From contig JAAZKR010000074.1 of NCBI GenBank assembly GCA_012799725.1, positions 1-49,229 on the forward strand: a DNA stretch of 49,229 nucleotides, written 5' to 3'. Below, in pieces: positions 1 to 49,229 of the stretch; within the stretch, counting starts at the first letter, position 1, and each line of letters opens with the position of its first letter. A model generated the notes under the pieces. The model searched no databases and was not told where the DNA came from. It worked only from the letters and a program-made list of their open reading frames with translations. The position numbers and the translations under genes were made by a program. The DNA comes from Oligosphaeraceae bacterium. Lineage in GTDB: Bacteria; Verrucomicrobiota; Lentisphaeria; Oligosphaerales; Oligosphaeraceae.

Positions 1-347
1 AGGGCGCCACAGGGGGAGCAGTGGATTTGCCATATGGGTGATCCTGCAAAAAATGCTTCTGGCAGGAGCTCGTTTGTGTCGCCATCCGGGCGCTGGTTTC
101 GGGGTGCCGCCCACCCCCGGTTCCCTCGCCATTCGGGCTAAAAGGTGCCACTGTATTTTCACAAGTCAAATTTCAGCAATATATTTTTTTGCCATACTTA
201 AATTATTGATTAGTAATAAGATGAAGAAAAAATAATGCTCGCTTTTTTGAACCTGAGCTTCAGTTGTCTGAATGTGCGAAATGTTGTGATATGAAGCTTG
301 AAAGGTATAAGTTTCTGGGGGTCGGTTTGATGCAACAACCCGTGGCT

Positions 348-380
348 AGTTGCTTGTAAGCAGTGCCGTTACAAGCAACT
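348..380. terminator. Perfect 12-bp stem / 9-nt loop hairpin downstream of the transglutaminase-like gene (candidate terminator)
   Basis: agttgcttgtaa (348-359) is the exact reverse complement of ttacaagcaact (369-380). It lies about 120 nt past the stop of the minus-strand gene ending at 502. There is no clear U-tract on the minus strand and only a short cttt run on the plus strand. Confidence 0.3.
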
Positions 381-501
381 GGCTTTTGTGGATGTTGTGG
401 ACGGAGTGGATGCACAGGCGAGCGCTCTGTGGTGGCGCATACTTGAGCCACACTTCCTGTAAGCCATTTCGCGTCCATCACAAGGATTCGCATATTTACA
501 T

Positions 502-2688
502 TTATCTAAATCGTTTCACTTCGTAAAGCTGTATTTTTTCTTTTAGGAGCTTGTATTCTTGGCTGCTCAGATTCGGGTGTTTGGCGGCTGCTTGCAGTAG
601 TTCTCTGGCAGTGCCTGCCGGATTTTTAGGCAGCCCCAGGATTTTTTCCCATTTTCGTCTCAGTTTTTTATATTCAGCGGCGATCTTTTTCTGTTGTGGG
701 CTTAGAAGGGCTGTTGCCATGACACTTTTTCTATGCTGTCTTTGCAGTAAAAGCAGAAGAAGCAGGCTGATGGCTACAATTCCCGGCGGGCTGTATAACA
801 GTCTGAGCAGCAGTTTCAAGCTGCTGGCCACCGTTTCGCCAATGAGGCCGCGTTGCGCGGCGGCCAGGATTCGGGTCAACATATTGCCGGCTTGATCCCA
901 TTTGGCTTCTAGCCAATTCCAGTCATCTGTATAATCGTTGCGTCCATCAGCCGGAGTAGGATCCAGAAGCAGCCATTTTCCTTGCTGCCGGTCGTATGCT
1001 TCCACCCAGGCGTGAGCATGCCCCAGGCGAGAGACATAATAGCTGTCGGAGGGATGTTTCTCGTTGCAGATAAACCCGGTCACATAACGCGCCGGAATCC
1101 CTTGCTGTCTAAGCAGCAGGGTCAGTGCGGAGGCAAACAGCTCGCAGTGGCCAGCCTTGCTTTCTTGTAGGAAATACAGCACCGGGTCGCCTTCCGGCAA
1201 CAGCAGCCTTCGCCTGTAGGTCAAGCTTTGACGACGTTTTTTCTGTATTATGTGTCTCTTGCGTTGACTCAAGGTGGTACCAGTGCCGGGACCCGGCAAT
1301 TTAGGCTCTTCGATAAATGGCCCCAGGCTATAAATGTAGTTGTGCTGCAAATACGCGGTTAGCTTGTGACAAAGATCAGAAATACTGGCACTTTGCAAGT
1401 ATTCTTCCTGCTGGAGCCACCATTGTGCTAACGCTTCCGGCATATTTTCAGGCATTTGCAGATAAATTGCATCGTCCCATTGCCCGTTTTCAGGCAGGTC
1501 GAAAGACATATCAGCACGCCGATAGTCGGGGCAGCTTACCCGGTAACCGGCTTCACGTTTCCATTTTTCGACCTGCGCCTGTCCTTCCAAGTCAACTTGC
1601 AGCATGTCAGCGACCAACTCTATTTTGGCAAAAGGCACGGGCAGTGGCAGCCTGTCTACATGCAGGGCAGTGCTGAAAAAGACATCGAAAATGCTCATGT
1701 CTTCAGTTTCCGATCCTTCTCGGGTATAGCTGCTCATGGCCAATAAGCCTTCGGCCAGCTCCGATTGCAGCGGCAACAGGGCGGCTGACTTCGTTGATTG
1801 CCAGCGGCCATCTTCATAATGCGTGAAAACCCGGCTGCGTAAATAACCCGGTGCTTGTGAGCTAATCACCCGCAGCAATATTCTGCGCTCATTTTTTGGG
1901 TCGCCGAAAGGGAAGGGCAGGTTCAAATCCACTTGATCGCTAAAAAATGGTTCGCTGTGGCGTATGAATTGTTTGAAAAAGTTGTGTCCGCCTATCGCGA
2001 TAAAAGAGTGTTCTAGATTGTGTAGCTGCTTCTCGTATTTTTTGTGCAGAAACAAGAATGATGCGATAGTGATGCTGAGCAAAAGCACGCTGAACATATT
2101 CAAAAAGGCAGGCGAACGCCAGTCTTTTCTATCCTTGTACGGTGGCAGGCTAAGCCTTAACAGATATAAACCCAGAGCCAACTGCACGGCGATCATGCCG
2201 GCATATGCGCGATGGTAGTTGACGTTGATCCAGTCCGAACCCCAAATGAAACGCTGATTGACATAGTTCAGGTTGCTGACGTCACCACAGCTGCCAAGCA
2301 CAAAGACAGTGGCACTGATAACGGTGGCGGCAATAAGATTCGCGGAGGGGAAATATAATGATATTGCCGCCAGACTGAGAGCTCCGACACCGTAGTATTC
2401 CGGCTTGAAAAAATAACTGAAGAACCCCAGGCGCCCCCTCTCGACGGGAAAAAAGTAGCCCAATATGATACTGGCTGTCATTGCAGCCAGAATACTGTAA
2501 GTAACGCTGCGGTCATTGACTTGCAAGGGCTTAGCCATGAATAGGCTAGGTAAAACCATAACTGCAATCAGCAATGGAGCGTGCAGCAAGTCGGCGAGCA
2601 GCCCAAGAAACAAGGCGCTAAGAAATAACATGAACGCCGCTATCAGCTTAAGACGCATATCAATTGTTTGTTGTGGTGCAGTCTTCAT
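502..2688 (-). CDS. Transglutaminase-like membrane protein (TgpA-like)
   Basis: 728-aa ORF with a strongly hydrophobic, multi-TM N-terminal region. The Cys-His-Asp transglutaminase core is visible as GHCELFASALTLLLRQQGIPARYVTGF, HAWVEAY and LLLDPTP. Its ATG overlaps the stop of the upstream DUF58 gene (ATGA at 2685-2688). Confidence 0.8.
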   Translation of the reverse strand: MKTAPQQTIDMRLKLIAAFMLFLSALFLGLLADLLHAPLLIAVMVLPSLFMAKPLQVNDRSVTYSILAAMTASIILGYFFPVERGRLGFFSYFFKPEYYGVGALSLAAISLYFPSANLIAATVISATVFVLGSCGDVSNLNYVNQRFIWGSDWINVNYHRAYAGMIAVQLALGLYLLRLSLPPYKDRKDWRSPAFLNMFSVLLLSITIASFLFLHKKYEKQLHNLEHSFIAIGGHNFFKQFIRHSEPFFSDQVDLNLPFPFGDPKNERRILLRVISSQAPGYLRSRVFTHYEDGRWQSTKSAALLPLQSELAEGLLAMSSYTREGSETEDMSIFDVFFSTALHVDRLPLPVPFAKIELVADMLQVDLEGQAQVEKWKREAGYRVSCPDYRRADMSFDLPENGQWDDAIYLQMPENMPEALAQWWLQQEEYLQSASISDLCHKLTAYLQHNYIYSLGPFIEEPKLPGPGTGTTLSQRKRHIIQKKRRQSLTYRRRLLLPEGDPVLYFLQESKAGHCELFASALTLLLRQQGIPARYVTGFICNEKHPSDSYYVSRLGHAHAWVEAYDRQQGKWLLLDPTPADGRNDYTDDWNWLEAKWDQAGNMLTRILAAAQRGLIGETVASSLKLLLRLLYSPPGIVAISLLLLLLLQRQHRKSVMATALLSPQQKKIAAEYKKLRRKWEKILGLPKNPAGTARELLQAAAKHPNLSSQEYKLLKEKIQLYEVKRFR

Positions 2689-4073
2689 ATTTTGAGCACC
2701 CTGCCGGCCAAAATGTCGGCGGGCTCCAATAATTGTGCTTGCTCAGGCAATTCCCAATCGGAGCCGACTACCAGCAGCTTAATGGCCACGCCACGACTCC
2801 GCAACTTTTCAACAAATTCCTGACGGCATTGATCGTAGCCCAACAAGATGATAATGGCGCTGCCTAATCCGGCGATTTCACGCAGCAGTTCTTCGTCCAG
2901 CTCTTGCAGGCTGGGTCGGCGTTCCGGTTCTATTTGCGCCAGGCAGTCCAGTAGGCTCTCCAGCGCCGCGCCGCCTCTGCCCAGGCGCAGTCGGCGCACT
3001 TGCTTGCCGGCTGCGAATAAATCGATCAAGAATTCACTTTGCAGCATATATTCCGCGATGGAGGCGCATAGGCTCAGCGCCGCTTCCAGTTCAGGCACAA
3101 TGTGGTCCGGCCATAAATGCCCTTCGCCCTTGGTGAATTTCCAGGCTTGCTTGCATAATTGCCGCACAGAGAATTTTTGCGTGGGTTTTACTGGGTTGCT
3201 ATCTAAGATCAATGCGCTGCGGCTCATGAATTCATCTTGGAACTCACGTACCACCAGGCTGCCTTTTTTAGCGCTGCTTTGCCAGTGTATATAACGCGGA
3301 TTGTCGCCATCCTGAAAATCCCGGCAACCTTGAAATTCCATGGCTTCGCTGACTTTCATCACCCGTTGCAGGTCCCCACGCTGAAATTTCATACTTAGAG
3401 GCAGATTTATTTCGCGCAGCTTGTGGCGCTGGGGATGCACTAGCAGGCAGTCGTTGGTTTTTTTGCTTCTGTAATGTCTGGTAACAACGAAAGGGAAGTC
3501 AGACTGCGCGCCGCATTGACTGATGTAGTACTTGCCGCGCCGCCTGATGCTGAAAACTGCCTCAACATTCTTGCTTGTCTTGCCTGATAGCATATTGAGA
3601 GCTGCCGCCTGCCAACAATGCAGATGTTGCAAGCCCAGGCCGGGGTCAAGGAGTAGGTTCAGAGCCGGTAAACGGCGTAGATTCTGTACTTGATATGAGA
3701 TAACAAAGGGTTGCCCGGCACAAGCTCTCTGCGGCAGTTTGCGCCTGATGCTTAATTTGGGACGGAAAATCCAGCCCAATACAAAATCGCAGAATAACAA
3801 GGCCAGCAAAATGATTATGAATTGCCGCAGCTTGGCTTCAGGCATCATGATGCTATGCAAAAGAAATATGCTGCCCAAGGGTAGAATAAAAAGAGCAGGC
3901 AGACTGAAAAACCTGGTGCCACAGGCTAAAATCCACCAGAAACTAGCTATTGCCGGCGAACGGTAAACATCGCCATGCTGTCGCCGCACATAGCAACGCG
4001 GCCCATCCAAATAACGTGCCATCAGCCGGCCATAAATACGGCGTACGCTTTTATATATGCTGCGAATAAACAT
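2685..4073 (-). CDS. DUF58 domain protein (MoxR-associated, vWA-like)
   Basis: 462-aa ORF with N-terminal TM helices. It has the DUF58-typical segment IHWQSSAKKGSLVVREFQDE. It sits between a MoxR ATPase gene and a transglutaminase gene, which is the canonical operon order. Confidence 0.75.
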   Translation of the reverse strand: MFIRSIYKSVRRIYGRLMARYLDGPRCYVRRQHGDVYRSPAIASFWWILACGTRFFSLPALFILPLGSIFLLHSIMMPEAKLRQFIIILLALLFCDFVLGWIFRPKLSIRRKLPQRACAGQPFVISYQVQNLRRLPALNLLLDPGLGLQHLHCWQAAALNMLSGKTSKNVEAVFSIRRRGKYYISQCGAQSDFPFVVTRHYRSKKTNDCLLVHPQRHKLREINLPLSMKFQRGDLQRVMKVSEAMEFQGCRDFQDGDNPRYIHWQSSAKKGSLVVREFQDEFMSRSALILDSNPVKPTQKFSVRQLCKQAWKFTKGEGHLWPDHIVPELEAALSLCASIAEYMLQSEFLIDLFAAGKQVRRLRLGRGGAALESLLDCLAQIEPERRPSLQELDEELLREIAGLGSAIIILLGYDQCRQEFVEKLRSRGVAIKLLVVGSDWELPEQAQLLEPADILAGRVLKI

Positions 4074-4142
4074 GCCGAAAATTGATTGTGATGGACACGA
4101 AAACTTGGCGTAATCTGCGCAATTCGCAGATAAAACGGCGCA

Positions 4143-5069
4143 TTAGCGTGGCACCGGGGTTTGCTTGAGGATTTCTTCGATGACACCAATGGCGCTGGCG
4201 CCGGCGTACATTGCTTGAGGCTGCAAGACCAAGCGGTGGGCTAATACTGCGACAGCGAGCTTTTTCAGATCATCAGGCAGGACGTAGTCACGTGCGTCCA
4301 GATATGCGGCGGCTTGGGCGCAGCGATTCAGTGTCAAGGCGGCTCTGGGGCTGGCGCCCAAGGCCACGCGCTGATCGTCACGACTGGCGGTGATCAGACG
4401 CAATACGTACTCCAGCAAGCTTTTATCCATGTTGACTTTTCTGCATTCCTGCTGCAACCTGATGATATCATCACAGCTGAGCATCGCCGTCAGCTCCAGC
4501 ATAGGGTCTGTATGCAGTCGTTCCTGCATAAGCCGCATTTCATCTTCTTCCTGCGGGTAGCCCAGCATGAGCTGCATGGCGAAGCGGTCCAATTGTGCTT
4601 CAGGCAGCGGATAGGTGCCCTGATATTCAATGGGGTTTGCAGTTGCGATTACCATGAAGGGGCGTGGCAAGGCGTAGGTCACGCCGTCGTCGGAGACTTG
4701 TTTTTCACTCATGGCTTCCAGCAGCGCTGATTGTGTTCTCGGGCTGGCGCGGTTGATTTCGTCAGCCAGTATTATATTGGCAAATAGTGGGCCTTTGCGG
4801 AAACGAAGTTCACCGCTTTTCGGGTTATAGACATTGCTTCCTACTATGTCGCTGGGCAGGAGGTCCGGGGTGAATTGTATGCGCCTGAAGCTGGCGTTAA
4901 GTGAGGCAGCCAAACTCTTAGCCAGTGTGGTCTTGCCCACGCCGGGCACGTCGTGCAATAAAACATTGCCGCCGGCTGCCAGAGCCGTCAACAGCAGCTC
5001 GACTGTCTCAGATTTGCCGCAAATCACCGTGTTGAGACGTTGGCGTAATAACGCGATTTTTCCTAGCAT
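4143..5069 (-). CDS. MoxR-family AAA+ ATPase
   Basis: 308 aa. Walker A is HDVPGVGKTTLAKSLA and Walker B is the MoxR signature ILADEINRASPRTQSALLEAM. A GGGGG Shine-Dalgarno-like run lies just upstream of the ATG. Confidence 0.9.
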   Translation of the reverse strand: MLGKIALLRQRLNTVICGKSETVELLLTALAAGGNVLLHDVPGVGKTTLAKSLAASLNASFRRIQFTPDLLPSDIVGSNVYNPKSGELRFRKGPLFANIILADEINRASPRTQSALLEAMSEKQVSDDGVTYALPRPFMVIATANPIEYQGTYPLPEAQLDRFAMQLMLGYPQEEDEMRLMQERLHTDPMLELTAMLSCDDIIRLQQECRKVNMDKSLLEYVLRLITASRDDQRVALGASPRAALTLNRCAQAAAYLDARDYVLPDDLKKLAVAVLAHRLVLQPQAMYAGASAIGVIEEILKQTPVPR

Positions 5070-5263
5070 GGAACCCCCGATCAGTTTTTGGTGATCAGTT
5101 GTCGTTTGTTAACAGAGGCAAGCACCGCAATAATCGACTTTTCATTTTCACCGGCTCTGCCCGGATGGTTAAAAAGCCCCTTGCTGGCCGTCCTTTGTCG
5201 GTTGAAAGATTACAGTACATTAGTTGCCCAATAAATATAGCACAAATAATCAGGGGAATTATC

Positions 5264-5824
5264 ATGGAACATATATCAGACTGCGTGCGTGCCATGTTGC
5301 TCGCATGTGGCGAGGACCCGGAGCGCGAGGGACTGCGCGATACGCCGCAGCGAGTAGCCAACAGCCTGGAGTTTTTGACCCGGGGCTACCGCAGTGACCC
5401 TGACGAAATCGTTGGTGATGCCATTTTCCATGAAGAGAGCAATCACATGATTATTGTGCGCGATATCGAGGTCTACAGCATGTGTGAACATCACATGCTG
5501 CCTTTTTTCGGCCGTTGCCAGATCGGTTACATACCCAGGGGTAGGGTTTTTGGTGTGAGCAAGCTGGCCAGGCTGGTGGACTGCTTTGCCAGACGACTGC
5601 AAGTGCAGGAACGGCTCACCAATCAGATCGCCAGATATATCAAAGACAAGATAAACGCTGAAGGTGTAGGCGTAGTGTTGGAGTGCCGGCACCTGTGTAT
5701 GATGATGCGCGGCGTAGAAAAACAGGGGTCCAGCATGGTCACGTCAGCAGTGTTAGGCAGCTTCCATGATTCAGAGGCAACCCGAAATGAGTTTCTGCAA
5801 CTGCTGCAAAGACCTGGAGTTTGA
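5264..5824 (+). CDS. folE: GTP cyclohydrolase I (FolE type 1)
   Basis: The ORF track starts at 5099. I chose the internal ATG at 5264, which is preceded by caggggaatt. The product MEHISDCVRAMLLACGEDPEREGLRDTPQRV... contains the FolE zinc/active-site motif MCEHHMLPFFG and a C-terminal HLCMMMRGV. Confidence 0.9.
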   Translation: MEHISDCVRAMLLACGEDPEREGLRDTPQRVANSLEFLTRGYRSDPDEIVGDAIFHEESNHMIIVRDIEVYSMCEHHMLPFFGRCQIGYIPRGRVFGVSKLARLVDCFARRLQVQERLTNQIARYIKDKINAEGVGVVLECRHLCMMMRGVEKQGSSMVTSAVLGSFHDSEATRNEFLQLLQRPGV

Positions 5825-5857
5825 GTTGAAGGAGTAACCAGCACAATACATTTTCAT

Positions 5858-5878
5858 CGGCAGATTACGCAGATTATT
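5858..5878 (+). repeat. GCAGAT-word intergenic repeat (single copy)
   Basis: cggcagattacgcagattatt lies directly downstream of the folE stop. It uses the same word structure as the copies at 9981, 12793, 21985 and 29087. Confidence 0.5.
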
Positions 5879-6228
5879 GTATAGCTTCAGTCGAAGCAGG
5901 GCCGAAAGCTGGTTTTATTAAAGGAGGCTTTCCGAATCGCGGTTGTGCTAAGAAGCAGAACCGGAGGAAGTCACATGAACAAAACTTCGCATCTTATATT
6001 TTTGCAGTCCTTGCGTTCACGGTTTATAGTATAAGCGGTGCTCGTCGCTTCATTTAGCGGCTTTCTTTGCTTGTCGGCAAAGGACATTCGCTGAAACAGG
6101 ACAGAGCATGGCAGCGGGGGTGTCTTCCAACCTTTGGCATTGCCCTCTTTTGCGGGCTGGCCAGCGGCCGGAACGGCACCCCTCTGATTTTTAATCGTTT
6201 ATCGATCAAAATGAAATGAGAAAGCATT

Positions 6229-7524
6229 ATGTTGCTGGTTTATCGTGATGACGACAGCTTTGCTGAAAAAATAAAACCTTTGCAGAACAGAACTGCATTC
6301 TCCGGCGATGTAGACCGGGCCGTACGTGAGATACTGGAACAGGTGCGCAAAGAAGGCGATCGCGCCCTGGTCAGACTTGCTGAAAAATTTGACCAAGTCA
6401 AATTGAATCCGGCAGAATTTCTGGTCGATGCCCGGGAATTCGCGGCTGCTGCTACCCAGGTTGATGAAGAGACAAAAGCGGCTATCAGGCTGGCGATCGC
6501 ACAAGTGCAGGACTTTGCCGTGCAGAAAAAGCCGAAAAACTGGTTCTACAGTCCCAGAGAAGGCGTAATGCTGGGTGAACAATTTTCACCTTTGCAACGG
6601 GTTGGCTGCTATGTGCCCGGAGGCACTGCGCCACTTGTTTCCACCGTGATACACACAGTGGCTATTGCCGCTGCGGCTGGTGTCGAGGATATTGTGGTGA
6701 CTACACCGCCGGGCAAGGACGGCAGCGTCAATGCCGCTTTGCTTTATGCCTGCAAGCAGGCCGGAGCTAGCCGAGTCTACAGGCTTGGCGGCGTCTATGG
6801 CATTGCGGCCTTGGCTTATGGCACCGAGAGTGTGGAAAAGGTTGAGAAGATAGTGGGTCCGGGCAATGCCTATGTCACGGCAGCCAAACGCCTGGTATAT
6901 GGCGAGGTGGCGCTTGATCTGGTGGCTGGTCCCTCAGAAATCATGATTATCGCTGATGCCAGCGCGAATCCGGCTTTTATTGCTGCGGACATGCTTTCTC
7001 AGGCTGAACATGGCTCCGGTCGTGAACAGGCCGTGTTGCTGAGCACCTGTGCGGATTTGTTGACGCAAGTGAAGGCCGAACTCTCTTCCCAAAGCAAGCG
7101 ATTGAGCCGTTCAGATTGCGTAGAGCAAGTTTTGGAGAATGGTGTTTTTCTCATTGAGGTAAAAGACCTTGATGAGGCGGCTTCTCTGGCCAGCCAGTAT
7201 GCAGCGGAGCATCTTGAGCTTATGGTGGCTGAACCCGAAAAATTGGCACCTAAGATTAAGGCCGCCGGCGCTATTTTCATGGGACATTGGAGCCCGGAGC
7301 CATTGGGCGATTTTGTCGCCGGCCCCAGCCATGTGCTGCCTACCGGTGGCAGCGGTAGGTTCTTTAATGGGCTGAGTATAGAAATGTTCTTCAGACGCAG
7401 CAGCCTGCTGCGTTACGAGAAAGAAGCCTTGTTCAAAGAAATCCCAGCCATACTGAAATTTGCCGAGAATGAGGGACTGGATGCACATGGAAAGAGCGCA
7501 GCTATCCGGAAAAAATGCCAATGA
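6229..7524 (+). CDS. hisD: Histidinol dehydrogenase
   Basis: 431 aa with the HisD hallmarks GPGNAYVTAAKR, SQAEHG and GDFVAGPSHVLPTGG. Confidence 0.93.
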   Translation: MLLVYRDDDSFAEKIKPLQNRTAFSGDVDRAVREILEQVRKEGDRALVRLAEKFDQVKLNPAEFLVDAREFAAAATQVDEETKAAIRLAIAQVQDFAVQKKPKNWFYSPREGVMLGEQFSPLQRVGCYVPGGTAPLVSTVIHTVAIAAAAGVEDIVVTTPPGKDGSVNAALLYACKQAGASRVYRLGGVYGIAALAYGTESVEKVEKIVGPGNAYVTAAKRLVYGEVALDLVAGPSEIMIIADASANPAFIAADMLSQAEHGSGREQAVLLSTCADLLTQVKAELSSQSKRLSRSDCVEQVLENGVFLIEVKDLDEAASLASQYAAEHLELMVAEPEKLAPKIKAAGAIFMGHWSPEPLGDFVAGPSHVLPTGGSGRFFNGLSIEMFFRRSSLLRYEKEALFKEIPAILKFAENEGLDAHGKSAAIRKKCQ

Positions 7525-8069
7525 GAGAAATCTGGCGGGTAAAAGCCAGCGCGACATCCGGGTTCAAGGAACATCGCATTGGCATGAGCTCTGAGAGAGC
7601 GTAGTATGCCCAGCCCGGAGGCAACGCCTGCAAACGCCAAATTGTTTTCATGCCTTGACTTTCGTGGGTAACAGAACTCTTACACTGAAAAGAAAGTGTT
7701 CCTGTGCAACGGATTATGCTTATGGAAAAGCAACCTCGAAGAGGTAAATCAACGAGCAAACCCGGACTTGCATTTTCATGCCTGTGCATCTAATGTTGTC
7801 AGTCAACAAAATAAAGCGCCGCTTTCCCAGTACGACTTAATGCGCCTATGGTGGTAATGCCCTAGCAGGAGAACTGCTGATCATAGAGCTGCCAAGCACT
7901 AGTACGACCACCAGCCACTGACAAATGACAAAAATGCATTACAAGCTGTGAAAAAATTAAGGCAACCAAAAGAAACCGGAAATGTAAACTTAATTTTTGC
8001 GCTGCTCCTTAATGCTCTTCACCAATTTTTTCATCGGCAACTTTTTTGCCTTAACTAGCAAGGTTATTC

Positions 8070-9857
8070 ATGTATTTTAATTTTCAACGAGACTTGGCCG
8101 TTTTTCTGCAAAATGAGTATGGTGTCCAGGATTTAGAAGTGCCGGTAGAGCTTTGTCCGCCGGAATTTAGCGGAGAGCTTACCATTTCTTGCTTCGTATT
8201 GGCCAAACAGCTTAAGCGCAACCCCATGCAGCTGGCGCAGCAGGCCGGGGAATTTCTAAGCAGTCATCCGGACATTCTAGGCGTCGAGGTAGTCAAGGCC
8301 TTCGTTAATCTGAGTCTGGAAACCTCCGCGCTTATGCGTGATTGTGTGGCGGACGCTGCGGCGCTGCATGCTCGTACGCTGCTGCCGGCTGCGGAGTGCC
8401 GGAAGATACTGATTGAGTTTTCCGCTCCCAATACCAATAAGCCACAACATCTTGGACATGTGCGCAACAATTGCATAGGTATGGCCAGTGCCAGTATTCT
8501 GGCCAGGGCAGGGCACGAGGTGATTCGCGTTAACTTGGTTAACGATCGCGGCATACATATCTGCAAGTCTATGCTGGCTTACCAACGTTTTGGTGCTGGC
8601 TGTACCCCGGAAACGGCAGGCAAGAAGGGAGACCATCTGGTTGGTGATTTCTATGTGCGCTATGATCAGGAATTCAGAAAGCAAATCGAAGAACTGCGCC
8701 AGAAAGACGCAAGCTTGCGCGAAAAAGATGAAGATGAGCTGTTCTTGCAGACCGAGATAGGCCGCGCTGCACAGGAGATGCTGCTGCAATGGGAGCAGGG
8801 CAATGAGCAGGTATATCAGCTTTGGCAGACAATGAACAGCTGGGTGTTGGCCGGCTTTGAACAGACATATAAACGCATGGGCGTGGAATTTGAACATACT
8901 TACCTGGAAAGCCAAACCTATAAATTGGGCAGAGATATCATTATGGAGGGCTTGCAAAAAGGGGTGTTTACCACACGTCCGGACGGCGCAGTGGTCATCG
9001 ACTTTGAAGAGCCAAGCTTAGGCAGCAAGGTAGTCTTGCGCAGTGATGGCACAAGCGTATATATCACGCAGGATATAGGCACTACCTTGCTGAAGCAAAA
9101 TGATTATAATCCAGATCGGCAAATCTGGGTGGTCGGCGATGAGCAGAAATACCATTTTCAGGTGCTTTTTGCCATACTTAAGGCGCTGGGCTACGAATGG
9201 GCCGAACAGCTTACACATATGTCGTACGGCATGGTCAATTTGCCCAGCGGCAGAATGAAAAGCAGAGAAGGCACCGTGGTGGATGCCGATGATCTTTTCG
9301 ACCTGCTCGAGGAATTGGCCGGCGAAGCTACTGCTCAACGCAACCAAGAGCTGCCGCCCGAAGAACTCAAACGTAGAGCGCAAACCATCAGCATGGCGGC
9401 ACTTAAGTTTATGTTGCTTAAAGTGAATCCCAAAACTACCATGCTTTTTGACCCGCAGGCCTCAATCAAATTTGAGGGCGATACCGGCCCCTATGTCCTT
9501 TATGCCTATGCGCGTATAGCCTCCATGCTGCGTCGCGCTGAAGAAGAAGGGCAGACGGACAAAACCTGCCTGGACTGGAGCCTGCTGAATAGCGCCAGCG
9601 AAAAGAAATTAGCGTTGCGTTGCGCTATGTTCCCGGACGCCCTGCATAAGGCAGCTGATGAGCTGGACAGCTCCGTCTTGGCCGCTTATCTCTTGGATTT
9701 GGCCAAGGATTTTAGCAGCTTCTACAAACAGTGCTCGGTGTTGAATGCAGAGACGCCACAGCTGAGACAAACCAGATTGGAACTCAGTGAAAGAGTCAGA
9801 GAAATTATCGCTGATGGACTTAATACGCTGACCATAGAAACACTGGAAAGCATGTAG
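8070..9857 (+). CDS. argS: Arginine--tRNA ligase
   Basis: 595 aa. The class I HIGH motif appears as NTNKPQHLGHVRN. The ArgS-type body includes GDEQKYHF and the anticodon-binding C-terminus ends ...LTIETLESM. Confidence 0.93.
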   Translation: MYFNFQRDLAVFLQNEYGVQDLEVPVELCPPEFSGELTISCFVLAKQLKRNPMQLAQQAGEFLSSHPDILGVEVVKAFVNLSLETSALMRDCVADAAALHARTLLPAAECRKILIEFSAPNTNKPQHLGHVRNNCIGMASASILARAGHEVIRVNLVNDRGIHICKSMLAYQRFGAGCTPETAGKKGDHLVGDFYVRYDQEFRKQIEELRQKDASLREKDEDELFLQTEIGRAAQEMLLQWEQGNEQVYQLWQTMNSWVLAGFEQTYKRMGVEFEHTYLESQTYKLGRDIIMEGLQKGVFTTRPDGAVVIDFEEPSLGSKVVLRSDGTSVYITQDIGTTLLKQNDYNPDRQIWVVGDEQKYHFQVLFAILKALGYEWAEQLTHMSYGMVNLPSGRMKSREGTVVDADDLFDLLEELAGEATAQRNQELPPEELKRRAQTISMAALKFMLLKVNPKTTMLFDPQASIKFEGDTGPYVLYAYARIASMLRRAEEEGQTDKTCLDWSLLNSASEKKLALRCAMFPDALHKAADELDSSVLAAYLLDLAKDFSSFYKQCSVLNAETPQLRQTRLELSERVREIIADGLNTLTIETLESM

Positions 9858-9980
9858 CGGGTTCTAGAACGCAGCGTGAAAATCAGCGCCAGCCGTGTCA
9901 TCTTCAGACAGACCCGGCTGAAAATCACCATGCTGTGGCACCCTCCCAGCTTCTTGTTTTTTAGGAAAGATTTTTACTTT

Positions 9981-10079
9981 ATCCGCAGATTTACTCAGAT
10001 TAGCGCAGTTTTCTTATCTTAGGAGCGCGTTTTCAAAAGTGGTCCCTAAAAATCTGCGGCATCTGTGTAATCTGTGGAT
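9981..10079. repeat. Inverted pair of GCAGAT-word elements
   Basis: atccgcagatttactcagattagcgcagtttt (9981-10012) faces aaaaatctgcggcatctgtgtaatctgtggat (10048-10079). The reverse complement of the second is atccacagattacacagatgccgcagattttt. The pair lies in the argS-lnt intergenic region. Confidence 0.7.
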
Positions 10080-10169
10080 TGAGTCTTTCAACTGGGTTGC
10101 GGACGGTCAGTCCGCGCCAAGTTTCTTGCGTTTTCTGCGGTTAAAAAATAGAATTTCTGTTTTAGTTTC

Positions 10170-11867
10170 ATGTCCAGTATTGCTTCGGAATCTGATTTAC
10201 GCGCCGACGAGCAGGCTGTCGGTACGCCGGCCATCCCGCCTACTTGGTATTTTATTGCTTCACTGATTTCCGGGTTATTGCTCAGTGCCTGCTTTCCTCC
10301 TTTGAGCTGGAGTTTTCTAGTTTGGCTGGCATTTATTCCCTTGCTGCTTATTCCACCGCCGTCTTCCTGGGGACTTCGCTTGCTGGTCGGTTATTTTTGG
10401 GGCTATGTGCATGCGGCCAGTTCGCTGCTTTGGCTCAATGAGGTGGGCTTTGGTGCCGGCTGGTTATTGTCTCTGTACTGTGCTCTATATCCCATGCTGT
10501 GGTACTTTCTTTTCAGCGCGGCCACTTGGTGGCTGCGACAGAGTCCCGCACCCGAATACTCCGGTGCCGGTTTGCTGTACATACATGCATTGCCACGCAC
10601 GATATTTCTGTGTTTTTTCGCTGCATCCAGTTGGTGTGCGCTGGAGTGGCTGCGTTCCTGGCTGTTCACCGGCTTCCCCTGGAATCAACTGGGCATCAGC
10701 CAATATCAATGTGTCTCATTGTTGCAAAGTGCGGCCTATCTAGGCGTCTATGGACTTTCTTTCCTGATTGTATTTGTCAATATGAGCCTGAGCGTGGAGT
10801 TCTGTCAGGCATTGCGGCGCAAACTGGCTCAAAAGGGCAGGCGTTTCACTTGGCATCTGCTGCTTTGTGTTCTGCTTTTTGTGCCCGTGCTCTGCTGGAA
10901 TATGAATGCCAAAATGGAATTTAACGAAGAAAGTGAGCAGCTCATGGCTTTGGTAGTTCAGGGCGATATCCCACAGTGCCGGAATTGGACCGAGCAAGAG
11001 TTTCAACAGGCCTTGCAGGTCTATACCGGCCTGACCAGAGAGGAAGCGCTGCTGGAGCCGCGCCCTGATTTGGTCGTCTGGCCTGAGTCGGCCGTGCCGG
11101 CCGCCATAGACTACCCGGAATACGCCGAAAGTCTTCGCCAGCTTCAGGATTTTACCCAAACACCGTTGTTGTTGGGGGCGACTAACTATAGGCAAGACCC
11201 GGTTGATCCCGAAGAATACAACTTGTTCAATAGCGCATTTTTACTCGATGCCAAAGCTAGAGTGATCAATTATTATGACAAAATACACCCGGTGCCTTTT
11301 GGGGAATACGTGCCCGGAAGCAAGTATTGGCCCTGGTTGGTTGAGCTGATAGGCATGGGCAGAGACCTGAGTTCAGGTTCCAAATATACCGTTTTTGATA
11401 TGCCAAAAGGCGCCAAGGCAGGGGTGAATATCTGTTTTGAAGATGTCTTCCCGGAAATCAGCCGACGCTTCACGCAGCGCGGTGCCAATCTGCTTTTCAC
11501 TATTACTAATGACTCCTGGTATAACCAAAGCGCCGGTTCCAAGCAGCATCTCAGCCATGTGGTTTTTCGTGCTGTGGAAAATCGTCGTCCCCTGCTGCGT
11601 TCTGGTAGCAATAGCGATACTTGTATGATTTCACCACGTGGTGAAATACTGGGAATTATGCGCGATCCTAAAAGCGGCAGCTACTTCACACGGGGTGCTA
11701 TGCGCTTTGCATTGCCGGTGCGGGATGACTGGGGAGAAACATTTTATACCAGATATGGCAATCTTTTTGCTGCTTGCTGCGTTATATTCACAACGCTAAG
11801 CTGTGCTGCCCTTTTCGGAACATGGTTTAATCGCAAGAAAAAACTGTTCGAGGAAATCAGCGCATGA
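10170..11867 (+). CDS. lnt: Apolipoprotein N-acyltransferase
   Basis: 565 aa with a polytopic N-terminal half followed by a CN-hydrolase domain. The Glu-Lys-Cys triad context is visible as VVWPESAVP, YDKIHPVPFGEY and VNICFEDVFPE. Confidence 0.85.
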   Translation: MSSIASESDLRADEQAVGTPAIPPTWYFIASLISGLLLSACFPPLSWSFLVWLAFIPLLLIPPPSSWGLRLLVGYFWGYVHAASSLLWLNEVGFGAGWLLSLYCALYPMLWYFLFSAATWWLRQSPAPEYSGAGLLYIHALPRTIFLCFFAASSWCALEWLRSWLFTGFPWNQLGISQYQCVSLLQSAAYLGVYGLSFLIVFVNMSLSVEFCQALRRKLAQKGRRFTWHLLLCVLLFVPVLCWNMNAKMEFNEESEQLMALVVQGDIPQCRNWTEQEFQQALQVYTGLTREEALLEPRPDLVVWPESAVPAAIDYPEYAESLRQLQDFTQTPLLLGATNYRQDPVDPEEYNLFNSAFLLDAKARVINYYDKIHPVPFGEYVPGSKYWPWLVELIGMGRDLSSGSKYTVFDMPKGAKAGVNICFEDVFPEISRRFTQRGANLLFTITNDSWYNQSAGSKQHLSHVVFRAVENRRPLLRSGSNSDTCMISPRGEILGIMRDPKSGSYFTRGAMRFALPVRDDWGETFYTRYGNLFAACCVIFTTLSCAALFGTWFNRKKKLFEEISA

Positions 11868-11961
11868 AAATATCGGGCCTGCGGTTTTGTCGGGTAGATG
11901 GACTTGTTAGAACGAGACAGTTAATGAACTTGGCGGATATTATTTCCAGTGTCAGCTTAAA

Positions 11962-12768
11962 ATGCAAGAACAAAGAGCATATCTGGATGTGAAGGGGCGC
12001 AAACTCTATTTCGCCCTATACTTGCCGGCACAAAAAAAGGCCGATTGCGCCCTGCTAATGGCCGAGCCTTTCGGCGAAGAAAAGCGCAGCTGCTCCCGCA
12101 TGCTGCATAGATTGGCGAAAAAATTACAGCAGGAAAATATTGCTGTGCTAAAATTCGATTTCAGTGGCACTGGCGACAGCGCCGGTACTGCTGCTATTGC
12201 GGAATGGCGACATTGGCAGGAGGAACTCGATAAAGCGCTGGAATTCTTGCAACAACAAAGCCAGGCAAAGCAGCTGGCGCTGCTAGGGCTGAGAGCCGGC
12301 GCGCTATTGGCGGCAGAATTAGCTTCCAGGAAAAATGTGGATAAGCTATTGCTGGGCGAGCCCATCTTGTCCGGCAGTGAGCTTCTTGTTGAACTGGAGA
12401 AACGACAAAAAATAAAGGAGGCTATTTCGGGCAGCCCGGTTAGCGATCCTGCTGAGGACAGCTGGCGCAAAGGTGAAAATGTAGATTTTGCCGGTTTTGA
12501 GATCAATCCGGATTTTGCAGCGCAACTAAACCAGGCAGAATTGTTGGCCTATCTGCAAAAACTCAATCCGGCTACTGCCGTGTTGCTGCTGCGAGTCAGT
12601 GCTGTAAATAAATTCCCGTCCGCTTGGTTGCCCTGCATAGAGGCGCTTGAGCGGCATCCTGGCTCGCAAGCCTTGATCGTCAAGGATAAACCCTTTTGGG
12701 GACAACTGGAGTACTACGAATCCGACGCCGTCTTGCAACCTATGCTGGAGTTTTTACACGGCTCTTGA
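11962..12768 (+). CDS. Alpha/beta-hydrolase fold protein resembling exosortase-A-associated hydrolase 2 (Arg at nucleophile position)
   Basis: 268 aa. The segments AEPFGEEKRSCSRM, KFDFSGTGDSAG, LLGLRAGALLA and LLLGEPILSG match my recollection of the TIGR03101-type family. The nucleophile elbow reads G-L-R-A-G (12286-12300). Confidence 0.6.
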   Translation: MQEQRAYLDVKGRKLYFALYLPAQKKADCALLMAEPFGEEKRSCSRMLHRLAKKLQQENIAVLKFDFSGTGDSAGTAAIAEWRHWQEELDKALEFLQQQSQAKQLALLGLRAGALLAAELASRKNVDKLLLGEPILSGSELLVELEKRQKIKEAISGSPVSDPAEDSWRKGENVDFAGFEINPDFAAQLNQAELLAYLQKLNPATAVLLLRVSAVNKFPSAWLPCIEALERHPGSQALIVKDKPFWGQLEYYESDAVLQPMLEFLHGS

Positions 12769-12792
12769 GTGGCTCCATTCAAGAAGATTTTT

Positions 12793-12815
12793 ATCCGCAG
12801 ACAGATGCAGATTTT
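12793..12815 (+). repeat. GCAGAT-word intergenic repeat (single copy)
   Basis: atccgcagacagatgcagatttt lies 15 nt upstream of the ATG at 12830. Confidence 0.55.
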
Positions 12816-12829
12816 CAGGATAATGACCA

Positions 12830-14020
12830 ATGACAAAAAAGTTTTTCATTGCTGTTTTGATATCTTGTCTTTGCTGGCTTTGTGCTGAAGAAATGCCACG
12901 TCCCGGCTTGGAAGGCCTGGCTTGGGAATACGGTGTTTCTGATACGAATGAACAGGCTTTGGTGATGGCACTCAAGGAACCTTTGTTACAGGAACTAGAC
13001 GTAGAGACCGCATTGCAACATTGGTTTGACGGAAGGCTTTTGCATTCGCAAAACAAACTGGAGGCGGCGCAGGAAAAATGGCGGCAGGGGCTGTCTTTAC
13101 TGACAGAGTTAAAACCATTGCCGCCGGTGATACATACTGCCGCTCCCAAGGCTGAATTTAGTGTTTTAAGCGAGTTGAAACTTGCAGAATTTCCCGATGT
13201 GCAGGCGCAAGTAGTATTTTGGCAAGTCAATAATCTGCGTCAATATGGCTTGGTACTGGCATTGCGGGAAAAAACTCCCGGTCACAAATATCCACTTGTG
13301 CTTTATGGGCATGGTGCAGCTTTCGGCCTGCCTAATAGCTTCTGCAACTGGTTGGCGCGGCACCTGGTGCGCCGAGGATATGTCGTTATTGCTCCTGCTA
13401 TGCGTGGTGAACCACTTTTTCAGATACAGATACCTATCAACGGCAAAGAGTTGGTTTGCGATGGAGGAATCGAGAATTTAGACGGCGAAGTAGATGATTG
13501 CCTGGCTATGCTTGACGCTGCCTGGAAGCTGCCCTATGTCAGAAAAGACGAATTTGCCATGTTGGGTCATAGTTTTGGCGCCGGGGTTGCCTTGCTGGCA
13601 GTAGCCAGGATGGGGGAGGCTGCCAAGGCGGCAGTGAGTTATGATGCTTGGCTGGTGAATCCACAGCGTTACTACTGGGATCGCATGCGTCGCGGCGCTA
13701 ATAACTGGCTATCATGGGAGAGCTACTGCAATCAACCTGTGAAAGAACAGTTGCGCGGATTGCAAAAGCGCAGTCTTCTCCATCACGTTGAGCAGATCAG
13801 GGCGCCCTTGCTGCTTTTCATGGGTGGTGGTTATGATGGCAGTGTATTTCATCTTAGTCACGATGATCTCTGCAAAAAGCTTGCAGCGCATAACAAGCAG
13901 TATCGTTATGTACTCGTGCCCGGTGGCGACCACAACTTTGTGTTACGCGACAATGCGTCGGCGCGTCATGCACTGTCCATACAGCAGCAATTTCTACAGG
14001 AGCATTATCCTGCTCGCTGA
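12830..14020 (+). CDS. Secreted/lipoprotein alpha/beta hydrolase (dienelactone hydrolase / S9 peptidase-like)
   Basis: 396 aa. The N-terminus MTKKFFIAVLISC has a lipobox-like L-I-S-C. The canonical nucleophile elbow is MLGHSFGAG and the C-terminal His context is VPGGDHNF. Confidence 0.7.
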   Translation: MTKKFFIAVLISCLCWLCAEEMPRPGLEGLAWEYGVSDTNEQALVMALKEPLLQELDVETALQHWFDGRLLHSQNKLEAAQEKWRQGLSLLTELKPLPPVIHTAAPKAEFSVLSELKLAEFPDVQAQVVFWQVNNLRQYGLVLALREKTPGHKYPLVLYGHGAAFGLPNSFCNWLARHLVRRGYVVIAPAMRGEPLFQIQIPINGKELVCDGGIENLDGEVDDCLAMLDAAWKLPYVRKDEFAMLGHSFGAGVALLAVARMGEAAKAAVSYDAWLVNPQRYYWDRMRRGANNWLSWESYCNQPVKEQLRGLQKRSLLHHVEQIRAPLLLFMGGGYDGSVFHLSHDDLCKKLAAHNKQYRYVLVPGGDHNFVLRDNASARHALSIQQQFLQEHYPAR

Positions 14021-14081
14021 TCACATCGCTCAGGCTAGGCGGCTGCGAGTCGAAATAGCCTCTCATGCCAAACAAGTTGCT

Positions 14082-15035
14082 ATGTCTATAGAAAACCGGA
14101 TTACTTTCGATCAGGCTTTTAGCGAAGAGCCATTTACTTTTTCCTGTGGCACCTTGCAGTTGCGTGGCATACTCAGCTTGCCGCTGAAACAGGAAATGCG
14201 GGGCGCTCTGGTCTGCTCACATGGTTGGAGCGGTACGCGTTCCGGGCCGGTGGGCCTGCTTACGGATTTGGCGCGCAGTCTGGCAAGCAAAGGTTACGCC
14301 GTATTGCGATTTGACTACGCCGGCCGCGGTGAAAGCGATGGTGCCGGGCTGCAAAGCAGCCTCTTGACTATGGCTGACAACTTGGAGGCGGCCAGCAAGG
14401 CCATAAAAAAACATCTAAACTGTAATGAATTACATTATTTGGGGCTTTGTTCCGGAGCTAATGTTGTTATAGGTGCTCTGAAAAGGTTGCCCGAAGCAAA
14501 GTCGCTGCTCCTGCTCTCAGTATATCCTTTTTCAGATGGTGACAGCTTTTCGCGTGACCTGAACCGCCTTGCTTATTTGCTCAGGGTTTACTGGCAAAAG
14601 GCATTGCGCAAAGAGACCTGGAAGCGGCTATTTGCCGGTGATGTGCGTCTTACTCAAGTTTTTCGCGTACTTTTTGCTCCTCTATTGAAAGGCAAGTCCA
14701 ATCAAAAAAAAGAAGGTGCTGCTACAACCGGCAGTGATAATACCAAGCCTGATTTCAGCGCGCGCAGTTCCAAGGCGACCAAAAGCGAAAGCCGCTTGCA
14801 ACAAAAGGCAGCGCCACAGTCGCACCTCAAGAATCTACGCGCCGACCTGCCGGTGCTTATGCTCTATGGTACAGCTGATCCGGATGCCAAAAGCGCAGCA
14901 AAGTACTTCGGCGAATATGCCGAACAAGAACAACTGCCATTGCAAATCGACTATTTAGAAGGCGCAGACCACAATTTTACTTCACAGAAATTCCGGCAAG
15001 AACTCAAAGAAAGAGTACAGGAGTTTTTCAGATAG
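14082..15035 (+). CDS. Alpha/beta-hydrolase fold protein resembling exosortase-A-associated hydrolase 1 (Cys at nucleophile position)
   Basis: The ORF track begins at 13788, but that start overlaps the previous gene by 233 nt. The ATG at 14082 (MSIENRITFDQAF) removes the overlap. The segments LRFDYAGRGESDG, YLGLCSGAN (elbow G-L-C-S-G, 14442-14456), YWQKALRKETWKRLFAGDV, LYGTADPD and GADHNF resemble the TIGR03100-type family. Confidence 0.6.
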   Translation: MSIENRITFDQAFSEEPFTFSCGTLQLRGILSLPLKQEMRGALVCSHGWSGTRSGPVGLLTDLARSLASKGYAVLRFDYAGRGESDGAGLQSSLLTMADNLEAASKAIKKHLNCNELHYLGLCSGANVVIGALKRLPEAKSLLLLSVYPFSDGDSFSRDLNRLAYLLRVYWQKALRKETWKRLFAGDVRLTQVFRVLFAPLLKGKSNQKKEGAATTGSDNTKPDFSARSSKATKSESRLQQKAAPQSHLKNLRADLPVLMLYGTADPDAKSAAKYFGEYAEQEQLPLQIDYLEGADHNFTSQKFRQELKERVQEFFR

Positions 15036-15083
15036 CTTTATCGGCATGCCAGGTGTTTCCGGCGGTTGCTCCTTTTCATTGAA

Positions 15084-15181
15084 CCGCCAAGAACGCCAAG
15101 AACACCAAGAGCGCCAAGAGCGCCAAGGTCGGCTTTACGGAATGGCGTCGTATAACCGCCAAGAACGCCAAGAACGCCAAG
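15084..15181 (+). repeat. CGCCAAGAA-word tandem repeat clusters
   Basis: ccgccaagaacgccaagaacaccaagagcgccaagagcgccaagg is followed by ataaccgccaagaacgccaagaacgccaag. The period is 9 nt. The clusters lie in the convergent intergenic region between the hydrolase gene and the AraC gene, and they generate the spurious ORF NRQERQEHQERQERQ. Confidence 0.8.
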
Positions 15182-15206
15182 TTTATTACAAAACTTCGCA
15201 CATCAC

Positions 15207-16109
15207 CTATTTTTTTGCAGTCAAGCGCCGCCGGAAATTTTTAGGTGAAAGCTGATGGTATTTTTTGAAAGATGTAGAAAAATATAACTGATTTTTGTAG
15301 CCGAGGGCAGCGGCAATTTCTTTGATGGAGCGTTCACTGTGCCGCAACATCCACTCAGCCATAGTCATGCGTTTATTGGTCATATAAGCCAAAGGGGTAC
15401 AATGGCAATGATCCCTAAACATACGATAAATCGTTGCCTTGCTCACATGAAGATTCCTGGCCAAATCCTCAACCGTTAGCATCTGGTTTAGGTTATTGTC
15501 TATCATTTCCATCAACAACAGCATTTTTTCAGGTATGGGCGCACTGCTTATTTCCTTGACCAGATGTAGCAGAAGTTCATAAGCGGCTGCATCTGCCTGT
15601 CGCAAAGAGGCGCTGTCTCCCGTTAAGAGCAATTTTTCTATTGTCATGAATTTTGCTTCTATTTCATCAGGATCACTCAATTTGATGAAGGCGCAATCAT
15701 TCAGTCGCAGAGATGTGACGATGGCTTCGAGCAGCTGCCCATTAAGAATAATAGTCCGTTTACGAGCCCTTGTGGTTGTACACATCATCTCAATATCATG
15801 ATGCAGATGCACTATGAAAAGACAACCAGGTGGGGCAGCATAATGCACGCCATTGTCCGCAAATAGAAATTCTCCTTCTATGACTAGTTCAAGCGCAAAG
15901 GTGTTCGAATCACGACGATATCGGAAGACATTATCCCCCCAATATCCGATTCCAGCTGTATAGACTGATAGCACTGGGGCTACTTCAGGCTCACGATACA
16001 AAAAACGATGCCTTGGCAACCTGCCTTCATTGCATCCTCCCAAGATACTGCTTCCTTCAGATTCTATTATCTTGGATTTACGCAACAGGCATTCTATTTT
16101 ATCCTGCAT
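15207..16109 (-). CDS. AraC-family transcriptional regulator
   Basis: 300 aa. The C-terminal double HTH includes LTVEDLARNLHVSKATIYRMFRDH and IKEIAAALGYKNQLYFSTSFKKYHQLSPKNFRR. The N-terminal ligand domain is cupin-like. Confidence 0.85.
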   Translation of the reverse strand: MQDKIECLLRKSKIIESEGSSILGGCNEGRLPRHRFLYREPEVAPVLSVYTAGIGYWGDNVFRYRRDSNTFALELVIEGEFLFADNGVHYAAPPGCLFIVHLHHDIEMMCTTTRARKRTIILNGQLLEAIVTSLRLNDCAFIKLSDPDEIEAKFMTIEKLLLTGDSASLRQADAAAYELLLHLVKEISSAPIPEKMLLLMEMIDNNLNQMLTVEDLARNLHVSKATIYRMFRDHCHCTPLAYMTNKRMTMAEWMLRHSERSIKEIAAALGYKNQLYFSTSFKKYHQLSPKNFRRRLTAKK

Positions 16110-16278
16110 GTCTATTTCCTTCTTTCCCAGTTTTCCATGTCTTATTATTTCAAATACCTTTGAGAGTATTTTGAATATAATACCTTCTTTATTGCCTTGA
16201 TTACTATGAAAACAGATATAATATTAATATATATCAAAACGAAAAACAACCTGATTCAATATCCCTTGTGGCGTAGTA

Positions 16279-17853
16279 ATGCAGCAAATGAAAAAATATG
16301 CAAGCCTGAAAGGCGGACAACTTTTTGCATTTTCTGCTGTCGATGGAACAACTGACTGGTACAATGGACTTGTCGGACGCATCATCGGCAACTGTCTGGA
16401 GTTGAAATTGCCACACGATGGCGGTTGTTTGCTTTTTCCTGACACTCCAGACGGCATATATTCCGATTGCCTTGTAGCCGGTCATACCCGCGCGGCATTT
16501 GCTGACGCTTTTAATATCATTATTGAAGGTGATGTGCTTCCATTAGGGCTCCCCGCCGGCTATGTTTGCAAACAAGCAGGCAATACAACGATTATCGCAG
16601 CAGAAGGCCATCTGAATACAGCATGGCTAAATGCAGATTTCAATGATATCTTTAATTCCCGGAAGCAATGGCTGGATAATCTTCACCTGGAAGCAAGCCC
16701 TGTTCTACGACGTGCAGTCTCACAACTCAAATCACAGCTCAACTCTCCTCAAGGGCTTATTAAACATAAGTGGACGACTCCCGACCGATGGCCCCATCGC
16801 AACATGTGGCTTTGGGATTCGGTCTTCCATGCATTGGGTTTGCGGCATATTGATACTTGTCTGGCACAAGAGACATTACGGGCTGTTTTCGATGTGCAGG
16901 ATGCCGCCACTGGCTTCATCCCACACATGGGCACCCCCGACGGACGCAGCAACATCACACAACCTCCTGTTCTTGCATATGGCATGCGCAAAATTTGGGA
17001 ATTGGACGGTGATTTGGATTTCATCGCAGAATTCTATCCACGGAACAAAGCTTTTTTGGAGTGGTGCGTTACAAATCGGGATCAGGATGGCGAAGGACTG
17101 TTGGAGTGGTTCATTGACGGACAACCCTTCTGCCGGTGTGGCGAAAGTGGCATGGACAACTCAATCCGTTTTGATGAAGCAGTTCTGCTGGATGCGCCTG
17201 ACTTTAACGCGTTCTACGCACAGGAATGTGGCATTATGGCTCAATTTGCACGTATGCTGAATCTGCCACAGGACGAAATTTTTTGGATAAGCCGCCAGAC
17301 TGCCGTAAACCAGCGAATGAATGAACGCTTATGGGATGAAAAACATGGTCTCTACTGTGATTTCAATCCAAAGACCAGAGAGTTTTCACCTGTTCTATCC
17401 GCCGCCGGTTTTCTTCCTCTTATCAGTGGTGCCCCTACTCCTGAAATGGCCAGCAAAATGGTCGCTCTTCTTCAGGATTCAAACAAATTTGCCGCTCCGC
17501 TCCCAGTTCCATCCATTGCTTTGGATGCGCCAGGCTGGAGCCGGGATATGTGGAGGGGACCCACATGGGTCAATATCAACTTACTGATAGCTGAAGGGCT
17601 TGCCAACTACGGCTATTCTTCGTTGGCAGAGGAAATCACAGCCAAAACCTGCCATGCCATTGAAAAGTACTTTGACCGATATGGTACATTCTTCGAATAC
17701 TACGATGCCCTGGAACAGCTCCCCCCAGTCAAGCTTGACAGAAAAGGGCCTAATGACATCTTCAAAGTTTACCAGCAACCATTACGAGACTATGGCTGGA
17801 CAGCGACACTATACATCGATACATGCATGAAAAATAGGAGACAATCATTTTGA
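16279..17853 (+). CDS. Cytoplasmic (alpha/alpha)6-barrel glycoside hydrolase, GH63/GH37-like
   Basis: 524 aa with no signal peptide. Motifs typical of GH63/trehalase-like six-hairpin enzymes are present: [18 protein letters not shown] and [13 protein letters not shown], plus a C-terminal [11 protein letters not shown]-type segment. The family call is from motif recognition only. Confidence 0.6.
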
Positions 17854-17893
17854 TTTACATCTTCCGCCCAACCACGCAAAGGAGGCACTCCAA

Positions 17894-18628
17894 ATGAACA
17901 GCCTGAAAAAAACAACTTTTACTTTGATTGAATTGCTGGTGGTAATAGCCATCATTGCTATTTTAGCGTCAATGTTGCTGCCTGCTTTAAGCAAGGCCAG
18001 AGAAAGGGCACGTACCATCACCTGCATCAACAATCAGAAACAAATTGGCCTTGCGTTTGTCGGTTACCAGGACGATAACGTTGATTACTTCCCACAGTAT
18101 TTGGGCATCATCCACGGACAGACGTTAGAACGAACCTGGGCCTTGAATTTTCTTCTGCTCGGATATGTTGATAGTGGTCATAGCAGCAAGGCAAAAATAT
18201 TCTTCTGCCCTTCTTTTTACCCAACTGGTGGAAAAAGCCAGGGCGATAATCAGCTGAGCCATATTGGATACGGCTATAACTGGCAATATGTGGGCGGCGG
18301 CCAGGCGGCCTTCTCACTGGCGGAAGCACCCGATCGAGGCAAAAGATGCGCAAAAGTCAGTGAGTTCAAATCGCTGTCAAGTCTCTATGTTATGATGGAC
18401 GCTAAATACGTGCTGCAAGACATAGGGTGCTATCGTGTTTACTACGCCACAACCAATGATGACGGCAGCGGAATGCCTGCGGTTCGCCATGCGCAAAGAC
18501 TAAATGTCCTTTTCGGAGACATGCATGTAACCACAGAAAAAGTCGTCAATTTACTGAATCCTTGGCCTGAGCTGCAAGCGCTTTACACTTCTCCATGGTC
18601 CAGTGGCCGCAATGGGCGCGTTGATTAA
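17894..18628 (+). CDS. DUF1559-type pseudopilin-like protein (prepilin-type N-terminal methylation domain)
   Basis: 244 aa. The N-terminus is [40 protein letters not shown]. The C-terminal H-X9-DG-like motif is [19 protein letters not shown] Shine-Dalgarno sequence lies at 17881-17885. Confidence 0.85.
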
Positions 18629-18674
18629 ATCAGTTTTTCTCCATCAGCTTCCCATTCATAAAAGGGTAGGAAAC

Positions 18675-21600
18675 ATGAATCGCCAGATATTCTTCTTGGC
18701 CTTGCTTGTGGTCTTTTCGACCCATGCTGTACAGTTGAGTGATGCAGAGAAAATGTCCCTTCCCTATGCCACTGGGAAAGCCTTTATGCTGGGGGATACT
18801 GGCTGGCGCATACATGCAGGCGATGTCAAGGGATTTGAAAAAAAGGATTTTGATGACAGTAGCTGGTTCTTAGGCAATGTTTCCAGAAGTGCCAGCGGTC
18901 AGGGTATTTCAGGAAGCCCTTGGATATTGTACCGTAAAGAATTCAGCATTTCGCCGGAACTGGCAGGAAAAACGATTCTGCTGGATCTGGGTTTTATCTC
19001 TTTTTATGACGAGGCATACATAGATGGCATGCTCATCGGCAGTTATGGCACCTATCCAAAAGGTATCACCGGTTCCTCATGGATGAGGCGCCGGTATATT
19101 CTCCCGGATGCTTTGGCAGCAGGCACAGGCACGCATACGCTGGCTGTCCGAACCTACGCAGGTTACGCTTCTGGCATGTACAATGGTTCACCCTATCTCT
19201 GCGAACTAAAAAGACATATTTATCCAAAGTACATTCTCAAAGAACCAAGGTCACTGCAATGGAATCTTTCTGATGCTCAACATCTTAATCATTTTTTTCC
19301 GGGCACCAGGACATACCTGCATCCTAGATTCACCACTCTGGGCTCTCCAGGGACCATGCAACTCCAGGCGACATTGCAGGGATCAGACGGTAAAAACACC
19401 ATACTTCCCACACGTACAATCAGGCTGGTAAACGATGAGTGGAGTGATTGTGAGCCAATACCTGTTGTGTTGCCTCAAAAGCTGGGACGCTTCTCCGTCA
19501 ATCTGACGCTGACAAATGAGCATGGCATCATTAGCTGGGAACAAACACTATATGGGCGATGCAGGAACAGGCAGATATTCGAGATACCCGTTGACACGAC
19601 TTTGACGCAACTTCAGTTCCCTTTGGATGTTTCCAGCATTGCCAGTGGCAGTTTCGGCCCAAGGCATTTCAAGGCCGGCAAACTTATACATGATTTCGAT
19701 ATCCCTGACACTCGGGGGACGCTGGCGTTTTCAGTTCGTCCTTCCCCCAAGGCACCCCTAATACTCCACACTCACGTCAAACCAATGCCTAAGCCTATTC
19801 CTACTACAGAATTGCTGGCGGCAAAGGGCGCTACTTCATACGATGGTTTCCAGGATGCTTGGCTTATGGGGAGTGTGACCTCACCCCAAGCAGGCAGGTT
19901 GAACGCCATAAGCACTGTTGGAAATTGGACTAAGCTGTGCTACAAATATCAATATGAAAATATCCGCAAATTTGATTTTACCATCAGCGCCATTTCTCCG
20001 GCTTGGCGTTTGGAGACAGATTCCGAGACCTTGCGCATCTTCGATGGTATTGAAGACAATGGCGTTGGACTCCCACAATTGATAGCAATGGAATGCGATG
20101 GGGTTCCATTGATTCACCCACTGAAGACTCCTCTTGACACCAGCAAAATGAGTGCCAACTGGTTTCTTGTCTCATTTAACGGCAGCAATGGCTTCGATGC
20201 TTTCGACATCCCCTGGCTTTTTGTGCTGCAACATCGTCCGGCTTCTATCGCCATCAATAGTGGTGCACTGGAACTCGATTATGGCTGCCCGGCGGGAACG
20301 ATTCTTGCCATGCCGCTTTACGGTGTCACTTTGCAAGAAGCGCAAGTAACGGCATCATGGTCAAATGGCCTCCCTGAGGACGTCATCCAACGCTGCCGGG
20401 CCTGGTCCAGGATTCTTGCCAATGCTCCAGATACCTTAACACGGAAAGCTGCCGTGGACTTCCAGCAGGACGCCTTAAGTTATGAGGACTGCTTTACCTA
20501 TTTGCCCCTGAACGACGAATGGAGCACTATTCCAATAACCATAGCTCCAATCGCACCACTGCTGCCTCCCACCTTAATGGCAGCCAAGCATTTTTCAGGT
20601 GCTATCAGCCATCCCGCCCAGGATTTGGATTACGCAACCCTTCATGGTCCCTTGCATGCAGTTATTGGTTCAAAAGTAATTACGCAATTCAAGGGGCTGC
20701 TTCATTTTATCCCGGAAGTCAGGCAAATCACATTAAAGGAACAAAACGCTGACTCTGTCTCATTGAAGAAGGAACTGTCGTCTATCTTGGAAAAACATTT
20801 CCATATCATGCAGAAACACCCTTGGCCTGACACGGTCTGGCGCGGCAAATATGTGCCTGGCAATCAGGAGCCAGCATTCACAAACATTCTACTGACCCTC
20901 CCCTATCTTTCAAATGACCTTGCCCAACGCATTCTGGATGAATATAAAAAAGAGGTGGAAAACTATCTCCTCTATGATGGCGTCCCAAGCGATGACTTTG
21001 CAGAGAAACTGCTGCCCAAGCTCAGAAAACGCCCGGTTTCAGTCTCACTTACCACGCCCACGGGACTGAAGCTGACCACTTTCGTTCCCCAAGAAACCGA
21101 TTATGGTATTGATTCCTGCTGCTTTGAAGCTCAGCTATGCTATATGCTCTGGAGCTATGCGCATCACAGCGGCGAATGGGAGTTCGTAAAACGCAGCTGG
21201 CCACGTATCCTTGAATCAGCCAACCTGCTGCCGAACGCATATAGCTGGCCCATTTGCTGTAGCTATGACACCTTTTCCGGCATCCGTGTCGGCAATGGGC
21301 TTCAGGAAACCGGAGTCATGCATGCAGGATTCTGTGCCATAGCAAGGATGGCACATAAATTTGGGGATATCCAATTACGGGACAAAGCCAGTTATTTTGC
21401 AGCAATGCAGCTCGTGGCGCTGAATGGTGCCATGTCGATGAATGCCTATCTGCGGGAAAGACGTCCGCTTCTTCCGGAAAGCACACAGAACGGACTCTGC
21501 GAATTTAGCGAGTATTACCGCCAGTACCATTATGTGGAATTCAATGAAAACGGCGGTTTTACGCAGCATGTCATGCATGCGGAAGACACATTGAACAGTC

Positions 21601-21893
21601 CACGTTCCTTTATCATGACCACTCTTCCGGAGATAATGCGCCCATATCGTGAACTTTTCCCTGAGCTCACCGATGACTATTTCAGCCTCAACTATCGTCA
21701 TATTCCTTTCAACAGGTGCATCGCAGAGCCGCTTTCGCCCGACATGGCATTCTATATGACCAGCAAATATCCGCTCTCCATAAGACAACTTCGTGTAAGG
21801 CGCAGTTTTCTGCCTTTCTCATGGCAGGAACATGCCAATGATATCCGTGTTGAATTGGATGCGCTGAACCTTATCCAGTATGTAATACCTTGA
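18675..21893 (+). CDS. Giant secreted protein with N-terminal GH2-N-like sugar-binding jelly roll; catalytic domain unknown
   Basis: Start chosen at ATG 18675 (MNRQIFFLALLVVFSTHA, a signal peptide) rather than 18603. The segment DDSSWFLG...WILYRKEFSISPELAGKTILLDLGFISFYDEAYIDGMLIG resembles galactose-binding-like GH2 N-terminal domains. The remaining roughly 850 aa are unassignable by eye. Confidence 0.6.
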   Translation: MNRQIFFLALLVVFSTHAVQLSDAEKMSLPYATGKAFMLGDTGWRIHAGDVKGFEKKDFDDSSWFLGNVSRSASGQGISGSPWILYRKEFSISPELAGKTILLDLGFISFYDEAYIDGMLIGSYGTYPKGITGSSWMRRRYILPDALAAGTGTHTLAVRTYAGYASGMYNGSPYLCELKRHIYPKYILKEPRSLQWNLSDAQHLNHFFPGTRTYLHPRFTTLGSPGTMQLQATLQGSDGKNTILPTRTIRLVNDEWSDCEPIPVVLPQKLGRFSVNLTLTNEHGIISWEQTLYGRCRNRQIFEIPVDTTLTQLQFPLDVSSIASGSFGPRHFKAGKLIHDFDIPDTRGTLAFSVRPSPKAPLILHTHVKPMPKPIPTTELLAAKGATSYDGFQDAWLMGSVTSPQAGRLNAISTVGNWTKLCYKYQYENIRKFDFTISAISPAWRLETDSETLRIFDGIEDNGVGLPQLIAMECDGVPLIHPLKTPLDTSKMSANWFLVSFNGSNGFDAFDIPWLFVLQHRPASIAINSGALELDYGCPAGTILAMPLYGVTLQEAQVTASWSNGLPEDVIQRCRAWSRILANAPDTLTRKAAVDFQQDALSYEDCFTYLPLNDEWSTIPITIAPIAPLLPPTLMAAKHFSGAISHPAQDLDYATLHGPLHAVIGSKVITQFKGLLHFIPEVRQITLKEQNADSVSLKKELSSILEKHFHIMQKHPWPDTVWRGKYVPGNQEPAFTNILLTLPYLSNDLAQRILDEYKKEVENYLLYDGVPSDDFAEKLLPKLRKRPVSVSLTTPTGLKLTTFVPQETDYGIDSCCFEAQLCYMLWSYAHHSGEWEFVKRSWPRILESANLLPNAYSWPICCSYDTFSGIRVGNGLQETGVMHAGFCAIARMAHKFGDIQLRDKASYFAAMQLVALNGAMSMNAYLRERRPLLPESTQNGLCEFSEYYRQYHYVEFNENGGFTQHVMHAEDTLNSPRSFIMTTLPEIMRPYRELFPELTDDYFSLNYRHIPFNRCIAEPLSPDMAFYMTSKYPLSIRQLRVRRSFLPFSWQEHANDIRVELDALNLIQYVIP

Positions 21894-21984
21894 CAATCGT
21901 AAATTCATGCAGGAGATTATCTCGGGATGGGCGATGCCCACAACTCATTTTTTCGCAGACCAAGGAAAACCAGTTGAAAAATAT

Positions 21985-22054
21985 ATCCGCAGATGGCGCA
22001 GATTTTTTAAGTGCACCATAAAAATCTGTGTTTATCCGCGGAATTTGCGGATAA
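21985..22054. repeat. Inverted pair of GCAGAT-word elements
   Basis: atccgcagatggcgcagatttttt (21985-22008) faces aaaaatctgtgtttatccgcggaatttgcggataa (22020-22054). The pair lies between the giant ORF stop and the FAD-oxidoreductase start. Confidence 0.65.
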
Positions 22055-22075
22055 AACAAATTAATCAATCATTTT

Positions 22076-23392
22076 TTGCCAACATCACTGATCATGAATC
22101 AATTAACAAATTGCCCAATAGAATCCAACGGTGATTTTGATGTCCTGGTATGCGGTGCCGGAATGGGAGGCATTACAGCTGCCTGTATGGCGGCAGAGCA
22201 AGGGCTTGAGGTCTGCGTTTTGGAATATTTTGGCGAACCTGGCGGTATTCCTGTCAATGGTGCCCTGGGGGCCATCTCAGGTTTTTCCGATGGAGAAGTC
22301 GTTGCGGTAGCTGGTTTTCCGCAGCGATTTGCGGATGAACTGGAACGTCGCGGCGCAAGTCTGATTCAAGGTGGCGGCAGTAATATCAATCTTCCTCCTT
22401 CTGCCATTTCCCTGCTCGTTTGGGAACTGCTGGAGTTCTACAACATTCAGATGCGCTTGTATACATCTGTGATTGACACGGAAGTCGATGCAAATGGACG
22501 TATTTCTTCCGTAGTAACCAGTGCAAAGGAAGGCTTGCGGCGTGTTTCCGCCAAACTGTTTATCGATGCCACCGGAGATGGTGACCTTGCATATATGGCA
22601 GGGGCGCCATACGAAATAGGGCGCCCTTCTGATGGCAAAGTCATGAGTGCCAGCGTTATCTTCATTATAGGCGGAATTGACAAAAGCAGAATGCCTGAAT
22701 ATATGGAAGTACGGAGAATCTGGAAGTCACGCCCCCGGCCTGTCCCCATTGATCACAGTGTTTTCCAATTTGTTCCACATTCCCCGCAAAGCAACGAAAT
22801 TGCCGTAAATATGACGCATTCCCTTGATGCCGATCCTCTTATCTCTGCTGGCCTAACGAAAATCCGCAGGGATTGCATGAAACAGGCAAAATATCTGCTG
22901 GAAGAGTTTTTCAGGAAGGAAATTCCCGGTTATGAAAACGCTTGGATAAGTCGTTATGCGCCGCAGGTCGGTGTCCGGGAAAGCAGGCGTATCATGGGCG
23001 ATTACATCCTCACCGAGGAAGATGTCTTGGAAGGGCGTCGTTTTGAAGATGAAATCGCTTGCGGTATATGGGGCATTGATGTGCACAATCCGGATGGCAT
23101 TCATACGGGAGTAAGTCACTACATCACGAAACCCTATGGGATTCCTTACCGCTGCATTACGCCTAGGGGATTAAGCAACCTGTTCATCGCGGGACGGCCA
23201 ATTTCAGCGGATCATATTGCCCACTCCTCCAGCCGTATCAATGCTACATGCATGGCAATCGGCGAAGCAGCAGGCACCGCTGCGAAAGAGGCAATTGACA
23301 GGCAGTGTACCCGCATGGTGGATATTCCACAGCTGAAATCACAGCTGGCAAACAATACATACAGTTACTTCAATGTAAAAGATGAATATTGA
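22076..23392 (+). CDS. FAD-dependent oxidoreductase (PF12831-like)
   Basis: 438 aa. The N-terminal dinucleotide-binding motif is DVLVCGAGMGGITAACMAAEQG and a C-terminal IGEAAGTAA segment is present. An alternative start at ATG 22094 (MNQLTN) is equally plausible. Confidence 0.75.
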   Translation: MPTSLIMNQLTNCPIESNGDFDVLVCGAGMGGITAACMAAEQGLEVCVLEYFGEPGGIPVNGALGAISGFSDGEVVAVAGFPQRFADELERRGASLIQGGGSNINLPPSAISLLVWELLEFYNIQMRLYTSVIDTEVDANGRISSVVTSAKEGLRRVSAKLFIDATGDGDLAYMAGAPYEIGRPSDGKVMSASVIFIIGGIDKSRMPEYMEVRRIWKSRPRPVPIDHSVFQFVPHSPQSNEIAVNMTHSLDADPLISAGLTKIRRDCMKQAKYLLEEFFRKEIPGYENAWISRYAPQVGVRESRRIMGDYILTEEDVLEGRRFEDEIACGIWGIDVHNPDGIHTGVSHYITKPYGIPYRCITPRGLSNLFIAGRPISADHIAHSSSRINATCMAIGEAAGTAAKEAIDRQCTRMVDIPQLKSQLANNTYSYFNVKDEY

Positions 23393-23412
23393 TTTTATCG
23401 ACAGGCACTTGC

Positions 23413-24810
23413 TCAGTTGAACCATTCAGCGGGCAGATATTCCCGTTCGGCTTCCAGGAGTTCGAGCATGATGGCCTTTGCGTCCGAGAGGTTGTTGACG
23501 ATGGGATCACTGGCAAGAGCTCGGTAAAGCAGCTTCCGGTCATGGTTGACGATGGCCTCGACAGTAAGTTCGTGGGTGTCAAGCACCTGCTGGGTCAGCC
23601 CGAGTACGCCGTGCGGGAGCTTTCCAACCGGAAGCGCTTGAAAGCCATTCATGTCTATCTCACGGCGCAATTCCAGAAAAGCATCGTCGGGCAGATTGCT
23701 TACCGCGCCTTGATTCGGCCCATTGATGAAGAATTGTTTACCAAGATTGCCCCACATAGATTCGATAATGTCGGTGGCATGGTCTCCGTGCTCGTAAGCC
23801 TTTAGGAATTCATTAATCGGGCGAGTTCCATCGGCATATTCCCGGGTGATTTTCCAGGCGGCATCCATCTCTTCCTGGCGGTTGTATCCGTCAAAGGGGA
23901 TAAGCGGCTCAGGGGTTACCGGGCATTTTCCGTAGCCCTGAAAGAAGGGGACGTATTCTTTTGTATGGCTGACAGCAGTCGGATATAGCCCATAGACATC
24001 CATCAGCTGCAATGCATAGTTGAAATTAAGGCGAGGCTTGGCTTTGCTGGAAGGGGGCCTCTCGTATTCTTTTGCGGCCAGCTGGCGGACCCGCTCATAA
24101 AGCTGCCCCTGCATATCCTTTCCATTGTAAATAAAATGCGTTATAAAGGTGCAGTGGTTGACACCGGCAATGCGAAGATCAAGGCCGGAAAGCAGTTCGA
24201 GGGGAGGCTGCTTCACATCGTATTTGAAATCTTCTGGCAGGGCGCCGGCGAGTTGCAGATAGGCAAAATCACTGTATGGCAGATGGTTGCCATCGCACAG
24301 CGCGAAGCTTTTCACTTCGGGTGCATGCCGCATCAGCCCGATACCCATAATCGCGGAAGGATTGATGAAATTGATCAGCCAGGCATCCGGCGCCAGTTCG
24401 CGGACATCCCGGGCAACTCGCAGAATTTCCGGCAGTTCACGCATAGCTCGGAAGATGCCGCCGGGGCCGATCGTATCGCTCGAACACATCGTAACACCAT
24501 ATTTTTGGGCGATCCGTGTGTCGGTCGCACGGAAGAAGCTGTTACGGTAGGAGAAGGAAAGCACCACAAAATCCGCGTCCTTCATTACCTCCTTACGGTT
24601 TGTCGAGCCAATAATTTTCACAGGGGCACCGGTTGCCTCTTTTGCCCTGTGTGTCAGCGCAAGCATGGTATCGAGCACATCCTGCTGAATATCCACCAAA
24701 GCCAAGGTCCCTTCACGAAGAATGGGACTGTTCACCATGTTGGATATTACCGGGCACCCGAAAAAATAACTGCCTGCACCTAAAACAATGATTTTTGGGC
24801 CACGCTTCAT
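23413..24810 (-). CDS. GH4-family NAD+/Mn2+-dependent glycosidase
   Basis: 465 aa. The N-terminal Rossmann motif is KIIVLGAGSYFFG. The GH4-typical blocks LINFINPSAIMG, FALCDGNH and IAGVNHCTFI are present. Confidence 0.85.
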   Translation of the reverse strand: MKRGPKIIVLGAGSYFFGCPVISNMVNSPILREGTLALVDIQQDVLDTMLALTHRAKEATGAPVKIIGSTNRKEVMKDADFVVLSFSYRNSFFRATDTRIAQKYGVTMCSSDTIGPGGIFRAMRELPEILRVARDVRELAPDAWLINFINPSAIMGIGLMRHAPEVKSFALCDGNHLPYSDFAYLQLAGALPEDFKYDVKQPPLELLSGLDLRIAGVNHCTFITHFIYNGKDMQGQLYERVRQLAAKEYERPPSSKAKPRLNFNYALQLMDVYGLYPTAVSHTKEYVPFFQGYGKCPVTPEPLIPFDGYNRQEEMDAAWKITREYADGTRPINEFLKAYEHGDHATDIIESMWGNLGKQFFINGPNQGAVSNLPDDAFLELRREIDMNGFQALPVGKLPHGVLGLTQQVLDTHELTVEAIVNHDRKLLYRALASDPIVNNLSDAKAIMLELLEAEREYLPAEWFN

Positions 24811-24904
24811 AAAAAATCCTTTAGAAAGTTAACAATTGTATCTCATCTTATCCCGAAAGTCGTGCTTATCCGAAAAGGGAAGAGGAATTTAATATAACGT
24901 GAAA

Positions 24905-27901
24905 TTAACGGATAAGAATCGACATTCCGTGAGATGGTACAGTTACCATGAATTGGCCGTCGCTCTCTGGCTTGATCACCTTCTCACTCACCATGCGTCC
25001 ATTGATGCCGTAACTGCGGCATGTAACTTGGTCGACCGGCTCATCCCATCTGAATTTGCCTGAATTGACAGTGATGATACGTTCCTTGGCGCGGATCCAT
25101 CCGGCATGAATATCCAGTATTGTGCTCGGAAACATGTCGCGCGTGGGCCATTCGTGTGGATTCTCGTGCGTTTTACGAGGCACATAGTAAGGATAATAGA
25201 GGATGCCGTTTTGGATTTTCCAGATCATGTCATCCATGAGATCCTCTTCAGTTTTCCATGTTTCGCGCCGTCCATATAGAGCTTTTCCGTGAGGGCCGTG
25301 TTGTCCCAGCATTACTGGAGTCGTAAAATGCATTTGCGCAAGGCGATCAACTCGATCACCCTCCGAAAAGCGAACGACCGGACCTTCCATTTGTTGGAGT
25401 CTTTTGATAAGAGGGGGAGAGTTAAGAATCACAATCCCATTGCGTTCAACAATATATTTATATATATTATATCTGGCGCCAGCAGACAACAAACAACAAT
25501 CGCCGTATTTCCGTATAATATTGCCCTTGTCATCGAGGTCTACTGTGTACCCATCCCAGCGGTCGTAGGTGAAACGTCCATAGTGCATGGCGGAGTTATT
25601 TGGTGTGTCGAAATACATACCGGAAAAACCGGCATCCATTGCTTTTTTTGCAACTTCCATGATATATTCGTAATAGCGATTGCCTATCATTGGATAACGG
25701 TAAACGTGGTATTGTCCAAGCTCGCCGCCTTCGTATGTGCTTTTGGGGTTTGCTCCAACACGAGCACGGGCATAAACAGGATGATTTCCGTCCTGATCTA
25801 CAATTGCTGAATCGGCCAATGGGTCGGGTTTGCCCTCACGATTCCGCCATGAAAACGTTGTTTGAAATTGCAAAAGGTATTTACAGTCTGGGACAAATTT
25901 TCTATTGTTGTTTTTCCATTCTATGAATGATTCCATCGCTTTATCAATCGTGAAATCGTCATCAGGATTTTGGGCGGCATTGAACCAGGTCCAGCCCACT
26001 GCAGAGTCAGCACCGTAATTTTTGGCGCGTATCTGGAACAATTCTCCATCGAAACTATCCCACCAGAGCATAGGTCCAGGAATAGTTGTCAAGTTTACAA
26101 GCCAAGCTCGACGTACGGCATTCACAAAGTCAAAGTAATCGGTCGAGGGGGTCATATACAGACCCCATTCAAGGATATACTTTTTCCCGGCATCAAAGCC
26201 AAGATGCGCGGTTTCGACTTTACCCATGAAAGGTGTCGCTTGATAACTGCATTGCAGTCGCAGCAGGTCGTCCTCCAGCGCCAGTCCAAGGCCGTTATCC
26301 TTGAAAGCCCAGAAAATGGACGAGTTCGCGTTAGGATTATTGTGACTGCTCAACATTTGTTGATATAAGGGCGAACCATTTTTCCGGATGTTTTCTGCCC
26401 GAGTATCTAAAAAGACATTGATCCCGGTACGCATGCCAAGGGGGGCTCCTGAAATATTCTCAATGCAATCACTCACTCGAATTGTTTGAGGATTGCATTT
26501 GACGGTACGGGTTATCTTATAAAATTTCCCCGAAAAATCAATTTTAAAGCCATCATTGGTTGTGCCAACCGTGCCTTGCCAGCTGTTTTCCGTCTTGATC
26601 TTTTCAGCCCCTGCGCAAAAAAATCCATTTGCACCACCCTCTGGATAGGAGAAGAAGCTCTCGACAAAATATTTCTGTATGCCGGTTTGTATTTGCAGAC
26701 CTCCGTCCGGCGCAATGGTAAGTGTGTAATCCTCACATTTTTTTTCTGTGCTGCTGTCAACGAATTGGCGGGTTTCTATCTGCCGAGCCGGCGAGAGAGT
26801 GGTGCAGGCATCGGGCACGTAACCGAGCTCCAGTTGATGAACCAATAGAAAAGGGTTTCCGTCTTTAAAACCTCGTCTTTTGACAAAATAGTCGTATTGT
26901 GCCAGATTGCGGAATGTCAATTTATTGTCTATATCTTTTAGAAGATCGTCACAATCAAGATAGTACCAGTTGACTTGTCGTGTCTCTGCAGAATTACTCT
27001 TGTCTGCGGGAAGTCCCCATTTGGAACCATGCATTACAGTCAGACGTCCCTGGTCATTGAGAGTTGTTGCGGCACTGCCCAGATAATTAAGGCCTCTATT
27101 GAGCAAGCGGCTTTGCCGGTCAGATGTTTCTGACGAAACCATCTGATCATTGACTATAATTTGCAAATCGGAGGCATGTCCGGACCCGCCATATGCCAAG
27201 CGGGCGCGAAAACGAATAGCCCTTTTCCAACCTGAACGTGGCGGAAAGTTTACGGCATCGATGCTTTGCTCACCGCCGCCAACTGCCAGTGCCATATTTG
27301 GATAAGAACGTATAGAGTCGAAGCTACGTTCAATCGGATTAGATAACTCGGTAACATCTTTAGTGTAGACTTTAATTTCTCCTATGTGAAGCAGAAAAGG
27401 GACGTGAGACTTTTCGTTTTTGCCTGGGGTTGGAGCGTTATTGGTAATCAGCAACTCGTTCTCGCCTTTTGTCAGGCTGTCTGTTAAATCAAGCGCATAT
27501 CTGTAAAGGGAATTATAATCTTCCGGAACGTAAATTGCTTCGATTGGTTCATCAGTAGGATATGATACGACATTCCATATTCCACCCTTGGTGTAATCCA
27601 GCCCACTACCATGAAAAGAGACAGCTTCCCGGTTGACTAGACGCATCACTTGAGAACCCGGTGGGAATATTTCATTGCCAATCACTTTTTGATTGAGTGA
27701 AATTTTCATAAACCATTCGCCGCCAATCTTCTGTGGACGCTCAAAACGTGCTGTGAATTCAACGATTGTTCGCTTCTCCAATGAGGGTTCAATTTCATTA
27801 AAACTGATACTATGGCTTTGCCCTGGCTTAAGAATGATCGCTGATGCCCAGACCTGTATTGTCGCTGCCAGCGCGTAGATAAGTAACAACCTTTTTTTCA
27901 T
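24905..27901 (-). CDS. Giant secreted protein of unknown function (two tandem beta-sandwich-like modules plus unassigned C-terminal two-thirds)
   Basis: Start chosen at ATG 27901 (MKKRLLLIYALAATIQVWA, a signal peptide) rather than 27946. An internal duplication is visible in the N-terminal 380 aa. I recognised no catalytic motif. Confidence 0.55.
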   Translation of the reverse strand: MKKRLLLIYALAATIQVWASAIILKPGQSHSISFNEIEPSLEKRTIVEFTARFERPQKIGGEWFMKISLNQKVIGNEIFPPGSQVMRLVNREAVSFHGSGLDYTKGGIWNVVSYPTDEPIEAIYVPEDYNSLYRYALDLTDSLTKGENELLITNNAPTPGKNEKSHVPFLLHIGEIKVYTKDVTELSNPIERSFDSIRSYPNMALAVGGGEQSIDAVNFPPRSGWKRAIRFRARLAYGGSGHASDLQIIVNDQMVSSETSDRQSRLLNRGLNYLGSAATTLNDQGRLTVMHGSKWGLPADKSNSAETRQVNWYYLDCDDLLKDIDNKLTFRNLAQYDYFVKRRGFKDGNPFLLVHQLELGYVPDACTTLSPARQIETRQFVDSSTEKKCEDYTLTIAPDGGLQIQTGIQKYFVESFFSYPEGGANGFFCAGAEKIKTENSWQGTVGTTNDGFKIDFSGKFYKITRTVKCNPQTIRVSDCIENISGAPLGMRTGINVFLDTRAENIRKNGSPLYQQMLSSHNNPNANSSIFWAFKDNGLGLALEDDLLRLQCSYQATPFMGKVETAHLGFDAGKKYILEWGLYMTPSTDYFDFVNAVRRAWLVNLTTIPGPMLWWDSFDGELFQIRAKNYGADSAVGWTWFNAAQNPDDDFTIDKAMESFIEWKNNNRKFVPDCKYLLQFQTTFSWRNREGKPDPLADSAIVDQDGNHPVYARARVGANPKSTYEGGELGQYHVYRYPMIGNRYYEYIMEVAKKAMDAGFSGMYFDTPNNSAMHYGRFTYDRWDGYTVDLDDKGNIIRKYGDCCLLSAGARYNIYKYIVERNGIVILNSPPLIKRLQQMEGPVVRFSEGDRVDRLAQMHFTTPVMLGQHGPHGKALYGRRETWKTEEDLMDDMIWKIQNGILYYPYYVPRKTHENPHEWPTRDMFPSTILDIHAGWIRAKERIITVNSGKFRWDEPVDQVTCRSYGINGRMVSEKVIKPESDGQFMVTVPSHGMSILIR

Positions 27902-27952
27902 GTGGAAACCCCATGATTCATTGTTCAAGTTACGGCGGATCATCAAAATCTG

Positions 27953-28696
27953 TTATTGTTTCCCCACACCTGTGATCCCGAGCACCAGAACAACATTTCC
28001 ATCTGTGGGAAGATACTTCAGTCCGAGAGTTTGTATTAGCCCCTTCGAGGTATATTTACGATATAGACCGCTTCCGACATCAGCATAATCTTGCCATTTA
28101 ACAATTGCCGCATGGCCGTCCAGAAAGGAAAAAATGAAATTGTTTCTGTGAAGGATAATGGGATGAGTTTTATCATTGCCGCTGTTATGCATTGGTGGCC
28201 ATGGTCCCCCTTGATATCCAGTGCCAGCGTAATTCAAGGTCGAAGCATCCCCGGTCAATGGATAAAATCCTGGCTTCGGTATAATTTTATCTCTCAACAC
28301 AAAAGGATAGCTACCAGAATTGATGAAGTCTCCACTCTTGAAAAAACCATAAACCTTACTTGTTCCATGCGGGCCTGAATCGTCGTTCTTGATGAACCGC
28401 CGCTGTTCCGGACAAACAAGAACATTTTTTGATATGCCTTCTGACATCAATCCTGCTTGATAGAGCGCATAGTTCCAAAACAGGGAGGAAGAATGCTGCA
28501 TCTTAACAAATCCGCCAGCATCTAGAGAATACATGAGGAGCATTTGCGCGACTTGTTTCTGATTGCTGAGGCAGGTAGCAGCACGTGCACGCGAACGCGC
28601 ATTTTGCAATGCCGGGAGCAACATTGACGCCAAAATCGCTATGATCGCAATTACTACCAGCAGCTCAATCAATGTAAAAGATTTCTTCATGTTCAT
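27953..28696 (-). CDS. DUF1559-type pseudopilin-like protein
   Basis: 247 aa. The N-terminus is M(NM)[45 protein letters not shown]. The canonical H-X9-DG motif is [13 protein letters not shown]. It lies 51 nt upstream of the giant ORF on the same strand. Confidence 0.85.
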
Positions 28697-29086
28697 GATC
28701 TTTCTCCTTTGGTTTCAAAACAACATTCACAACCAATCATTTCATTTAAGAACAGACGAATATGTGTCAGGAGTCACACCCAAGCTGGTTGTTCCGGAAT
28801 TTTCACATTGCATTCTTCGCTATTCTTCTGGTGTTAGGTGCTATTTTTTGCCTGTATATTCCAGAATACTATCAATTCTGAAATTTAGAACATATGGTTT
28901 ATTTTAAACTTACTTTTTTTTCACTATATCTACAAGTGCAATATTGATGCAAAAAGGGTAATTTTGTAACATTTTTCGCAACGCCAAGCAATTCCAAGGC
29001 TTAACCCTAAAAAAAGCAGTTGAGTTTTCCCCTTGCCCGGCAATCATCATTCCCCTCTCCATTTTTATGACGTACCAGAAGGCGCC

Positions 29087-29110
29087 AATCTGAGTAAATC
29101 TGCGGATAAA
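29087..29110 (-). repeat. GCAGAT-word repeat, 24/24 identical (reverse complement) to 9978-10001
   Basis: The reverse complement of aatctgagtaaatctgcggataaa is tttatccgcagatttactcagatt, which is identical to 9978-10001. Confidence 0.8.
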
Positions 29111-29375
29111 ATAAAAATCTTTCATAAACAAGAAAAAATCGAGCAATGGTAGCACGGAAAACACCCTGTCACCAACAGGGCGAACAGCATAAATCTTGCA
29201 ACTGTCTGAGAATAAAGCCATTAAGACAAAAACTTGGCTTTGGCTGTTTTTTTAGCTTAGCTTGACTTTAAACAAAATGCGATATGATTTTTACAACCGC
29301 TCAAAATGCTTTATCGTAATTTAGGGGATATACAGTCCATACCAGACGAGGTTTCCTGAATTTAGGAGATAACTC

Positions 29376-30206
29376 ATGTTGTTTACAGCAAAATACCGAT
29401 ATAATGTTTCTTTACCGCATGAAAATCTATATAGGCCGGAAACCGTTTTGATTAATTCTCCGCTGCATGTGCGTTCTTGTGGGCACTATCGTACGGCAAA
29501 GGGCTGGCGGGATAGAGCGATTGCCAAGGATTTTCTGCAACTGTACTGGGGTGTAGCCGGTAGCGGTCTCTTTCGGGCGGAAGGGAGGGAATTCATTCTC
29601 AAGCCTAATACGGTATTTTTTTTCCTGCCGGGAGATGTTCATGATATCACTGCACTGGAGGATGGCTTCGAATACCAGTGGATTGCTTTCGATGGCGATA
29701 ACCTCGATAATACCATCATACAATTTAACATCAAGCACGAAGTGAGATATGCAGGTAAGGCTCCGCTGGAAATTTTTGAAGAAGCCCGTAACAATCTGTG
29801 CAACTTCTCCCGACACGGCGAGTACCTCGCCTCCGCTAACGGGTTTACTCTGCTTTCCATGGCTTTTGCCGGTGCCACTCTGCAAGGTTCGGTTTTTGAG
29901 CGGTTCCTCAGGTATATACGAAAGCATTATGCAGATTCAAGTCTGACGATAGAGGCAATTGCCAATGCCTTAAAAATCAACCGGATAACCCTGTTACGTG
30001 CTGTTATCAAGGCAAGTGGCATGTCTCCCAAAAAATATCTTGATATGTTGCGTTTGCGGGAAGCGCTCTCGTTGTTACGTGAATCAAACTTCAGCATCAA
30101 GGAGATAGCGGCCTATACAGGTTTTTCTGGCAGCAATTATTTTGCCAAATTCATCCTTAAAAAAACCGGGGAATCGCCTTCTTTTCATCGGACAAGCCGG
30201 GACTGA
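29376..30206 (+). CDS. AraC-family transcriptional regulator
   Basis: 276 aa with an AGGAG Shine-Dalgarno sequence at 29364-29368. The C-terminal HTH pair includes LTIEAIANALKINRITLLRAV and IKEIAAYTGFSGSNYFAKFILKKTGESP. Confidence 0.85.
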   Translation: MLFTAKYRYNVSLPHENLYRPETVLINSPLHVRSCGHYRTAKGWRDRAIAKDFLQLYWGVAGSGLFRAEGREFILKPNTVFFFLPGDVHDITALEDGFEYQWIAFDGDNLDNTIIQFNIKHEVRYAGKAPLEIFEEARNNLCNFSRHGEYLASANGFTLLSMAFAGATLQGSVFERFLRYIRKHYADSSLTIEAIANALKINRITLLRAVIKASGMSPKKYLDMLRLREALSLLRESNFSIKEIAAYTGFSGSNYFAKFILKKTGESPSFHRTSRD

Positions 30207-30260
30207 TGTGTGACAGGATTTTTTCAGTCGGATCAGCGCTTATATCCCAGCCGGCTACTT

Positions 30261-31592
30261 TTATTGGATGTGCCGGCTTTTCATTGCTTGTTTGGCTGCG
30301 CCGGATGCCGCTTCTTCGGGCATTTGCGAAATCTGAAGCGGCAGGCCGAATTCCTGCTCGATGGCGAACTGTATGCTTTTCACCAGTCGCACTGCATTTC
30401 CGGAGCCAATGACCACTTTTCTTGTGCGCAGCAAATCAACCGGGAATGGGCGCATCAGATTACGAACGATTCCGACAGCCAGAGCAGCGGCAAGTTTTCC
30501 GGGTGTAGTATTGTTTAATGTCAATCCGCACACTGTGCCACGCAACGCGGAGTCGTGACGTTCGCCGAGAAAATGTGGCAACACCACAAGTTCTGTTTTT
30601 TCTGTCTGAAGTTCCTCGAGTGCAAGTTCATCTAAACGATCCAGCAACTCATGCCTAGGCAATTCCGCATCGCCCAGATCACGCCGAAAGTTGTTGATCG
30701 TGTCAGCCAGCCAGGCAAAAGCTGAGCCGCCGCAGAGCGGTGCGGACACCAGAAGAAAGCGTCCACCGGGAAATGGGCGGATTTCCAGCTCCGCCGGGAT
30801 ATTTGCCGGCATGGAGTCAACAACTGCTGAAAGTTGCGCTCCTGTGCCGAGAGTCAGATACAATTCCTGTTTGACATCGCATCCAGTACCGAGTACCGAT
30901 GCCTGATTGTCACCGATCGCATTGACCACTGGAATCCCCGCCGCAAGGCCGTATTTCGTGCTTGCTTCTGCTGACATCCGCCCGGCTACGGAACCGGAGG
31001 CGCGGATGGATGGCAGGATGGCATTCGGGATGGACAGTTTTGCCAGCGCGTCAAAGGCCCAGTCGTTCCGGGTATAATCATAGATACCCCAGCTTGCCGC
31101 GTGAGTGGGGTCCGTCAGTATGACATTATTGCCGGTCAGTTCCGCAACCAACATATCACTGATCGTTGCGGCTTGCATGGTATCATCAAGCCGTCCTTCT
31201 GCGGCCAGCCTTGCCAAGGTCAAGCCGCCGAAGCCCTCGTGGAGTGACAATCCTGAAACACGGTTGAACTCGCTGATCATCTCTTGGCCGCAACGGCAAT
31301 CCTGCCACGTGACCAGTGGCGACAATCCCTTTTTGCCACGGATCATAAGCGAGTGCATTTGTCCGGTAATGCCTACTGCGCCGACCTCCTGACGAACCTG
31401 TTGCGGAAGTTCCTCGAGCAAATTCCGGACACAATCGAATATCTTTCCGGCATCCTGTTCGGCGGCGCCGGGCACTGCCGTTTCGAGTTTGCCATGGTGT
31501 ACTCGGCTGACAACTTTCTCTACCGTTCCAGCTTCGTTGATAACCACCACCGCAACTTTTGTTGTGCCTAAGTCGATTCCAATCGTTTTCAT
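30261..31592 (-). CDS. FGGY-family carbohydrate kinase (sedoheptulokinase/xylulokinase-like)
   Basis: 443 aa. The N-terminal actin-fold phosphate-1 motif is MKTIGIDLGTTKVAVVV. The motifs GITGQMHS and LTLGTGAQL and a C-terminal VIGSGNA segment are present. The start lies 3 nt after the activase stop. Confidence 0.8.
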   Translation of the reverse strand: MKTIGIDLGTTKVAVVVINEAGTVEKVVSRVHHGKLETAVPGAAEQDAGKIFDCVRNLLEELPQQVRQEVGAVGITGQMHSLMIRGKKGLSPLVTWQDCRCGQEMISEFNRVSGLSLHEGFGGLTLARLAAEGRLDDTMQAATISDMLVAELTGNNVILTDPTHAASWGIYDYTRNDWAFDALAKLSIPNAILPSIRASGSVAGRMSAEASTKYGLAAGIPVVNAIGDNQASVLGTGCDVKQELYLTLGTGAQLSAVVDSMPANIPAELEIRPFPGGRFLLVSAPLCGGSAFAWLADTINNFRRDLGDAELPRHELLDRLDELALEELQTEKTELVVLPHFLGERHDSALRGTVCGLTLNNTTPGKLAAALAVGIVRNLMRPFPVDLLRTRKVVIGSGNAVRLVKSIQFAIEQEFGLPLQISQMPEEAASGAAKQAMKSRHIQ

Positions 31593-31595
31593 TTT

Positions 31596-32366
31596 TCACC
31601 CAAAACAGACAGCATTGATATGATCTTTGCGCAAACGCACAACAAATTGTTCCAGGTTTTCACGCGGCGGCGGTTGGACATCGCGGCAGGCCGACTCTCG
31701 TCCCAGCGCCATATATTTGGGCTCGGCAAGGTGATGTTGCCGCAATAGTTCCACATGAAGTTCTTCTTGCGGCCTGAGTGAGAGCAGTTCGAGCAGAAAT
31801 TCGTGCAGCTTCTGTTGCGCCGGGAGATCGTCGTTAAGCCCCGAAACAACCGGAATCCGCACTGTGAAAGAAGGCTGATGCTGGGCTGCGAAACGCAGAT
31901 TATCTTTGCAAAGCTCCAGTAAAGCGACATTCGGTGAAACGCGTTGCCTGAAACGCTCCAGCTCAAGGGTCTTCAGATCGGCATAGAGAAAATCGACCAT
32001 CATTGCCGCGTCGCGGAAACCGGGAGTAGATGCGTTGCTCTCCATGGCAGTATGGATTTTGGCCTCCCGCAACAATCGGAGCGCCTCGAGCAATTCCGCG
32101 ATCTGCAAGGTTGGTTCTCCGCCGCCGAAAGTCACTCCATTGATGAAAGAGCGCGCTTTCCGGGCCTTGCGGACAATTTCCCCGACGGTGATTTCATGCC
32201 CCACCGTTATGGTGCGTTCCGGGTAGCGGAGAATTTCCGGCTGCGGCGAGATGCTTTCCGGCGCTCCACACCAGTCGCAACGAAAATTACACCCTTTGAG
32301 ATAAAAAATAAGCCGGGTGCCGGGGCCATCATAATTATCACTATAGCCGGAATCAAAAATGATCAT
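31596..32366 (-). CDS. Glycyl-radical enzyme activating protein (radical SAM, short PflA-like form)
   Basis: The ORF track extends to 32549, but that start overlaps the regulator gene. The ATG at 32366 overlaps the regulator stop (ATGA). The product MIIFDSGYSDNYDGPGTRLIFYLKGCNFRCDWCGAPE carries the CX3CX2C cluster motif and the SAM-binding segment FGGGEPTLQ. There is no second Cys-rich ferredoxin-like insert. Confidence 0.85.
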   Translation of the reverse strand: MIIFDSGYSDNYDGPGTRLIFYLKGCNFRCDWCGAPESISPQPEILRYPERTITVGHEITVGEIVRKARKARSFINGVTFGGGEPTLQIAELLEALRLLREAKIHTAMESNASTPGFRDAAMMVDFLYADLKTLELERFRQRVSPNVALLELCKDNLRFAAQHQPSFTVRIPVVSGLNDDLPAQQKLHEFLLELLSLRPQEELHVELLRQHHLAEPKYMALGRESACRDVQPPPRENLEQFVVRLRKDHINAVCFG

Positions 32367-33313
32367 GCAAAGGGGTCCTGTGCCAGAAAACGATATTGCC
32401 GCGCTTTCCAGTTCTCCCCCAAACGGCGTTGATCGCCCAGGGATTTGAAGCATCCTTTTGCCAATTCGTCCATAGGCTGACGGTAGCTGATGATTCCTTT
32501 CGCTCTGCTCTCCGGGAGTCCATCGATACTGAAAACCGGAACCCCACACTCTGCGAACATCAGTGCGGTTGGATCATTGACTGCGAAAATAGCACTGTGT
32601 TCGGGGAAAATTTCGGGCAGTTCAGTTGAAAAATCAATGCCGTGCGCGGCACATTCCTTGCGGCAGCATTGCAGCCGTTCATGGTTGCTGTCAATATCCA
32701 ATCCCGTTGGATCGACAAAGTAAACTCTGCGAATCCCGCGCTCTTTGGCTTTTTCAAAAAGTGCGCGCATGGCGCCGGCATTGTCTAAACAGACATAATC
32801 GGCAATTTTGCCTGGGTTGATCCGGTCAAAAAAGACCATATTGACCCCGAGAATGCGCAACCGGAAAAACAATTCGAGATCCAGTGTCCGGTCAATTCCC
32901 CAGACCACCATGTCACGGATGCCATGCAAAGCCAGCCGAATGACTGCTTCATTCTGCTGTTGCCCGGAACTGCCCGGTTCCAGCACGGTGATCACATCGC
33001 GTTTGGCGGCCTCATTGCAGAGCGTGCTCAAAAAACTGCGGACAAAATGATCCTCGATCGGCAATATCGCAGCGATCTTGGAGATTTTGCCTTCTGACGC
33101 AGCTAATTTTGTATTGACGATGCTGCCAACTTTCTGCTTGCGCAGGATGGCGTGATTGTCCACCAGTTTGGCGAAGGCGCGCCTGATCGTAGTGCGGCTG
33201 GCGCCAAACCGTTGCATGGCCTCATTTTCAGTCAGAAATCTCTGACCCGGCAAAAAACGTCCTTTGAGGATATCCTTAAACAAAGACTGGTAAATTTTTT
33301 CCGTAAGTTGCAT
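32363..33313 (-). CDS. AraR-like chimeric regulator (GntR-type winged HTH + LacI/periplasmic-binding-protein-like sugar-binding domain)
   Basis: Start chosen at ATG 33313 (MQLTEKIYQSLFKDILKGRFLPGQRFLTENEAMQRFGASRTTIRRAFAKLV, a GntR HTH), which avoids overlap with the GRE gene. The C-terminal roughly 240 aa have a Peripla_BP-like alternating beta-alpha pattern. Confidence 0.8.
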   Translation of the reverse strand: MQLTEKIYQSLFKDILKGRFLPGQRFLTENEAMQRFGASRTTIRRAFAKLVDNHAILRKQKVGSIVNTKLAASEGKISKIAAILPIEDHFVRSFLSTLCNEAAKRDVITVLEPGSSGQQQNEAVIRLALHGIRDMVVWGIDRTLDLELFFRLRILGVNMVFFDRINPGKIADYVCLDNAGAMRALFEKAKERGIRRVYFVDPTGLDIDSNHERLQCCRKECAAHGIDFSTELPEIFPEHSAIFAVNDPTALMFAECGVPVFSIDGLPESRAKGIISYRQPMDELAKGCFKSLGDQRRLGENWKARQYRFLAQDPFA

Positions 33314-33335
33314 ATAACGATGACATTTTTCAGGA

Positions 33336-35663
33336 TCAGCTCGCTCGCTCGTCGGCATCCAGCCTGGCAATAATGTCGTTCTGGATGGCGGGTGACAAAT
33401 CCAGAAAATTGACAAACGTGCCGTGGATACGCATGATGTAAATACCCCCGGGAGCGTATTTCTTGGGATTTTCCAACACCTTGCGTAAATTCACTTTGGA
33501 ATCGATATTAAAATAAACGTAGAATGGGGTATTGTCCAACTCCTCTTTGTAGCCAAAAAGCGGCTTGATGATTTTTTCGGTGAAAATCACCATTTTTTCA
33601 TCGGTATTTTTGCCATTGCGGAAGACTTGCGGGGAGATTCCCAGATGTGCGGCATAGCCACCAAGAAAGTCGCTGTAATCAAGTTTTCTTTCACTCAAAA
33701 GCATATCTATCCTGCCGCCCATGGCATTTTCAGGTCTTGGGTCGATGCCGTAGCCGAGCATTTCACGCGCGGCTCTGCCGTCTGGCGTGGCGCCGACATG
33801 GTATCCATACAACAGATGAGTGCTTGGCGTCGAGAAGTCCGGCAGGAACGGGTTTCCGGCTGGATTGCGCAATGCATGCACTTTGGCGCTGGTCATTCTG
33901 GCGATTCGGACCGCCACGGAATCCGGTTCATCGAGGTCATTGCCGTATTTTGGCTGTTTTTTCAGGTATTCTCGCAAGTCTGCTGCTCCGGCGAAATTCT
34001 TTTGCAGAGCATCAAGCAGTTCTGCTGCGAACCCCTTCCGTTCTGCCATGCCATGCTTGACGGCGACGAGAGAATCTGCAACCACGCTCAAGCCGTGAAT
34101 CAAGCAGCCGCTGGCATGGTAGGTCACGCCGGGGTGTTTTACATCCCGCATGTCGCGTCCGGTTTTCAGTCCTTCCATCAATGCGGAAGTGAAAGGAACC
34201 GGCATAAGGGCAATCGCTTCTGTACAACCGTTCGCCGCCTTTTCCATTTTTACAAGAATCTTATCCAGCTGCTTAAAGAATGCCGTTTCCAGATCAGCGA
34301 GCAGCTCATCCAGTCCGGCATAGCCAAGTTCAGCATAGCCGCAGGCAAGTTTCGCTCCGGAGAGCAGGGAGCGTCCGTCGTTGATGGTCAGCTCGAGTAC
34401 CTTGGCAAGGTTGAGCCAGCTGTTGGTAGTATTGGCGCTTTCGCGTCCCATAATAAGCGGTTCTTGGCAGCCGGCAATGGAGTAATCCGGCCAATCTGCT
34501 TCAGCAATCTTTTTGCGTTCGAGCACCCGGAAGACCATGTCGTCATTAAAGAATGACGGCGTGGAATGTCCGGGCGTGAAGAAGAAACGTCCCATTGCCT
34601 GATAGAGGGTCTCTGGCGTATTGCGGTGTAGTTTGACCGATAGCGCCGGCTGAGGATTGTTGGACAGGAAGAACGCATCCAGCACAATGTAGGTCATCTC
34701 TGTGGTCAGATCATTGCCGGCGACATCGCGTCCGCCGACCATAATATTCTGCGAGATCGCCCAGCAACGTTCTCCAACCATCAGAAAGGCCAGAAAGGCG
34801 CGCACAAGCTGCACTGCTTCATCATGGCTGGTATCCAACAAATAGGGCTGCAAGATGCGGTCCAGGTTCCCGACTGAAAAAGCATAGGGGTTTGGTGCCT
34901 GTTCCAAAGTCATTGCCTGCCAGAGCAATGCGGCGCTTTGTACGGCTTCATGCAAATTCGTTGCTCCATGGGAGGGGACGCGGCGGCAGCTTTTGACGAT
35001 CTGAGCAAGCCGAAAAACTTCTTCAGGTTGATCGGCGCGTTCCTTCATGAGCTGCTCGGCGAGGTCTGCATAGCGCATAGCCAGAATTTCTGCGGCGGCA
35101 AGCGCTGCATGGATATGAGCGGCTTCAGGAATGAATTTCTGACCTTTGATGCCATCCTTCAGGATTGGGCGCAAATCGGGAATCGTGTGCCCGGTGACCG
35201 GCTCAACAAAAAAGGCGACTTCTTCAGTCAGCTTGCCGGTTTCGGCATAGACTTTCTGCAACGCCTTGACATAGGGGGTGTTTTTATAATAACTGCGGAC
35301 TTTCTCGATGCGTTGCTGCGGAAAAGTATCATCCGGCGTAAGGTCATCATAGATGGCAACCGGATCACAGTAGCCGGCGAAAGTTTCAACCCTGAATGCC
35401 GGGTTAATCAGTGCATAGCTGGGACTGAAAGCGTCATCCTGAGTCCCGGCAATCACACTGCCGGGTGGAATCGACAAGCGCATACGCTCGATACAACGAC
35501 AAAGAATCGCCGCTTGCACTTCCTCTGCATCAGGATCAGCAAACTCCTGACGCACATGCATCTTAATCTCCTGAAATTCAAACCACCCGGTCATCCGTTG
35601 CTGTGAAAATTTGTACTCGAGCAACTGTTGAATACCCTTGGAAAAAATATCGCTTCTATCCAT
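33336..35663 (-). CDS. Glycyl radical enzyme, PFL2/eliminase-like, substrate unknown
   Basis: 775 aa from ATG 35663, which is preceded by AAAGGGG. The ORF-track start at 35693 is a TTG. GRE blocks are present: FSVGNLDRILQPYL, NIMVGGRDVAGNDLTTEMTY, PALSVKLHRNTP, FFNDD, the Cys loop YSIAGCQEPLIMG, GATPDGR, and the C-terminal glycine loop IMRIHGTFVNF. Confidence 0.9.
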   Translation of the reverse strand: MDRSDIFSKGIQQLLEYKFSQQRMTGWFEFQEIKMHVRQEFADPDAEEVQAAILCRCIERMRLSIPPGSVIAGTQDDAFSPSYALINPAFRVETFAGYCDPVAIYDDLTPDDTFPQQRIEKVRSYYKNTPYVKALQKVYAETGKLTEEVAFFVEPVTGHTIPDLRPILKDGIKGQKFIPEAAHIHAALAAAEILAMRYADLAEQLMKERADQPEEVFRLAQIVKSCRRVPSHGATNLHEAVQSAALLWQAMTLEQAPNPYAFSVGNLDRILQPYLLDTSHDEAVQLVRAFLAFLMVGERCWAISQNIMVGGRDVAGNDLTTEMTYIVLDAFFLSNNPQPALSVKLHRNTPETLYQAMGRFFFTPGHSTPSFFNDDMVFRVLERKKIAEADWPDYSIAGCQEPLIMGRESANTTNSWLNLAKVLELTINDGRSLLSGAKLACGYAELGYAGLDELLADLETAFFKQLDKILVKMEKAANGCTEAIALMPVPFTSALMEGLKTGRDMRDVKHPGVTYHASGCLIHGLSVVADSLVAVKHGMAERKGFAAELLDALQKNFAGAADLREYLKKQPKYGNDLDEPDSVAVRIARMTSAKVHALRNPAGNPFLPDFSTPSTHLLYGYHVGATPDGRAAREMLGYGIDPRPENAMGGRIDMLLSERKLDYSDFLGGYAAHLGISPQVFRNGKNTDEKMVIFTEKIIKPLFGYKEELDNTPFYVYFNIDSKVNLRKVLENPKKYAPGGIYIMRIHGTFVNFLDLSPAIQNDIIARLDADERAS

Positions 35664-35786
35664 CTTAAACCCCTTTTTGCAGCTAGTATCCAAAATATTT
35701 CAAAACCGGCCCTTGCATCTTTTAATTGTCATATTATACTATACCATAAGACAAATAAAAAGCAAGGGGCAAATCAGAGATAAATC
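35664..35786. promoter_or_regulatory. Divergent promoter/operator region between the GRE operon and the PMI-GH2 operon
   Basis: This is a 123-nt AT-rich spacer between divergently oriented starts. A 7-bp inverted repeat, cccttgc (35710-35716) and gcaaggg (35762-35768), flanks an AT-rich core. No experimentally known operator was recognised. Confidence 0.4.
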
Positions 35787-36875
35787 ATGTCCGGAGCGGT
35801 GAAATTTTTACCAAATCGGGTCTGGCGGGTCTACCGTGGCGGCAGCGGTATTGACCGGTTGCGTTCGGCTACATTTGCAGCTGATGGGCACTTTCCTGAG
35901 GATTGGATTGCGTCAACCACTCCTGCCAACAATCCGCAATATGAATCTGCGGATCAAGGTTTCAGCCGCATTGCATCTTCTGACGGCGCCATGCTTTTCC
36001 GTGATTATCTTGAGTCGGCTCCCGAATATGCTCTTGGTGCAGCTCACCATCGCCAGTTCGGCTGCAATCCGGCTTTTCTGATGAAAATCCTTGATTCTGC
36101 TGAACGTCTGCCGATTCAAGTGCATCCGACTTTGCCGGATGCACGACGCTTTTTCAACAGTGATTTTGGGAAAACCGAGGCATGGTATGTTGTTGCCACC
36201 CGTACAGTTAATGGAGAGGAGCCATGCCTGTTTATGGGGTTCAATGAAGAGTTGGACGAGCAGCTTTTCCGGCGCGAGGCGCTGAGCGGGAATTTCTCTG
36301 AAGGGAGTAATATGCTGCACAGGCTTAACGTGCGTCCGGGCGACTGTTATCTTGTTCCTGGCGGGCTGCCGCATGCCATCGGGAGCGGAGTTACTCTTAT
36401 CGAAATCATGGAACCGAGCGACTTGGTCGTTCAACCGGAACGATACTGTGGAAAGCAGCCTTTGTCAGATGCTGAACGCTGGAGCAACGCAGAACCCGAA
36501 GATGCCTTATGCTGCTTTGATTACAAAGCCGAGACTGAAGCGGAGGTGAGAAAACGCTGCACACCGCCGATCAAAAAGCTGGATGATTCCCTTTCAATTA
36601 TCATTCCCAGAGAAAGCGCCCAATATTTCGAGGTCCAGAAACTCGTCTGCAATGGCAATTACCATCTTGTCAATCGCGAAAAATGTCACCGGGCCGGTGT
36701 TGTCGTTTCCGGTGCTCTGACATTGAAAGACTGCCGTGGCGGCGAACTTGAACTGAACTGCGGAGATGCATTTTTTCTGCCATTCGCAATGCCAGAATGC
36801 GAATTTACCGGAACCGGTGAAGTGATCTTCGCCCTGCCGCCTGCTCTCAAAGAAACAGCGCCGCCTTTACCATAA
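35787..36875 (+). CDS. manA: Class I mannose-6-phosphate isomerase (cupin)
   Basis: 362 aa. The zinc/active-site blocks of type I PMI are present: LPIQVHPTLPDA, GKTEAWYVV and VPGGLPHAIGSGVTLIEIMEPSD. Confidence 0.8.
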   Translation: MSGAVKFLPNRVWRVYRGGSGIDRLRSATFAADGHFPEDWIASTTPANNPQYESADQGFSRIASSDGAMLFRDYLESAPEYALGAAHHRQFGCNPAFLMKILDSAERLPIQVHPTLPDARRFFNSDFGKTEAWYVVATRTVNGEEPCLFMGFNEELDEQLFRREALSGNFSEGSNMLHRLNVRPGDCYLVPGGLPHAIGSGVTLIEIMEPSDLVVQPERYCGKQPLSDAERWSNAEPEDALCCFDYKAETEAEVRKRCTPPIKKLDDSLSIIIPRESAQYFEVQKLVCNGNYHLVNREKCHRAGVVVSGALTLKDCRGGELELNCGDAFFLPFAMPECEFTGTGEVIFALPPALKETAPPLP

Positions 36876-36902
36876 GAGCACGAAGATAAAAGGGATACTG
36901 AA

Positions 36903-39422
36903 GTGCGTTTTTATCTTGACAGCAATGATTGGGAAGCCGATTACTTTGTTTCCCATGAAGATTATGTGCGCTGGCGCAATAACGGACGGCGCATACAGAA
37001 TATGTATCTCGACAGCGCACTAACTTCCGGATTTCTTGACGAAAATAACCTTGCACGCGCATCATTCCGTGGAACTGTGCCAGGGTGCGACCGTTCGATG
37101 CTATTGGAAAACGGAGTGATTGCGGAACCGTTTTATGATCGCAACATGGATCACAGCCGATGGTCTGAAAATTTCAGCTGGGGGTTTCGCAGACGCTTTT
37201 CCATTCCAGCGGAAATGCGTGGCAAACAAAGATTCCAAATACATTTTTGCGGTATCGATTACCAAGCTAATTTCTTTCTCAACGGGGTTTACCTCGGACA
37301 ACATACAGGGATGTTCATCCCGTTCGAAGCTGATGTAACCGACAGTATCCGTAACGAGGATAACCTTCTAGTCGTTATCTTCGATCCGGTACCGAAAGCT
37401 TCTCCAGACCATACGGACCCCTTTTCCCCAAAACCAGCGGAGTTTGCGGAATATCATCGCGCACAGATGAGTTACGGGTGGGACTGGATGCGTGGCATGG
37501 TTGCTGCCGGTATCTGGGATCACGTTTATCTTAATGCCAATGATGAAGTACGCGTTACGGACTTCTTTTTCCATACCGACCGGAGCGGAAAAGTCGAGTT
37601 GTCACTGGATACGATTGCCCAGAAAAAAGACAGCTATCAGCTGCAGATCGATGTAGCCCCTGTCGGTTTTGAGGCACAAAGCTATAGCTTCGAATTTATG
37701 ATTGAGCTGCAACCGGGCGATAATCAGAGCACTCTCAATTTCACTTGCCCTGAACCGGAATTATGGTACCCAAACGGCTATGGTGAACAACGGCTCTATC
37801 GGCTTACCTTGACGCTGGGTGGTGAAGTCACCACAAGGATGGTCGCATTTCGTACCTTGCAGATGTGTCGCAACCTCAATTCACCAGACAGGGCATACAA
37901 TCAGACGTTCACTTTCAATGATGTCCCTGTTTTTGCCCGTGGTGTCAACTGGGTGCCGGCAGACCTGATGCATTGCAGAAGCGGTGCCGCGGAGTACGAG
38001 CGTCTCGTTCGCTTGGCGGCGGAAGCGGGAATCAACCTCTTCCGCATCTGGGGCGGTGGCATCGTCGAAAAAGAAGAATTTTATGATACCTGCGACCGTT
38101 ATGGAATCATTGTATGGCAAGAATTTATGCATTCATGCAGCAGCTACCGCAAGGATGCGGAGTTTCTGGCCTTTAAAAAGCGCGAAGGCGAGGCGATTCT
38201 GCGCAAAACACGCAATCATGTTTCTGTTTCCTTGTTTTGTGGCGGAAATGAAGTGCAGTATTACGGAGAAATTCCGGACAGTCCACTTTTTATTCAGTAC
38301 CGTGAATTAGTGCATAAGCTGGCTCCGGACCGTCCGTTCCGCACGTCCTGCCCGGATCTTTCGGTACCCGGCGAACGCAATCATGGCCCTTGGCATTTTA
38401 TGGCACATGCAAAGATCAATCCCCATGATCGTCTGCTGGCCAGTGAGCTTGGATGCAATGGATTCCCTGAATTGGAAAGCATCAAACGCTTTATTCCAGA
38501 GCATGATCTCGATAATCCTGAAAGTCAGAGCTGGAAGTATCATTTTGCGATTCCCTGCCGCGATCAGGATTGGCGGGTGCCGCTGCAGTATTTTGAAGCG
38601 AATGATCCTTGGCGTCGCTCCCAGGCGTCGATGTTTGCCCAAAGCGACATTGTTGGATACTGGATGAATCATTGCCGCCGTAAATTCCCGCATACCAGCG
38701 GCTGTTTCATCTGGCAATACAATGAACCATGGCCAACGCTGGCGTTAAGTCTGGTTGACTATTATACACTGCCGAAGATAGCCTATTATCGCCTGATGCG
38801 AATCCAGAAAAGCAATGTCCTTTCGTTGCGAGATGAAAACTGGTGTTGCGAGAACGGGAAATTTGCTGCGGAACTTTTCCTGACCTCAGACTTGGGCGCC
38901 GAGCGTCTGACGGCTTCATTCCGCCTGCTGACGATGGACGGAACCTGTATCTTCAACAAAGAATACAGGGGAGATTTTGCATGCGGAACAGTCAAATTGG
39001 ATGATCTCGCTGTGGCTATTCCGCCAGATGTGCCGGGTGGGGTAGTGCTTGCCGAACTCAAGCTTGCACAAGATAAAAAGGAAATCTTTGAAGACACCAT
39101 CCTCTTTGGGGTGCCGGATTATAAGAAAGTTTTCGATGCCCCCAAGGCGGAAATTAAGGTAACCGCTGAACTTACCGATGAAACGGAGAAGCTGTTACGG
39201 GTAACGGTCGCCGCTGGCGACAACGCAGCAATAAACCTCCGTCTCAAAATTTTGAACTGCCCACACGAGCTGGTGTATTGGCGAAACAACTATCTGACCA
39301 TACCTGCCGGGGGTTGCCGCACAATCGAAGCGGCATTTTCCAGCCAGACCCCGATGATCCGTGAACTGGAAGTGTCCGCATGGAATACGGATACAAGAGT
39401 CATTCCGATAACCGGAAAATAA
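36903..39422 (+). CDS. GH2 glycoside hydrolase, beta-mannosidase-like (cytoplasmic)
   Basis: 839 aa from a GTG start 27 nt after the PMI stop, with no signal peptide. The GH2 beta-mannosidase-type blocks are IWGGGIVEKEEFYDTCDRYGIIVWQEFM, the acid/base candidate FCGGNEVQ and the nucleophile candidate LASELGCNG. Confidence 0.8.
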   Translation: MRFYLDSNDWEADYFVSHEDYVRWRNNGRRIQNMYLDSALTSGFLDENNLARASFRGTVPGCDRSMLLENGVIAEPFYDRNMDHSRWSENFSWGFRRRFSIPAEMRGKQRFQIHFCGIDYQANFFLNGVYLGQHTGMFIPFEADVTDSIRNEDNLLVVIFDPVPKASPDHTDPFSPKPAEFAEYHRAQMSYGWDWMRGMVAAGIWDHVYLNANDEVRVTDFFFHTDRSGKVELSLDTIAQKKDSYQLQIDVAPVGFEAQSYSFEFMIELQPGDNQSTLNFTCPEPELWYPNGYGEQRLYRLTLTLGGEVTTRMVAFRTLQMCRNLNSPDRAYNQTFTFNDVPVFARGVNWVPADLMHCRSGAAEYERLVRLAAEAGINLFRIWGGGIVEKEEFYDTCDRYGIIVWQEFMHSCSSYRKDAEFLAFKKREGEAILRKTRNHVSVSLFCGGNEVQYYGEIPDSPLFIQYRELVHKLAPDRPFRTSCPDLSVPGERNHGPWHFMAHAKINPHDRLLASELGCNGFPELESIKRFIPEHDLDNPESQSWKYHFAIPCRDQDWRVPLQYFEANDPWRRSQASMFAQSDIVGYWMNHCRRKFPHTSGCFIWQYNEPWPTLALSLVDYYTLPKIAYYRLMRIQKSNVLSLRDENWCCENGKFAAELFLTSDLGAERLTASFRLLTMDGTCIFNKEYRGDFACGTVKLDDLAVAIPPDVPGGVVLAELKLAQDKKEIFEDTILFGVPDYKKVFDAPKAEIKVTAELTDETEKLLRVTVAAGDNAAINLRLKILNCPHELVYWRNNYLTIPAGGCRTIEAAFSSQTPMIRELEVSAWNTDTRVIPITGK

Positions 39423-39441
39423 AAACAGGACAGGAGGAATA

Positions 39442-41946
39442 ATGTTGCCACGCAAAGTTTTTCTGAATGACGGTTGGACTTTCTCCGAAAGTGGAACATC
39501 TACTTTTCTGTCAATCGAGGTTCCCGGTGATATCAATGACGCATTGCACAAACATGGCAAGCTCCCGGACCCGCATGTCGGTATGCAATTTAGACAGTAT
39601 TATCCGAACAGCGCTAAAGGATGGCTCTTCAAAAAGGAATTTTCGCGCCCGGAATATAAGGAAAACGCAGAATTAGTCTTTGAAGGACTGACCGGCGCGG
39701 CCGAAATCCGTCTGAACGGAAAGGTGCTGGGGAATGCTCGCAACGCACATCGCCCACACCGATTTGAAGTTGCTGAGCTTCTGTTGAACCACAACAATTT
39801 ATTGGAAGTCGAATTTGAACCAATAGAAGTCAGTGTCGGTAAACCACGCCGAAACCCTTTCGGCTGGGGGAATGAGCGTACGATGTTGCGAACTCCGCCG
39901 TTCAACTTCGGGTGGGACTGGTCAGTAGCTGTTCCCAGCACTGGTATTTCAGGCGATGTTTATTTCGAATGCGACAATGCTTTGCGCTGGGTTAATATCA
40001 ATTATCGCACACCGGAACCAGGACGTGCCGATTTTTTCTTTGAAGTTTCGCGTGCCGTTCGTGATGCAGGGTATGAAGTACATTTGCATCTGACTGGACA
40101 CGGAGTGGATATCCACGAACGCATCAATGGTAACATGGACGTGCCACGCTGGGCAATCGAGGAAGGAACGATCTTTTCTCAACACCGCGTTTTTACCACA
40201 GTCCATGTGCCAAATGCCAAAGAATGGCTGCCAAATGGAACCGGAGAAGCAGCCCTCTATGACTGGAAAGCGGATATTGTTATCGACAAGAAAATTGTTG
40301 ACTCGAAAAGCGGCAAATTGGGCTTTCGGTATGTGAGAGTAGTGGAATATCCCTTTCGGAAAGAATCCGGACCAGGATTCTCTTATGAAATTGAGATCAA
40401 TGGGCATCGCATTTTCATTAAAGGAGCAAATTGGATACCAGTGACCCTGTGGCCAGCGACAGCAACCGAGGGGCAATACCGTCGCTTGCTGGAACTTGCA
40501 CGCGATGCTGGATTCAATATGCTGCGAGTCTGGGGAGGGGGTATTTATGAACGCGACCTCTTCTATGACCTTTGCGATGAATACGGGATCATGGTCTGGC
40601 AGGATTTCATGTTTGCCAGCAACGCATATCCTGTGGGAATTCTGCGTGAAGAGATCAAGCTGGAAGCCGAATACCAGCTCAAACGCCTGCGCCTGCATCC
40701 CTGTATCGTACATTGGTGCGGAATCAATGAGGATGTCTTTTCCTGGGCATACCCGGGATGTGGGCGTCTGGAAGGTGTGGTGCAGGCTGATATCGGCGAC
40801 TATAGCGGAACAGGAATATGGCAATTCCACGATGACCCTGAAATCTACAGCATGATCCTGCGCGGTCTGACCGGTTTGTGGGCAAACGGGGTGCCGTACA
40901 TTGAGTCCAGCCCGGCATCGCACGGCGACTGCGGCAACCTTCCGCAATCTGGAAATTGCCACTTTAATTGTTTGGGTCAAGTGATGAATTATCCTGATAA
41001 ATTCCGTGAACATTTCACGCAGATTTGTTCGTTCAACACAGAATTCGGCATTCAAGGACCTGACAGCGCTTTCGAGACCCGCCGCTTTCTTGGTGAGGAG
41101 AATTGCAAAGAATGGCCCCCGTCAAACGAAGAAGTATGGGTAGCACACTTGCAACGCGGAAATCGTGGTCCACTTTGGAAAATGCAGCTGGATGTCGCTG
41201 AAAAGCTGATTGGTCCAGTCGATTCATTCGAGACCTTTATTCGCAACGGACAGGTCGCCCATATTGAACTGATGCGCTGTGAATACGAATACTATCGTGC
41301 CAACCGCCCTGATTGCGGCGGAACAATGGTATGGATGTTCAATGATTGCTGGCCGACCGGAAACTGGTCAATCATTAACTATTACGGACGCCCAAAACCG
41401 GCATATTACGCAGCCAAACGCGCATGCGTGCCCTGCTTGCCGATCGTAGTATCGAGAGCGGGCAAGGTCGAGTTTGTTTTCGACAACCAGAGCCTCGATG
41501 ATTGTCAACTCCAGTATAAATATGGCTTGATGAAACTTGATGGTACCGTTATCTGGAGCAGAGAAGATTCAGCCAGCGCACCCGCCAATAAGCTGACAAG
41601 ATTGCATATAATACCGCTTGATGAGGAAGAACAGAGTTCACCCGGAGACCATTACTTCCTCAAAGTCAAAGGCTATGACATTGTTCGTTGTTTTTACCGG
41701 GGATGGCGGAACATCGTTTTTCCGGCAGCCAAACCAACCATGGAACAGGTCAGACCGGGTATTATCAAAGTATCAGCCGGAAACACCTATGTGCGAATGG
41801 CACACCTCGTTCCTAAAAACCCATTGCAAATAGTCGATTTTTCGGACAACTATTTTGACCTTGGACCAAACGAAGGCAGAGAGATTGAAGTCACTGCTGA
41901 CAGCAGTGAATTGAAACTTCTACATTGGATGAGTAATTGGGAATAA
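39442..41946 (+). CDS. GH2 beta-mannosidase-like glycoside hydrolase (cytoplasmic)
   Basis: 834 aa with an AGGAGG Shine-Dalgarno sequence at 39432-39437 and no signal peptide. The blocks are VWGGGIYERDLFYDLCDEYGIMVWQDFMFA, the acid/base candidate WCGINEDV and the nucleophile candidate FNTEFGIQG. Confidence 0.85.
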   Translation: MLPRKVFLNDGWTFSESGTSTFLSIEVPGDINDALHKHGKLPDPHVGMQFRQYYPNSAKGWLFKKEFSRPEYKENAELVFEGLTGAAEIRLNGKVLGNARNAHRPHRFEVAELLLNHNNLLEVEFEPIEVSVGKPRRNPFGWGNERTMLRTPPFNFGWDWSVAVPSTGISGDVYFECDNALRWVNINYRTPEPGRADFFFEVSRAVRDAGYEVHLHLTGHGVDIHERINGNMDVPRWAIEEGTIFSQHRVFTTVHVPNAKEWLPNGTGEAALYDWKADIVIDKKIVDSKSGKLGFRYVRVVEYPFRKESGPGFSYEIEINGHRIFIKGANWIPVTLWPATATEGQYRRLLELARDAGFNMLRVWGGGIYERDLFYDLCDEYGIMVWQDFMFASNAYPVGILREEIKLEAEYQLKRLRLHPCIVHWCGINEDVFSWAYPGCGRLEGVVQADIGDYSGTGIWQFHDDPEIYSMILRGLTGLWANGVPYIESSPASHGDCGNLPQSGNCHFNCLGQVMNYPDKFREHFTQICSFNTEFGIQGPDSAFETRRFLGEENCKEWPPSNEEVWVAHLQRGNRGPLWKMQLDVAEKLIGPVDSFETFIRNGQVAHIELMRCEYEYYRANRPDCGGTMVWMFNDCWPTGNWSIINYYGRPKPAYYAAKRACVPCLPIVVSRAGKVEFVFDNQSLDDCQLQYKYGLMKLDGTVIWSREDSASAPANKLTRLHIIPLDEEEQSSPGDHYFLKVKGYDIVRCFYRGWRNIVFPAAKPTMEQVRPGIIKVSAGNTYVRMAHLVPKNPLQIVDFSDNYFDLGPNEGREIEVTADSSELKLLHWMSNWE

Positions 41947-42097
41947 ACAAATGGAGGATTGTAGAAAAACATGCAACAACGAAAGATAACATCAAATTTC
42001 ATAATTCTCAGAATGTTCCAGCACGATCGATGATTACCCTTTGCCCCATGAAATATTCACAACAATTGATGAAAACATGATTGAAAGGAATTAGAAA

Positions 42098-42820
42098 ATG
42101 CGCAAACTCTTTACTTTAATTGAACTGCTCGTCGTCATCGCAATCATAGCCATACTTGCATCGCTTTTGCTACCAGCTTTGCAATCTGCCCGCGAACGTG
42201 CCCGGATGATATCTTGTGCCAGCAACCTAAAGCAGCTGGTGCTGGCTGAAACCTTGTATGCCGGCGATTTTAATGACTATAGAACGCCCATGCCGAAAAA
42301 CGACAGCTTTGTAATTGGACCACTGACTGAAACGGGTTCTTATAACATGGGAAAACTTTACGTTTTGGGCTATTGTTTCACGCCCAAATCTTTCTATTGC
42401 CCCAGTTTGAAGTTTAATGTAGTCAGCGGTACACGTACGGATCACACAGCTTGGTCTCTGGGAACTATTACCACAACCTATATCGGCTATTATTCGGCCT
42501 CATTTAAACAACATGCAGACTGGGATTATACAACGACGACTTTCAAACTATACGGGCCTTTTCCTAAGTTCGTCGACGGCAGCAACAAATCTGCCAAAAG
42601 TGCATCTGCCATGCCACTTATGCTTGACTTTCATAATAAGCAAGGTTGTGTAGTCGCTGTCCCACACCGTCTGAAGCTCAATGTTGGTTTCTGTGATGGC
42701 TCCGTTGATACCTTCAACGATATAAAACGTGAGATTTTCCTTCCTACAGGCGTGGGACATTATTCCAACTCTTACAAGGCTCCGGATGTCATCATGCAGA
42801 GCCGTGGTGCGGCCGAATAA
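42098..42820 (+). CDS. DUF1559-type pseudopilin-like protein
   Basis: 240 aa. The N-terminus is [46 protein letters not shown]. The H-X9-DG motif is [13 protein letters not shown]. Confidence 0.85.
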
Positions 42821-42910
42821 AATAATCTTGGCGTAGTATGACCGTCCACAAACCATTTTTTGTCCACGGAAAGCACGGAAAACTTGGCGTGGGCTAATGC
42901 CAACAACCCA

Positions 42911-43016
42911 CACGGACGGGGCACGGACTTTACACGGACGGGGCACGGACTTTACACGGACTTTACACGGACGGGAAACGGACTTTACACGGACTTTACA
43001 CGGACTTTACACGGAC
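42911..43016 (+). repeat. CACGGAC-word tandem array (units CACGGACTTTA and CACGGACGGGG)
   Basis: cacggacggggcacggactttacacggacggggcacggactttacacggactttacacggacgggaaacggactttacacggactttacacggactttacacggac. It is preceded at 42866-42883 by cacggaaagcacggaaaac. It generates the spurious ORF TDFTRTGHGLYTDFTRT. Confidence 0.85.
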
Positions 43017-43080
43017 AGCTGATCGGTCGGATTGGTCGGATCGGCACGATGCTTTGCGCCGTAGGCGCTTAACTATGCTT

Positions 43081-43148
43081 AACCCCAGGCTTCAGCCTGG
43101 GGTGAGGAACCCACCCAAAGACAGTGCCTTGTAAAGGCACTACAATCA
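43081..43148 (+). repeat. Hairpin-containing dispersed element, copy 1 (possible small structured RNA or REP-like element)
   Basis: One hairpin is ccccaggc-ttca-gcctgggg (43083-43102). A second is agtgcct-tgtaa-aggcact (43123-43141). The 3' half, gacagtgccttgtaaaggcact, recurs at 47685-47706. Confidence 0.5.
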
Positions 43149-43317
43149 GATGGAGAAATGCTTATATGCCAATGACTTGGAGCTTTCTTCTCAGAAAAAT
43201 CTGTCCAAAAAAAGAAGATTTTGGGCGATAGTAGTGCAGGGAAATTTGTAGGTTTGTTGCTTTGCCGCATGGACCTTCTCTGGCAAAATCCTTTGACTAG
43301 GTGAAAAAAGGAGTTTT

Positions 43318-46300
43318 ATGATGCGATTTCAGTATTGCCTCGCAGCTGTTCTGTTGTGCTCAGAAATATTGCTTGGAGCTGCCGTGCTTTCCTCAAACAC
43401 AGGGAAATATATTTTTAACGAACAAAACGGCGCATTACAGTCGATAGAAGATGCCCGCAACGGCAGGAAAACTGTGTCGGTGCACAATTCCTATCTGGTA
43501 CAACGCAAATCCGGGGACCTTCAAGCGGATGAAAAGAACGATTCCGTAACGGGAAAAAGCACTGTCGGAAACTCCATCACCTATGTCTGTAACAATCCTG
43601 ATTTGCCGGATTTTGAAATCCGCAAACGATATTGGATTGCCGATGGTTTATTAAGACGAGAACTCACGCTCCTGAATCGGTCATCTGAAAAAGCCTATTT
43701 TTTCCCCTTTTCCGAAAGCATCTTTTCGCCTGAATTCAAAGAAAAAGCCTATTATTTCGGTGCCGGTTACCTTGGTCCTTTCAAACCTGCCGCCGTTGTT
43801 GACATTCCCACGCCTGTTAATGAATATGTGCAAACTTCCAAAGGCATGGTGCTGATCAATGCTAGTAACGAGCTTGGCAGTTATGCTCATTACCGTGTCA
43901 AGATCAATGATACGATTGTCTATCCATGGTGGCAAAGTGCGATTAGTAGATACCGGGAAAAAGAAGACAGACTCTATTATATGCCCAATGGTTGGAAAAT
44001 GTGCCTGGGCGGACTCGATATCGAGCCGAATGACGGATCAATCCGTCTGACCGACGCTTTCAGCTTTTTCCATGGCAGCCTGTATGATTTTTTTACCGGA
44101 GTGTATGGTTCGGATACCGAGATCACCAGCGAACTTGCGGCAATTCAGCCGGTTCCTGAAGTCATGGCCGATATCGTTGCTATGGTCACGCAGGGCTCCA
44201 ACGACTCAATGAGATATCTTGGCGAAATGCTTGATGAGGGAATATTTCTTTACAACACCGGCCTTATGGCTTCTTGGTTTGATTATCGCATGGATGGTAC
44301 AATGGTTGGCTGGCAGGGGGGAGAGATCACCGCAGACGACCTCGCGCATTTTTTCCGCAGTATCCGCGATATGATCCCTGGAAGAGTGATGACCAGCCAT
44401 TACACTGTCCCCATCGCCGCAACATTGCCTGCCCCTATATTCAAAGAACGTCCTGAATGGTTCCGTGTCTATGACCGCGAGGGCCGTGAGGACAGTCTTT
44501 TCCCAGGCATGAGTAAAAACTTTCAGGCGATGCTCAATAAACCGCAAGCCCGCAAATTCTTTATCGATGGGGTCATCAGTCAAGCGGAGAAACTCGGCAA
44601 CAAAGCTATATATGTCGATGAAGCGCAACAGTATAATGTTATCAATTGGCAAACCGGTGAAATGATGCGGGATGATCATACGGTGGAACTTTGGCGGGAA
44701 CTGAGAACACGCGCCAGGGAAAAAAATCTGATTTTCACAATGAACGGTTCTGGGCAGCCATTCGGTGATTTTAGCTATATGGAAAATTGGGTTCTGCTGT
44801 CGCCGCCAAAATGGCGCGAATATGCAGGAGTCGCCTTGGGGTTGGAATTGTTCAGTATGCTGCGTCCGGGAGCTAGGATCAGTCCACTTTATTGGCATAT
44901 TCTCCGGGAGAATGACTATACCAACCGTTTGCTGGCACTCGGCTGGATACCAACGCTTGGTTATGCGGCAGACAATTATCCGCTTGCTCCGGTGCGTGCT
45001 GCCTATGAGGCTGGGGATGCCAATCCTATCCCCCTTGCATTTACACCAAACTGGATGGAAGACCCCAGGACTGATATTGAATCCTATGCCATACAACGCA
45101 TCGGTGGCAAAGACACATTATTAAGTTTCATTAATCGGGGACCCAAACAGGATATTGCCATCCAGCTTGACCTTGCTACGCTGCCACACGATCACGATGC
45201 TCGGATCAATATCTGGCGAATGCCAGTTTGGCGTTTTGCTCAGGAAACTCCGGTTCATGAGTGTAAAACAGGGGATCGATTCTTCTTATCTAACCGGGAA
45301 TACCGGGATAATTACCAAAAATACGGTTGGCTGGGTGGCTTCGTCGGGGCGCCTCAACTGGTCTATAGTGGCAATGCACAAGGTACCTTCAAGGATACAG
45401 CGCGTATGATTGATGAGAACCACATGGTGCAATATATCATCACAGCAGGGCCGATGGCCATTTATACAGTCAACAACCTCGGAGCAAACTACTTCTTTAC
45501 GCATAACCGGAAAGTCTCGATCGACGGCAGGAAAATAATGAACGAGGCTGAAAAACTGGAAATTATGCTGGCCGACCTGGATTATGAGTTTACTGACATT
45601 ACCGTCAACGGCAAGGCGGACATCCCTGTCAAAACTATCGATATTGGCGGAGTGGCTATGCAATGCATTACGGTGGGTACAGGAGAAAACACCGTTTCGT
45701 ACCGCCCCATAGCACGGCGAAAAAATACTGACAAAGCGGCTTTACAGGCCAACTACAATCCTGCTAAAAATCAAATCGAGGTCAGCAACGCCGATCAGGG
45801 TGAACTCTATGCGTTGACTCTGCGTGGAGCCACGCTTTACTGTGGTACTGCACCAATACCTGTTCCGCCGCAACATGAGGGCGGTATCTATCAGATGCGA
45901 CGAATCGGAGATATCGAAACGGTAAATATCACCCTTCCAGATGGGGAGTTGACCGAAGTTGCCAAACTCTACAATACCGTCTTTCACCCTGAAAAAAGAC
46001 AAATCCGAACCGTTCATACCGAAAAGGACGGTGTTGTTGTCACCAAGGCAGCATCCTATGTCAGCTCTTGGGAAGACGCCTATGAACTTCAGCGTACCCA
46101 ACCTGTTTCGATTGTTGAGGCCGATGAAAAAAGCCTGTTCTTGCGTGCAAATACTACGCCACGGGAGCGAGTCAGTTATGTCAAGCATTACACACGCAAC
46201 TTCGCAGGATTTGAGATGAATGGCGCCAGACAGATTCGTATCCGGTTCCGCAGTAATTTCGGACAGGTACAGTCACTTTCAACGGGACATATCACTTATA

Positions 46301-47301
46301 ATTTCAAACATCCGCGACAGGATTTCGCTGGGTTTGTAATTGATTTTCAGGTCAACGGCGAATATGCCAAACGCGTAGCGCTCTCCGCAGCAATATACAA
46401 TAAAAGCTTTGCCTGCGATACGCCACCATGGGGATGTGCGAAAAATCAAGATATGCATTTTGATCTCGGACCATTAGCTGATAAAGCAGAGCAGACTTTA
46501 TCATTTGACCTGACCCAGATTGCGCCCGAAGGCTGGAACGGCACAGTGTTTTTCAGCATCGGCGGAAACAACCTCAATGCCAACCGCAAACTGGAAGCAA
46601 CGATCCTCGAATTCAATAACTCTTCGGCTGACGACTTTGTCAAATTCTCTACTGCCAAGCATGGTACTCCAGACCCGCTGCAAATGCCGCGATTGCTCAA
46701 AAAACCAGACTCGCTCGATAAAATAAATCATGAGGAGTGGAAGAAAGGCTGGGCCAGAATTGAAAAACTTCAGAAAATCCAAAAAACGCATAACGAAATC
46801 ACTCAGCAAACACGGGGTTATTTTGCTTATGATGAGCATTGTCTTTATATCGGAGCTTTTGCGGAGGAAACAGGGCGTAAAATGGTGGCTGTAGACCAAC
46901 CCTTGTGGCGAAACGACTGCCTGGAATATTATTTCATCCGCCCCGATGGTCAAATGCTCCAAATGGTTATCGATGTGCGGGGTAAAATGAGTTTTCATGT
47001 CAGGCTCCAGGACGCTATTCCAAGCGATGGCATCACTGTCCGCTCACAAAAGATAGATGGAGAAGGCTTCTATACTTTTGTGGCAATTCCATGGAAAAAG
47101 CTTGGCATTAACAGCATCGCTGCCGGGACTAAATTAAAGTTCAACCTTTGTCGTACAAGAAACGGCGAACGTCAGGAATTCGGATCGTGGGGGGTAGTTG
47201 AAAGTGCATATGCGGAATCAGACGGATTTGGAACGATCATCCTCGGCAGATTCGGACAGGGACAGGGACGTTACGAGGAAGTGATGCTTGACAACAAATG
47301 A
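43318..47301 (+). CDS. Giant secreted protein with C-terminal CBM9-like carbohydrate-binding domain; catalytic domain unknown
   Basis: 1327 aa with the signal-like N-terminus MMRFQYCLAAVLLCSEILLGAAV. The C-terminal roughly 180 aa (GYFAYDEHCLYIGAFAEE...WRNDCLEYYFIRPDG...FYTFVAIPWKKLG...KFNLCR) fit the CBM9/DOMON-like pattern. The rest is unassigned. Confidence 0.6.
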   Translation: MMRFQYCLAAVLLCSEILLGAAVLSSNTGKYIFNEQNGALQSIEDARNGRKTVSVHNSYLVQRKSGDLQADEKNDSVTGKSTVGNSITYVCNNPDLPDFEIRKRYWIADGLLRRELTLLNRSSEKAYFFPFSESIFSPEFKEKAYYFGAGYLGPFKPAAVVDIPTPVNEYVQTSKGMVLINASNELGSYAHYRVKINDTIVYPWWQSAISRYREKEDRLYYMPNGWKMCLGGLDIEPNDGSIRLTDAFSFFHGSLYDFFTGVYGSDTEITSELAAIQPVPEVMADIVAMVTQGSNDSMRYLGEMLDEGIFLYNTGLMASWFDYRMDGTMVGWQGGEITADDLAHFFRSIRDMIPGRVMTSHYTVPIAATLPAPIFKERPEWFRVYDREGREDSLFPGMSKNFQAMLNKPQARKFFIDGVISQAEKLGNKAIYVDEAQQYNVINWQTGEMMRDDHTVELWRELRTRAREKNLIFTMNGSGQPFGDFSYMENWVLLSPPKWREYAGVALGLELFSMLRPGARISPLYWHILRENDYTNRLLALGWIPTLGYAADNYPLAPVRAAYEAGDANPIPLAFTPNWMEDPRTDIESYAIQRIGGKDTLLSFINRGPKQDIAIQLDLATLPHDHDARINIWRMPVWRFAQETPVHECKTGDRFFLSNREYRDNYQKYGWLGGFVGAPQLVYSGNAQGTFKDTARMIDENHMVQYIITAGPMAIYTVNNLGANYFFTHNRKVSIDGRKIMNEAEKLEIMLADLDYEFTDITVNGKADIPVKTIDIGGVAMQCITVGTGENTVSYRPIARRKNTDKAALQANYNPAKNQIEVSNADQGELYALTLRGATLYCGTAPIPVPPQHEGGIYQMRRIGDIETVNITLPDGELTEVAKLYNTVFHPEKRQIRTVHTEKDGVVVTKAASYVSSWEDAYELQRTQPVSIVEADEKSLFLRANTTPRERVSYVKHYTRNFAGFEMNGARQIRIRFRSNFGQVQSLSTGHITYNFKHPRQDFAGFVIDFQVNGEYAKRVALSAAIYNKSFACDTPPWGCAKNQDMHFDLGPLADKAEQTLSFDLTQIAPEGWNGTVFFSIGGNNLNANRKLEATILEFNNSSADDFVKFSTAKHGTPDPLQMPRLLKKPDSLDKINHEEWKKGWARIEKLQKIQKTHNEITQQTRGYFAYDEHCLYIGAFAEETGRKMVAVDQPLWRNDCLEYYFIRPDGQMLQMVIDVRGKMSFHVRLQDAIPSDGITVRSQKIDGEGFYTFVAIPWKKLGINSIAAGTKLKFNLCRTRNGERQEFGSWGVVESAYAESDGFGTIILGRFGQGQGRYEEVMLDNK

Positions 47302-47653
47302 CCTTGAATGAAAATCTACCGGCAGGAGTGTGTCATTGTCTACATATATGGCACAATCACAAATGAAAATGCACCGCCAAGGCGAGGCTGATTTTGAAAA
47401 ATTGCATCCAATAGCGTAGCGTTTACCTGCTTTTGGAAACCATACATACCTAACTGATCAGACCAATACTCTTTATTTAAGAACTTTTTTAACTACGGGA
47501 AACACGGGAAATTCAGAAAATCTGTAGGGTTTACGACTCTGATAGTTCGATCGGATTAATCCAATCAATCAACCAAGTTGTTTTTTTAGCCCCCTGTATG
47601 TTAGATTTTACTGAAAAGATGTTTTGCCTGAGGGCATTGCGCTGTAGGTGTTA

Positions 47654-47711
47654 GCCCCAGCCTGAGGAAAGAGTCTCATCCAACGACAGTGCCTTGTAAA
47701 GGTACTATTCA
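47654..47711 (+). repeat. Hairpin-containing dispersed element, copy 2 (5' hairpin deleted, 3' hairpin kept with a G-U-compatible change)
   Basis: gccccagcctgaggaaagagtctcatccaacgacagtgccttgtaaaggtactattcag. The stem is 47688-47694 paired with 47700-47706. The C-to-T change at 47703 preserves pairing only as G-U in a plus-strand transcript. Confidence 0.5.
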
Positions 47712-48126
47712 GTGGCCTCGAGCAAAATCATATCGATTTTCTTGATCAGTATTTTCCCAATTTGGAGTAGCCCTGCGTGCGTGCCTCTCTCGGTTTCATT
47801 GCCCGTCTCAGTGCCGCCATTTGCAACATTCGTTCCGATGCCCTGATTGAATACGGTCAGAGTTATGCCTGGGCGCTGATTCTTGGAGAAGTCCCTTACC
47901 CCGGGTTGCGTCGCGCTCCGCGCTTCCTCACGGGGTTATTTTTATGTGGTGCTTTGCTGCTTCGCACCGGAAAAACTGCCCGGATAAGTATCAGCCGGTT
48001 CTGAATGAATCATCTCAAAAACCAAAACAGCGCCAGTGCAACTTTCACAGAGATTCAGTTCTCTGAACTTGCGCATCGAGTTTTTGAAAATCTTTCACAG
48101 GTAGCATGAAGCCTGATTGTCCGAGA

Positions 48127-48537
48127 TCACGAAGTCTGAAGATAGTCTGTCGGCGATATAATGGGTAAATATCCATTTGGGAAGTGACCGGCATCTCGTG
48201 TGACAATACAATCCACCTTGGTTTGAACTGCTGAGAACAGCTGAATCGCATCCTCGAAATCCTTGTGAGGAAGCTCAGCCGCAAGGCGTAAAATTTTGTC
48301 ATCAAGCGGAATGACTTTGAAAATATTCAGCACAATACGCACACTCTCGAGTGCGCGGTTTTTTCCGGCTTTGCGCACCATGATGAAGTACAGGTTATTC
48401 AGAGAAATAGCGGAAATATACCCTTCAGCTTTTCTGGATTCGCAATCCGCCCAAATGCGTGCTGCCGCTTGATGGAACTCCGGTCTTTTCAGCAGCACAT
48501 CCAAAAGAACATTCGTGTCAATGAATATTTTTTTCAT
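48127..48537 (-). CDS. vapC: PIN-domain toxin (VapC-like)
   Basis: 136 aa. The N-terminus MKKIFIDTNVLLDVLL carries the first acidic PIN residue. Later acidic residues lie in FEDAIQ and IVTRDAGHF. The ATG overlaps the antitoxin stop (ATGA at 48534-48537). Confidence 0.85.
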   Translation of the reverse strand: MKKIFIDTNVLLDVLLKRPEFHQAAARIWADCESRKAEGYISAISLNNLYFIMVRKAGKNRALESVRIVLNIFKVIPLDDKILRLAAELPHKDFEDAIQLFSAVQTKVDCIVTRDAGHFPNGYLPIISPTDYLQTS

Positions 48538-48806
48538 TTGATATCATACTTTTCCATCAGGGCGTCGGTAAGTTCTTCTCGGTAATCCCAATCATCCGGG
48601 AGCGCCGGCATGTCTTTTGCAAGTTCCAGTGCTCGCCTGGTCAGCGGCGGGAAGTCTTCCATGCGGCTTTCTTCCCATGGAGTGTCCTGCATGGCGATAT
48701 AATTGCTGAACAAAGCAGAAATACTCGTCTTGCGGTGTTTCGCAAGCTTGCGGGCTTTTACCAACATCTCCGATGGTATGCTCAAGGTTAATTTTTTTGT
48801 AGCCAT
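48534..48806 (-). CDS. Antitoxin partner of VapC (small, RHH/DUF6364-like)
   Basis: Start chosen at ATG 48806, which is preceded by GGAGG at 5-nt spacing, rather than the ORF-track 48857. The 90-aa product is MATKKLTLSIPSEMLVKARKLAKHRKTSISALF... It is translationally coupled to the PIN gene. Confidence 0.7.
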   Translation of the reverse strand: MATKKLTLSIPSEMLVKARKLAKHRKTSISALFSNYIAMQDTPWEESRMEDFPPLTRRALELAKDMPALPDDWDYREELTDALMEKYDIK

Positions 48807-48886
48807 GATAGCCTCCGTACGTATGCTTCTGAAATAGAATATACGTAATATTTGCAAGAAAACAAGTCCACAGCTTATAAAACCCT

Positions 48887-48908
48887 ACGAAATTATTGAA
48901 AATTTCGT
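48887..48908. promoter_or_regulatory. Perfect 8-bp inverted repeat upstream of the TA operon (candidate autoregulatory operator)
   Basis: acgaaatt (48887-48894), spacer attgaa, aatttcgt (48901-48908). It lies about 80-100 nt upstream of the antitoxin ATG on the minus strand. Confidence 0.35.
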
Positions 48909-49190
48909 ATCTTTTCGTTGTTAAAAAAGAACATGACGCCAGGTTATTAGACCCCATCCAAAAAAGATTTTTTAACCACGGAACACAGGGAACACACGGA
49001 AATTTTATATAGGTTGCTGCTCTAGCGGGTTAGACTGCATGCGGTTTAAAAAGTAGCGCAACCGTCCCGGTTGAGAAGTCCGGACTGTCGTGAGGCGTGC
49101 AGTGCATCGAGTGCATCCGGCTTTCGCCCACATCGTCCACCATGTTTTCCGTGCCCTCCCTCCCCCGCTTACGCGCGCGTACTGTGAATT

Positions 49191-49229
49191 TGCGTTCTTT
49201 GCGGTTATCTTTGCGTTCTTTGCGGTTAT
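49191..49229 (-). repeat. CGCAAAGAA-word repeat (inverted relative of the 15084-15181 family), truncated by window end
   Basis: The reverse complement of tgcgttctttgcggttatctttgcgttctttgcggttat is ataaccgcaaagaacgcaaagataaccgcaaagaacgca. Compare ataaccgccaagaacgccaag at 15152. Confidence 0.6.

Follow-up and report, generated by a model that had tools for sequence, protein, structure and literature searches.

A three-gene locus downstream of lnt in an Oligosphaeraceae bacterium encodes relatives of the exosortase A-associated hydrolases 1 and 2

An Oligosphaeraceae bacterium encodes three alpha/beta hydrolase-fold proteins (genes A, B, and C) immediately downstream of the apolipoprotein N-acyltransferase gene, lnt, raising the question of whether the trio belongs functionally with Lnt, with the exosortase A-associated hydrolases that two of its members resemble, or with neither. 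The window, i.e., the whole stretch of DNA analyzed, comprises 49,229 nucleotides. All four open reading frames proposed in the first-pass annotation are present on its forward strand and are preceded by two housekeeping genes:

6229-7524, + strand: hisD, housekeeping (Pfam Histidinol_dh)
8070-9857, + strand: argS, housekeeping (Pfam tRNA-synt_1d)
10170-11867, + strand: lnt, apolipoprotein N-acyltransferase (TIGR00546, 293 bits, above the cut-off of 132.9; both Pfam domains, LNT_N and CN_hydrolase, found)
11962-12768, + strand: gene A, hydrolase-2-like alpha/beta-fold protein, 268 aa (best match TIGR03101)
12830-14020, + strand: gene B, predicted secreted Ser hydrolase of the S9/dienelactone-hydrolase type, 396 aa (Pfam)
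14082-15035, + strand: gene C, hydrolase-1-like alpha/beta-fold enzyme, 317 aa (best match TIGR03100; start placed at the first ATG of the ORF 13788-15035)

The gap between lnt and A is 94 nt. As had been claimed, no exosortase, PEP-CTERM, acyl carrier protein (ACP), or AMP-ligase gene is found in the 49-kb window, nor is a decarboxylase gene. Glycoside hydrolases (GHs) are abundant in the window.

Family placement and active sites of A and C

Genes A and C had been likened to hydrolase 2 and hydrolase 1, two families that always occur as a pair in exosortase A loci, and HMM scoring places them nearest to these families. The best match of A is TIGR03101 (126.1 bits, E = 1.7e-36, against 33 bits for the runner-up family), and that of C is TIGR03100 (E = 1.6e-23, 83.4 bits). 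However, neither reaches the curated whole-protein cut-off (202.75 bits for TIGR03101 and 168.45 bits for TIGR03100). Their scores are roughly half of these values, unlike those of canonical members, which lie above them (297.8 and 208.4 bits for TIGR03101; 324.9 and 344.4 bits for TIGR03100). Judged by sequence, A and C are a diverged subfamily and not members of TIGR03101 and TIGR03100.

The codons and motifs quoted for both genes are found as described, including PFGEEKRSCSR and DFSGTGDSAG in A as well as LRFDYAGRGESDG and YWQKALRKETWKRLFAG. Arg111 of A (aga, 12292-12294, in LLGLRAGALLA) and Cys123 of C (tgt, 14448-14450, in YLGLCSGANVV) both align on the G-x-S-x-G serine of solved Ser hydrolases, which confirms their position at the nucleophile elbow. 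A profile-profile alignment identifies A and C as paralogues (hhalign probability 99.4) and sets the two residues opposite each other. The natural reading of an Arg and a Cys at the nucleophile position, already put forward in the first-pass annotation, is that one partner is probably non-catalytic and the other a Cys-type enzyme. Both residues are family hallmarks and not peculiar to this locus; because they are invariant in both families, including the canonical GLRTGA and WGLCDAA, they are uninformative about this locus in particular.

Gene A carries all hallmark residues of TIGR03101, namely the Arg elbow, PFxEE, and PFW. Among 120 A homologues, the Arg111 column is Arg in 119, canonical members included, while Glu40 (12079-12081, in PFGEE) is kept in 120 and Trp246 (12697-12699, in PFW) in 117. 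The PFGEE segment with Glu40 replaces the HG oxyanion motif, and the family alignment contains no invariant or nearly invariant His. Of the nucleophile (Ser, Cys, or Asp), conserved acid, and conserved His expected in a competent alpha/beta hydrolase, A therefore lacks the first and the last; with the oxyanion motif lost as well, it is probably a pseudoenzyme. Trp246 may occupy the position of the catalytic His, an equivalence for which predicted secondary structure is the sole basis. The AlphaFold2 model of A (pLDDT 94.8) has a canonical alpha/beta fold whose closest solved counterparts are feruloyl esterases and TTL lipase, and no signal peptide or transmembrane segment is predicted in the protein.

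Gene C carries both the triad of TIGR03100 and its cap motif, Y(W/Y)..(K/R)L....(F/T)W.(K/R)L. The triad consists of Cys123, Asp266 (14877-14879), and His297 (14970-14972), which are kept in 120, 119, and 118 of 120 C homologues, respectively; when three canonical hydrolase 1 proteins are aligned as well, these three residues show no variation, nor do Tyr170 and Trp180. C also has an HGW oxyanion motif and is most naturally read as a Cys-type enzyme. Its Pfam match to dienelactone hydrolase (DLH) is confined to residues 245-305. The cap harbors an amphipathic cationic helix at approximately aa 156-178, as calculated from the hydrophobic moment, and a disordered Lys/Ser-rich loop at aa 211-238; the AlphaFold2 model has a pLDDT of 84.3.

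Gene B

The canonical Ser hydrolase reported between A and C is indeed present. Gene B scores above the Pfam gathering thresholds (GA) for both Peptidase_S9 (PF00326, 53.2 bits, GA 22.6) and DLH (PF01738, 42.1 bits, GA 21), and it harbors a GHSFG nucleophile motif with Ser248 (agt, 13571-13573) and a C-terminal His motif, GDHNF. Both motifs are kept in B orthologues, three degenerate ones excepted. The GHSFG and C-terminal His motifs are common to Peptidase_S9/DLH serine hydrolases, and among solved chains, the catalytic domains of acyl-aminoacyl peptidase and DPP come closest. The relationship is nevertheless weak (E about 1e-4 to PDB chains). B has no beta-propeller but has an N-terminal domain of its own, approximately 120 aa in length, which has no database match and is conserved in orthologues, as well as a signal peptide. 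The latter is encoded at approximately 12830-12889, and hydrophobicity is confined to the N-terminus. The named homologues of B all come from Lentisphaerota or Kiritimatiellota and are full-length orthologues from trio-bearing lineages.

The N-terminus of B had also been described as lipobox-like. The L-I-S-C string exists in the window's B, and a similar string occurs in its closest relative (L012), but the Cys is not conserved: in the alignment, an N-terminal lipobox is absent from nearly all other orthologues, in which an ordinary signal peptide precedes a conserved (A/G)GD(T/S)-VRPGLE. Gene B thus does not have the conserved lipobox, [LVI][ASTVI][GAS]C, of a bacterial lipoprotein.

Genomic context and competing explanations

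The sequences compared were the 49-kb window and locus segments no longer than 21 kb. The order A-B-C occurs in 29 of 80 species-level loci, among them that of the cultured Oligosphaera ethanolica DSM 24202; in most trio loci, the stop codon of B and the start codon of C overlap by 4 bp. The flanks of the trio vary and include a RIO1 kinase, ABC transporters, a BNR sialidase, or clpX with an amidase. Four A-C fusion proteins (L039, L057, L078, and L081), one each in Lentisphaeria, Armatimonadota, Verrucomicrobiota, and Kiritimatiellae, keep the hallmarks of both partners. The occurrence of natural fusions in four phyla argues that A and C function jointly. Gene A is not always encoded beside C, as B-C lacks an adjacent A in some lineages (L026, L027, and L050) and C stands on its own in 15 loci having enough flank. 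An ACP gene lies upstream of A, mostly directly, in 15 loci (14 A-C pairs and the L078 fusion), while none is found in the trio loci. In the Victivallis-type loci, the pair sits within a KS-E1-GT2-ACP-A-C-GT4 cluster. Three canonical loci encode ACP-hydr2-hydr1, with overlapping hydrolase genes, together with AMP-ligase, PLP-dependent decarboxylase, and FemAB-like genes.

On the basis of its position, the trio had been connected with Lnt as a module that (de)acylates lipids or lipoproteins and might, for example, edit or recycle Lnt-transferred acyl chains with B acting as a lipoprotein. The adjacency is genuine, with lnt directly upstream of A on the same strand, and lnt-A-B-C recurs in seven species loci that occupy two subclades of a rough neighbor-joining tree. 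Metatranscriptome contigs, at very low depth and with one contig per run, cross the lnt-A junction at 11816-12084, and some co-expression with lnt in this lineage is real. The cationic cap helix of C could bind membranes, and the L-I-S-C string of the window's B would also fit. However, of the 23 trio loci whose upstream flank reaches 2 kb or more, 6 have lnt there and 17 do not. Where present, it is always accompanied by the hisD-argS block, with the order hisD-argS-lnt-A-B-C in five loci (L016, L017, L021, L024, and L029) and argS-lnt-A-B-C in one (L015), the seventh (L013) being too short to show argS or hisD. Since lnt-linked loci retain argS, and also hisD where the flank reaches, the adjacency would reflect a gene order inherited in one part of the phylum with no functional coupling. 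Furthermore, the lipobox Cys is missing from nearly all B orthologues, and the ancestral contexts of A-C are ACP-dependent glycan/EPS clusters, not lipoprotein maturation. A module with Lnt is therefore quite improbable; lnt is probably a neighbor outside the module, and it is A-B-C that is conserved as a unit rather than lnt-A-B-C.

The three proteins could instead be ordinary carbohydrate or aryl esterases of the feruloyl or acetyl type that serve polysaccharide degradation, with B acting extracellularly and A and C on imported oligosaccharides. Such a role is consistent with the secretion of B, with the solved neighbors of A and C (feruloyl/cinnamoyl esterases, TTL lipase, and PET46), with the fucosidase, sialidase, SASA, and GH genes flanking several loci, and with the GH-rich window, yet it is unlikely. 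The absence of a nucleophile, an oxyanion motif, and a conserved His makes A probably no esterase, the invariant Cys of C is atypical for carbohydrate esterases, and the specific relatives of both are ACP-coupled biosynthetic pairs. Housekeeping genes adjoin the trio in many genomes, and the GH neighbors carry little weight because Lentisphaerota genomes are GH-rich everywhere. It is highly improbable that three unrelated, functionally independent hydrolases happen to stand in a row, their adjacency having no mechanistic meaning. Although alpha/beta hydrolases are abundant and the loci with C alone (15) or with B-C but no A (3) point in that direction, the A-B-C order is found in 29 species loci with differing flanks and overlapping stop/start codons, A and C were fused independently in four phyla, and the listed relatives of B are all full-length orthologues from trio-carrying lineages.

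Proposed function and relation to known systems

The favored reading, at a probability of roughly 0.55, is that the trio stems from a pair handling acyl-thioesters, from which A and C have diverged while losing the coupling to an ACP, with B added and no functional link to lnt. A-B-C would form a self-contained, translationally coupled operon kept across Lentisphaerota and some Kiritimatiellota, with A and C as diverged paralogues of the always-paired hydrolases 2 and 1 from exosortase A polysaccharide loci. It is proposed that C is the catalytic subunit, forming an acyl-thioester on Cys123 and then transferring the acyl moiety to either water or an acceptor. A would be a dead paralogue, with an invariant Arg for the nucleophile, PFGEE for the oxyanion motif, and an invariant Trp at the presumed His position, and would act as the obligate partner of C in a putative physical complex, where it would have a structural or regulatory role or bind an anionic ligand. 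In more distant relatives, a dedicated ACP encoded just upstream would supply the A-C pair, whereas the ACP is missing from the locus in the window's clade, where the secreted B would have been inserted between A and C. B may be linked to A and C beyond the operon itself, presumably acting outside the cytoplasm on substrates of the same class. Of note, A and C would be cytoplasmic and B exported, so a shared substrate is not obvious. Because no functional characterization of TIGR03101 or TIGR03100 members was found in the literature searched, the acyl-thioester chemistry rests on analogy.

A more far-reaching and rather unlikely proposal is that A-B-C constitutes a phylum-wide envelope-modification relay spanning the inner membrane. 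In such a relay, C, held and regulated by A via its Arg/Glu/Trp pocket, would acylate a membrane carrier or a glycan/lipid precursor without a dedicated ACP, and the exported B would complete or edit the modification in the periplasm. If true, the exosortase A hydrolase pair would have given rise to a two-compartment acylation system of a new kind.

The favored reading, an ACP-uncoupled derivative of the pair, bears on the hydrolase 1/2 families as a whole, which have been named yet functionally blank in exosortase A polysaccharide loci since their definition; in NCBIfam, both TIGR03101 and TIGR03100 are "hypothetical equivalogs" of unknown function. That the pair is a probable enzyme-pseudoenzyme couple of paralogues, is fused in four phyla, and is normally fed by an ACP provides a testable hypothesis for the entire family, and the Lentisphaerota trio, with its ACP lost and a secreted hydrolase gained, is a natural experiment. 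The presence of the trio in the cultured O. ethanolica DSM 24202 makes genetics and biochemistry feasible. For annotation, neither adjacency to lnt nor the name "exosortase A-associated" should be equated with function in these genomes.

At the level of fold, A and C resemble Hydrolase_4 (PF12146) enzymes, with Foldseek TM-scores of 0.6-0.8 to solved structures including the cinnamoyl esterase LJ0536 (3PF8), the L. buchneri feruloyl esterase (7Z2X), TTL lipase (7Q4H), and PET46 (8B4U). They also have in common an N-terminal block of HG..., RFD..G.G.S, and G-x-Nu-x-G. However, the Hydrolase_4 enzymes are single-subunit Ser-His-Asp esterases, whereas C uses a Cys and A has no conserved triad. 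Dienelactone hydrolase and the PHA synthase PhaC are Cys-His-Asp alpha/beta-fold enzymes; PhaC has a G-x-C-x-G-G box, and its class III and IV forms need a second subunit (PhaE/PhaR). Gene C is like both in triad chemistry and in the lipase-box variant G-x-C-x-G-G/A, a functional analogy for acyl-thioester catalysis only, as no PhaC family appears in the HMM/Pfam results and no specific sequence relationship to either enzyme is detected.

Among the closest known systems are the canonical exosortase A pairs and the ACP-A-C modules. As in the canonical pair, hydrolase 2 precedes hydrolase 1 on the same strand; A has the Arg elbow, PFxEE, and PFW of hydrolase 2, and C has the Cys-Asp-His triad and the YW..K...W..L..G cap motif of hydrolase 1. 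C differs from canonical hydrolase 1 in having HGWSG and GLCSG(G/A) instead of GGPQYR and GLCDAA, as well as an additional Lys/Ser-rich loop of approximately 40 aa. The window's trio is without the ACP, AMP-ligase, decarboxylase, and EPS genes of exosortase A loci, and its A and C are separated by gene B (1.2 kb, 396 aa), whereas the genes overlap in the three canonical loci. The ACP-A-C modules of PVC bacteria and Armatimonadota, including those of Lentisphaerae GWF2 (L061 and L063) and Victivallis (L067 and L073) from the same phylum as the window, have the hallmarks of the window's A and C and similar, likewise sub-threshold TIGR03100/TIGR03101 scores. They are embedded among ketoacyl synthases, E1 dehydrogenase subunits, GT2, and GT4 and, unlike the trio, have A and C adjacent or overlapping, with an ACP before them and no B.

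The hydrolase trio, its families, and its active sites

The window harbors lnt, followed directly by three hydrolase genes (A, B, and C; the trio):

10170-11867, + strand, ORF: lnt, apolipoprotein N-acyltransferase
11962-12768, + strand, ORF (268 aa): A, hydrolase-2-like
12830-14020, + strand, ORF (396 aa): B, Ser hydrolase
14082-15035, + strand, 317 aa from the first ATG of ORF 13788-15035: C, hydrolase-1-like

The gaps A/B and B/C are 61 bp each. In the DNA, codon aga at 12292-12294 encodes Arg111 of A (within LLGLRAGALLA), tgt at 14448-14450 encodes Cys123 of C (within YLGLCSGANVV), and B has a canonical GHSFG with Ser248 at 13571-13573; an ORF and DNA check recovered the ORFs at the stated coordinates and the Arg and Cys codons that the first-pass annotation had reported. 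The lnt product is a clear Lnt (TIGR00546, 293 bits versus a cut-off of 132.9), with LNT_N and CN_hydrolase both found.

The best match of A is TIGR03101 (hydrolase 2, exosortase A system-associated; E 1.7e-36, 126.1 bits; next family 33 bits), and that of C is TIGR03100 (hydrolase 1; E 1.6e-23, 83.4 bits). This is the outcome predicted from their proposed kinship to the two families, though both scores are far under the curated cut-offs of 202.75 bits (TIGR03101) and 168.45 bits (TIGR03100). In two canonical pairs scored as positive controls, one on a Methylomagnum contig and one on a metagenome contig, hydrolase 2 reaches 298 and 208 bits and hydrolase 1 reaches 325 and 344 bits, whereas all Lentisphaerota homologues scored lie at 81-141 bits. 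Thus, A and C are the closest relatives of the two families but form a diverged subfamily outside them by the curators' cut-offs. They are also paralogues of each other (profile-profile comparison, probability 99.4). Homologues with an organism name come from Lentisphaerota (Victivallales, Oligosphaeraceae, and Lentisphaeria), apart from a few that are assigned to Kiritimatiellota or Verrucomicrobiota, and the window sequence occurs in biogas-fermenter metagenomes. Full-text literature searches yielded no functional data on either hydrolase family; a Burkholderia EPS cluster with a TIGR03100-type gene is mentioned once in passing. In the PDB, sequence and fold searches recovered no solved member of either family, just generic Hydrolase_4 esterases.

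The Arg of A and the Cys of C had been placed at the nucleophile elbow, and alignments bear out both position and reading. Searched with phmmer against solved Ser hydrolases, Cys123 aligns with the Ser of GLSMG in PDB 9pjb and Arg111 with the Ser of GFSLGG in PDB 9pir. In the profile-profile comparison, LLGLRAGALLA of A stands opposite YLGLCSGANVV of C, and PFGEEKRS of A opposite HGWSGTRS of C. Among 120 homologues each, A keeps Arg111 in 119, Glu40 in 120, and Trp246 in 117, while C keeps Cys123 in 120, Asp266 in 119, and His297 in 118. Canonical proteins carry the same hallmarks (GLRTGA in the Methylomagnum hydrolase 2; WGLCDAA in three hydrolase 1 proteins), and Cys123, Asp266, and His297 do not vary when trio-type hydrolase 1 proteins are aligned with ACP-linked and canonical ones. 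Because they are kept across these homologues, canonical members included, the Arg and Cys substitutions are defining traits of both families and not a peculiarity of this locus.

Both the nucleophile and the HG oxyanion motif are lost from A, whose homologue alignment contains no invariant or nearly invariant His. Judged by predicted secondary structure, the invariant Trp246 would occupy the place of His297 of C, in the loop that follows the last core strand. AlphaFold2 models are confident (pLDDT 94.8 for A; 84.3 for C, with a disordered loop at residues 211-238), and the nearest solved folds for both are Hydrolase_4-type feruloyl esterases, TTL lipase, and PET46. The cap helix of C (residues 156-178) is strongly amphipathic and cationic, with a hydrophobic moment of ~0.55 and a net charge of +3 to +5. 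Neither a signal peptide nor a hydrophobic segment was found in A or C.

B matches Peptidase_S9 and DLH above Pfam gathering scores and, in the PDB, weakly matches acyl-aminoacyl peptidase and DPP catalytic domains. Its 32 aligned orthologues conserve an N-terminal hydrophobic signal peptide, (A/G)GD(T/S)-VRPGLE directly after it, a ~120-aa domain with the motif ALQ.WFDGRL and no database match, and GHSFG together with a GDHNF/GGHNF His motif. The lipobox-like L-I-S-C is present in the window's protein, but its Cys is unconserved in this alignment, making a lipoprotein unlikely; that candidate was discarded, and a predicted SPase-I-type exported protein is the better reading. The B homologues listed are all full-length (42-82% identity), with named ones all from Lentisphaerota or Kiritimatiellota, so B looks like a clade-specific partner. 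In one subclade (L034 5728-6990, L035 1707-2969, and L053 5683-6987), B orthologues are without the catalytic Ser and His motif, with GLGRGA, GLGHGA, or GLGSGA replacing GHSFG; by sequence, the trio of this subclade would hold two pseudoenzymes.

Synteny of the trio and the lnt question

The C profile was run against one genome per GTDB species, giving 80 loci whose ORFs were typed with the A and C HMMs and the window's B and Lnt proteins.

Gene architectures at the 80 species-level loci
A-B-C: 29 of 80 (7 with lnt upstream)
ACP-A-C: 14 of 80
A-C: 7 of 80
A-C fused in one ORF: 4 of 80
B-C without A: 7 of 80 (4 of them on truncated contigs)
C alone: 19 of 80

The proposed synteny is conserved as far as A-B-C is concerned, with lnt upstream in 7 of the 29 loci. 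In most trio loci the B/C stop and start codons overlap by 4 bp, and in several those of A and B overlap as well, which indicates translational coupling within the trio. Three B-C pairs (L026 5759-7912, L027 3758-5944, and L050 3002-5348) have no adjacent A despite several kb upstream; in these genomes A has been lost or is encoded at another site. Upstream of the L026 pair lie clpP, clpX, and an N-acetylmuramoyl-L-alanine amidase-like gene, the last read from sequence without an HMM.

The first-pass annotation had taken the position next to lnt as a hint of a lipid or protein (de)acylation module. Among trios with at least 2 kb upstream of A, lnt is present in 6 and absent in 17. Where lnt is present and the flank suffices, argS is always there, as is hisD where the flank reaches it, in the window's gene order (the L013 flank is too short to show either); the conserved block at these loci is hisD-argS-lnt-A-B-C, in which unrelated housekeeping genes are mixed. 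Other trios follow unrelated genes (RIO1 kinase, ABC transporters, BNR sialidase, or clpP-clpX plus amidase), and Oligosphaera ethanolica DSM 24202 (L020) has the trio and no lnt. The architecture counts and this block speak against lnt linkage as a functional signal, which was dropped as the main reading, and a functional tie has a low probability. The lnt-linked loci belong to two subclades of C in a rough neighbour-joining tree, so the arrangement may be ancient, with repeated losses; in any case, the trio travels without lnt as a unit. At one lnt-A-B-C locus (L024 3135-4892), the lnt match is split over ORFs 3135-4583 and 4635-4892, possibly a frameshift or pseudogene.

Transcription and other features of the window

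Two biogas metatranscriptomes contain low-depth contigs (~1-4x) over lnt, A, and B, with C uncovered. In each run a single contig spans the lnt-A junction (11816-12028 and 11852-12084), the only junction seen to be crossed. This is compatible with read-through from lnt into A in this organism, the depth being too low to define the operon and DNA carry-over possible. A scan of 9800-16300 gave promoter-like sites below shuffled expectation and terminator-like sites within ~1.5 SD of it, and was therefore set aside.

Between the argS stop and the lnt start (9939-10215), metatranscriptome depth is ~32-34x, compared with ~1-4x over the genes on either side. Many contigs match only part of this segment before running on into unrelated sequence, a pattern suggestive of an abundant small RNA or multi-copy element. 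No tRNA or Rfam family reached threshold there, and within the window the 30-mer at 10050-10079 occurs once. Two short tandem arrays of the 9-bp unit CGCCAAGAA (15085-15127, 4.8 copies; 15157-15181, 2.8 copies) closely follow C and precede a convergent AraC-type gene; RNA contigs carry a 1-base deletion variant at 15092, within the first array.

Elsewhere, upstream of GTP cyclohydrolase I, a three-gene set on the minus strand (502-5069) encodes a MoxR-type AAA ATPase, a DUF58 protein, and a transglutaminase-like protein. A PFL-like glycyl-radical enzyme and its radical-SAM activase (31596-35693, minus strand) adjoin GntR and FGGY-kinase genes. Three very large ORFs without a Pfam match (18603-21893, 24905-27946, and 43318-47301) each adjoin a gene for a small protein (17894-18628, 27953-28696, and 42098-42820) that has a prepilin-type N-terminal methylation motif or DUF1559.

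The A-C pair, its carrier protein, and a possible mechanism

Four natural fusion proteins have the A domain N-terminal and the C domain C-terminal, with both hallmarks intact:

L039, Lentisphaeria: GARFGS and GMCSGG
L057, Armatimonadota: GLRLGA and GICSGG
L078, Verrucomicrobiota
L081, Kiritimatiellae

Four independent fusions in four phyla are a classic Rosetta-stone argument that A and C would form a physical or functional complex.

In 15 loci, the L078 fusion and the 14 of ACP-A-C type, A is preceded by an ACP gene, in most cases immediately; these loci span PVC phyla, Armatimonadota, and other lineages. The conserved cluster of Victivallis-type genomes runs in the order ketoacyl synthase(s), E1 alpha and beta subunits, GT2, ACP, A, C, GT4; as a candidate pathway, this looks like a biosynthetic context in which an acylated glycan or glycolipid would be made. 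Such Lentisphaerota clusters contain a second A-C pair, linked to the ACP, at L063 (185-9278), L067 (172-7858), and L073 (383-9162), with an AAA_14/DUF4143 ATPase gene between A and C in L067 and two glycosidase-like genes there in L073. No ACP was found in any trio locus or in the 49-kb window; the window's clade has thus lost the linked carrier protein, and it has gained B.

By its active-site equipment, C would be a Cys-dependent acyl-enzyme catalyst. Since a dedicated ACP serves its relatives, its substrate class is probably an acyl or aminoacyl thioester; by transthioesterification, the acyl group would move to Cys123 and from there to water or an acceptor. A membrane-associated acceptor would fit the cationic cap helix, although the helix could just as well pack on the core. 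The best reading of A is a dead paralogue that partners C; the invariant Arg, Glu, and Trp of A may block the former active site or provide a binding site for an anionic group. B may act outside the cytoplasm on the same substrate class.

Three canonical loci have overlapping genes in the order ACP, hydrolase 2, hydrolase 1, a further sign that the two partners act together. Neighbors of canonical pairs, the ancestral setting, include an AMP-dependent ligase, an Orn/DAP-type PLP decarboxylase, FemAB-like acyltransferases, DegT, AsnB, Wzy, Wzx, and glycosyltransferases. In contrast to these loci, the trio is without ACP and has B inserted between A and C. The parent hydrolase 2/1 pair is of a known, functionally uncharacterised kind; new is the architecture, an A-B-C cassette that is phylum-wide, derives from an ACP-coupled pair of enzyme and pseudoenzyme, and has lost the ACP and acquired a secreted Ser hydrolase.

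Follow-up and report, generated by a model that had tools for sequence, protein, structure and literature searches.

The closest known counterparts of the proteins considered here are the pseudopilins of type II secretion and the type IV pilins (GspG and PilA), which carry class III signal peptides. The shared features are a leader that is short and basic, Phe+1, Glu+5, and a hydrophobic α1 helix of approximately 20 residues. The N-terminal helix is homologous to the helices of PilA and GspG; the pilin-like family profile matched residues 1–66 of T. thermophilus PilA (6xxd, E = 6e-17), and it also matched GspG (5wda). Unlike GspG and PilA, the pilin-like proteins described below lack Gly/Ala at position −1 and are about twice the length of GspG, and their heads match no solved pilin; their genes lie outside gsp/pil clusters, scattered singly in catabolic operons beside individual enzymes. 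They also resemble the DUF1559/H-X9-DG prepilin-like families of Planctomycetota and Verrucomicrobiota (PF07596 and TIGR04294), to which published work assigns no function (PMC10632474, PMC4807772), in their N-terminus, an LPAL..AR..A...C segment, a C-terminal H-X9-DG motif, and a large paralogous expansion. However, Lentisphaerota-type copies match only positions 1–45 of the 268 in the PF07596 model, whereas the DUF1559 copies of other phyla have kept the −1 Gly/Ala and are followed by genes that are not enriched in size and only weakly enriched in export signals.

Among the systems for sugar use, the polysaccharide utilization loci (PULs) of Bacteroidota are similar in being substrate specific: a regulator that responds to sugar is combined with exported enzymes, with glycosidases of the cytoplasm or periplasm, and with a non-catalytic envelope protein that is highly diversified and specific to the locus. 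In contrast to PULs, the loci described here lack both a SusC/TonB-dependent transporter and a SusD fold, none of their enzymes is a lipoprotein, it is a pilin-like component that has diversified, and the regulators are one-component types (AraC or LacI/GntR). The archaeal bindosome (Sulfolobus, Bas system; PMC3047682) also includes a non-filament protein of sugar use with a type-IV-pilin-type N-terminus, on which an assembly machine resembling that of pili presumably acts, but its heads are genuine binding proteins of ABC transporters, and the transporter genes lie next to theirs, whereas the heads described here are small, have no recognized fold, and have genes for exported enzymes, and none for a transporter, as neighbors. 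C. bescii PilA is a polysaccharide-induced, polysaccharide-binding pilin encoded near CAZyme and adhesin loci (bioRxiv 10.1101/614800); it is one major pilin from one pilus locus, whereas the present family has numerous paralogs, every one of them linked to a single enzyme gene.

The window, a stretch of 49,229 nucleotides from the gut-type Lentisphaerota genome of an Oligosphaeraceae bacterium, contains exactly three prepilin-type genes, each located directly 5' of, and on the same strand as, one of the three largest ORFs (big1–3), and a six-frame scan of the window detected no fourth copy. The coordinates given for these pairs in the first-pass annotation were correct. The relevant features are as follows:

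15207–16109, minus strand: AraC-family regulator, divergent from operon 1; position conserved in the related loci L001–L003
16279–17853, plus strand: GH63-like/MGH1-like glycosidase without a signal peptide; first gene of the conserved operon 1
17894–18628, plus strand: pilin-like gene 1, 244 aa; leader MNSLKKTT, Thr at −1, C-terminal H-X9-DM; N_methyl 22 bits, DUF1559 31.5 bits and confined to model positions 2–38
18675–21893, plus strand: big1, exported, 1072 aa; no Pfam family; N-terminal GH2-type sugar-binding domain and Ig domain
22076–23392, plus strand: FAD-dependent oxidoreductase without a signal peptide; conserved last gene of operon 1, 61% identical to its counterparts in L001–L003
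23413–24810, minus strand: GH4 glycosidase of cytoplasmic type; same strand as big2, 94 nt downstream
24905–27901, minus strand: big2, exported, 998 aa; no Pfam family; C-terminal core of ~600 aa belonging to a large unannotated family
27953–28696, minus strand: pilin-like gene 2, 247 aa; leader MNMKKS, Ser at −1, exact H-X9-DG
29376–30206, plus strand: AraC-family regulator, divergent from pair 2
36903–41946, plus strand: two GH2 (beta-mannosidase-like) genes, neither with a signal peptide; 5' of pilin-like gene 3 on the same strand, with a 151-nt gap
42098–42820, plus strand: pilin-like gene 3, 240 aa; leader MRKL, Leu at −1, exact H-X9-DG
42821–43317, plus strand: spacer of pair 3, 497 nt; tandem repeats and two hairpins
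43318–47301, plus strand: big3, exported, 1327 aa; putative glycosidase barrel, GHL15-like as judged from its family; CBM9-like C-terminus

Throughout the sugar-catabolic region (15–47 kb), signal or anchor sequences were found only in the three large ORFs and the three pilins; the GH63-like, GH4, both GH2, MPI-cupin, FGGY kinase, and FAD oxidoreductase genes had no signal peptide. All three large ORFs have the signal-peptide-like N-termini that had been proposed for them. The comparison with a SusD-type partner, drawn in the first-pass annotation, is no more than an analogy. The same region contains no SusC/SusD, TonB-dependent or other transporter gene, nor a substrate-binding protein (SBP) gene, and the window has no genes for type II secretion, for type IV pili, or for a prepilin peptidase. 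The AraC regulators described as neighbors of each pair flank pairs 1 and 2 divergently, as in the locus orthologous to pair 2 (L004); pair 3 has none and is instead preceded by the two GH2 genes, which are recurrent in big3-family operons. By our rough estimate, the probability that three pilin genes would each lie directly 5' of one of the three largest of ~36 genes is ~1e-4, and the independent enrichment tests described below confirm that the arrangement is not due to chance.

The gaps between the pilin gene and the large ORF are 46 nt in pair 1, 51 nt in pair 2, and 497 nt in pair 3. No terminator-like hairpin was found in the two short gaps, and co-transcription of pairs 1 and 2 is plausible from their layout. 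The long gap contains the repeats previously noted there, comprising an 11-nt tandem repeat, CACGGACTTTA, in 8.6 copies (42910–43016) and a second repeat, GATCGGTCG, in 2.7 copies (43021–43044), together with hairpins at 43084–43104 and 43124–43142, and it had no match in Rfam. Given this gap with its repeats and hairpins, the co-transcription of pair 3 is doubtful, and its pilin gene and big3 may be transcribed separately.

All three window pilins matched models of the prepilin N-terminus, as proposed: two passed the threshold of Pfam N_methyl, and the third fell short of it (19.7 vs 21.2 bits) but passed that of NCBIfam TIGR02532. The H-X9-DG C-terminus ascribed to all of them is exact in copies 2 and 3 but reads H-X9-DM in copy 1. 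The DUF1559 label is appropriate only for the ~40 residues that directly follow the transmembrane helix, not for the remainder of the protein; two of the three copies passed the PF07596 threshold, and only over model positions 1–38 of 268. A short basic leader, F+1, E+5, and a hydrophobic helix make up the N-terminal ~45 residues, which are invariant among all the paralogs, and an identical N-terminal stretch is common to the three window copies. Because this stretch is conserved at the protein level while the DNA differs at synonymous sites, gene conversion was ruled out as its source. The head that follows is a hypervariable, locus-specific region of ~195 aa with two invariant Cys residues, rich in aromatic residues and in Asn, Ser, and Thr (Tyr 6.9% vs 3.2%, Trp 2.7% vs 1.3%, and Asn 6.8% vs 4.0%), and with fewer charged residues. 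The three window heads have no recognizable similarity to one another, and profile searches with the heads found no match among solved pilins or known binding-protein and carbohydrate-binding module (CBM) families. Gly or Ala occupied position −1 in 3 of 42 independent Lentisphaerota copies, compared with 43 of 44 copies from other phyla, indicating that this part of the prepilin cleavage site has been lost in the Lentisphaerota copies.

None of the three large proteins belongs to a Pfam family, and they are almost confined to Victivallales. The N-terminal sugar-binding domain of big1 was recognized with both a PDB profile (E = 1.5e-7) and Foldseek (E = 2.5e-11), and its C-terminal two thirds resemble GH81, with a beta-sandwich and an (alpha/alpha)6 barrel (5t49, 612 columns, E = 1e-9), in a low-confidence model (pLDDT 57); only seven homologs were found among 5.8e9 proteins. 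The core family of big2 comprises 1045 representative clusters at E ≤ 1e-3 and is frequently fused to ConA-like lectin modules. The C-terminus of big3 is similar to CBM9 (PDB 1i82, E = 1.7e-4), and members of its family contain GHL15 in 7 of 34 cases and CBM9_1 in 5 of 34. The carbohydrate-binding-like modules attributed to all three proteins are thus recognizable in big1 and big3, but for big2 there is only a resemblance to a beta-supersandwich in a low-confidence structure model (the enzyme models had pLDDT values of 57 and 54). No homology was detected among big1, big2, and big3 (BLASTP for all; hhalign for big2/big3 and big1/big3). With the large proteins not homologous and the pilin heads mutually unrecognizable, the description of the arrangement as three copies of one cassette does not hold; these comparisons indicate three different cognate pairs, not a duplicated cassette.

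In orthologous loci, a pilin gene was located directly upstream in 4 of 4 cases for big1, 6 of 7 for big3, and 2 of 4 for big2 (with one more at one gene's distance), so that adjacency was retained in 12 of 15 contexts, with the enzymes 36–54% identical and the other operon genes shuffled. Around the big1 orthologues (41–42% identity), the order AraC, GH63, pilin, big1, and FAD oxidoreductase was kept in all three loci (L001–L003). In the big3 family (36–48% identity), the pilin lies directly 5' in L171, L172, L173, L174, and L007/8, while DUF4434, GH2, and GH130 switch positions; one homolog (L009/10) has no pilin and adjoins a sugar ABC transporter and the binding protein that belongs to it. 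For the relatives of big2, the pilin is adjacent in L004 (where a CBM9 protein is followed by a pilin), separated from the enzyme by a GH42-like gene in L005, and absent from the 28%-identical L006. Adjacency and gene order are therefore not strict (L005, L004, L009/10, and L006). Across orthologous pairs, the pilin and enzyme identities were 82% and 83%, 64% and 71%, 54% and 54%, and 38% and 46%, respectively, with the heads in the twilight zone once enzyme identity had fallen to ~40%; pilin 2 is 54% identical to its positional orthologue in L004. The head of pilin 3 is 32–34% identical to the heads adjoining big3 homologs in L171 and L172; it matches heads beside big3 homologs with E = 1e-19 to 1e-23, and neither that of pilin 1 nor that of pilin 2. 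These identities indicate that the heads diverge in step with their partner enzymes.

We also sampled 36 independent Lentisphaerota loci retrieved by the pilin alone; in the statistics, genes were called with a crude longest-ORF caller and signal peptides with a hydrophobicity heuristic, the background genes were drawn from the flanks of pilin genes, and some loci share one MAG. The same-strand downstream gene encoded a protein of ≥700 aa in 15 of 29 loci, compared with 44 of 310 background genes (14%; p = 8.9e-6), and at least 900 aa in 7 of 29, compared with 15 of 310 (p = 1.1e-3). It was signal-peptide-like in 16 of 26 loci vs 54 of 291 background genes (19%; p = 6e-6), and its Pfam domains included CBM9, GH123_N, DUF4838, Laminin_G_3, sulfatase, rhamnosidase, polysaccharide lyase, and heparinase. 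The upstream gene was not enriched at ≥700 or ≥900 aa (p = 0.44 and 0.45) and showed a weak overall shift in length in a rank test (p = 0.03); in 12 of 27 cases it was a Peripla_BP_3/GntR/LacI regulator. Adjacency at the chance rate, which the first-pass annotation had considered fatal to its own proposal, was thus tested and rejected by the downstream enrichment in size and export. When 160 loci were divided by the residue at −1, the downstream gene reached a length of ≥700 aa for 15 of 31 copies without Gly/Ala vs 5 of 52 with it (p = 1e-4), and had a signal peptide in 21 of 31 vs 16 of 52 (p = 1e-3). The pairing with a large exported protein is associated with copies of the Lentisphaerota type that have no Gly/Ala at −1 and was not seen for the Gly/Ala-bearing copies of Verrucomicrobiota and Planctomycetota. 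Because it is confined to the former, it should not be generalized to all DUF1559 proteins of the PVC bacteria.

The suggestion that each pair is a functional unit rather than a product of chance is supported by the conserved adjacency, the co-divergence of head and enzyme, and the directional downstream enrichment. An abundant pilin-like family among common large exported genes could nonetheless generate such pairs by coincidence or as relics of operon shuffling: the family is very large, with >400 confirmed matches among those listed in each collection scan and, in Planctopirus, 68 paralogs of DUF1559 (PMC10632474), and no large gene lies downstream in about half of the loci sampled. This reading is disfavored, and we consider it highly improbable, given the adjacency in 12 of 15 orthologous contexts, the divergence of heads with enzymes, and a downstream enrichment (p = 1e-5 to 1e-8) that the upstream control, with its weak rank shift, does not share at either length threshold. 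The invariant helix and the exported neighbors would also suit ordinary subunits of type II secretion or type IV filaments without partner specificity, encoded in sugar operons in order for secretion capacity to rise with enzyme output. Such subunits would not need a separate locus-specific head for each enzyme, nor would co-divergence be expected, and the proteins, at 240–330 aa, are about twice as large as GspG, have lost the −1 Gly, and fall far under all the GspG/H/I equivalog cut-offs, so we regard this explanation as improbable.

A possible, albeit less probable, alternative to the reading we favor is that the head binds a locus-specific oligo- or polysaccharide and not the enzyme, which would be merely co-regulated, in the manner of an SBP, of SusD, or of the archaeal bindosome. 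The protein might capture the glycan while anchored in the membrane or on a filament, or might even form the tip of a pseudopilus that retracts and reels glycan chains into the periplasm. The CBM-like composition of the heads is consistent with this, as is the lack of an SBP or transporter gene in the 15–47 kb region even though the glycosidases are cytoplasmic, and the only big3 homolog without a pilin adjoins an ABC transporter and binding protein, although this is a single case. Precedents exist in C. bescii PilA, which binds xylan and cellulose (bioRxiv 10.1101/614800), and in the Sulfolobus bindosome sugar-binding proteins with pilin-type signal peptides (PMC3047682), and shared substrate specificity would equally yield the co-divergence of heads and enzymes. 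However, the heads match none of the known binding-protein or CBM families, and a putative receptor role leaves unexplained why the exported protein encoded next downstream should be preferred as a neighbor over the other products of the operon.

The reading that we favor, with about even credence, is that the exported enzyme and the pilin-like protein encoded beside it are cognate partners in the envelope, the latter serving as an adaptor, a tether, or a binder of glycan, so that each pair would constitute a two-protein envelope module within a sugar-regulated catabolic operon of a Victivallales-type (Lentisphaerota) bacterium. The module is observed in the pairing and its conservation, the co-divergence, the enrichment, the export signals, and the linkage to regulators; physical interaction, localization, leader cleavage status, and mechanism are inferred. 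The second gene would provide a large Sec-exported enzyme-like protein with a carbohydrate as its target, and the head may bind either this enzyme or the glycan that it attacks. The invariance of the first ~45 residues suggests a single membrane machine or filament base into which all the paralogs dock, and the complex may be held by the helix, either at the inner membrane or on a structure of the pseudopilus type, where the exported enzyme could be retained, positioned, or passed to a type-II-secretion-like machine. The loss of −1 Gly/Ala speaks against canonical prepilin processing and therefore against classical pseudopilus assembly, and because of this loss, the protein may persist as an uncleaved N-in/C-out membrane anchor. 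The products of the enzyme would then feed the cytoplasmic glycosidases of the same operon. The pairing thus constitutes a testable lead on DUF1559, a very large protein family.

Three pilin-like genes, each preceding a large gene on the same strand, are spread over a sugar-catabolic region that lies to the right of a block of housekeeping genes in the window (GC content, ~49%). The features are as follows.

Left part of the window: MoxR, hisD, argS, lnt, and hydrolase genes (housekeeping)
~15 kb to 47 kb: sugar catabolism genes, with the three pairs
15207-16109, minus strand: AraC regulator gene
Right of the AraC gene, plus strand: GH63/MGH1-like glycosidase gene, pilin-like gene 1, big1, and an FAD oxidoreductase gene
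17894-18628, plus strand: pilin-like gene 1 (244 aa)
18675-21893, plus strand: big1 (1072 aa)
24905-27901, minus strand: big2 (998 aa)
27953-28696, minus strand: pilin-like gene 2 (247 aa); this gene, big2, and a GH4 gene are all on the minus strand, with an AraC gene divergent from them
30261-35693, minus strand, between pairs 2 and 3: genes for a glycyl-radical enzyme (PFL-like, 785 aa), a radical-SAM activase, a GntR-type regulator, and an FGGY sugar kinase
Before pair 3: MPI-type cupin gene and two GH2 (beta-mannosidase-like) genes
42098-42820, plus strand: pilin-like gene 3 (240 aa)
42910-43016, in the 497-nt spacer of pair 3: 11-nt tandem repeat CACGGACTTTA, 8.6 copies, with CACGGACGGGG variants
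43021-43044, same spacer: 9-nt repeat GATCGGTCG, 2.7 copies
43084-43104 and 43124-43142, same spacer: two perfect hairpins
43318-47301, plus strand: big3 (1327 aa)
48127-48857, minus strand, right end: PIN_3 toxin gene (136 aa) overlapping a DUF6364 gene (107 aa)

No fourth pilin-like copy was detected in a six-frame scan of the window. The first-pass annotation had described each pair as a gene with a prepilin-type N-terminus followed by a giant secreted protein, and this description was accurate: the ORFs, the prepilin N-termini, and the signal-peptide-like starts of all three large proteins were verified. The gene group at 30261-35693 probably encodes an anaerobic sugar or sugar-derivative pathway, and the PIN_3 and DUF6364 genes are probably a toxin–antitoxin pair. 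No RNA element was found in the window with Rfam, the repeats in the pair 3 spacer included, and the co-transcription of pair 3 is doubtful. The three large ORFs encode the only signal-peptide proteins of the 15–47 kb region; the other glycosidases and sugar enzymes (GH63-like, GH4, both GH2 proteins, MPI-cupin, and FGGY kinase) all lack a signal peptide and look cytoplasmic, and would therefore require an imported substrate. No transporter gene (ABC transporters included) or solute-binding-protein gene was found in this ~30-kb region (positions 15000-47300), nor were susC-like (TonB-dependent transporter) or susD-like Pfam families found on the window genes scanned. Genes for a prepilin peptidase, an assembly ATPase, and a platform protein were likewise absent from the window.

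The N-terminal segment is identical in the three window pilins and six positional orthologues. As expected of type IV pilins and pseudopilins, it has a short, positively charged leader, then Phe(+1) and Glu(+5), and a hydrophobic alpha1-N helix of ~20 amino acids. Prepilin N-terminus models matched all three proteins: two passed the Pfam N_methyl threshold, and the remaining one scored 19.7 of the 21.2 bits needed and passed NCBIfam TIGR02532. In a PDB profile search, residues ~1–65 proved to be homologs of the PilA and GspG alpha1 helices (6xxd, E = 6e-17), and the family had no PDB sequence match past residue ~70. Type IV pilins and pseudopilins typically have a globular alpha-beta head that packs on alpha1-C and in most cases contains a disulfide. 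The best score against the NCBIfam equivalog models for GspG/H/I, ComG, and PilA was 30–40 bits, compared with a GspG cut-off of 88.85, and these sub-threshold matches were confined to the N-terminal ~60 residues. The window pilins thus share the N-terminus of type IV pilins and pseudopilins but fail the equivalog models and lack Gly at position -1, the residue before FTLIE. Judged by its sequence, this N-terminus places them in the type IV pilin/pseudopilin superfamily.

Their membership in the DUF1559/H-X9-DG assemblage, to which all three had initially been assigned, is only partial. Copies 1 and 3 scored 31.5 and 32.9 bits against the DUF1559 model (PF07596, SBP_bac_10; gathering score, 23.3), the aligned part being only positions 1–38 of 268, and copy 2 was below the threshold; 16 of 20 related Lentisphaerota proteins passed it, likewise partially. 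The H-X9-DG motif is exact in copies 2 and 3 and reads H-X9-DM in copy 1, and its His and Asp are invariant or nearly so in the two pilin alignments (A4 and A8). The exact motif was present in 23 of 42 Lentisphaerota copies versus 24 of 44 copies from elsewhere. No window pilin matched TIGR04294, the model of the H-X9-DG prepilin-associated C-terminal domain, at E <= 0.01 in NCBIfam. Other landmarks kept in the alignments were two invariant Cys (C40 and C101, A8 numbering), an invariant Tyr, and a Cys-Pro, together with the His...Asp. The region of ~195 residues that follows the shared helix, hereafter the head, contains much Tyr, Trp, Asn, Ser/Thr, and Gly and few charged residues, a composition that hints weakly at an extracytoplasmic, carbohydrate-facing domain. 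The heads matched no substrate-binding-protein family in Pfam or NCBIfam.

As single sequences, big1, big2, and big3 had no match in Pfam, NCBIfam, or the PDB; profiles gave partial domain matches. The AlphaFold models of big1 and big2, built from alignments of 6–7 sequences, were of low confidence (mean pLDDT, 57 and 54, respectively), which makes the fold matches below no more than suggestive. The first ~300 residues of the big1 model matched GH2 N-terminal sugar-binding and Ig domains (Foldseek, E = 2.5e-11 with this low-confidence model), and neither a GH2 TIM-barrel catalytic domain nor a Pfam GH2 match was found. Residues ~400–1070 of the same model (pLDDT 57) aligned with the BhGH81 endo-beta-1,3-glucanase (5t49) over 612 columns (TM(target), 0.39; Foldseek E = 1e-9), with pLDDT mostly below 50 in the helical region; this suggests, for the C-terminal part, a glycosidase of the beta-sandwich plus (alpha/alpha)6 type. 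The big2 model (pLDDT 54) matched only a beta-supersandwich, typical of GH63/65/94/15-type enzymes. The ~600-aa C-terminal core of big2 belongs to a large family without a Pfam model, comprising 1045 representative clusters (50% identity) at E <= 1e-3 in HMMER, or 497 at E <= 1e-30; Laminin_G_3 (ConA-like lectin) or GH42M domains occur as fusions in part of the family. big3 itself had no Pfam match; among its family members, 7 of 34 carry GHL15 and 5 of 34 carry CBM9_1, and the family profile matched the CBM9 structure 1i82 at the C-terminus (E = 1.7e-4). The carbohydrate-binding-like modules first attributed to all three proteins were accordingly recovered in big1 (GH2-type sugar-binding domain) and big3 (CBM9-like C-terminus) and not in big2. 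Seven relatives of big1 were found among 5.8 billion clustered proteins; big2 has 5 close relatives, and big3 has 33. The homologs that bear names belong to MAGs of Lentisphaerae and Victivallales. big1, big2, and big3 are best regarded as exported members of unclassified families, with carbohydrate as their probable substrate.

The three pairs are not copies of one cassette, as had been proposed. A duplicated cassette was ruled out because the enzymes are not homologous (BLASTP for all three; hhalign for big2/big3 and big1/big3), the heads of the three window pilins have no significant similarity to one another, and their shared N-terminus is kept at the protein level and differs at synonymous DNA sites.

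Loci with homologs of the large genes in other genomes mostly retained the pairing. Three big1 orthologues with enough flanking DNA (41–42% identity) all kept the gene order of divergent AraC, GH63-like, pilin-like gene, big1, and FAD oxidoreductase, with a PHP-like gene between big1 and the oxidoreductase in two of the three. For big2, one locus (L004) retained AraC, pilin, and big2, and another (L005) had a LacI-type regulator gene followed by a pilin, a GH42-like gene, and big2; beside a relative with 28% identity, there was no pilin. A pilin-like gene lay directly upstream of big3 homologs in six of seven distinct contexts, among which DUF4434, GH2, GH130, and LacI regulator genes shift position; in the seventh, a divergent sugar ABC transporter replaced the pilin. 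At one big3 locus, a GH2 ORF runs in frame and without a stop into the pilin-like gene (L171:2685-5984), with MKKH-FTLIELL at residue 864 of the 1099-aa called protein, so that either the gene caller merged two genes or the read-through is genuine. Another, L172, has tandem pilin-like genes (4353-5066 and 5103-5816) upstream of the big3 homolog, whose heads share 52% identity; in the second of these genes, the N-terminus (NFTLTELCIVIVVSAVLL) is degenerate and looks freed from the helix constraint. A conserved 266-aa signal-peptide protein without a Pfam family is encoded directly 3' of big3 homologs at L007:13975-14775, L173:9939-10739, and L008:4634-5434 and is absent 3' of big3 in the window. 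The pilin is not always first: at L004:13556-18793 (minus strand), in reverse order, a GH38 gene and a gene for a 1361-aa CBM9/CBM4_9 protein come before a DUF1559 pilin-like gene.

The pilins and enzymes of orthologous loci also diverged together.

Amino acid identity of pilins and of their neighbouring enzymes between loci (L001–L005, loci in other genomes; w2, pair 2 of the window)
L001 versus L002: pilin 82%, enzyme 83%
L001 versus L003: pilin 64%, enzyme 71%
w2 versus L004: pilin 54%, enzyme 54%
w2 versus L005: pilin 38%, enzyme 46%

The heads reach the twilight zone at ~40% enzyme identity. The head of pilin 3 was 32–34% identical, over 174–200 residues, to the heads beside big3 homologs elsewhere (E = 1e-19 to 1e-23), and no similarity to the heads of pilins 1 and 2 could be detected. 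On these comparisons, in which pilin identity follows enzyme identity and the pilin 3 head matches big3-associated heads rather than those of its own genome, the pairs are old and cognate. Over the random sample, orthologous pairs were too few for the correlation between head and partner similarity to be informative.

For an independent sample, the pilin alignment alone was scanned against one genome per GTDB species, and the best 80 loci, a selection that favours relatives of the query, were retained (36 from Lentisphaerota). Genes were called with a simple longest-ORF script, and the downstream gene was defined as lying on the same strand within 600 nt. Genes from the pilin-gene flanks served as the background; some MAGs contributed more than one locus, and the taxa are labelled by record title.

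Genes downstream of pilin-like genes at Lentisphaerota loci, compared with the background (signal-peptide calls from a home-made heuristic that visibly undercounts)
Median length: 720 aa versus 343 aa
At least 700 aa: 15/29 versus 44/310 (p = 8.9e-6)
At least 900 aa: 7/29 versus 15/310 (p = 1.1e-3)
Signal-peptide-like: 16/26 versus 54/291 (p = 6e-6)

Upstream genes showed no length enrichment at >= 700 or >= 900 aa (p = 0.44 and 0.45, respectively; rank test, p = 0.03), and no downstream size enrichment was seen in Verrucomicrobiota, Planctomycetota, and other phyla (median, 246 aa). Domains on the downstream genes included CBM9, GH123_N, DUF4838, ConA-like, sulfatase, rhamnosidase, polysaccharide-lyase, and heparinase. 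The upstream same-strand gene encoded a Peripla_BP_3/GntR/LacI-type sugar regulator at 12 of 27 Lentisphaerota loci (~340–390 aa, GntR/LacI-HTH plus Peripla_BP_3; e.g., L013:8845-9957, L018:1429-2538, L032:8891-9985, and L086:8886-9992), and regulator, pilin, and exported enzyme form a recurrent triad.

Gly, or rarely Ala, at position -1 is the key determinant of cleavage by the prepilin peptidase, as established in work on P. aeruginosa PilA and PilD. In the window pilins, this residue is Thr (17915-17917), Ser (28679-28681, minus strand), and Leu (42107-42109), and none of the nine copies from the window and orthologous loci has Gly or Ala. Gly or Ala occupied the position in 43 of 44 copies from other phyla (Gly 23, Ala 20, Ser 1) and in 3 of 42 independent Lentisphaerota copies (Gly 2, Ala 1), the others having Ser (7), Lys, Arg, Pro, Thr, Asn, Asp, and other residues. 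When the genome and metagenome samples were pooled and then split by the -1 residue, the downstream gene was at least 700 aa long in 15 of 31 non-Gly/Ala cases versus 5 of 52 in the Gly/Ala class (p = 1e-4) and was signal-peptide-like in 21 of 31 versus 16 of 52 (p = 1e-3). The metagenome sample, mostly short contigs and Gly/Ala-type copies with six evaluable non-Gly/Ala cases, entered only this pooled test. Loss of Gly/Ala at -1 therefore coincides with a large exported gene downstream. The absence of Gly there would imply either a peptidase of different specificity or an uncleaved, membrane-anchored protein in the N-in/C-out orientation, and raises the question of how a pilin-type protein is handled without canonical processing. 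Paralogs with unlike heads all keep the helix unchanged, Glu+5 included, which suggests that the helix has an interaction partner in common among them.

In operons that also encode sugar regulators and cytoplasmic glycosidases, a pilin-like protein specific to the locus thus forms a conserved, co-inherited pair with a CAZyme-like protein that is exported. The earlier proposal that each pair is a functional unit is supported by conserved synteny, co-divergence, and enrichment in the independent sample. Whether adjacency occurs merely at the chance rate was checked, and this was not borne out: all three window pilins precede the three largest genes, and the enrichment recurs in the independent sample. 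Both chance adjacency and a generic supply of pseudopilins are disfavoured, because the heads are cognate and co-diverge with their enzymes and the enrichment is directional. We put at about even the chances that the head recognises the neighbouring enzyme, its glycan, or both, while the invariant helix anchors the head, either to the inner membrane or within a pseudopilus-like assembly; the exported enzyme would thereby be retained, positioned, or handed to a secretion machine.

The main rival, which we regard as possible but rather doubtful, is that the pilin-like protein is purely a glycan receptor, possibly acting as an uptake pseudopilus. The 30-kb sugar region without a transporter or binding-protein gene fits a receptor, as does, in a single case, the pilin-less big3 homolog, which adjoins an ABC transporter. 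There are precedents in the C. bescii pilin that binds xylan (bioRxiv 10.1101/614800) and, for a binding-protein-like receptor, in the archaeal bindosome (PMC3047682). The bindosome places an ABC-transporter substrate-binding domain behind a pilin-type signal peptide, with a transporter nearby, and the window pilins have neither. The window loci work like Bacteroidota polysaccharide-utilisation loci (PULs) but have no adjacent susC or susD, and so are not Sus-type. In the open-access literature searched, we found no description of the loss of Gly at -1 or of the pairing of such pilins, or of pilin-like genes, with exported enzymes, although this does not prove the pairing unpublished.

A bolder and tentative reading, which we consider somewhat unlikely, is that Lentisphaerota turned the type IV pilin scaffold into dedicated partners, one per exported glycan-degrading enzyme, which are no longer cleaved by the prepilin peptidase because the -1 Gly was lost and which still dock, by way of the invariant helix, onto one membrane machine common to all. 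Such partners might act as an enzyme-presenting or glycan-reeling pseudopilus. If true, they would constitute a new polysaccharide-utilisation architecture replacing SusC/D or binding-protein systems, and would give the DUF1559/H-X9-DG superfamily its first function. In PVC bacteria, few paralog families are as large as those of these prepilin-like proteins; wherever the open-access literature searched mentions DUF1559 proteins, it assigns them no function. Planctopirus has 68 DUF1559/H-X9-DG prepilin-like copies, two of them essential (PMC10632474). Through the pairing, three families without annotation also stand out as probable carbohydrate-active enzymes of new kinds; one of the three numbers more than 1000 sequence clusters. 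Victivallales are common glycan degraders of the gut and rumen and, to our knowledge, lack Sus-type systems. Cognate pilin–enzyme pairing gives an experimental handle both on how their envelope handles polysaccharides and on a long-unexplained protein family.

Follow-up and report, generated by a model that had tools for sequence, protein, structure and literature searches.

The window analyzed here is a 49,229-nucleotide stretch of DNA from an Oligosphaeraceae bacterium (contig JAAZKR010000074.1). Four minus-strand genes, encoding a glycyl radical enzyme (GRE), a GntR-type regulator, a radical-SAM activase, and an FGGY kinase, form an operon that is divergent from a gene for a cupin resembling mannose-6-phosphate isomerase (PMI). 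This arrangement was proposed in a first-pass annotation of the DNA, and its coordinates, gaps, and ATGA overlap were all reproduced; Pfam matches uphold the domain assignments of the four operon products. The features are listed below, with each codon checked on the sequence.

30261..31592, minus strand: FGGY kinase, 443 aa (PF00370 and PF02782)
31596..32366, minus strand: radical-SAM activase, 256 aa (PF04055 and PF13353)
32363..33313, minus strand: GntR-type regulator (PF00392; GntR-HTH)
33336..35663, minus strand: GRE, 775 aa, from a new clade ("GCQE / RIHGT")
33420-33422, minus strand: codon for Gly748 of the GRE
34461-34463, minus strand: codon for Glu401 of the GRE
34467-34469, minus strand: codon for Cys399 of the GRE
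35187-35189, minus strand: codon for His159 of the GRE
35664..35786, no strand: divergent control region, 123 nt, between the GRE and cupin genes
about 35729-35755: imperfect palindrome TGTCATATTATACTATACCATAAGACA, read from the control-region sequence
35787..36875, plus strand: PMI-like cupin, 362 aa (PF21621, and TIGR00218 below its cut-off)

The GRE start is the ATG following AAAGGGG, while a longer 785-aa ORF begins with TTG. A 22-nt gap separates the GRE stop from the regulator gene, the TGA of the regulator overlaps the ATG of the activase, and 3 nt lie between the activase and kinase genes. The cupin gene starts 123 nt from the GRE start. No match to the sigma-70 consensus occurs within 35664..35786, and the palindrome, which is absent from the repeat-finder output, may serve as a GntR operator. 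The C-terminal half of the regulator is similar to sugar-binding proteins (AraR-like), with a weak TreR-like match over residues 110-230, and regulator homologues in loci L004, L097, and L098 carry Peripla_BP domains.

The activase has the cluster motif CNFRCDWC and scores 135 bits against TIGR02494. An alignment indicates that the Cys-rich auxiliary-cluster insert is missing in this protein and in that of L001, whereas other activases of the family keep a 4-Cys form of the insert. The best NCBIfam model for the kinase is XylB (141 bits, cut-off 380); the FucK model scores lower and the RhaB models give no match. Homologues of the kinase carry the source name "sedoheptulokinase", and the protein is predicted to belong to a sedoheptulokinase/xylulokinase-like FGGY subfamily.

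The cupin was initially called a class I PMI. It can be called no more than PMI-like, with a TIGR00218 score of 64 bits against a cut-off of 116. The protein also matches PF21621 (29 bits) and B. subtilis PMI 1QWR (E = 5.8e-13) and keeps the metal-ligand motifs QVHP, GKTEAWY, and HA, suggesting that it is probably a metal-dependent aldose-ketose isomerase.

Clade, fold, and active site of the GRE

The GRE is a member of a deep, uncharacterized clade of the eliminase/isomerase type, and its branch is a large, unstudied part of the enzyme family. Its position outside the characterized classes, anticipated by the first-pass annotation, is supported in agreement by NCBIfam equivalog scores, PDB sequence and fold comparisons, and a rough NJ tree. 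The protein matches PF02901 (308 bits), while PF01228 (Gly_radical) gives no match in the Pfam search. All NCBIfam equivalog models score it far under their cut-offs, including TIGR01774 (233 bits, cut-off 678), PflD (153 bits, cut-off 1109), TIGR01255 (74 bits, cut-off 994), HpsG, HpfG, and CutC. Homologues are named "pyruvate formate lyase family protein" or "formate C-acetyltransferase" in public annotation. The AlphaFold2 model has a full-length GRE fold (pLDDT 85.7, pTM 0.89) and superimposes with TM values of 0.77-0.81 on propanediol dehydratase (PDH), glycerol dehydratase (GD), HypD, CutC, PflD, and YbiW. Among solved structures, propanediol and glycerol dehydratases come closest, at no more than 24% identity.

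The expected G-C-Q-E loop is present (C399/E401, corresponding to C409/E411 in the 785-aa numbering), and with it the CxE motif that marks eliminases and isomerases. Across the family, AGC399QE401P in the Cys loop and Gly748 never vary, nor do two more cysteines, C99 and C520. The Gly loop reads RIHGTFVNF in 79 of 81 family members and departs from the RVxG[FWY] fingerprint, a deviation that counts against the function favored below. In a multiple alignment, the His of VTGH159 aligns with a His of YbiW and PflD; we take this position to be equivalent to the general acid His164 of GD, the printed GD alignment starting downstream of that His. A pairwise alignment, counted manually, places Y260, A261, S304, T413, and S611 of the GRE at GD positions H281, S282, Y339, D447, and Y640, which we take to be the glycerol-contacting residues. 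If these are indeed the contacts, the two Tyr-to-Ser replacements would give the GRE a larger polar pocket.

Gene partners across related loci

Conservation was assessed in the 35 related loci whose flanks reach 3 kb or more on each side. The activase is found in all 35. A kinase homologue occurs no more than 5 kb from the GRE in 30 of them, 29 times on the GRE strand, and a cupin homologue occurs within that distance in 19. A regulator homologue is present in about 19 of the 35, a count somewhat inflated by overlapping ORF calls. The regulators across the family loci are of sugar type (GntR with a periplasmic-binding-protein domain, ROK, DeoR, and AraC). The pairing of GRE and kinase, often accompanied by regulator and cupin, extends over Victivallales, Planctomycetota, Kiritimatiellae, Armatimonadota, and many metagenome lineages, and the first-pass proposal thereby withstands its own refutation test. 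The cupin gene is divergent in the window and co-directional in other lineages, and L098 has a cupin/GRE layout identical to that of the window. Three unrelated types of aldose-ketose isomerase accompany the cassette: the PMI-like cupin, a D-lyxose isomerase (LyxI) in L061, and an AraA-like enzyme in L006/L007. Downstream of the cassette are LyxI, a mutarotase, and a PfkB kinase in L061, and PFK and PfkB in L003. L097 carries a paralogous kinase (42% identity) after a Zn-dependent alcohol dehydrogenase, a Gfo/Idh/MocA oxidoreductase, and an SDR, the layout that would be expected of a route from polyol to ketose to kinase.

The conserved neighborhood thus comprises GRE, activase, and kinase, often with regulator and cupin, and excludes the GH2 pair that the first-pass annotation had included. 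These two genes are unique to the window, with no counterpart in the 88 related loci; they are indeed GH2 genes, while their assignment as beta-mannosidases rests on weak Ig_mannosidase and Ig_GlcNase matches. Glycosidases beside related loci vary with the locus (GH32, GH172, GH116, GH38/57-like, or none), and the giant protein described as CBM9-bearing (43318-47301) gives no Pfam match even at E <= 1. The framing of the region as a mannoside-utilization locus is not supported. The usual GRE accessory genes are absent nearby, as had been noted (no microcompartment shell, aldehyde dehydrogenase, or small subunit), and no related locus combines a shell gene with the cassette. An FSA-type aldolase, a PTS component, and a YbiV-type phosphatase were each found in 0 of 89 loci.

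Predicted pathway and competing explanations

The locus is predicted to encode a working GRE system composed of the GRE, a dedicated radical-SAM activase, and a sugar-responsive repressor, and the near-constant partnership with the kinase points to a putative, unrecognized anaerobic breakdown route for a sugar-like compound. A radical step that breaks a C-O bond in a sugar, polyol, or anhydro-sugar, as suggested earlier, is a reasonable prediction and our best reading. The explanation that best covers the evidence as a whole, which we favor tentatively and with somewhat less than even confidence, is that the GRE and FGGY kinase turn an alditol- or anhydro-alditol-like carbohydrate into a deoxy-keto sugar phosphate.

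The reaction type, substrate class, and pairing logic that we infer are as follows. First, the activase would place a radical on Gly748, leading to a thiyl radical on Cys399 that would abstract hydrogen from one carbinol carbon in a substrate about the size of a sugar. Next, Glu401 would remove the proton of the carbinol hydroxyl, and the adjacent C-O substituent (a hydroxyl or a ring/ether oxygen) would depart with assistance from His159. Finally, return of the hydrogen atom would yield a deoxy-carbonyl product. The xylulokinase/sedoheptulokinase-like kinase, working as a pair with the co-inherited GRE, would phosphorylate the terminal CH2OH. Together the two enzymes would convert a carbonyl-free alditol or anhydro-alditol to the omega-phosphate of a 1-deoxy-ketose or 2-deoxy-aldose, the kinase acting either before or after the GRE. 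Substrates of E. coli XylB include 1-deoxy-D-xylulose, xylitol, and D-arabitol. The same CxE chemistry is used by YbiW/PflD to convert 1,5-anhydro-hexitol 6-phosphates to 1-deoxyfructose-6-phosphate (PMC13450708). Housekeeping aldolases could cleave the deoxy-sugar omega-phosphate. Against the alditol model, no aldolase or dehydrogenase recurs in a Pfam census of 82 co-directional neighbor genes, and the lack of an FSA-type aldolase, PTS component, or YbiV-type phosphatase in the 89 loci also weighs against it. The model likewise gives no role to the isomerase, since neither a 1-deoxy-ketose nor a 2-deoxy-aldose can be an isomerase substrate.

The isomerases and the L097 layout suggest that the true substrate of the kinase is an ordinary ketose, which would give the GRE no evident place in the pathway. 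The cassette might be an ordinary aldose cassette, in which an aldose is isomerized to a ketose and phosphorylated to a ketose phosphate while the GRE performs a new step on that phosphate or a precursor. An example would be a radical reaction that epimerizes or rearranges a heptose or hexose derivative at an unactivated carbon, with sedoheptulose-7-phosphate, xylulose-5-phosphate, or fructose-6-phosphate as products. Three non-homologous isomerase types, two of them of manno/lyxo type, the name "sedoheptulokinase", the true XylB of the sister clade, and the sugar-processing genes downstream in L061 and L003 are all consistent with this scheme. However, epimerization or rearrangement to such sugar phosphates is normally carried out by non-radical enzymes, we know of no sugar-acting GRE epimerase or mutase, and the conserved Glu401/His159 acid-base pair suits elimination. 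The invariant extra cysteines C99 and C520 could be taken in its favor, but E. coli PflB also has a Cys in the alignment column of C520, which is hence not family-specific. As the isomerase is also missing from many loci, sister clade included, we consider an aldose cassette unlikely.

Alternatively, the GRE could be a radical lyase that acts on a substituted or locked sugar, cleaving a glycoside, ether, or O-methyl group, or a C-S or C-N bond of a sulfo- or amino-sugar such as a sulfoquinovose derivative, after which kinase and isomerase would process the freed sugar. The LyxI, mutarotase, and PfkB of L061 resemble the isomerase/mutarotase/kinase enzymes that make up part of the sulfo-EMP pathway. 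The GRE is flanked by sulfatase genes in L004 and L092, URO-D-family (methyltransferase-like) genes recur near it in at least five lineages, and an ADP-ribosylglycohydrolase-family gene follows it in six loci, but each of these neighbors is limited to a minority of loci. Known CxE GREs do cleave C-N and C-S bonds in addition to C-O bonds (PMC13450708). Given that the Pfam neighbor census contains no conserved sulfite reductase or exporter, amine-handling gene, or corrinoid protein, and that the HpsG, HpfG, and CutC cut-offs are missed by far, a lyase of this kind is distinctly improbable.

The top sequence and fold matches, GRM3 propanediol dehydratase (9RCO/9RCP) and C. butyricum glycerol dehydratase, raise the prospect of a divergent diol dehydratase serving the lactaldehyde/propanediol branch of fucose or rhamnose fermentation, with a fucose/rhamnose isomerase and a fuculo- or rhamnulokinase as partners. 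FucK and RhaB are FGGY kinases, L006/L007 encode an AraA/FucI-like isomerase, and the hosts are fucoidan- and rhamnose-degrading PVC bacteria. Nevertheless, identity is just 23-24%, all other eliminases are about equally close, and the aligned diol-contact positions are altered (H281Y, S282A, Y339S, D447T, Y640S). The kinase scores lower with FucK than with XylB and is unmatched by RhaB models, and a class II aldolase, lactaldehyde reductase, aldehyde dehydrogenase, and shell gene were not seen in related loci, making this assignment very unlikely. Lastly, despite the public annotation names and PF02901 match, identity as a pyruvate formate-lyase is effectively refuted by the motif and equivalog tests: the Cys loop (AGCQE) has a lone Cys rather than the PFL Cys-Cys pair, the TIGR01255 score is minimal against its cut-off, identity to E. 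coli PflB is 22%, and a formate channel gene is absent from the window flanks and related-locus neighbors.

Comparison with known systems

Aminoacyl radical enzymes (AAREs) are PFL-like proteins with no function assigned, in which the radical glycine is replaced by Ala, Ser, or Thr and the C-terminal fingerprint is off RVxG[FWY] (Fu et al. 2024, PMC11528403). The GRE of the window is likewise PFL-like with a deviating fingerprint. In contrast to AAREs, it keeps G748 and differs in the neighboring residues, with His before and Thr instead of an aromatic residue after.

The sister "GCQE / RVHG" clades (P0131, P0132, P0136, P0141, P0296) are also uncharacterized and share 31-39% identity with the window GRE, along with an N-terminal GWF..E.IK motif, NPYAFS, SQN, AGCQEP, and STPSTH. 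The P0131 lineage has the same GRE-activase-FGGY layout, and a sister clade at 39% identity (GCQE, RVHGM) shows this layout with a kinase that passes the XylB cut-off (539 versus 380 bits). Unlike the window family, these clades have a near-canonical Gly loop (RVHGM/RVHGY) matched by PF01228, activases with full ferredoxin-type inserts, and loci that lack an isomerase or regulator.

The B12-independent glycerol dehydratase 1R8W and the GRE 1,2-propanediol dehydratases 9RCO-9RCR and 5I2G are the best sequence matches (E = 1.8e-56 and 2.9e-55) and fold matches (TM 0.81). The CxE motif is shared and the His general acid is apparently retained; identity is low (23-24%), however, the substrate-contact positions are replaced, and the window locus is without microcompartment or aldehyde-processing genes.

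E. coli YbiW/PflD are C-O lyases/isomerases of 1,5-anhydroglucitol-6-phosphate and 1,5-anhydromannitol-6-phosphate that function in "anhydroglycolysis" (PMC13450708). Similar to these enzymes, the window GRE has a PFL-like GRE fold and a CxE loop with one catalytic Cys, carries a His where their "GH" aligns, is served by its own activase, and belongs to a sugar-catabolic context in which the terminal carbon of the substrate would be phosphorylated before or around the radical step. In contrast, it is only 22-24% identical, falls in a separate clade in the rough NJ tree, has CQE and RIHGT in place of CIE/CVE and RVAGY, and is encoded without a nearby FSA aldolase or GldA; its activase lacks the ferredoxin-like insert, and an FGGY kinase takes the place of the PTS. 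To our knowledge, sugar PTS systems are generally lacking in PVC bacteria. If the proposed pairing of GRE and kinase is correct, the locus would encode a kinase-based, redox-neutral counterpart of the "radical glycolysis" of YbiW/PflD, suited to PVC-type anaerobes.

The cassette and its surroundings

Four closely packed minus-strand genes encode a glycyl radical enzyme (GRE), a GntR-type regulator, a radical-SAM activase and an FGGY kinase, and a PMI-like cupin gene diverges from them. The four genes are real and lie at the coordinates claimed in the first-pass annotation, and their domain assignments agree with both Pfam and NCBIfam. Together with the carbohydrate genes located upstream, they make the window overall a dense carbohydrate-utilisation region.

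Genes of the cassette and carbohydrate genes upstream of it
33336-35663, minus strand: GRE, 775 aa, with an ATG start preceded by AAAGGGG
32363-33313, minus strand: GntR-type regulator, 22-nt gap after the GRE; its TGA overlaps the activase ATG as ATGA
31596-32366, minus strand: radical-SAM activase, 3-nt gap before the kinase
30261-31592, minus strand: FGGY kinase, with FGGY domains present (Pfam)
35787-36875, plus strand: PMI-like cupin, starting 123 nt upstream of the GRE on the opposite strand
16279-17853: GH63/mannosylglycerate-hydrolase-like gene
22076-23392: FAD-dependent oxidoreductase (PF12831)
23413-24810: GH4 glycosidase

Some of the neighbouring genes had been named more precisely than the domain searches allow. 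The divergent gene, described as a class I PMI, is no more than PMI-like. Its TIGR00218 score of 64 bits falls short of the cut-off of 116, although it keeps the metal-ligand motifs of Bacillus subtilis PMI (1QWR), with which its QVHP, GKTEAWY and PHA motifs align. The two genes called beta-mannosidase-like do belong to GH2, but their matches to mannosidase- and glucosaminidase-type Ig domains are weak. For the giant protein said to bear a CBM9 domain (1327 aa, 43318-47301), Pfam gave nothing even when hits up to E = 1 were allowed, which leaves the CBM9 assignment unconfirmed.

Three modules combining a pseudopilin-like gene (N_methyl/DUF1559) with a giant protein are present in the window (17894-21893, 24905-28696 and 42098-47301). 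Their giant proteins are 1000-1330 aa long with zero Pfam matches, and the module resembles a recurring unit, of a kind typical of Lentisphaerae and Planctomycetes, for secretion or surface enzymes. The divergent region between the GRE and cupin genes contains an imperfect palindrome, TGTCATATTATACTATACCATAAGACA, at 35729-35755, which is a candidate operator for the operon-encoded GntR-type regulator; promoter and terminator scans of this region found nothing useful. On the other side of the cassette, an AraC-family regulator gene (29376-30206, plus strand) is convergent with the kinase gene. Homologues of this regulator (cluster c9) adjoin the cassette in three related loci (L011, L016 and L017), and it may belong to the locus in Victivallales.

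Identity of the glycyl radical enzyme

The GRE has the ten-stranded barrel of PFL-like enzymes. It matches PF02901 over residues 27-620 (308 bits), and its AlphaFold2 model, built on 48 homologues, has a pLDDT of 85.7 and a pTM of 0.89. Comparison of the model with more than 40 GRE structures using Foldseek gives TM-scores of 0.77-0.81 at 18-24% identity. The model superposes about equally well on all of the eliminase/isomerase GREs, and no characterised class is specifically close. The closest solved structures, both at about 24% identity, are the glycerol dehydratase (GD) of C. butyricum and 9RCO, which has been identified as the GRM3 1,2-propanediol dehydratase (PMC12756279).

The catalytic residues are in place. 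Cys399 lines up with the catalytic Cys in YbiW, PflD, PflB and GD and does not vary among the 48 homologues aligned, and the G-C-Q-E cysteine loop reported from the sequence is borne out as AGC399-Q-E401-P, invariant in the alignments. The CxE motif defines the 1,2-eliminase/isomerase classes of GREs (PMC13450708), and C399-Q400-E401 is of this type. Gly748 is also retained, aligned with the radical Gly of GD, propanediol dehydratase (PDH), YbiW, PflD and PflB; since this residue is Gly and not Ala, Ser or Thr, the protein is not an aminoacyl radical enzyme. The segment surrounding Gly748, YIMRIHGTFVNFLDL, is invariant, and its R-I-H-G-T violates the RVxG[FWY] fingerprint. The Gly_radical model PF01228 has no match in the window GRE at E <= 0.001 and is absent from the precomputed Pfam domains of the 120 homologues listed. 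Among the family members of the fetched loci, RIHGTFVNF is exact in 79 of 81 and GCQE is found in all 81. This Gly loop escapes both the Pfam and the PROSITE-type glycyl-radical signatures, and the public annotation is 'pyruvate formate lyase'; consequently, motif-based GRE surveys probably overlook the clade.

The substrate pocket was compared with that of GD, in which H164, H281, S282, Y339, D447 and Y640 are presumably the glycerol-contact residues. In a multiple alignment, His159 (VTGH159) aligns with a His of YbiW and PflD that we take to be equivalent to the general acid His164 of GD; the printed GD alignment starts downstream of that position. The other five positions align with Y260, A261, S304, T413 and S611 (counted by hand), and only the His164 equivalent appears to be kept. 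If these residues do contact glycerol in GD, the replacements suggest a larger, polar pocket that is not that of a diol dehydratase. Two further segments of the GRE are family-invariant and have predicted pLDDT values below 50: residues 84-97 (about 35373-35414; ALINPAF.VE.F.GYCDP), a family-specific insertion with the invariant Cys99, and residues 617-637 (about 33753-33815; LLYGY.VGATPDGR). Judging from the model, both may be mobile or interface elements.

The GRE falls far below the cut-off of every curated NCBIfam model.

Scores of the window GRE against NCBIfam models
TIGR01774 subfamily: 233 bits, cut-off 678
HypD: 175 bits, cut-off 1100
HpsG: 170 bits, cut-off 1000
HpfG: 168 bits, cut-off 1000
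PflD: 153 bits, cut-off 1109
CutC: 133 bits, cut-off 1050
PFL (TIGR01255): 74 bits, cut-off 994

These scores reject CutC, HypD, HpsG/HpfG and PflD/YbiW. A bona fide PFL is rejected by the TIGR01255 score and by the single Cys (AGCQE) in place of a Cys-Cys pair, and GD/PD by the changed diol-binding positions. For IslA and GD/PD the scan gave no equivalog match, and these classes were compared through PDB entries only (18-24% identity), on which basis IslA was also rejected. The protein is thus a GRE by fold, catalytic residues and activase partnership that lacks the classical Gly fingerprint and qualifies for none of the subclasses tested.

A word-indexed search identified homologues that share 53-77% identity with the GRE, in MAGs of Victivallaceae, Planctomycetota and Kiritimatiellae; all have PF02901 only and are named 'pyruvate formate lyase family protein' at source. 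In an exhaustive search of representatives, the family scores 687-809 bits and is followed by a sharp drop to a few sister clades (32-39% identity, 240-440 bits) and then to the general GRE background (about 30% identity, <=220 bits). The sister clades share AGCQEP and many family signatures, and their Gly loop is RVHG[MY]. In a rough neighbour-joining tree the family groups with its sisters, separately from YbiW and PflD. The tree agrees with the NCBIfam scores and the PDB comparison that, as first proposed, the GRE lies outside the characterised classes. A metagenome scan returned 540 contig stretches encoding a relative; a single-protein scan of genome contigs gave 3 loci, and an alignment query would have reached further. 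The representative search also contains P0133, a full-length homologue at 34% identity in which the catalytic Cys is lost (loop VVGDELP) and the Gly loop is degenerate (LLRVPGAII), which by its sequence is probably a non-radical paralogue.

Conserved partners of the GRE

To define the neighbourhood of the family, 88 related loci were collected and their ORFs clustered, followed by a tblastn recount that avoids ORF-calling errors. Partners were counted in the 35 loci whose flanks extend for at least 3 kb to either side of the GRE. All 35 have the activase and 30 have the FGGY kinase, which lies on the same strand in 29, while the GntR-type regulator and the PMI-like cupin are found in about 19 and in 19, respectively. 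A planctomycete-like 1-Mb contig (L098) reproduces the layout of the window, with a divergent cupin followed by GRE, GntR, activase and FGGY genes. The link between an orphan GRE and sugar genes is therefore conserved beyond the window. The mannoside-utilisation framing of the first-pass annotation is specific to the window, as no other locus has an equivalent of the GH2 pair and the flanking glycosidases differ (GH32 beside a ROK regulator and MFS transporter; GH172 together with GH116; GH38/57-like; or none). Where the cupin is absent, other isomerases are found at times: L006 and L007 have an AraA-like protein between GRE and kinase, and in L061 genes for D-lyxose isomerase, a mutarotase and a PfkB kinase come after the FGGY gene.

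Among 82 co-directional neighbours, a Pfam census revealed no recurrent aldolase, dehydrogenase, shell protein or transporter, indicating a self-contained unit of GRE, activase and kinase to which a regulator and an isomerase are often added. No homologue of FsaA, FsaB or FrwC (PTS EIIC) was found in 89 loci at E < 1e-5, and none of YbiV in any locus searched. A PflD/YbiW system was rejected on this absence of FsaA, FsaB and FrwC, an FGGY kinase being present instead.

Other features accompany some of these loci. In six related sediment loci, the gene 3' of the GRE belongs to the ADP-ribosylglycohydrolase family. At least five lineages across the family and its sister clade carry URO-D-family genes (PF01208, methyltransferase or decarboxylase-like) no more than about 6 kb from the GRE (L092:1309-2433, L093:2368-3495, L098:2506-3522, L011:12076-13092, L063:17183-18112 and the locus of the homologue P0295), and none is present in the window. 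In L008:3731-13338 two GRE systems stand back to back, one with a canonical, PF01228-positive GRE (704 aa) and a ferredoxin-rich activase, and the other the family cassette in the order FGGY-activase-GRE-GntR.

The kinase of the window scores 141 bits against the XylB equivalog TIGR01312 (cut-off 380). XylB is always the best model for kinases of the family (105-158 bits), which go by the name 'sedoheptulokinase' in several sources. In the sister clade at 39% identity (the P0131 lineage), GRE-activase-FGGY is found among housekeeping genes in three loci, which appear to come from one lineage, and the kinase exceeds the XylB cut-off (539 vs 380 bits). One GRE locus (L004) has no kinase, and L097:5642-10332 of the same genome encodes a kinase paralogue at 42% identity. 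This paralogue follows genes for an SDR, a Gfo/Idh/MocA oxidoreductase and a Zn-dependent alcohol dehydrogenase, all under a LacI regulator. On gene content, this layout is that expected for a polyol to ketose to kinase route, and these genes may be an oxidative counterpart of the GRE-linked route.

Proposed function and comparison with known systems

As far as sequence can tell, the window encodes an intact GRE and activase system of a distinct clade with CxE chemistry, and its co-inheritance with a terminal-carbon (FGGY) kinase and sugar-type regulators is conserved. Radical chemistry is normally reserved for substrates without an activating carbonyl, and the known sugar precedent is YbiW and PflD, with the bacteria considered here being largely PTS-free. 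YbiW and PflD open 6-phosphorylated anhydro-hexitols (PMC13450708). The most economical model drawn from the substrate preference and this precedent is that kinase and GRE would jointly convert an alditol- or anhydro-alditol-like compound to a deoxy-keto or deoxy-aldo sugar phosphate, which housekeeping aldolases would then cleave. The kinase would take the place of the PTS. XylB accepts both 1-deoxy-xylulose and pentitols, so the kinase and GRE steps could come in either order.

Two observations count against this model. Neither 1-deoxy-ketoses nor 2-deoxy-aldoses can serve as substrates for the recurring aldose-ketose isomerases, a hint that the kinase acts instead on an ordinary ketose, either xylulose or a sugar of the fructose or sedoheptulose type, and no downstream aldolase is linked to the cassette. 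Substantial weight consequently falls on alternatives in which a locked or substituted sugar undergoes a different GRE step, which may be without precedent. We regard it as possible rather than probable that the clade and its sisters catalyse an unprecedented GRE reaction together with a terminal-carbon kinase. One example would be a redox-neutral radical dehydration of alditol phosphates to deoxy-sugar phosphates, offering strict fermenters a 'dehydrative' alternative to polyol dehydrogenases. Another would be a radical reaction that cleaves or epimerises a locked sugar or a heptose derivative and feeds sedoheptulose-7-phosphate or xylulose-5-phosphate. Either, if true, would add to anaerobic carbohydrate metabolism a pathway that is new and widespread among gut and sediment PVC bacteria. 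Phosphate elimination, DXP salvage and a 5-deoxyribose shunt were weighed and are unsupported, and non-radical enzymes suffice for 6-phosphogluconate- or mannonate-type dehydration.

Functions of GREs have been assigned clade by clade, each new one exposing an overlooked anaerobic metabolite flux (choline, hydroxyproline, isethionate and 1,5-anhydroglucitol among those before). The present family is a widespread GRE clade that awaits a functional assignment, and its conserved partner is new. It is large and spans several phyla of glycan-degrading anaerobes, including human-gut Victivallales. The literature searched yielded nothing on this family and no description of a GRE-FGGY kinase pairing. 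The clade offers a new handle on GRE function, and the pairing is a two-enzyme unit whose function is directly testable.

The activase carries the motif CNFRCDWC (CX3CX2C) and scores 135 bits against TIGR02494 (cut-off 174). Other activases of the family contain an insert of about 45 residues with four Cys, which is wholly missing from the window activase (31596-32366) and from that of the closest related locus (L001:12273-13118). Its loss in the lineage of the window and retention elsewhere suggest that the auxiliary cluster is dispensable in that lineage. A short activase without the ferredoxin-like insert may be simpler to handle than most eliminase activases. The Cys-rich insert is likewise missing from E. 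coli PflA, whereas YbiY and PflC, unlike the window activase, have Cys-rich inserts at the same position.
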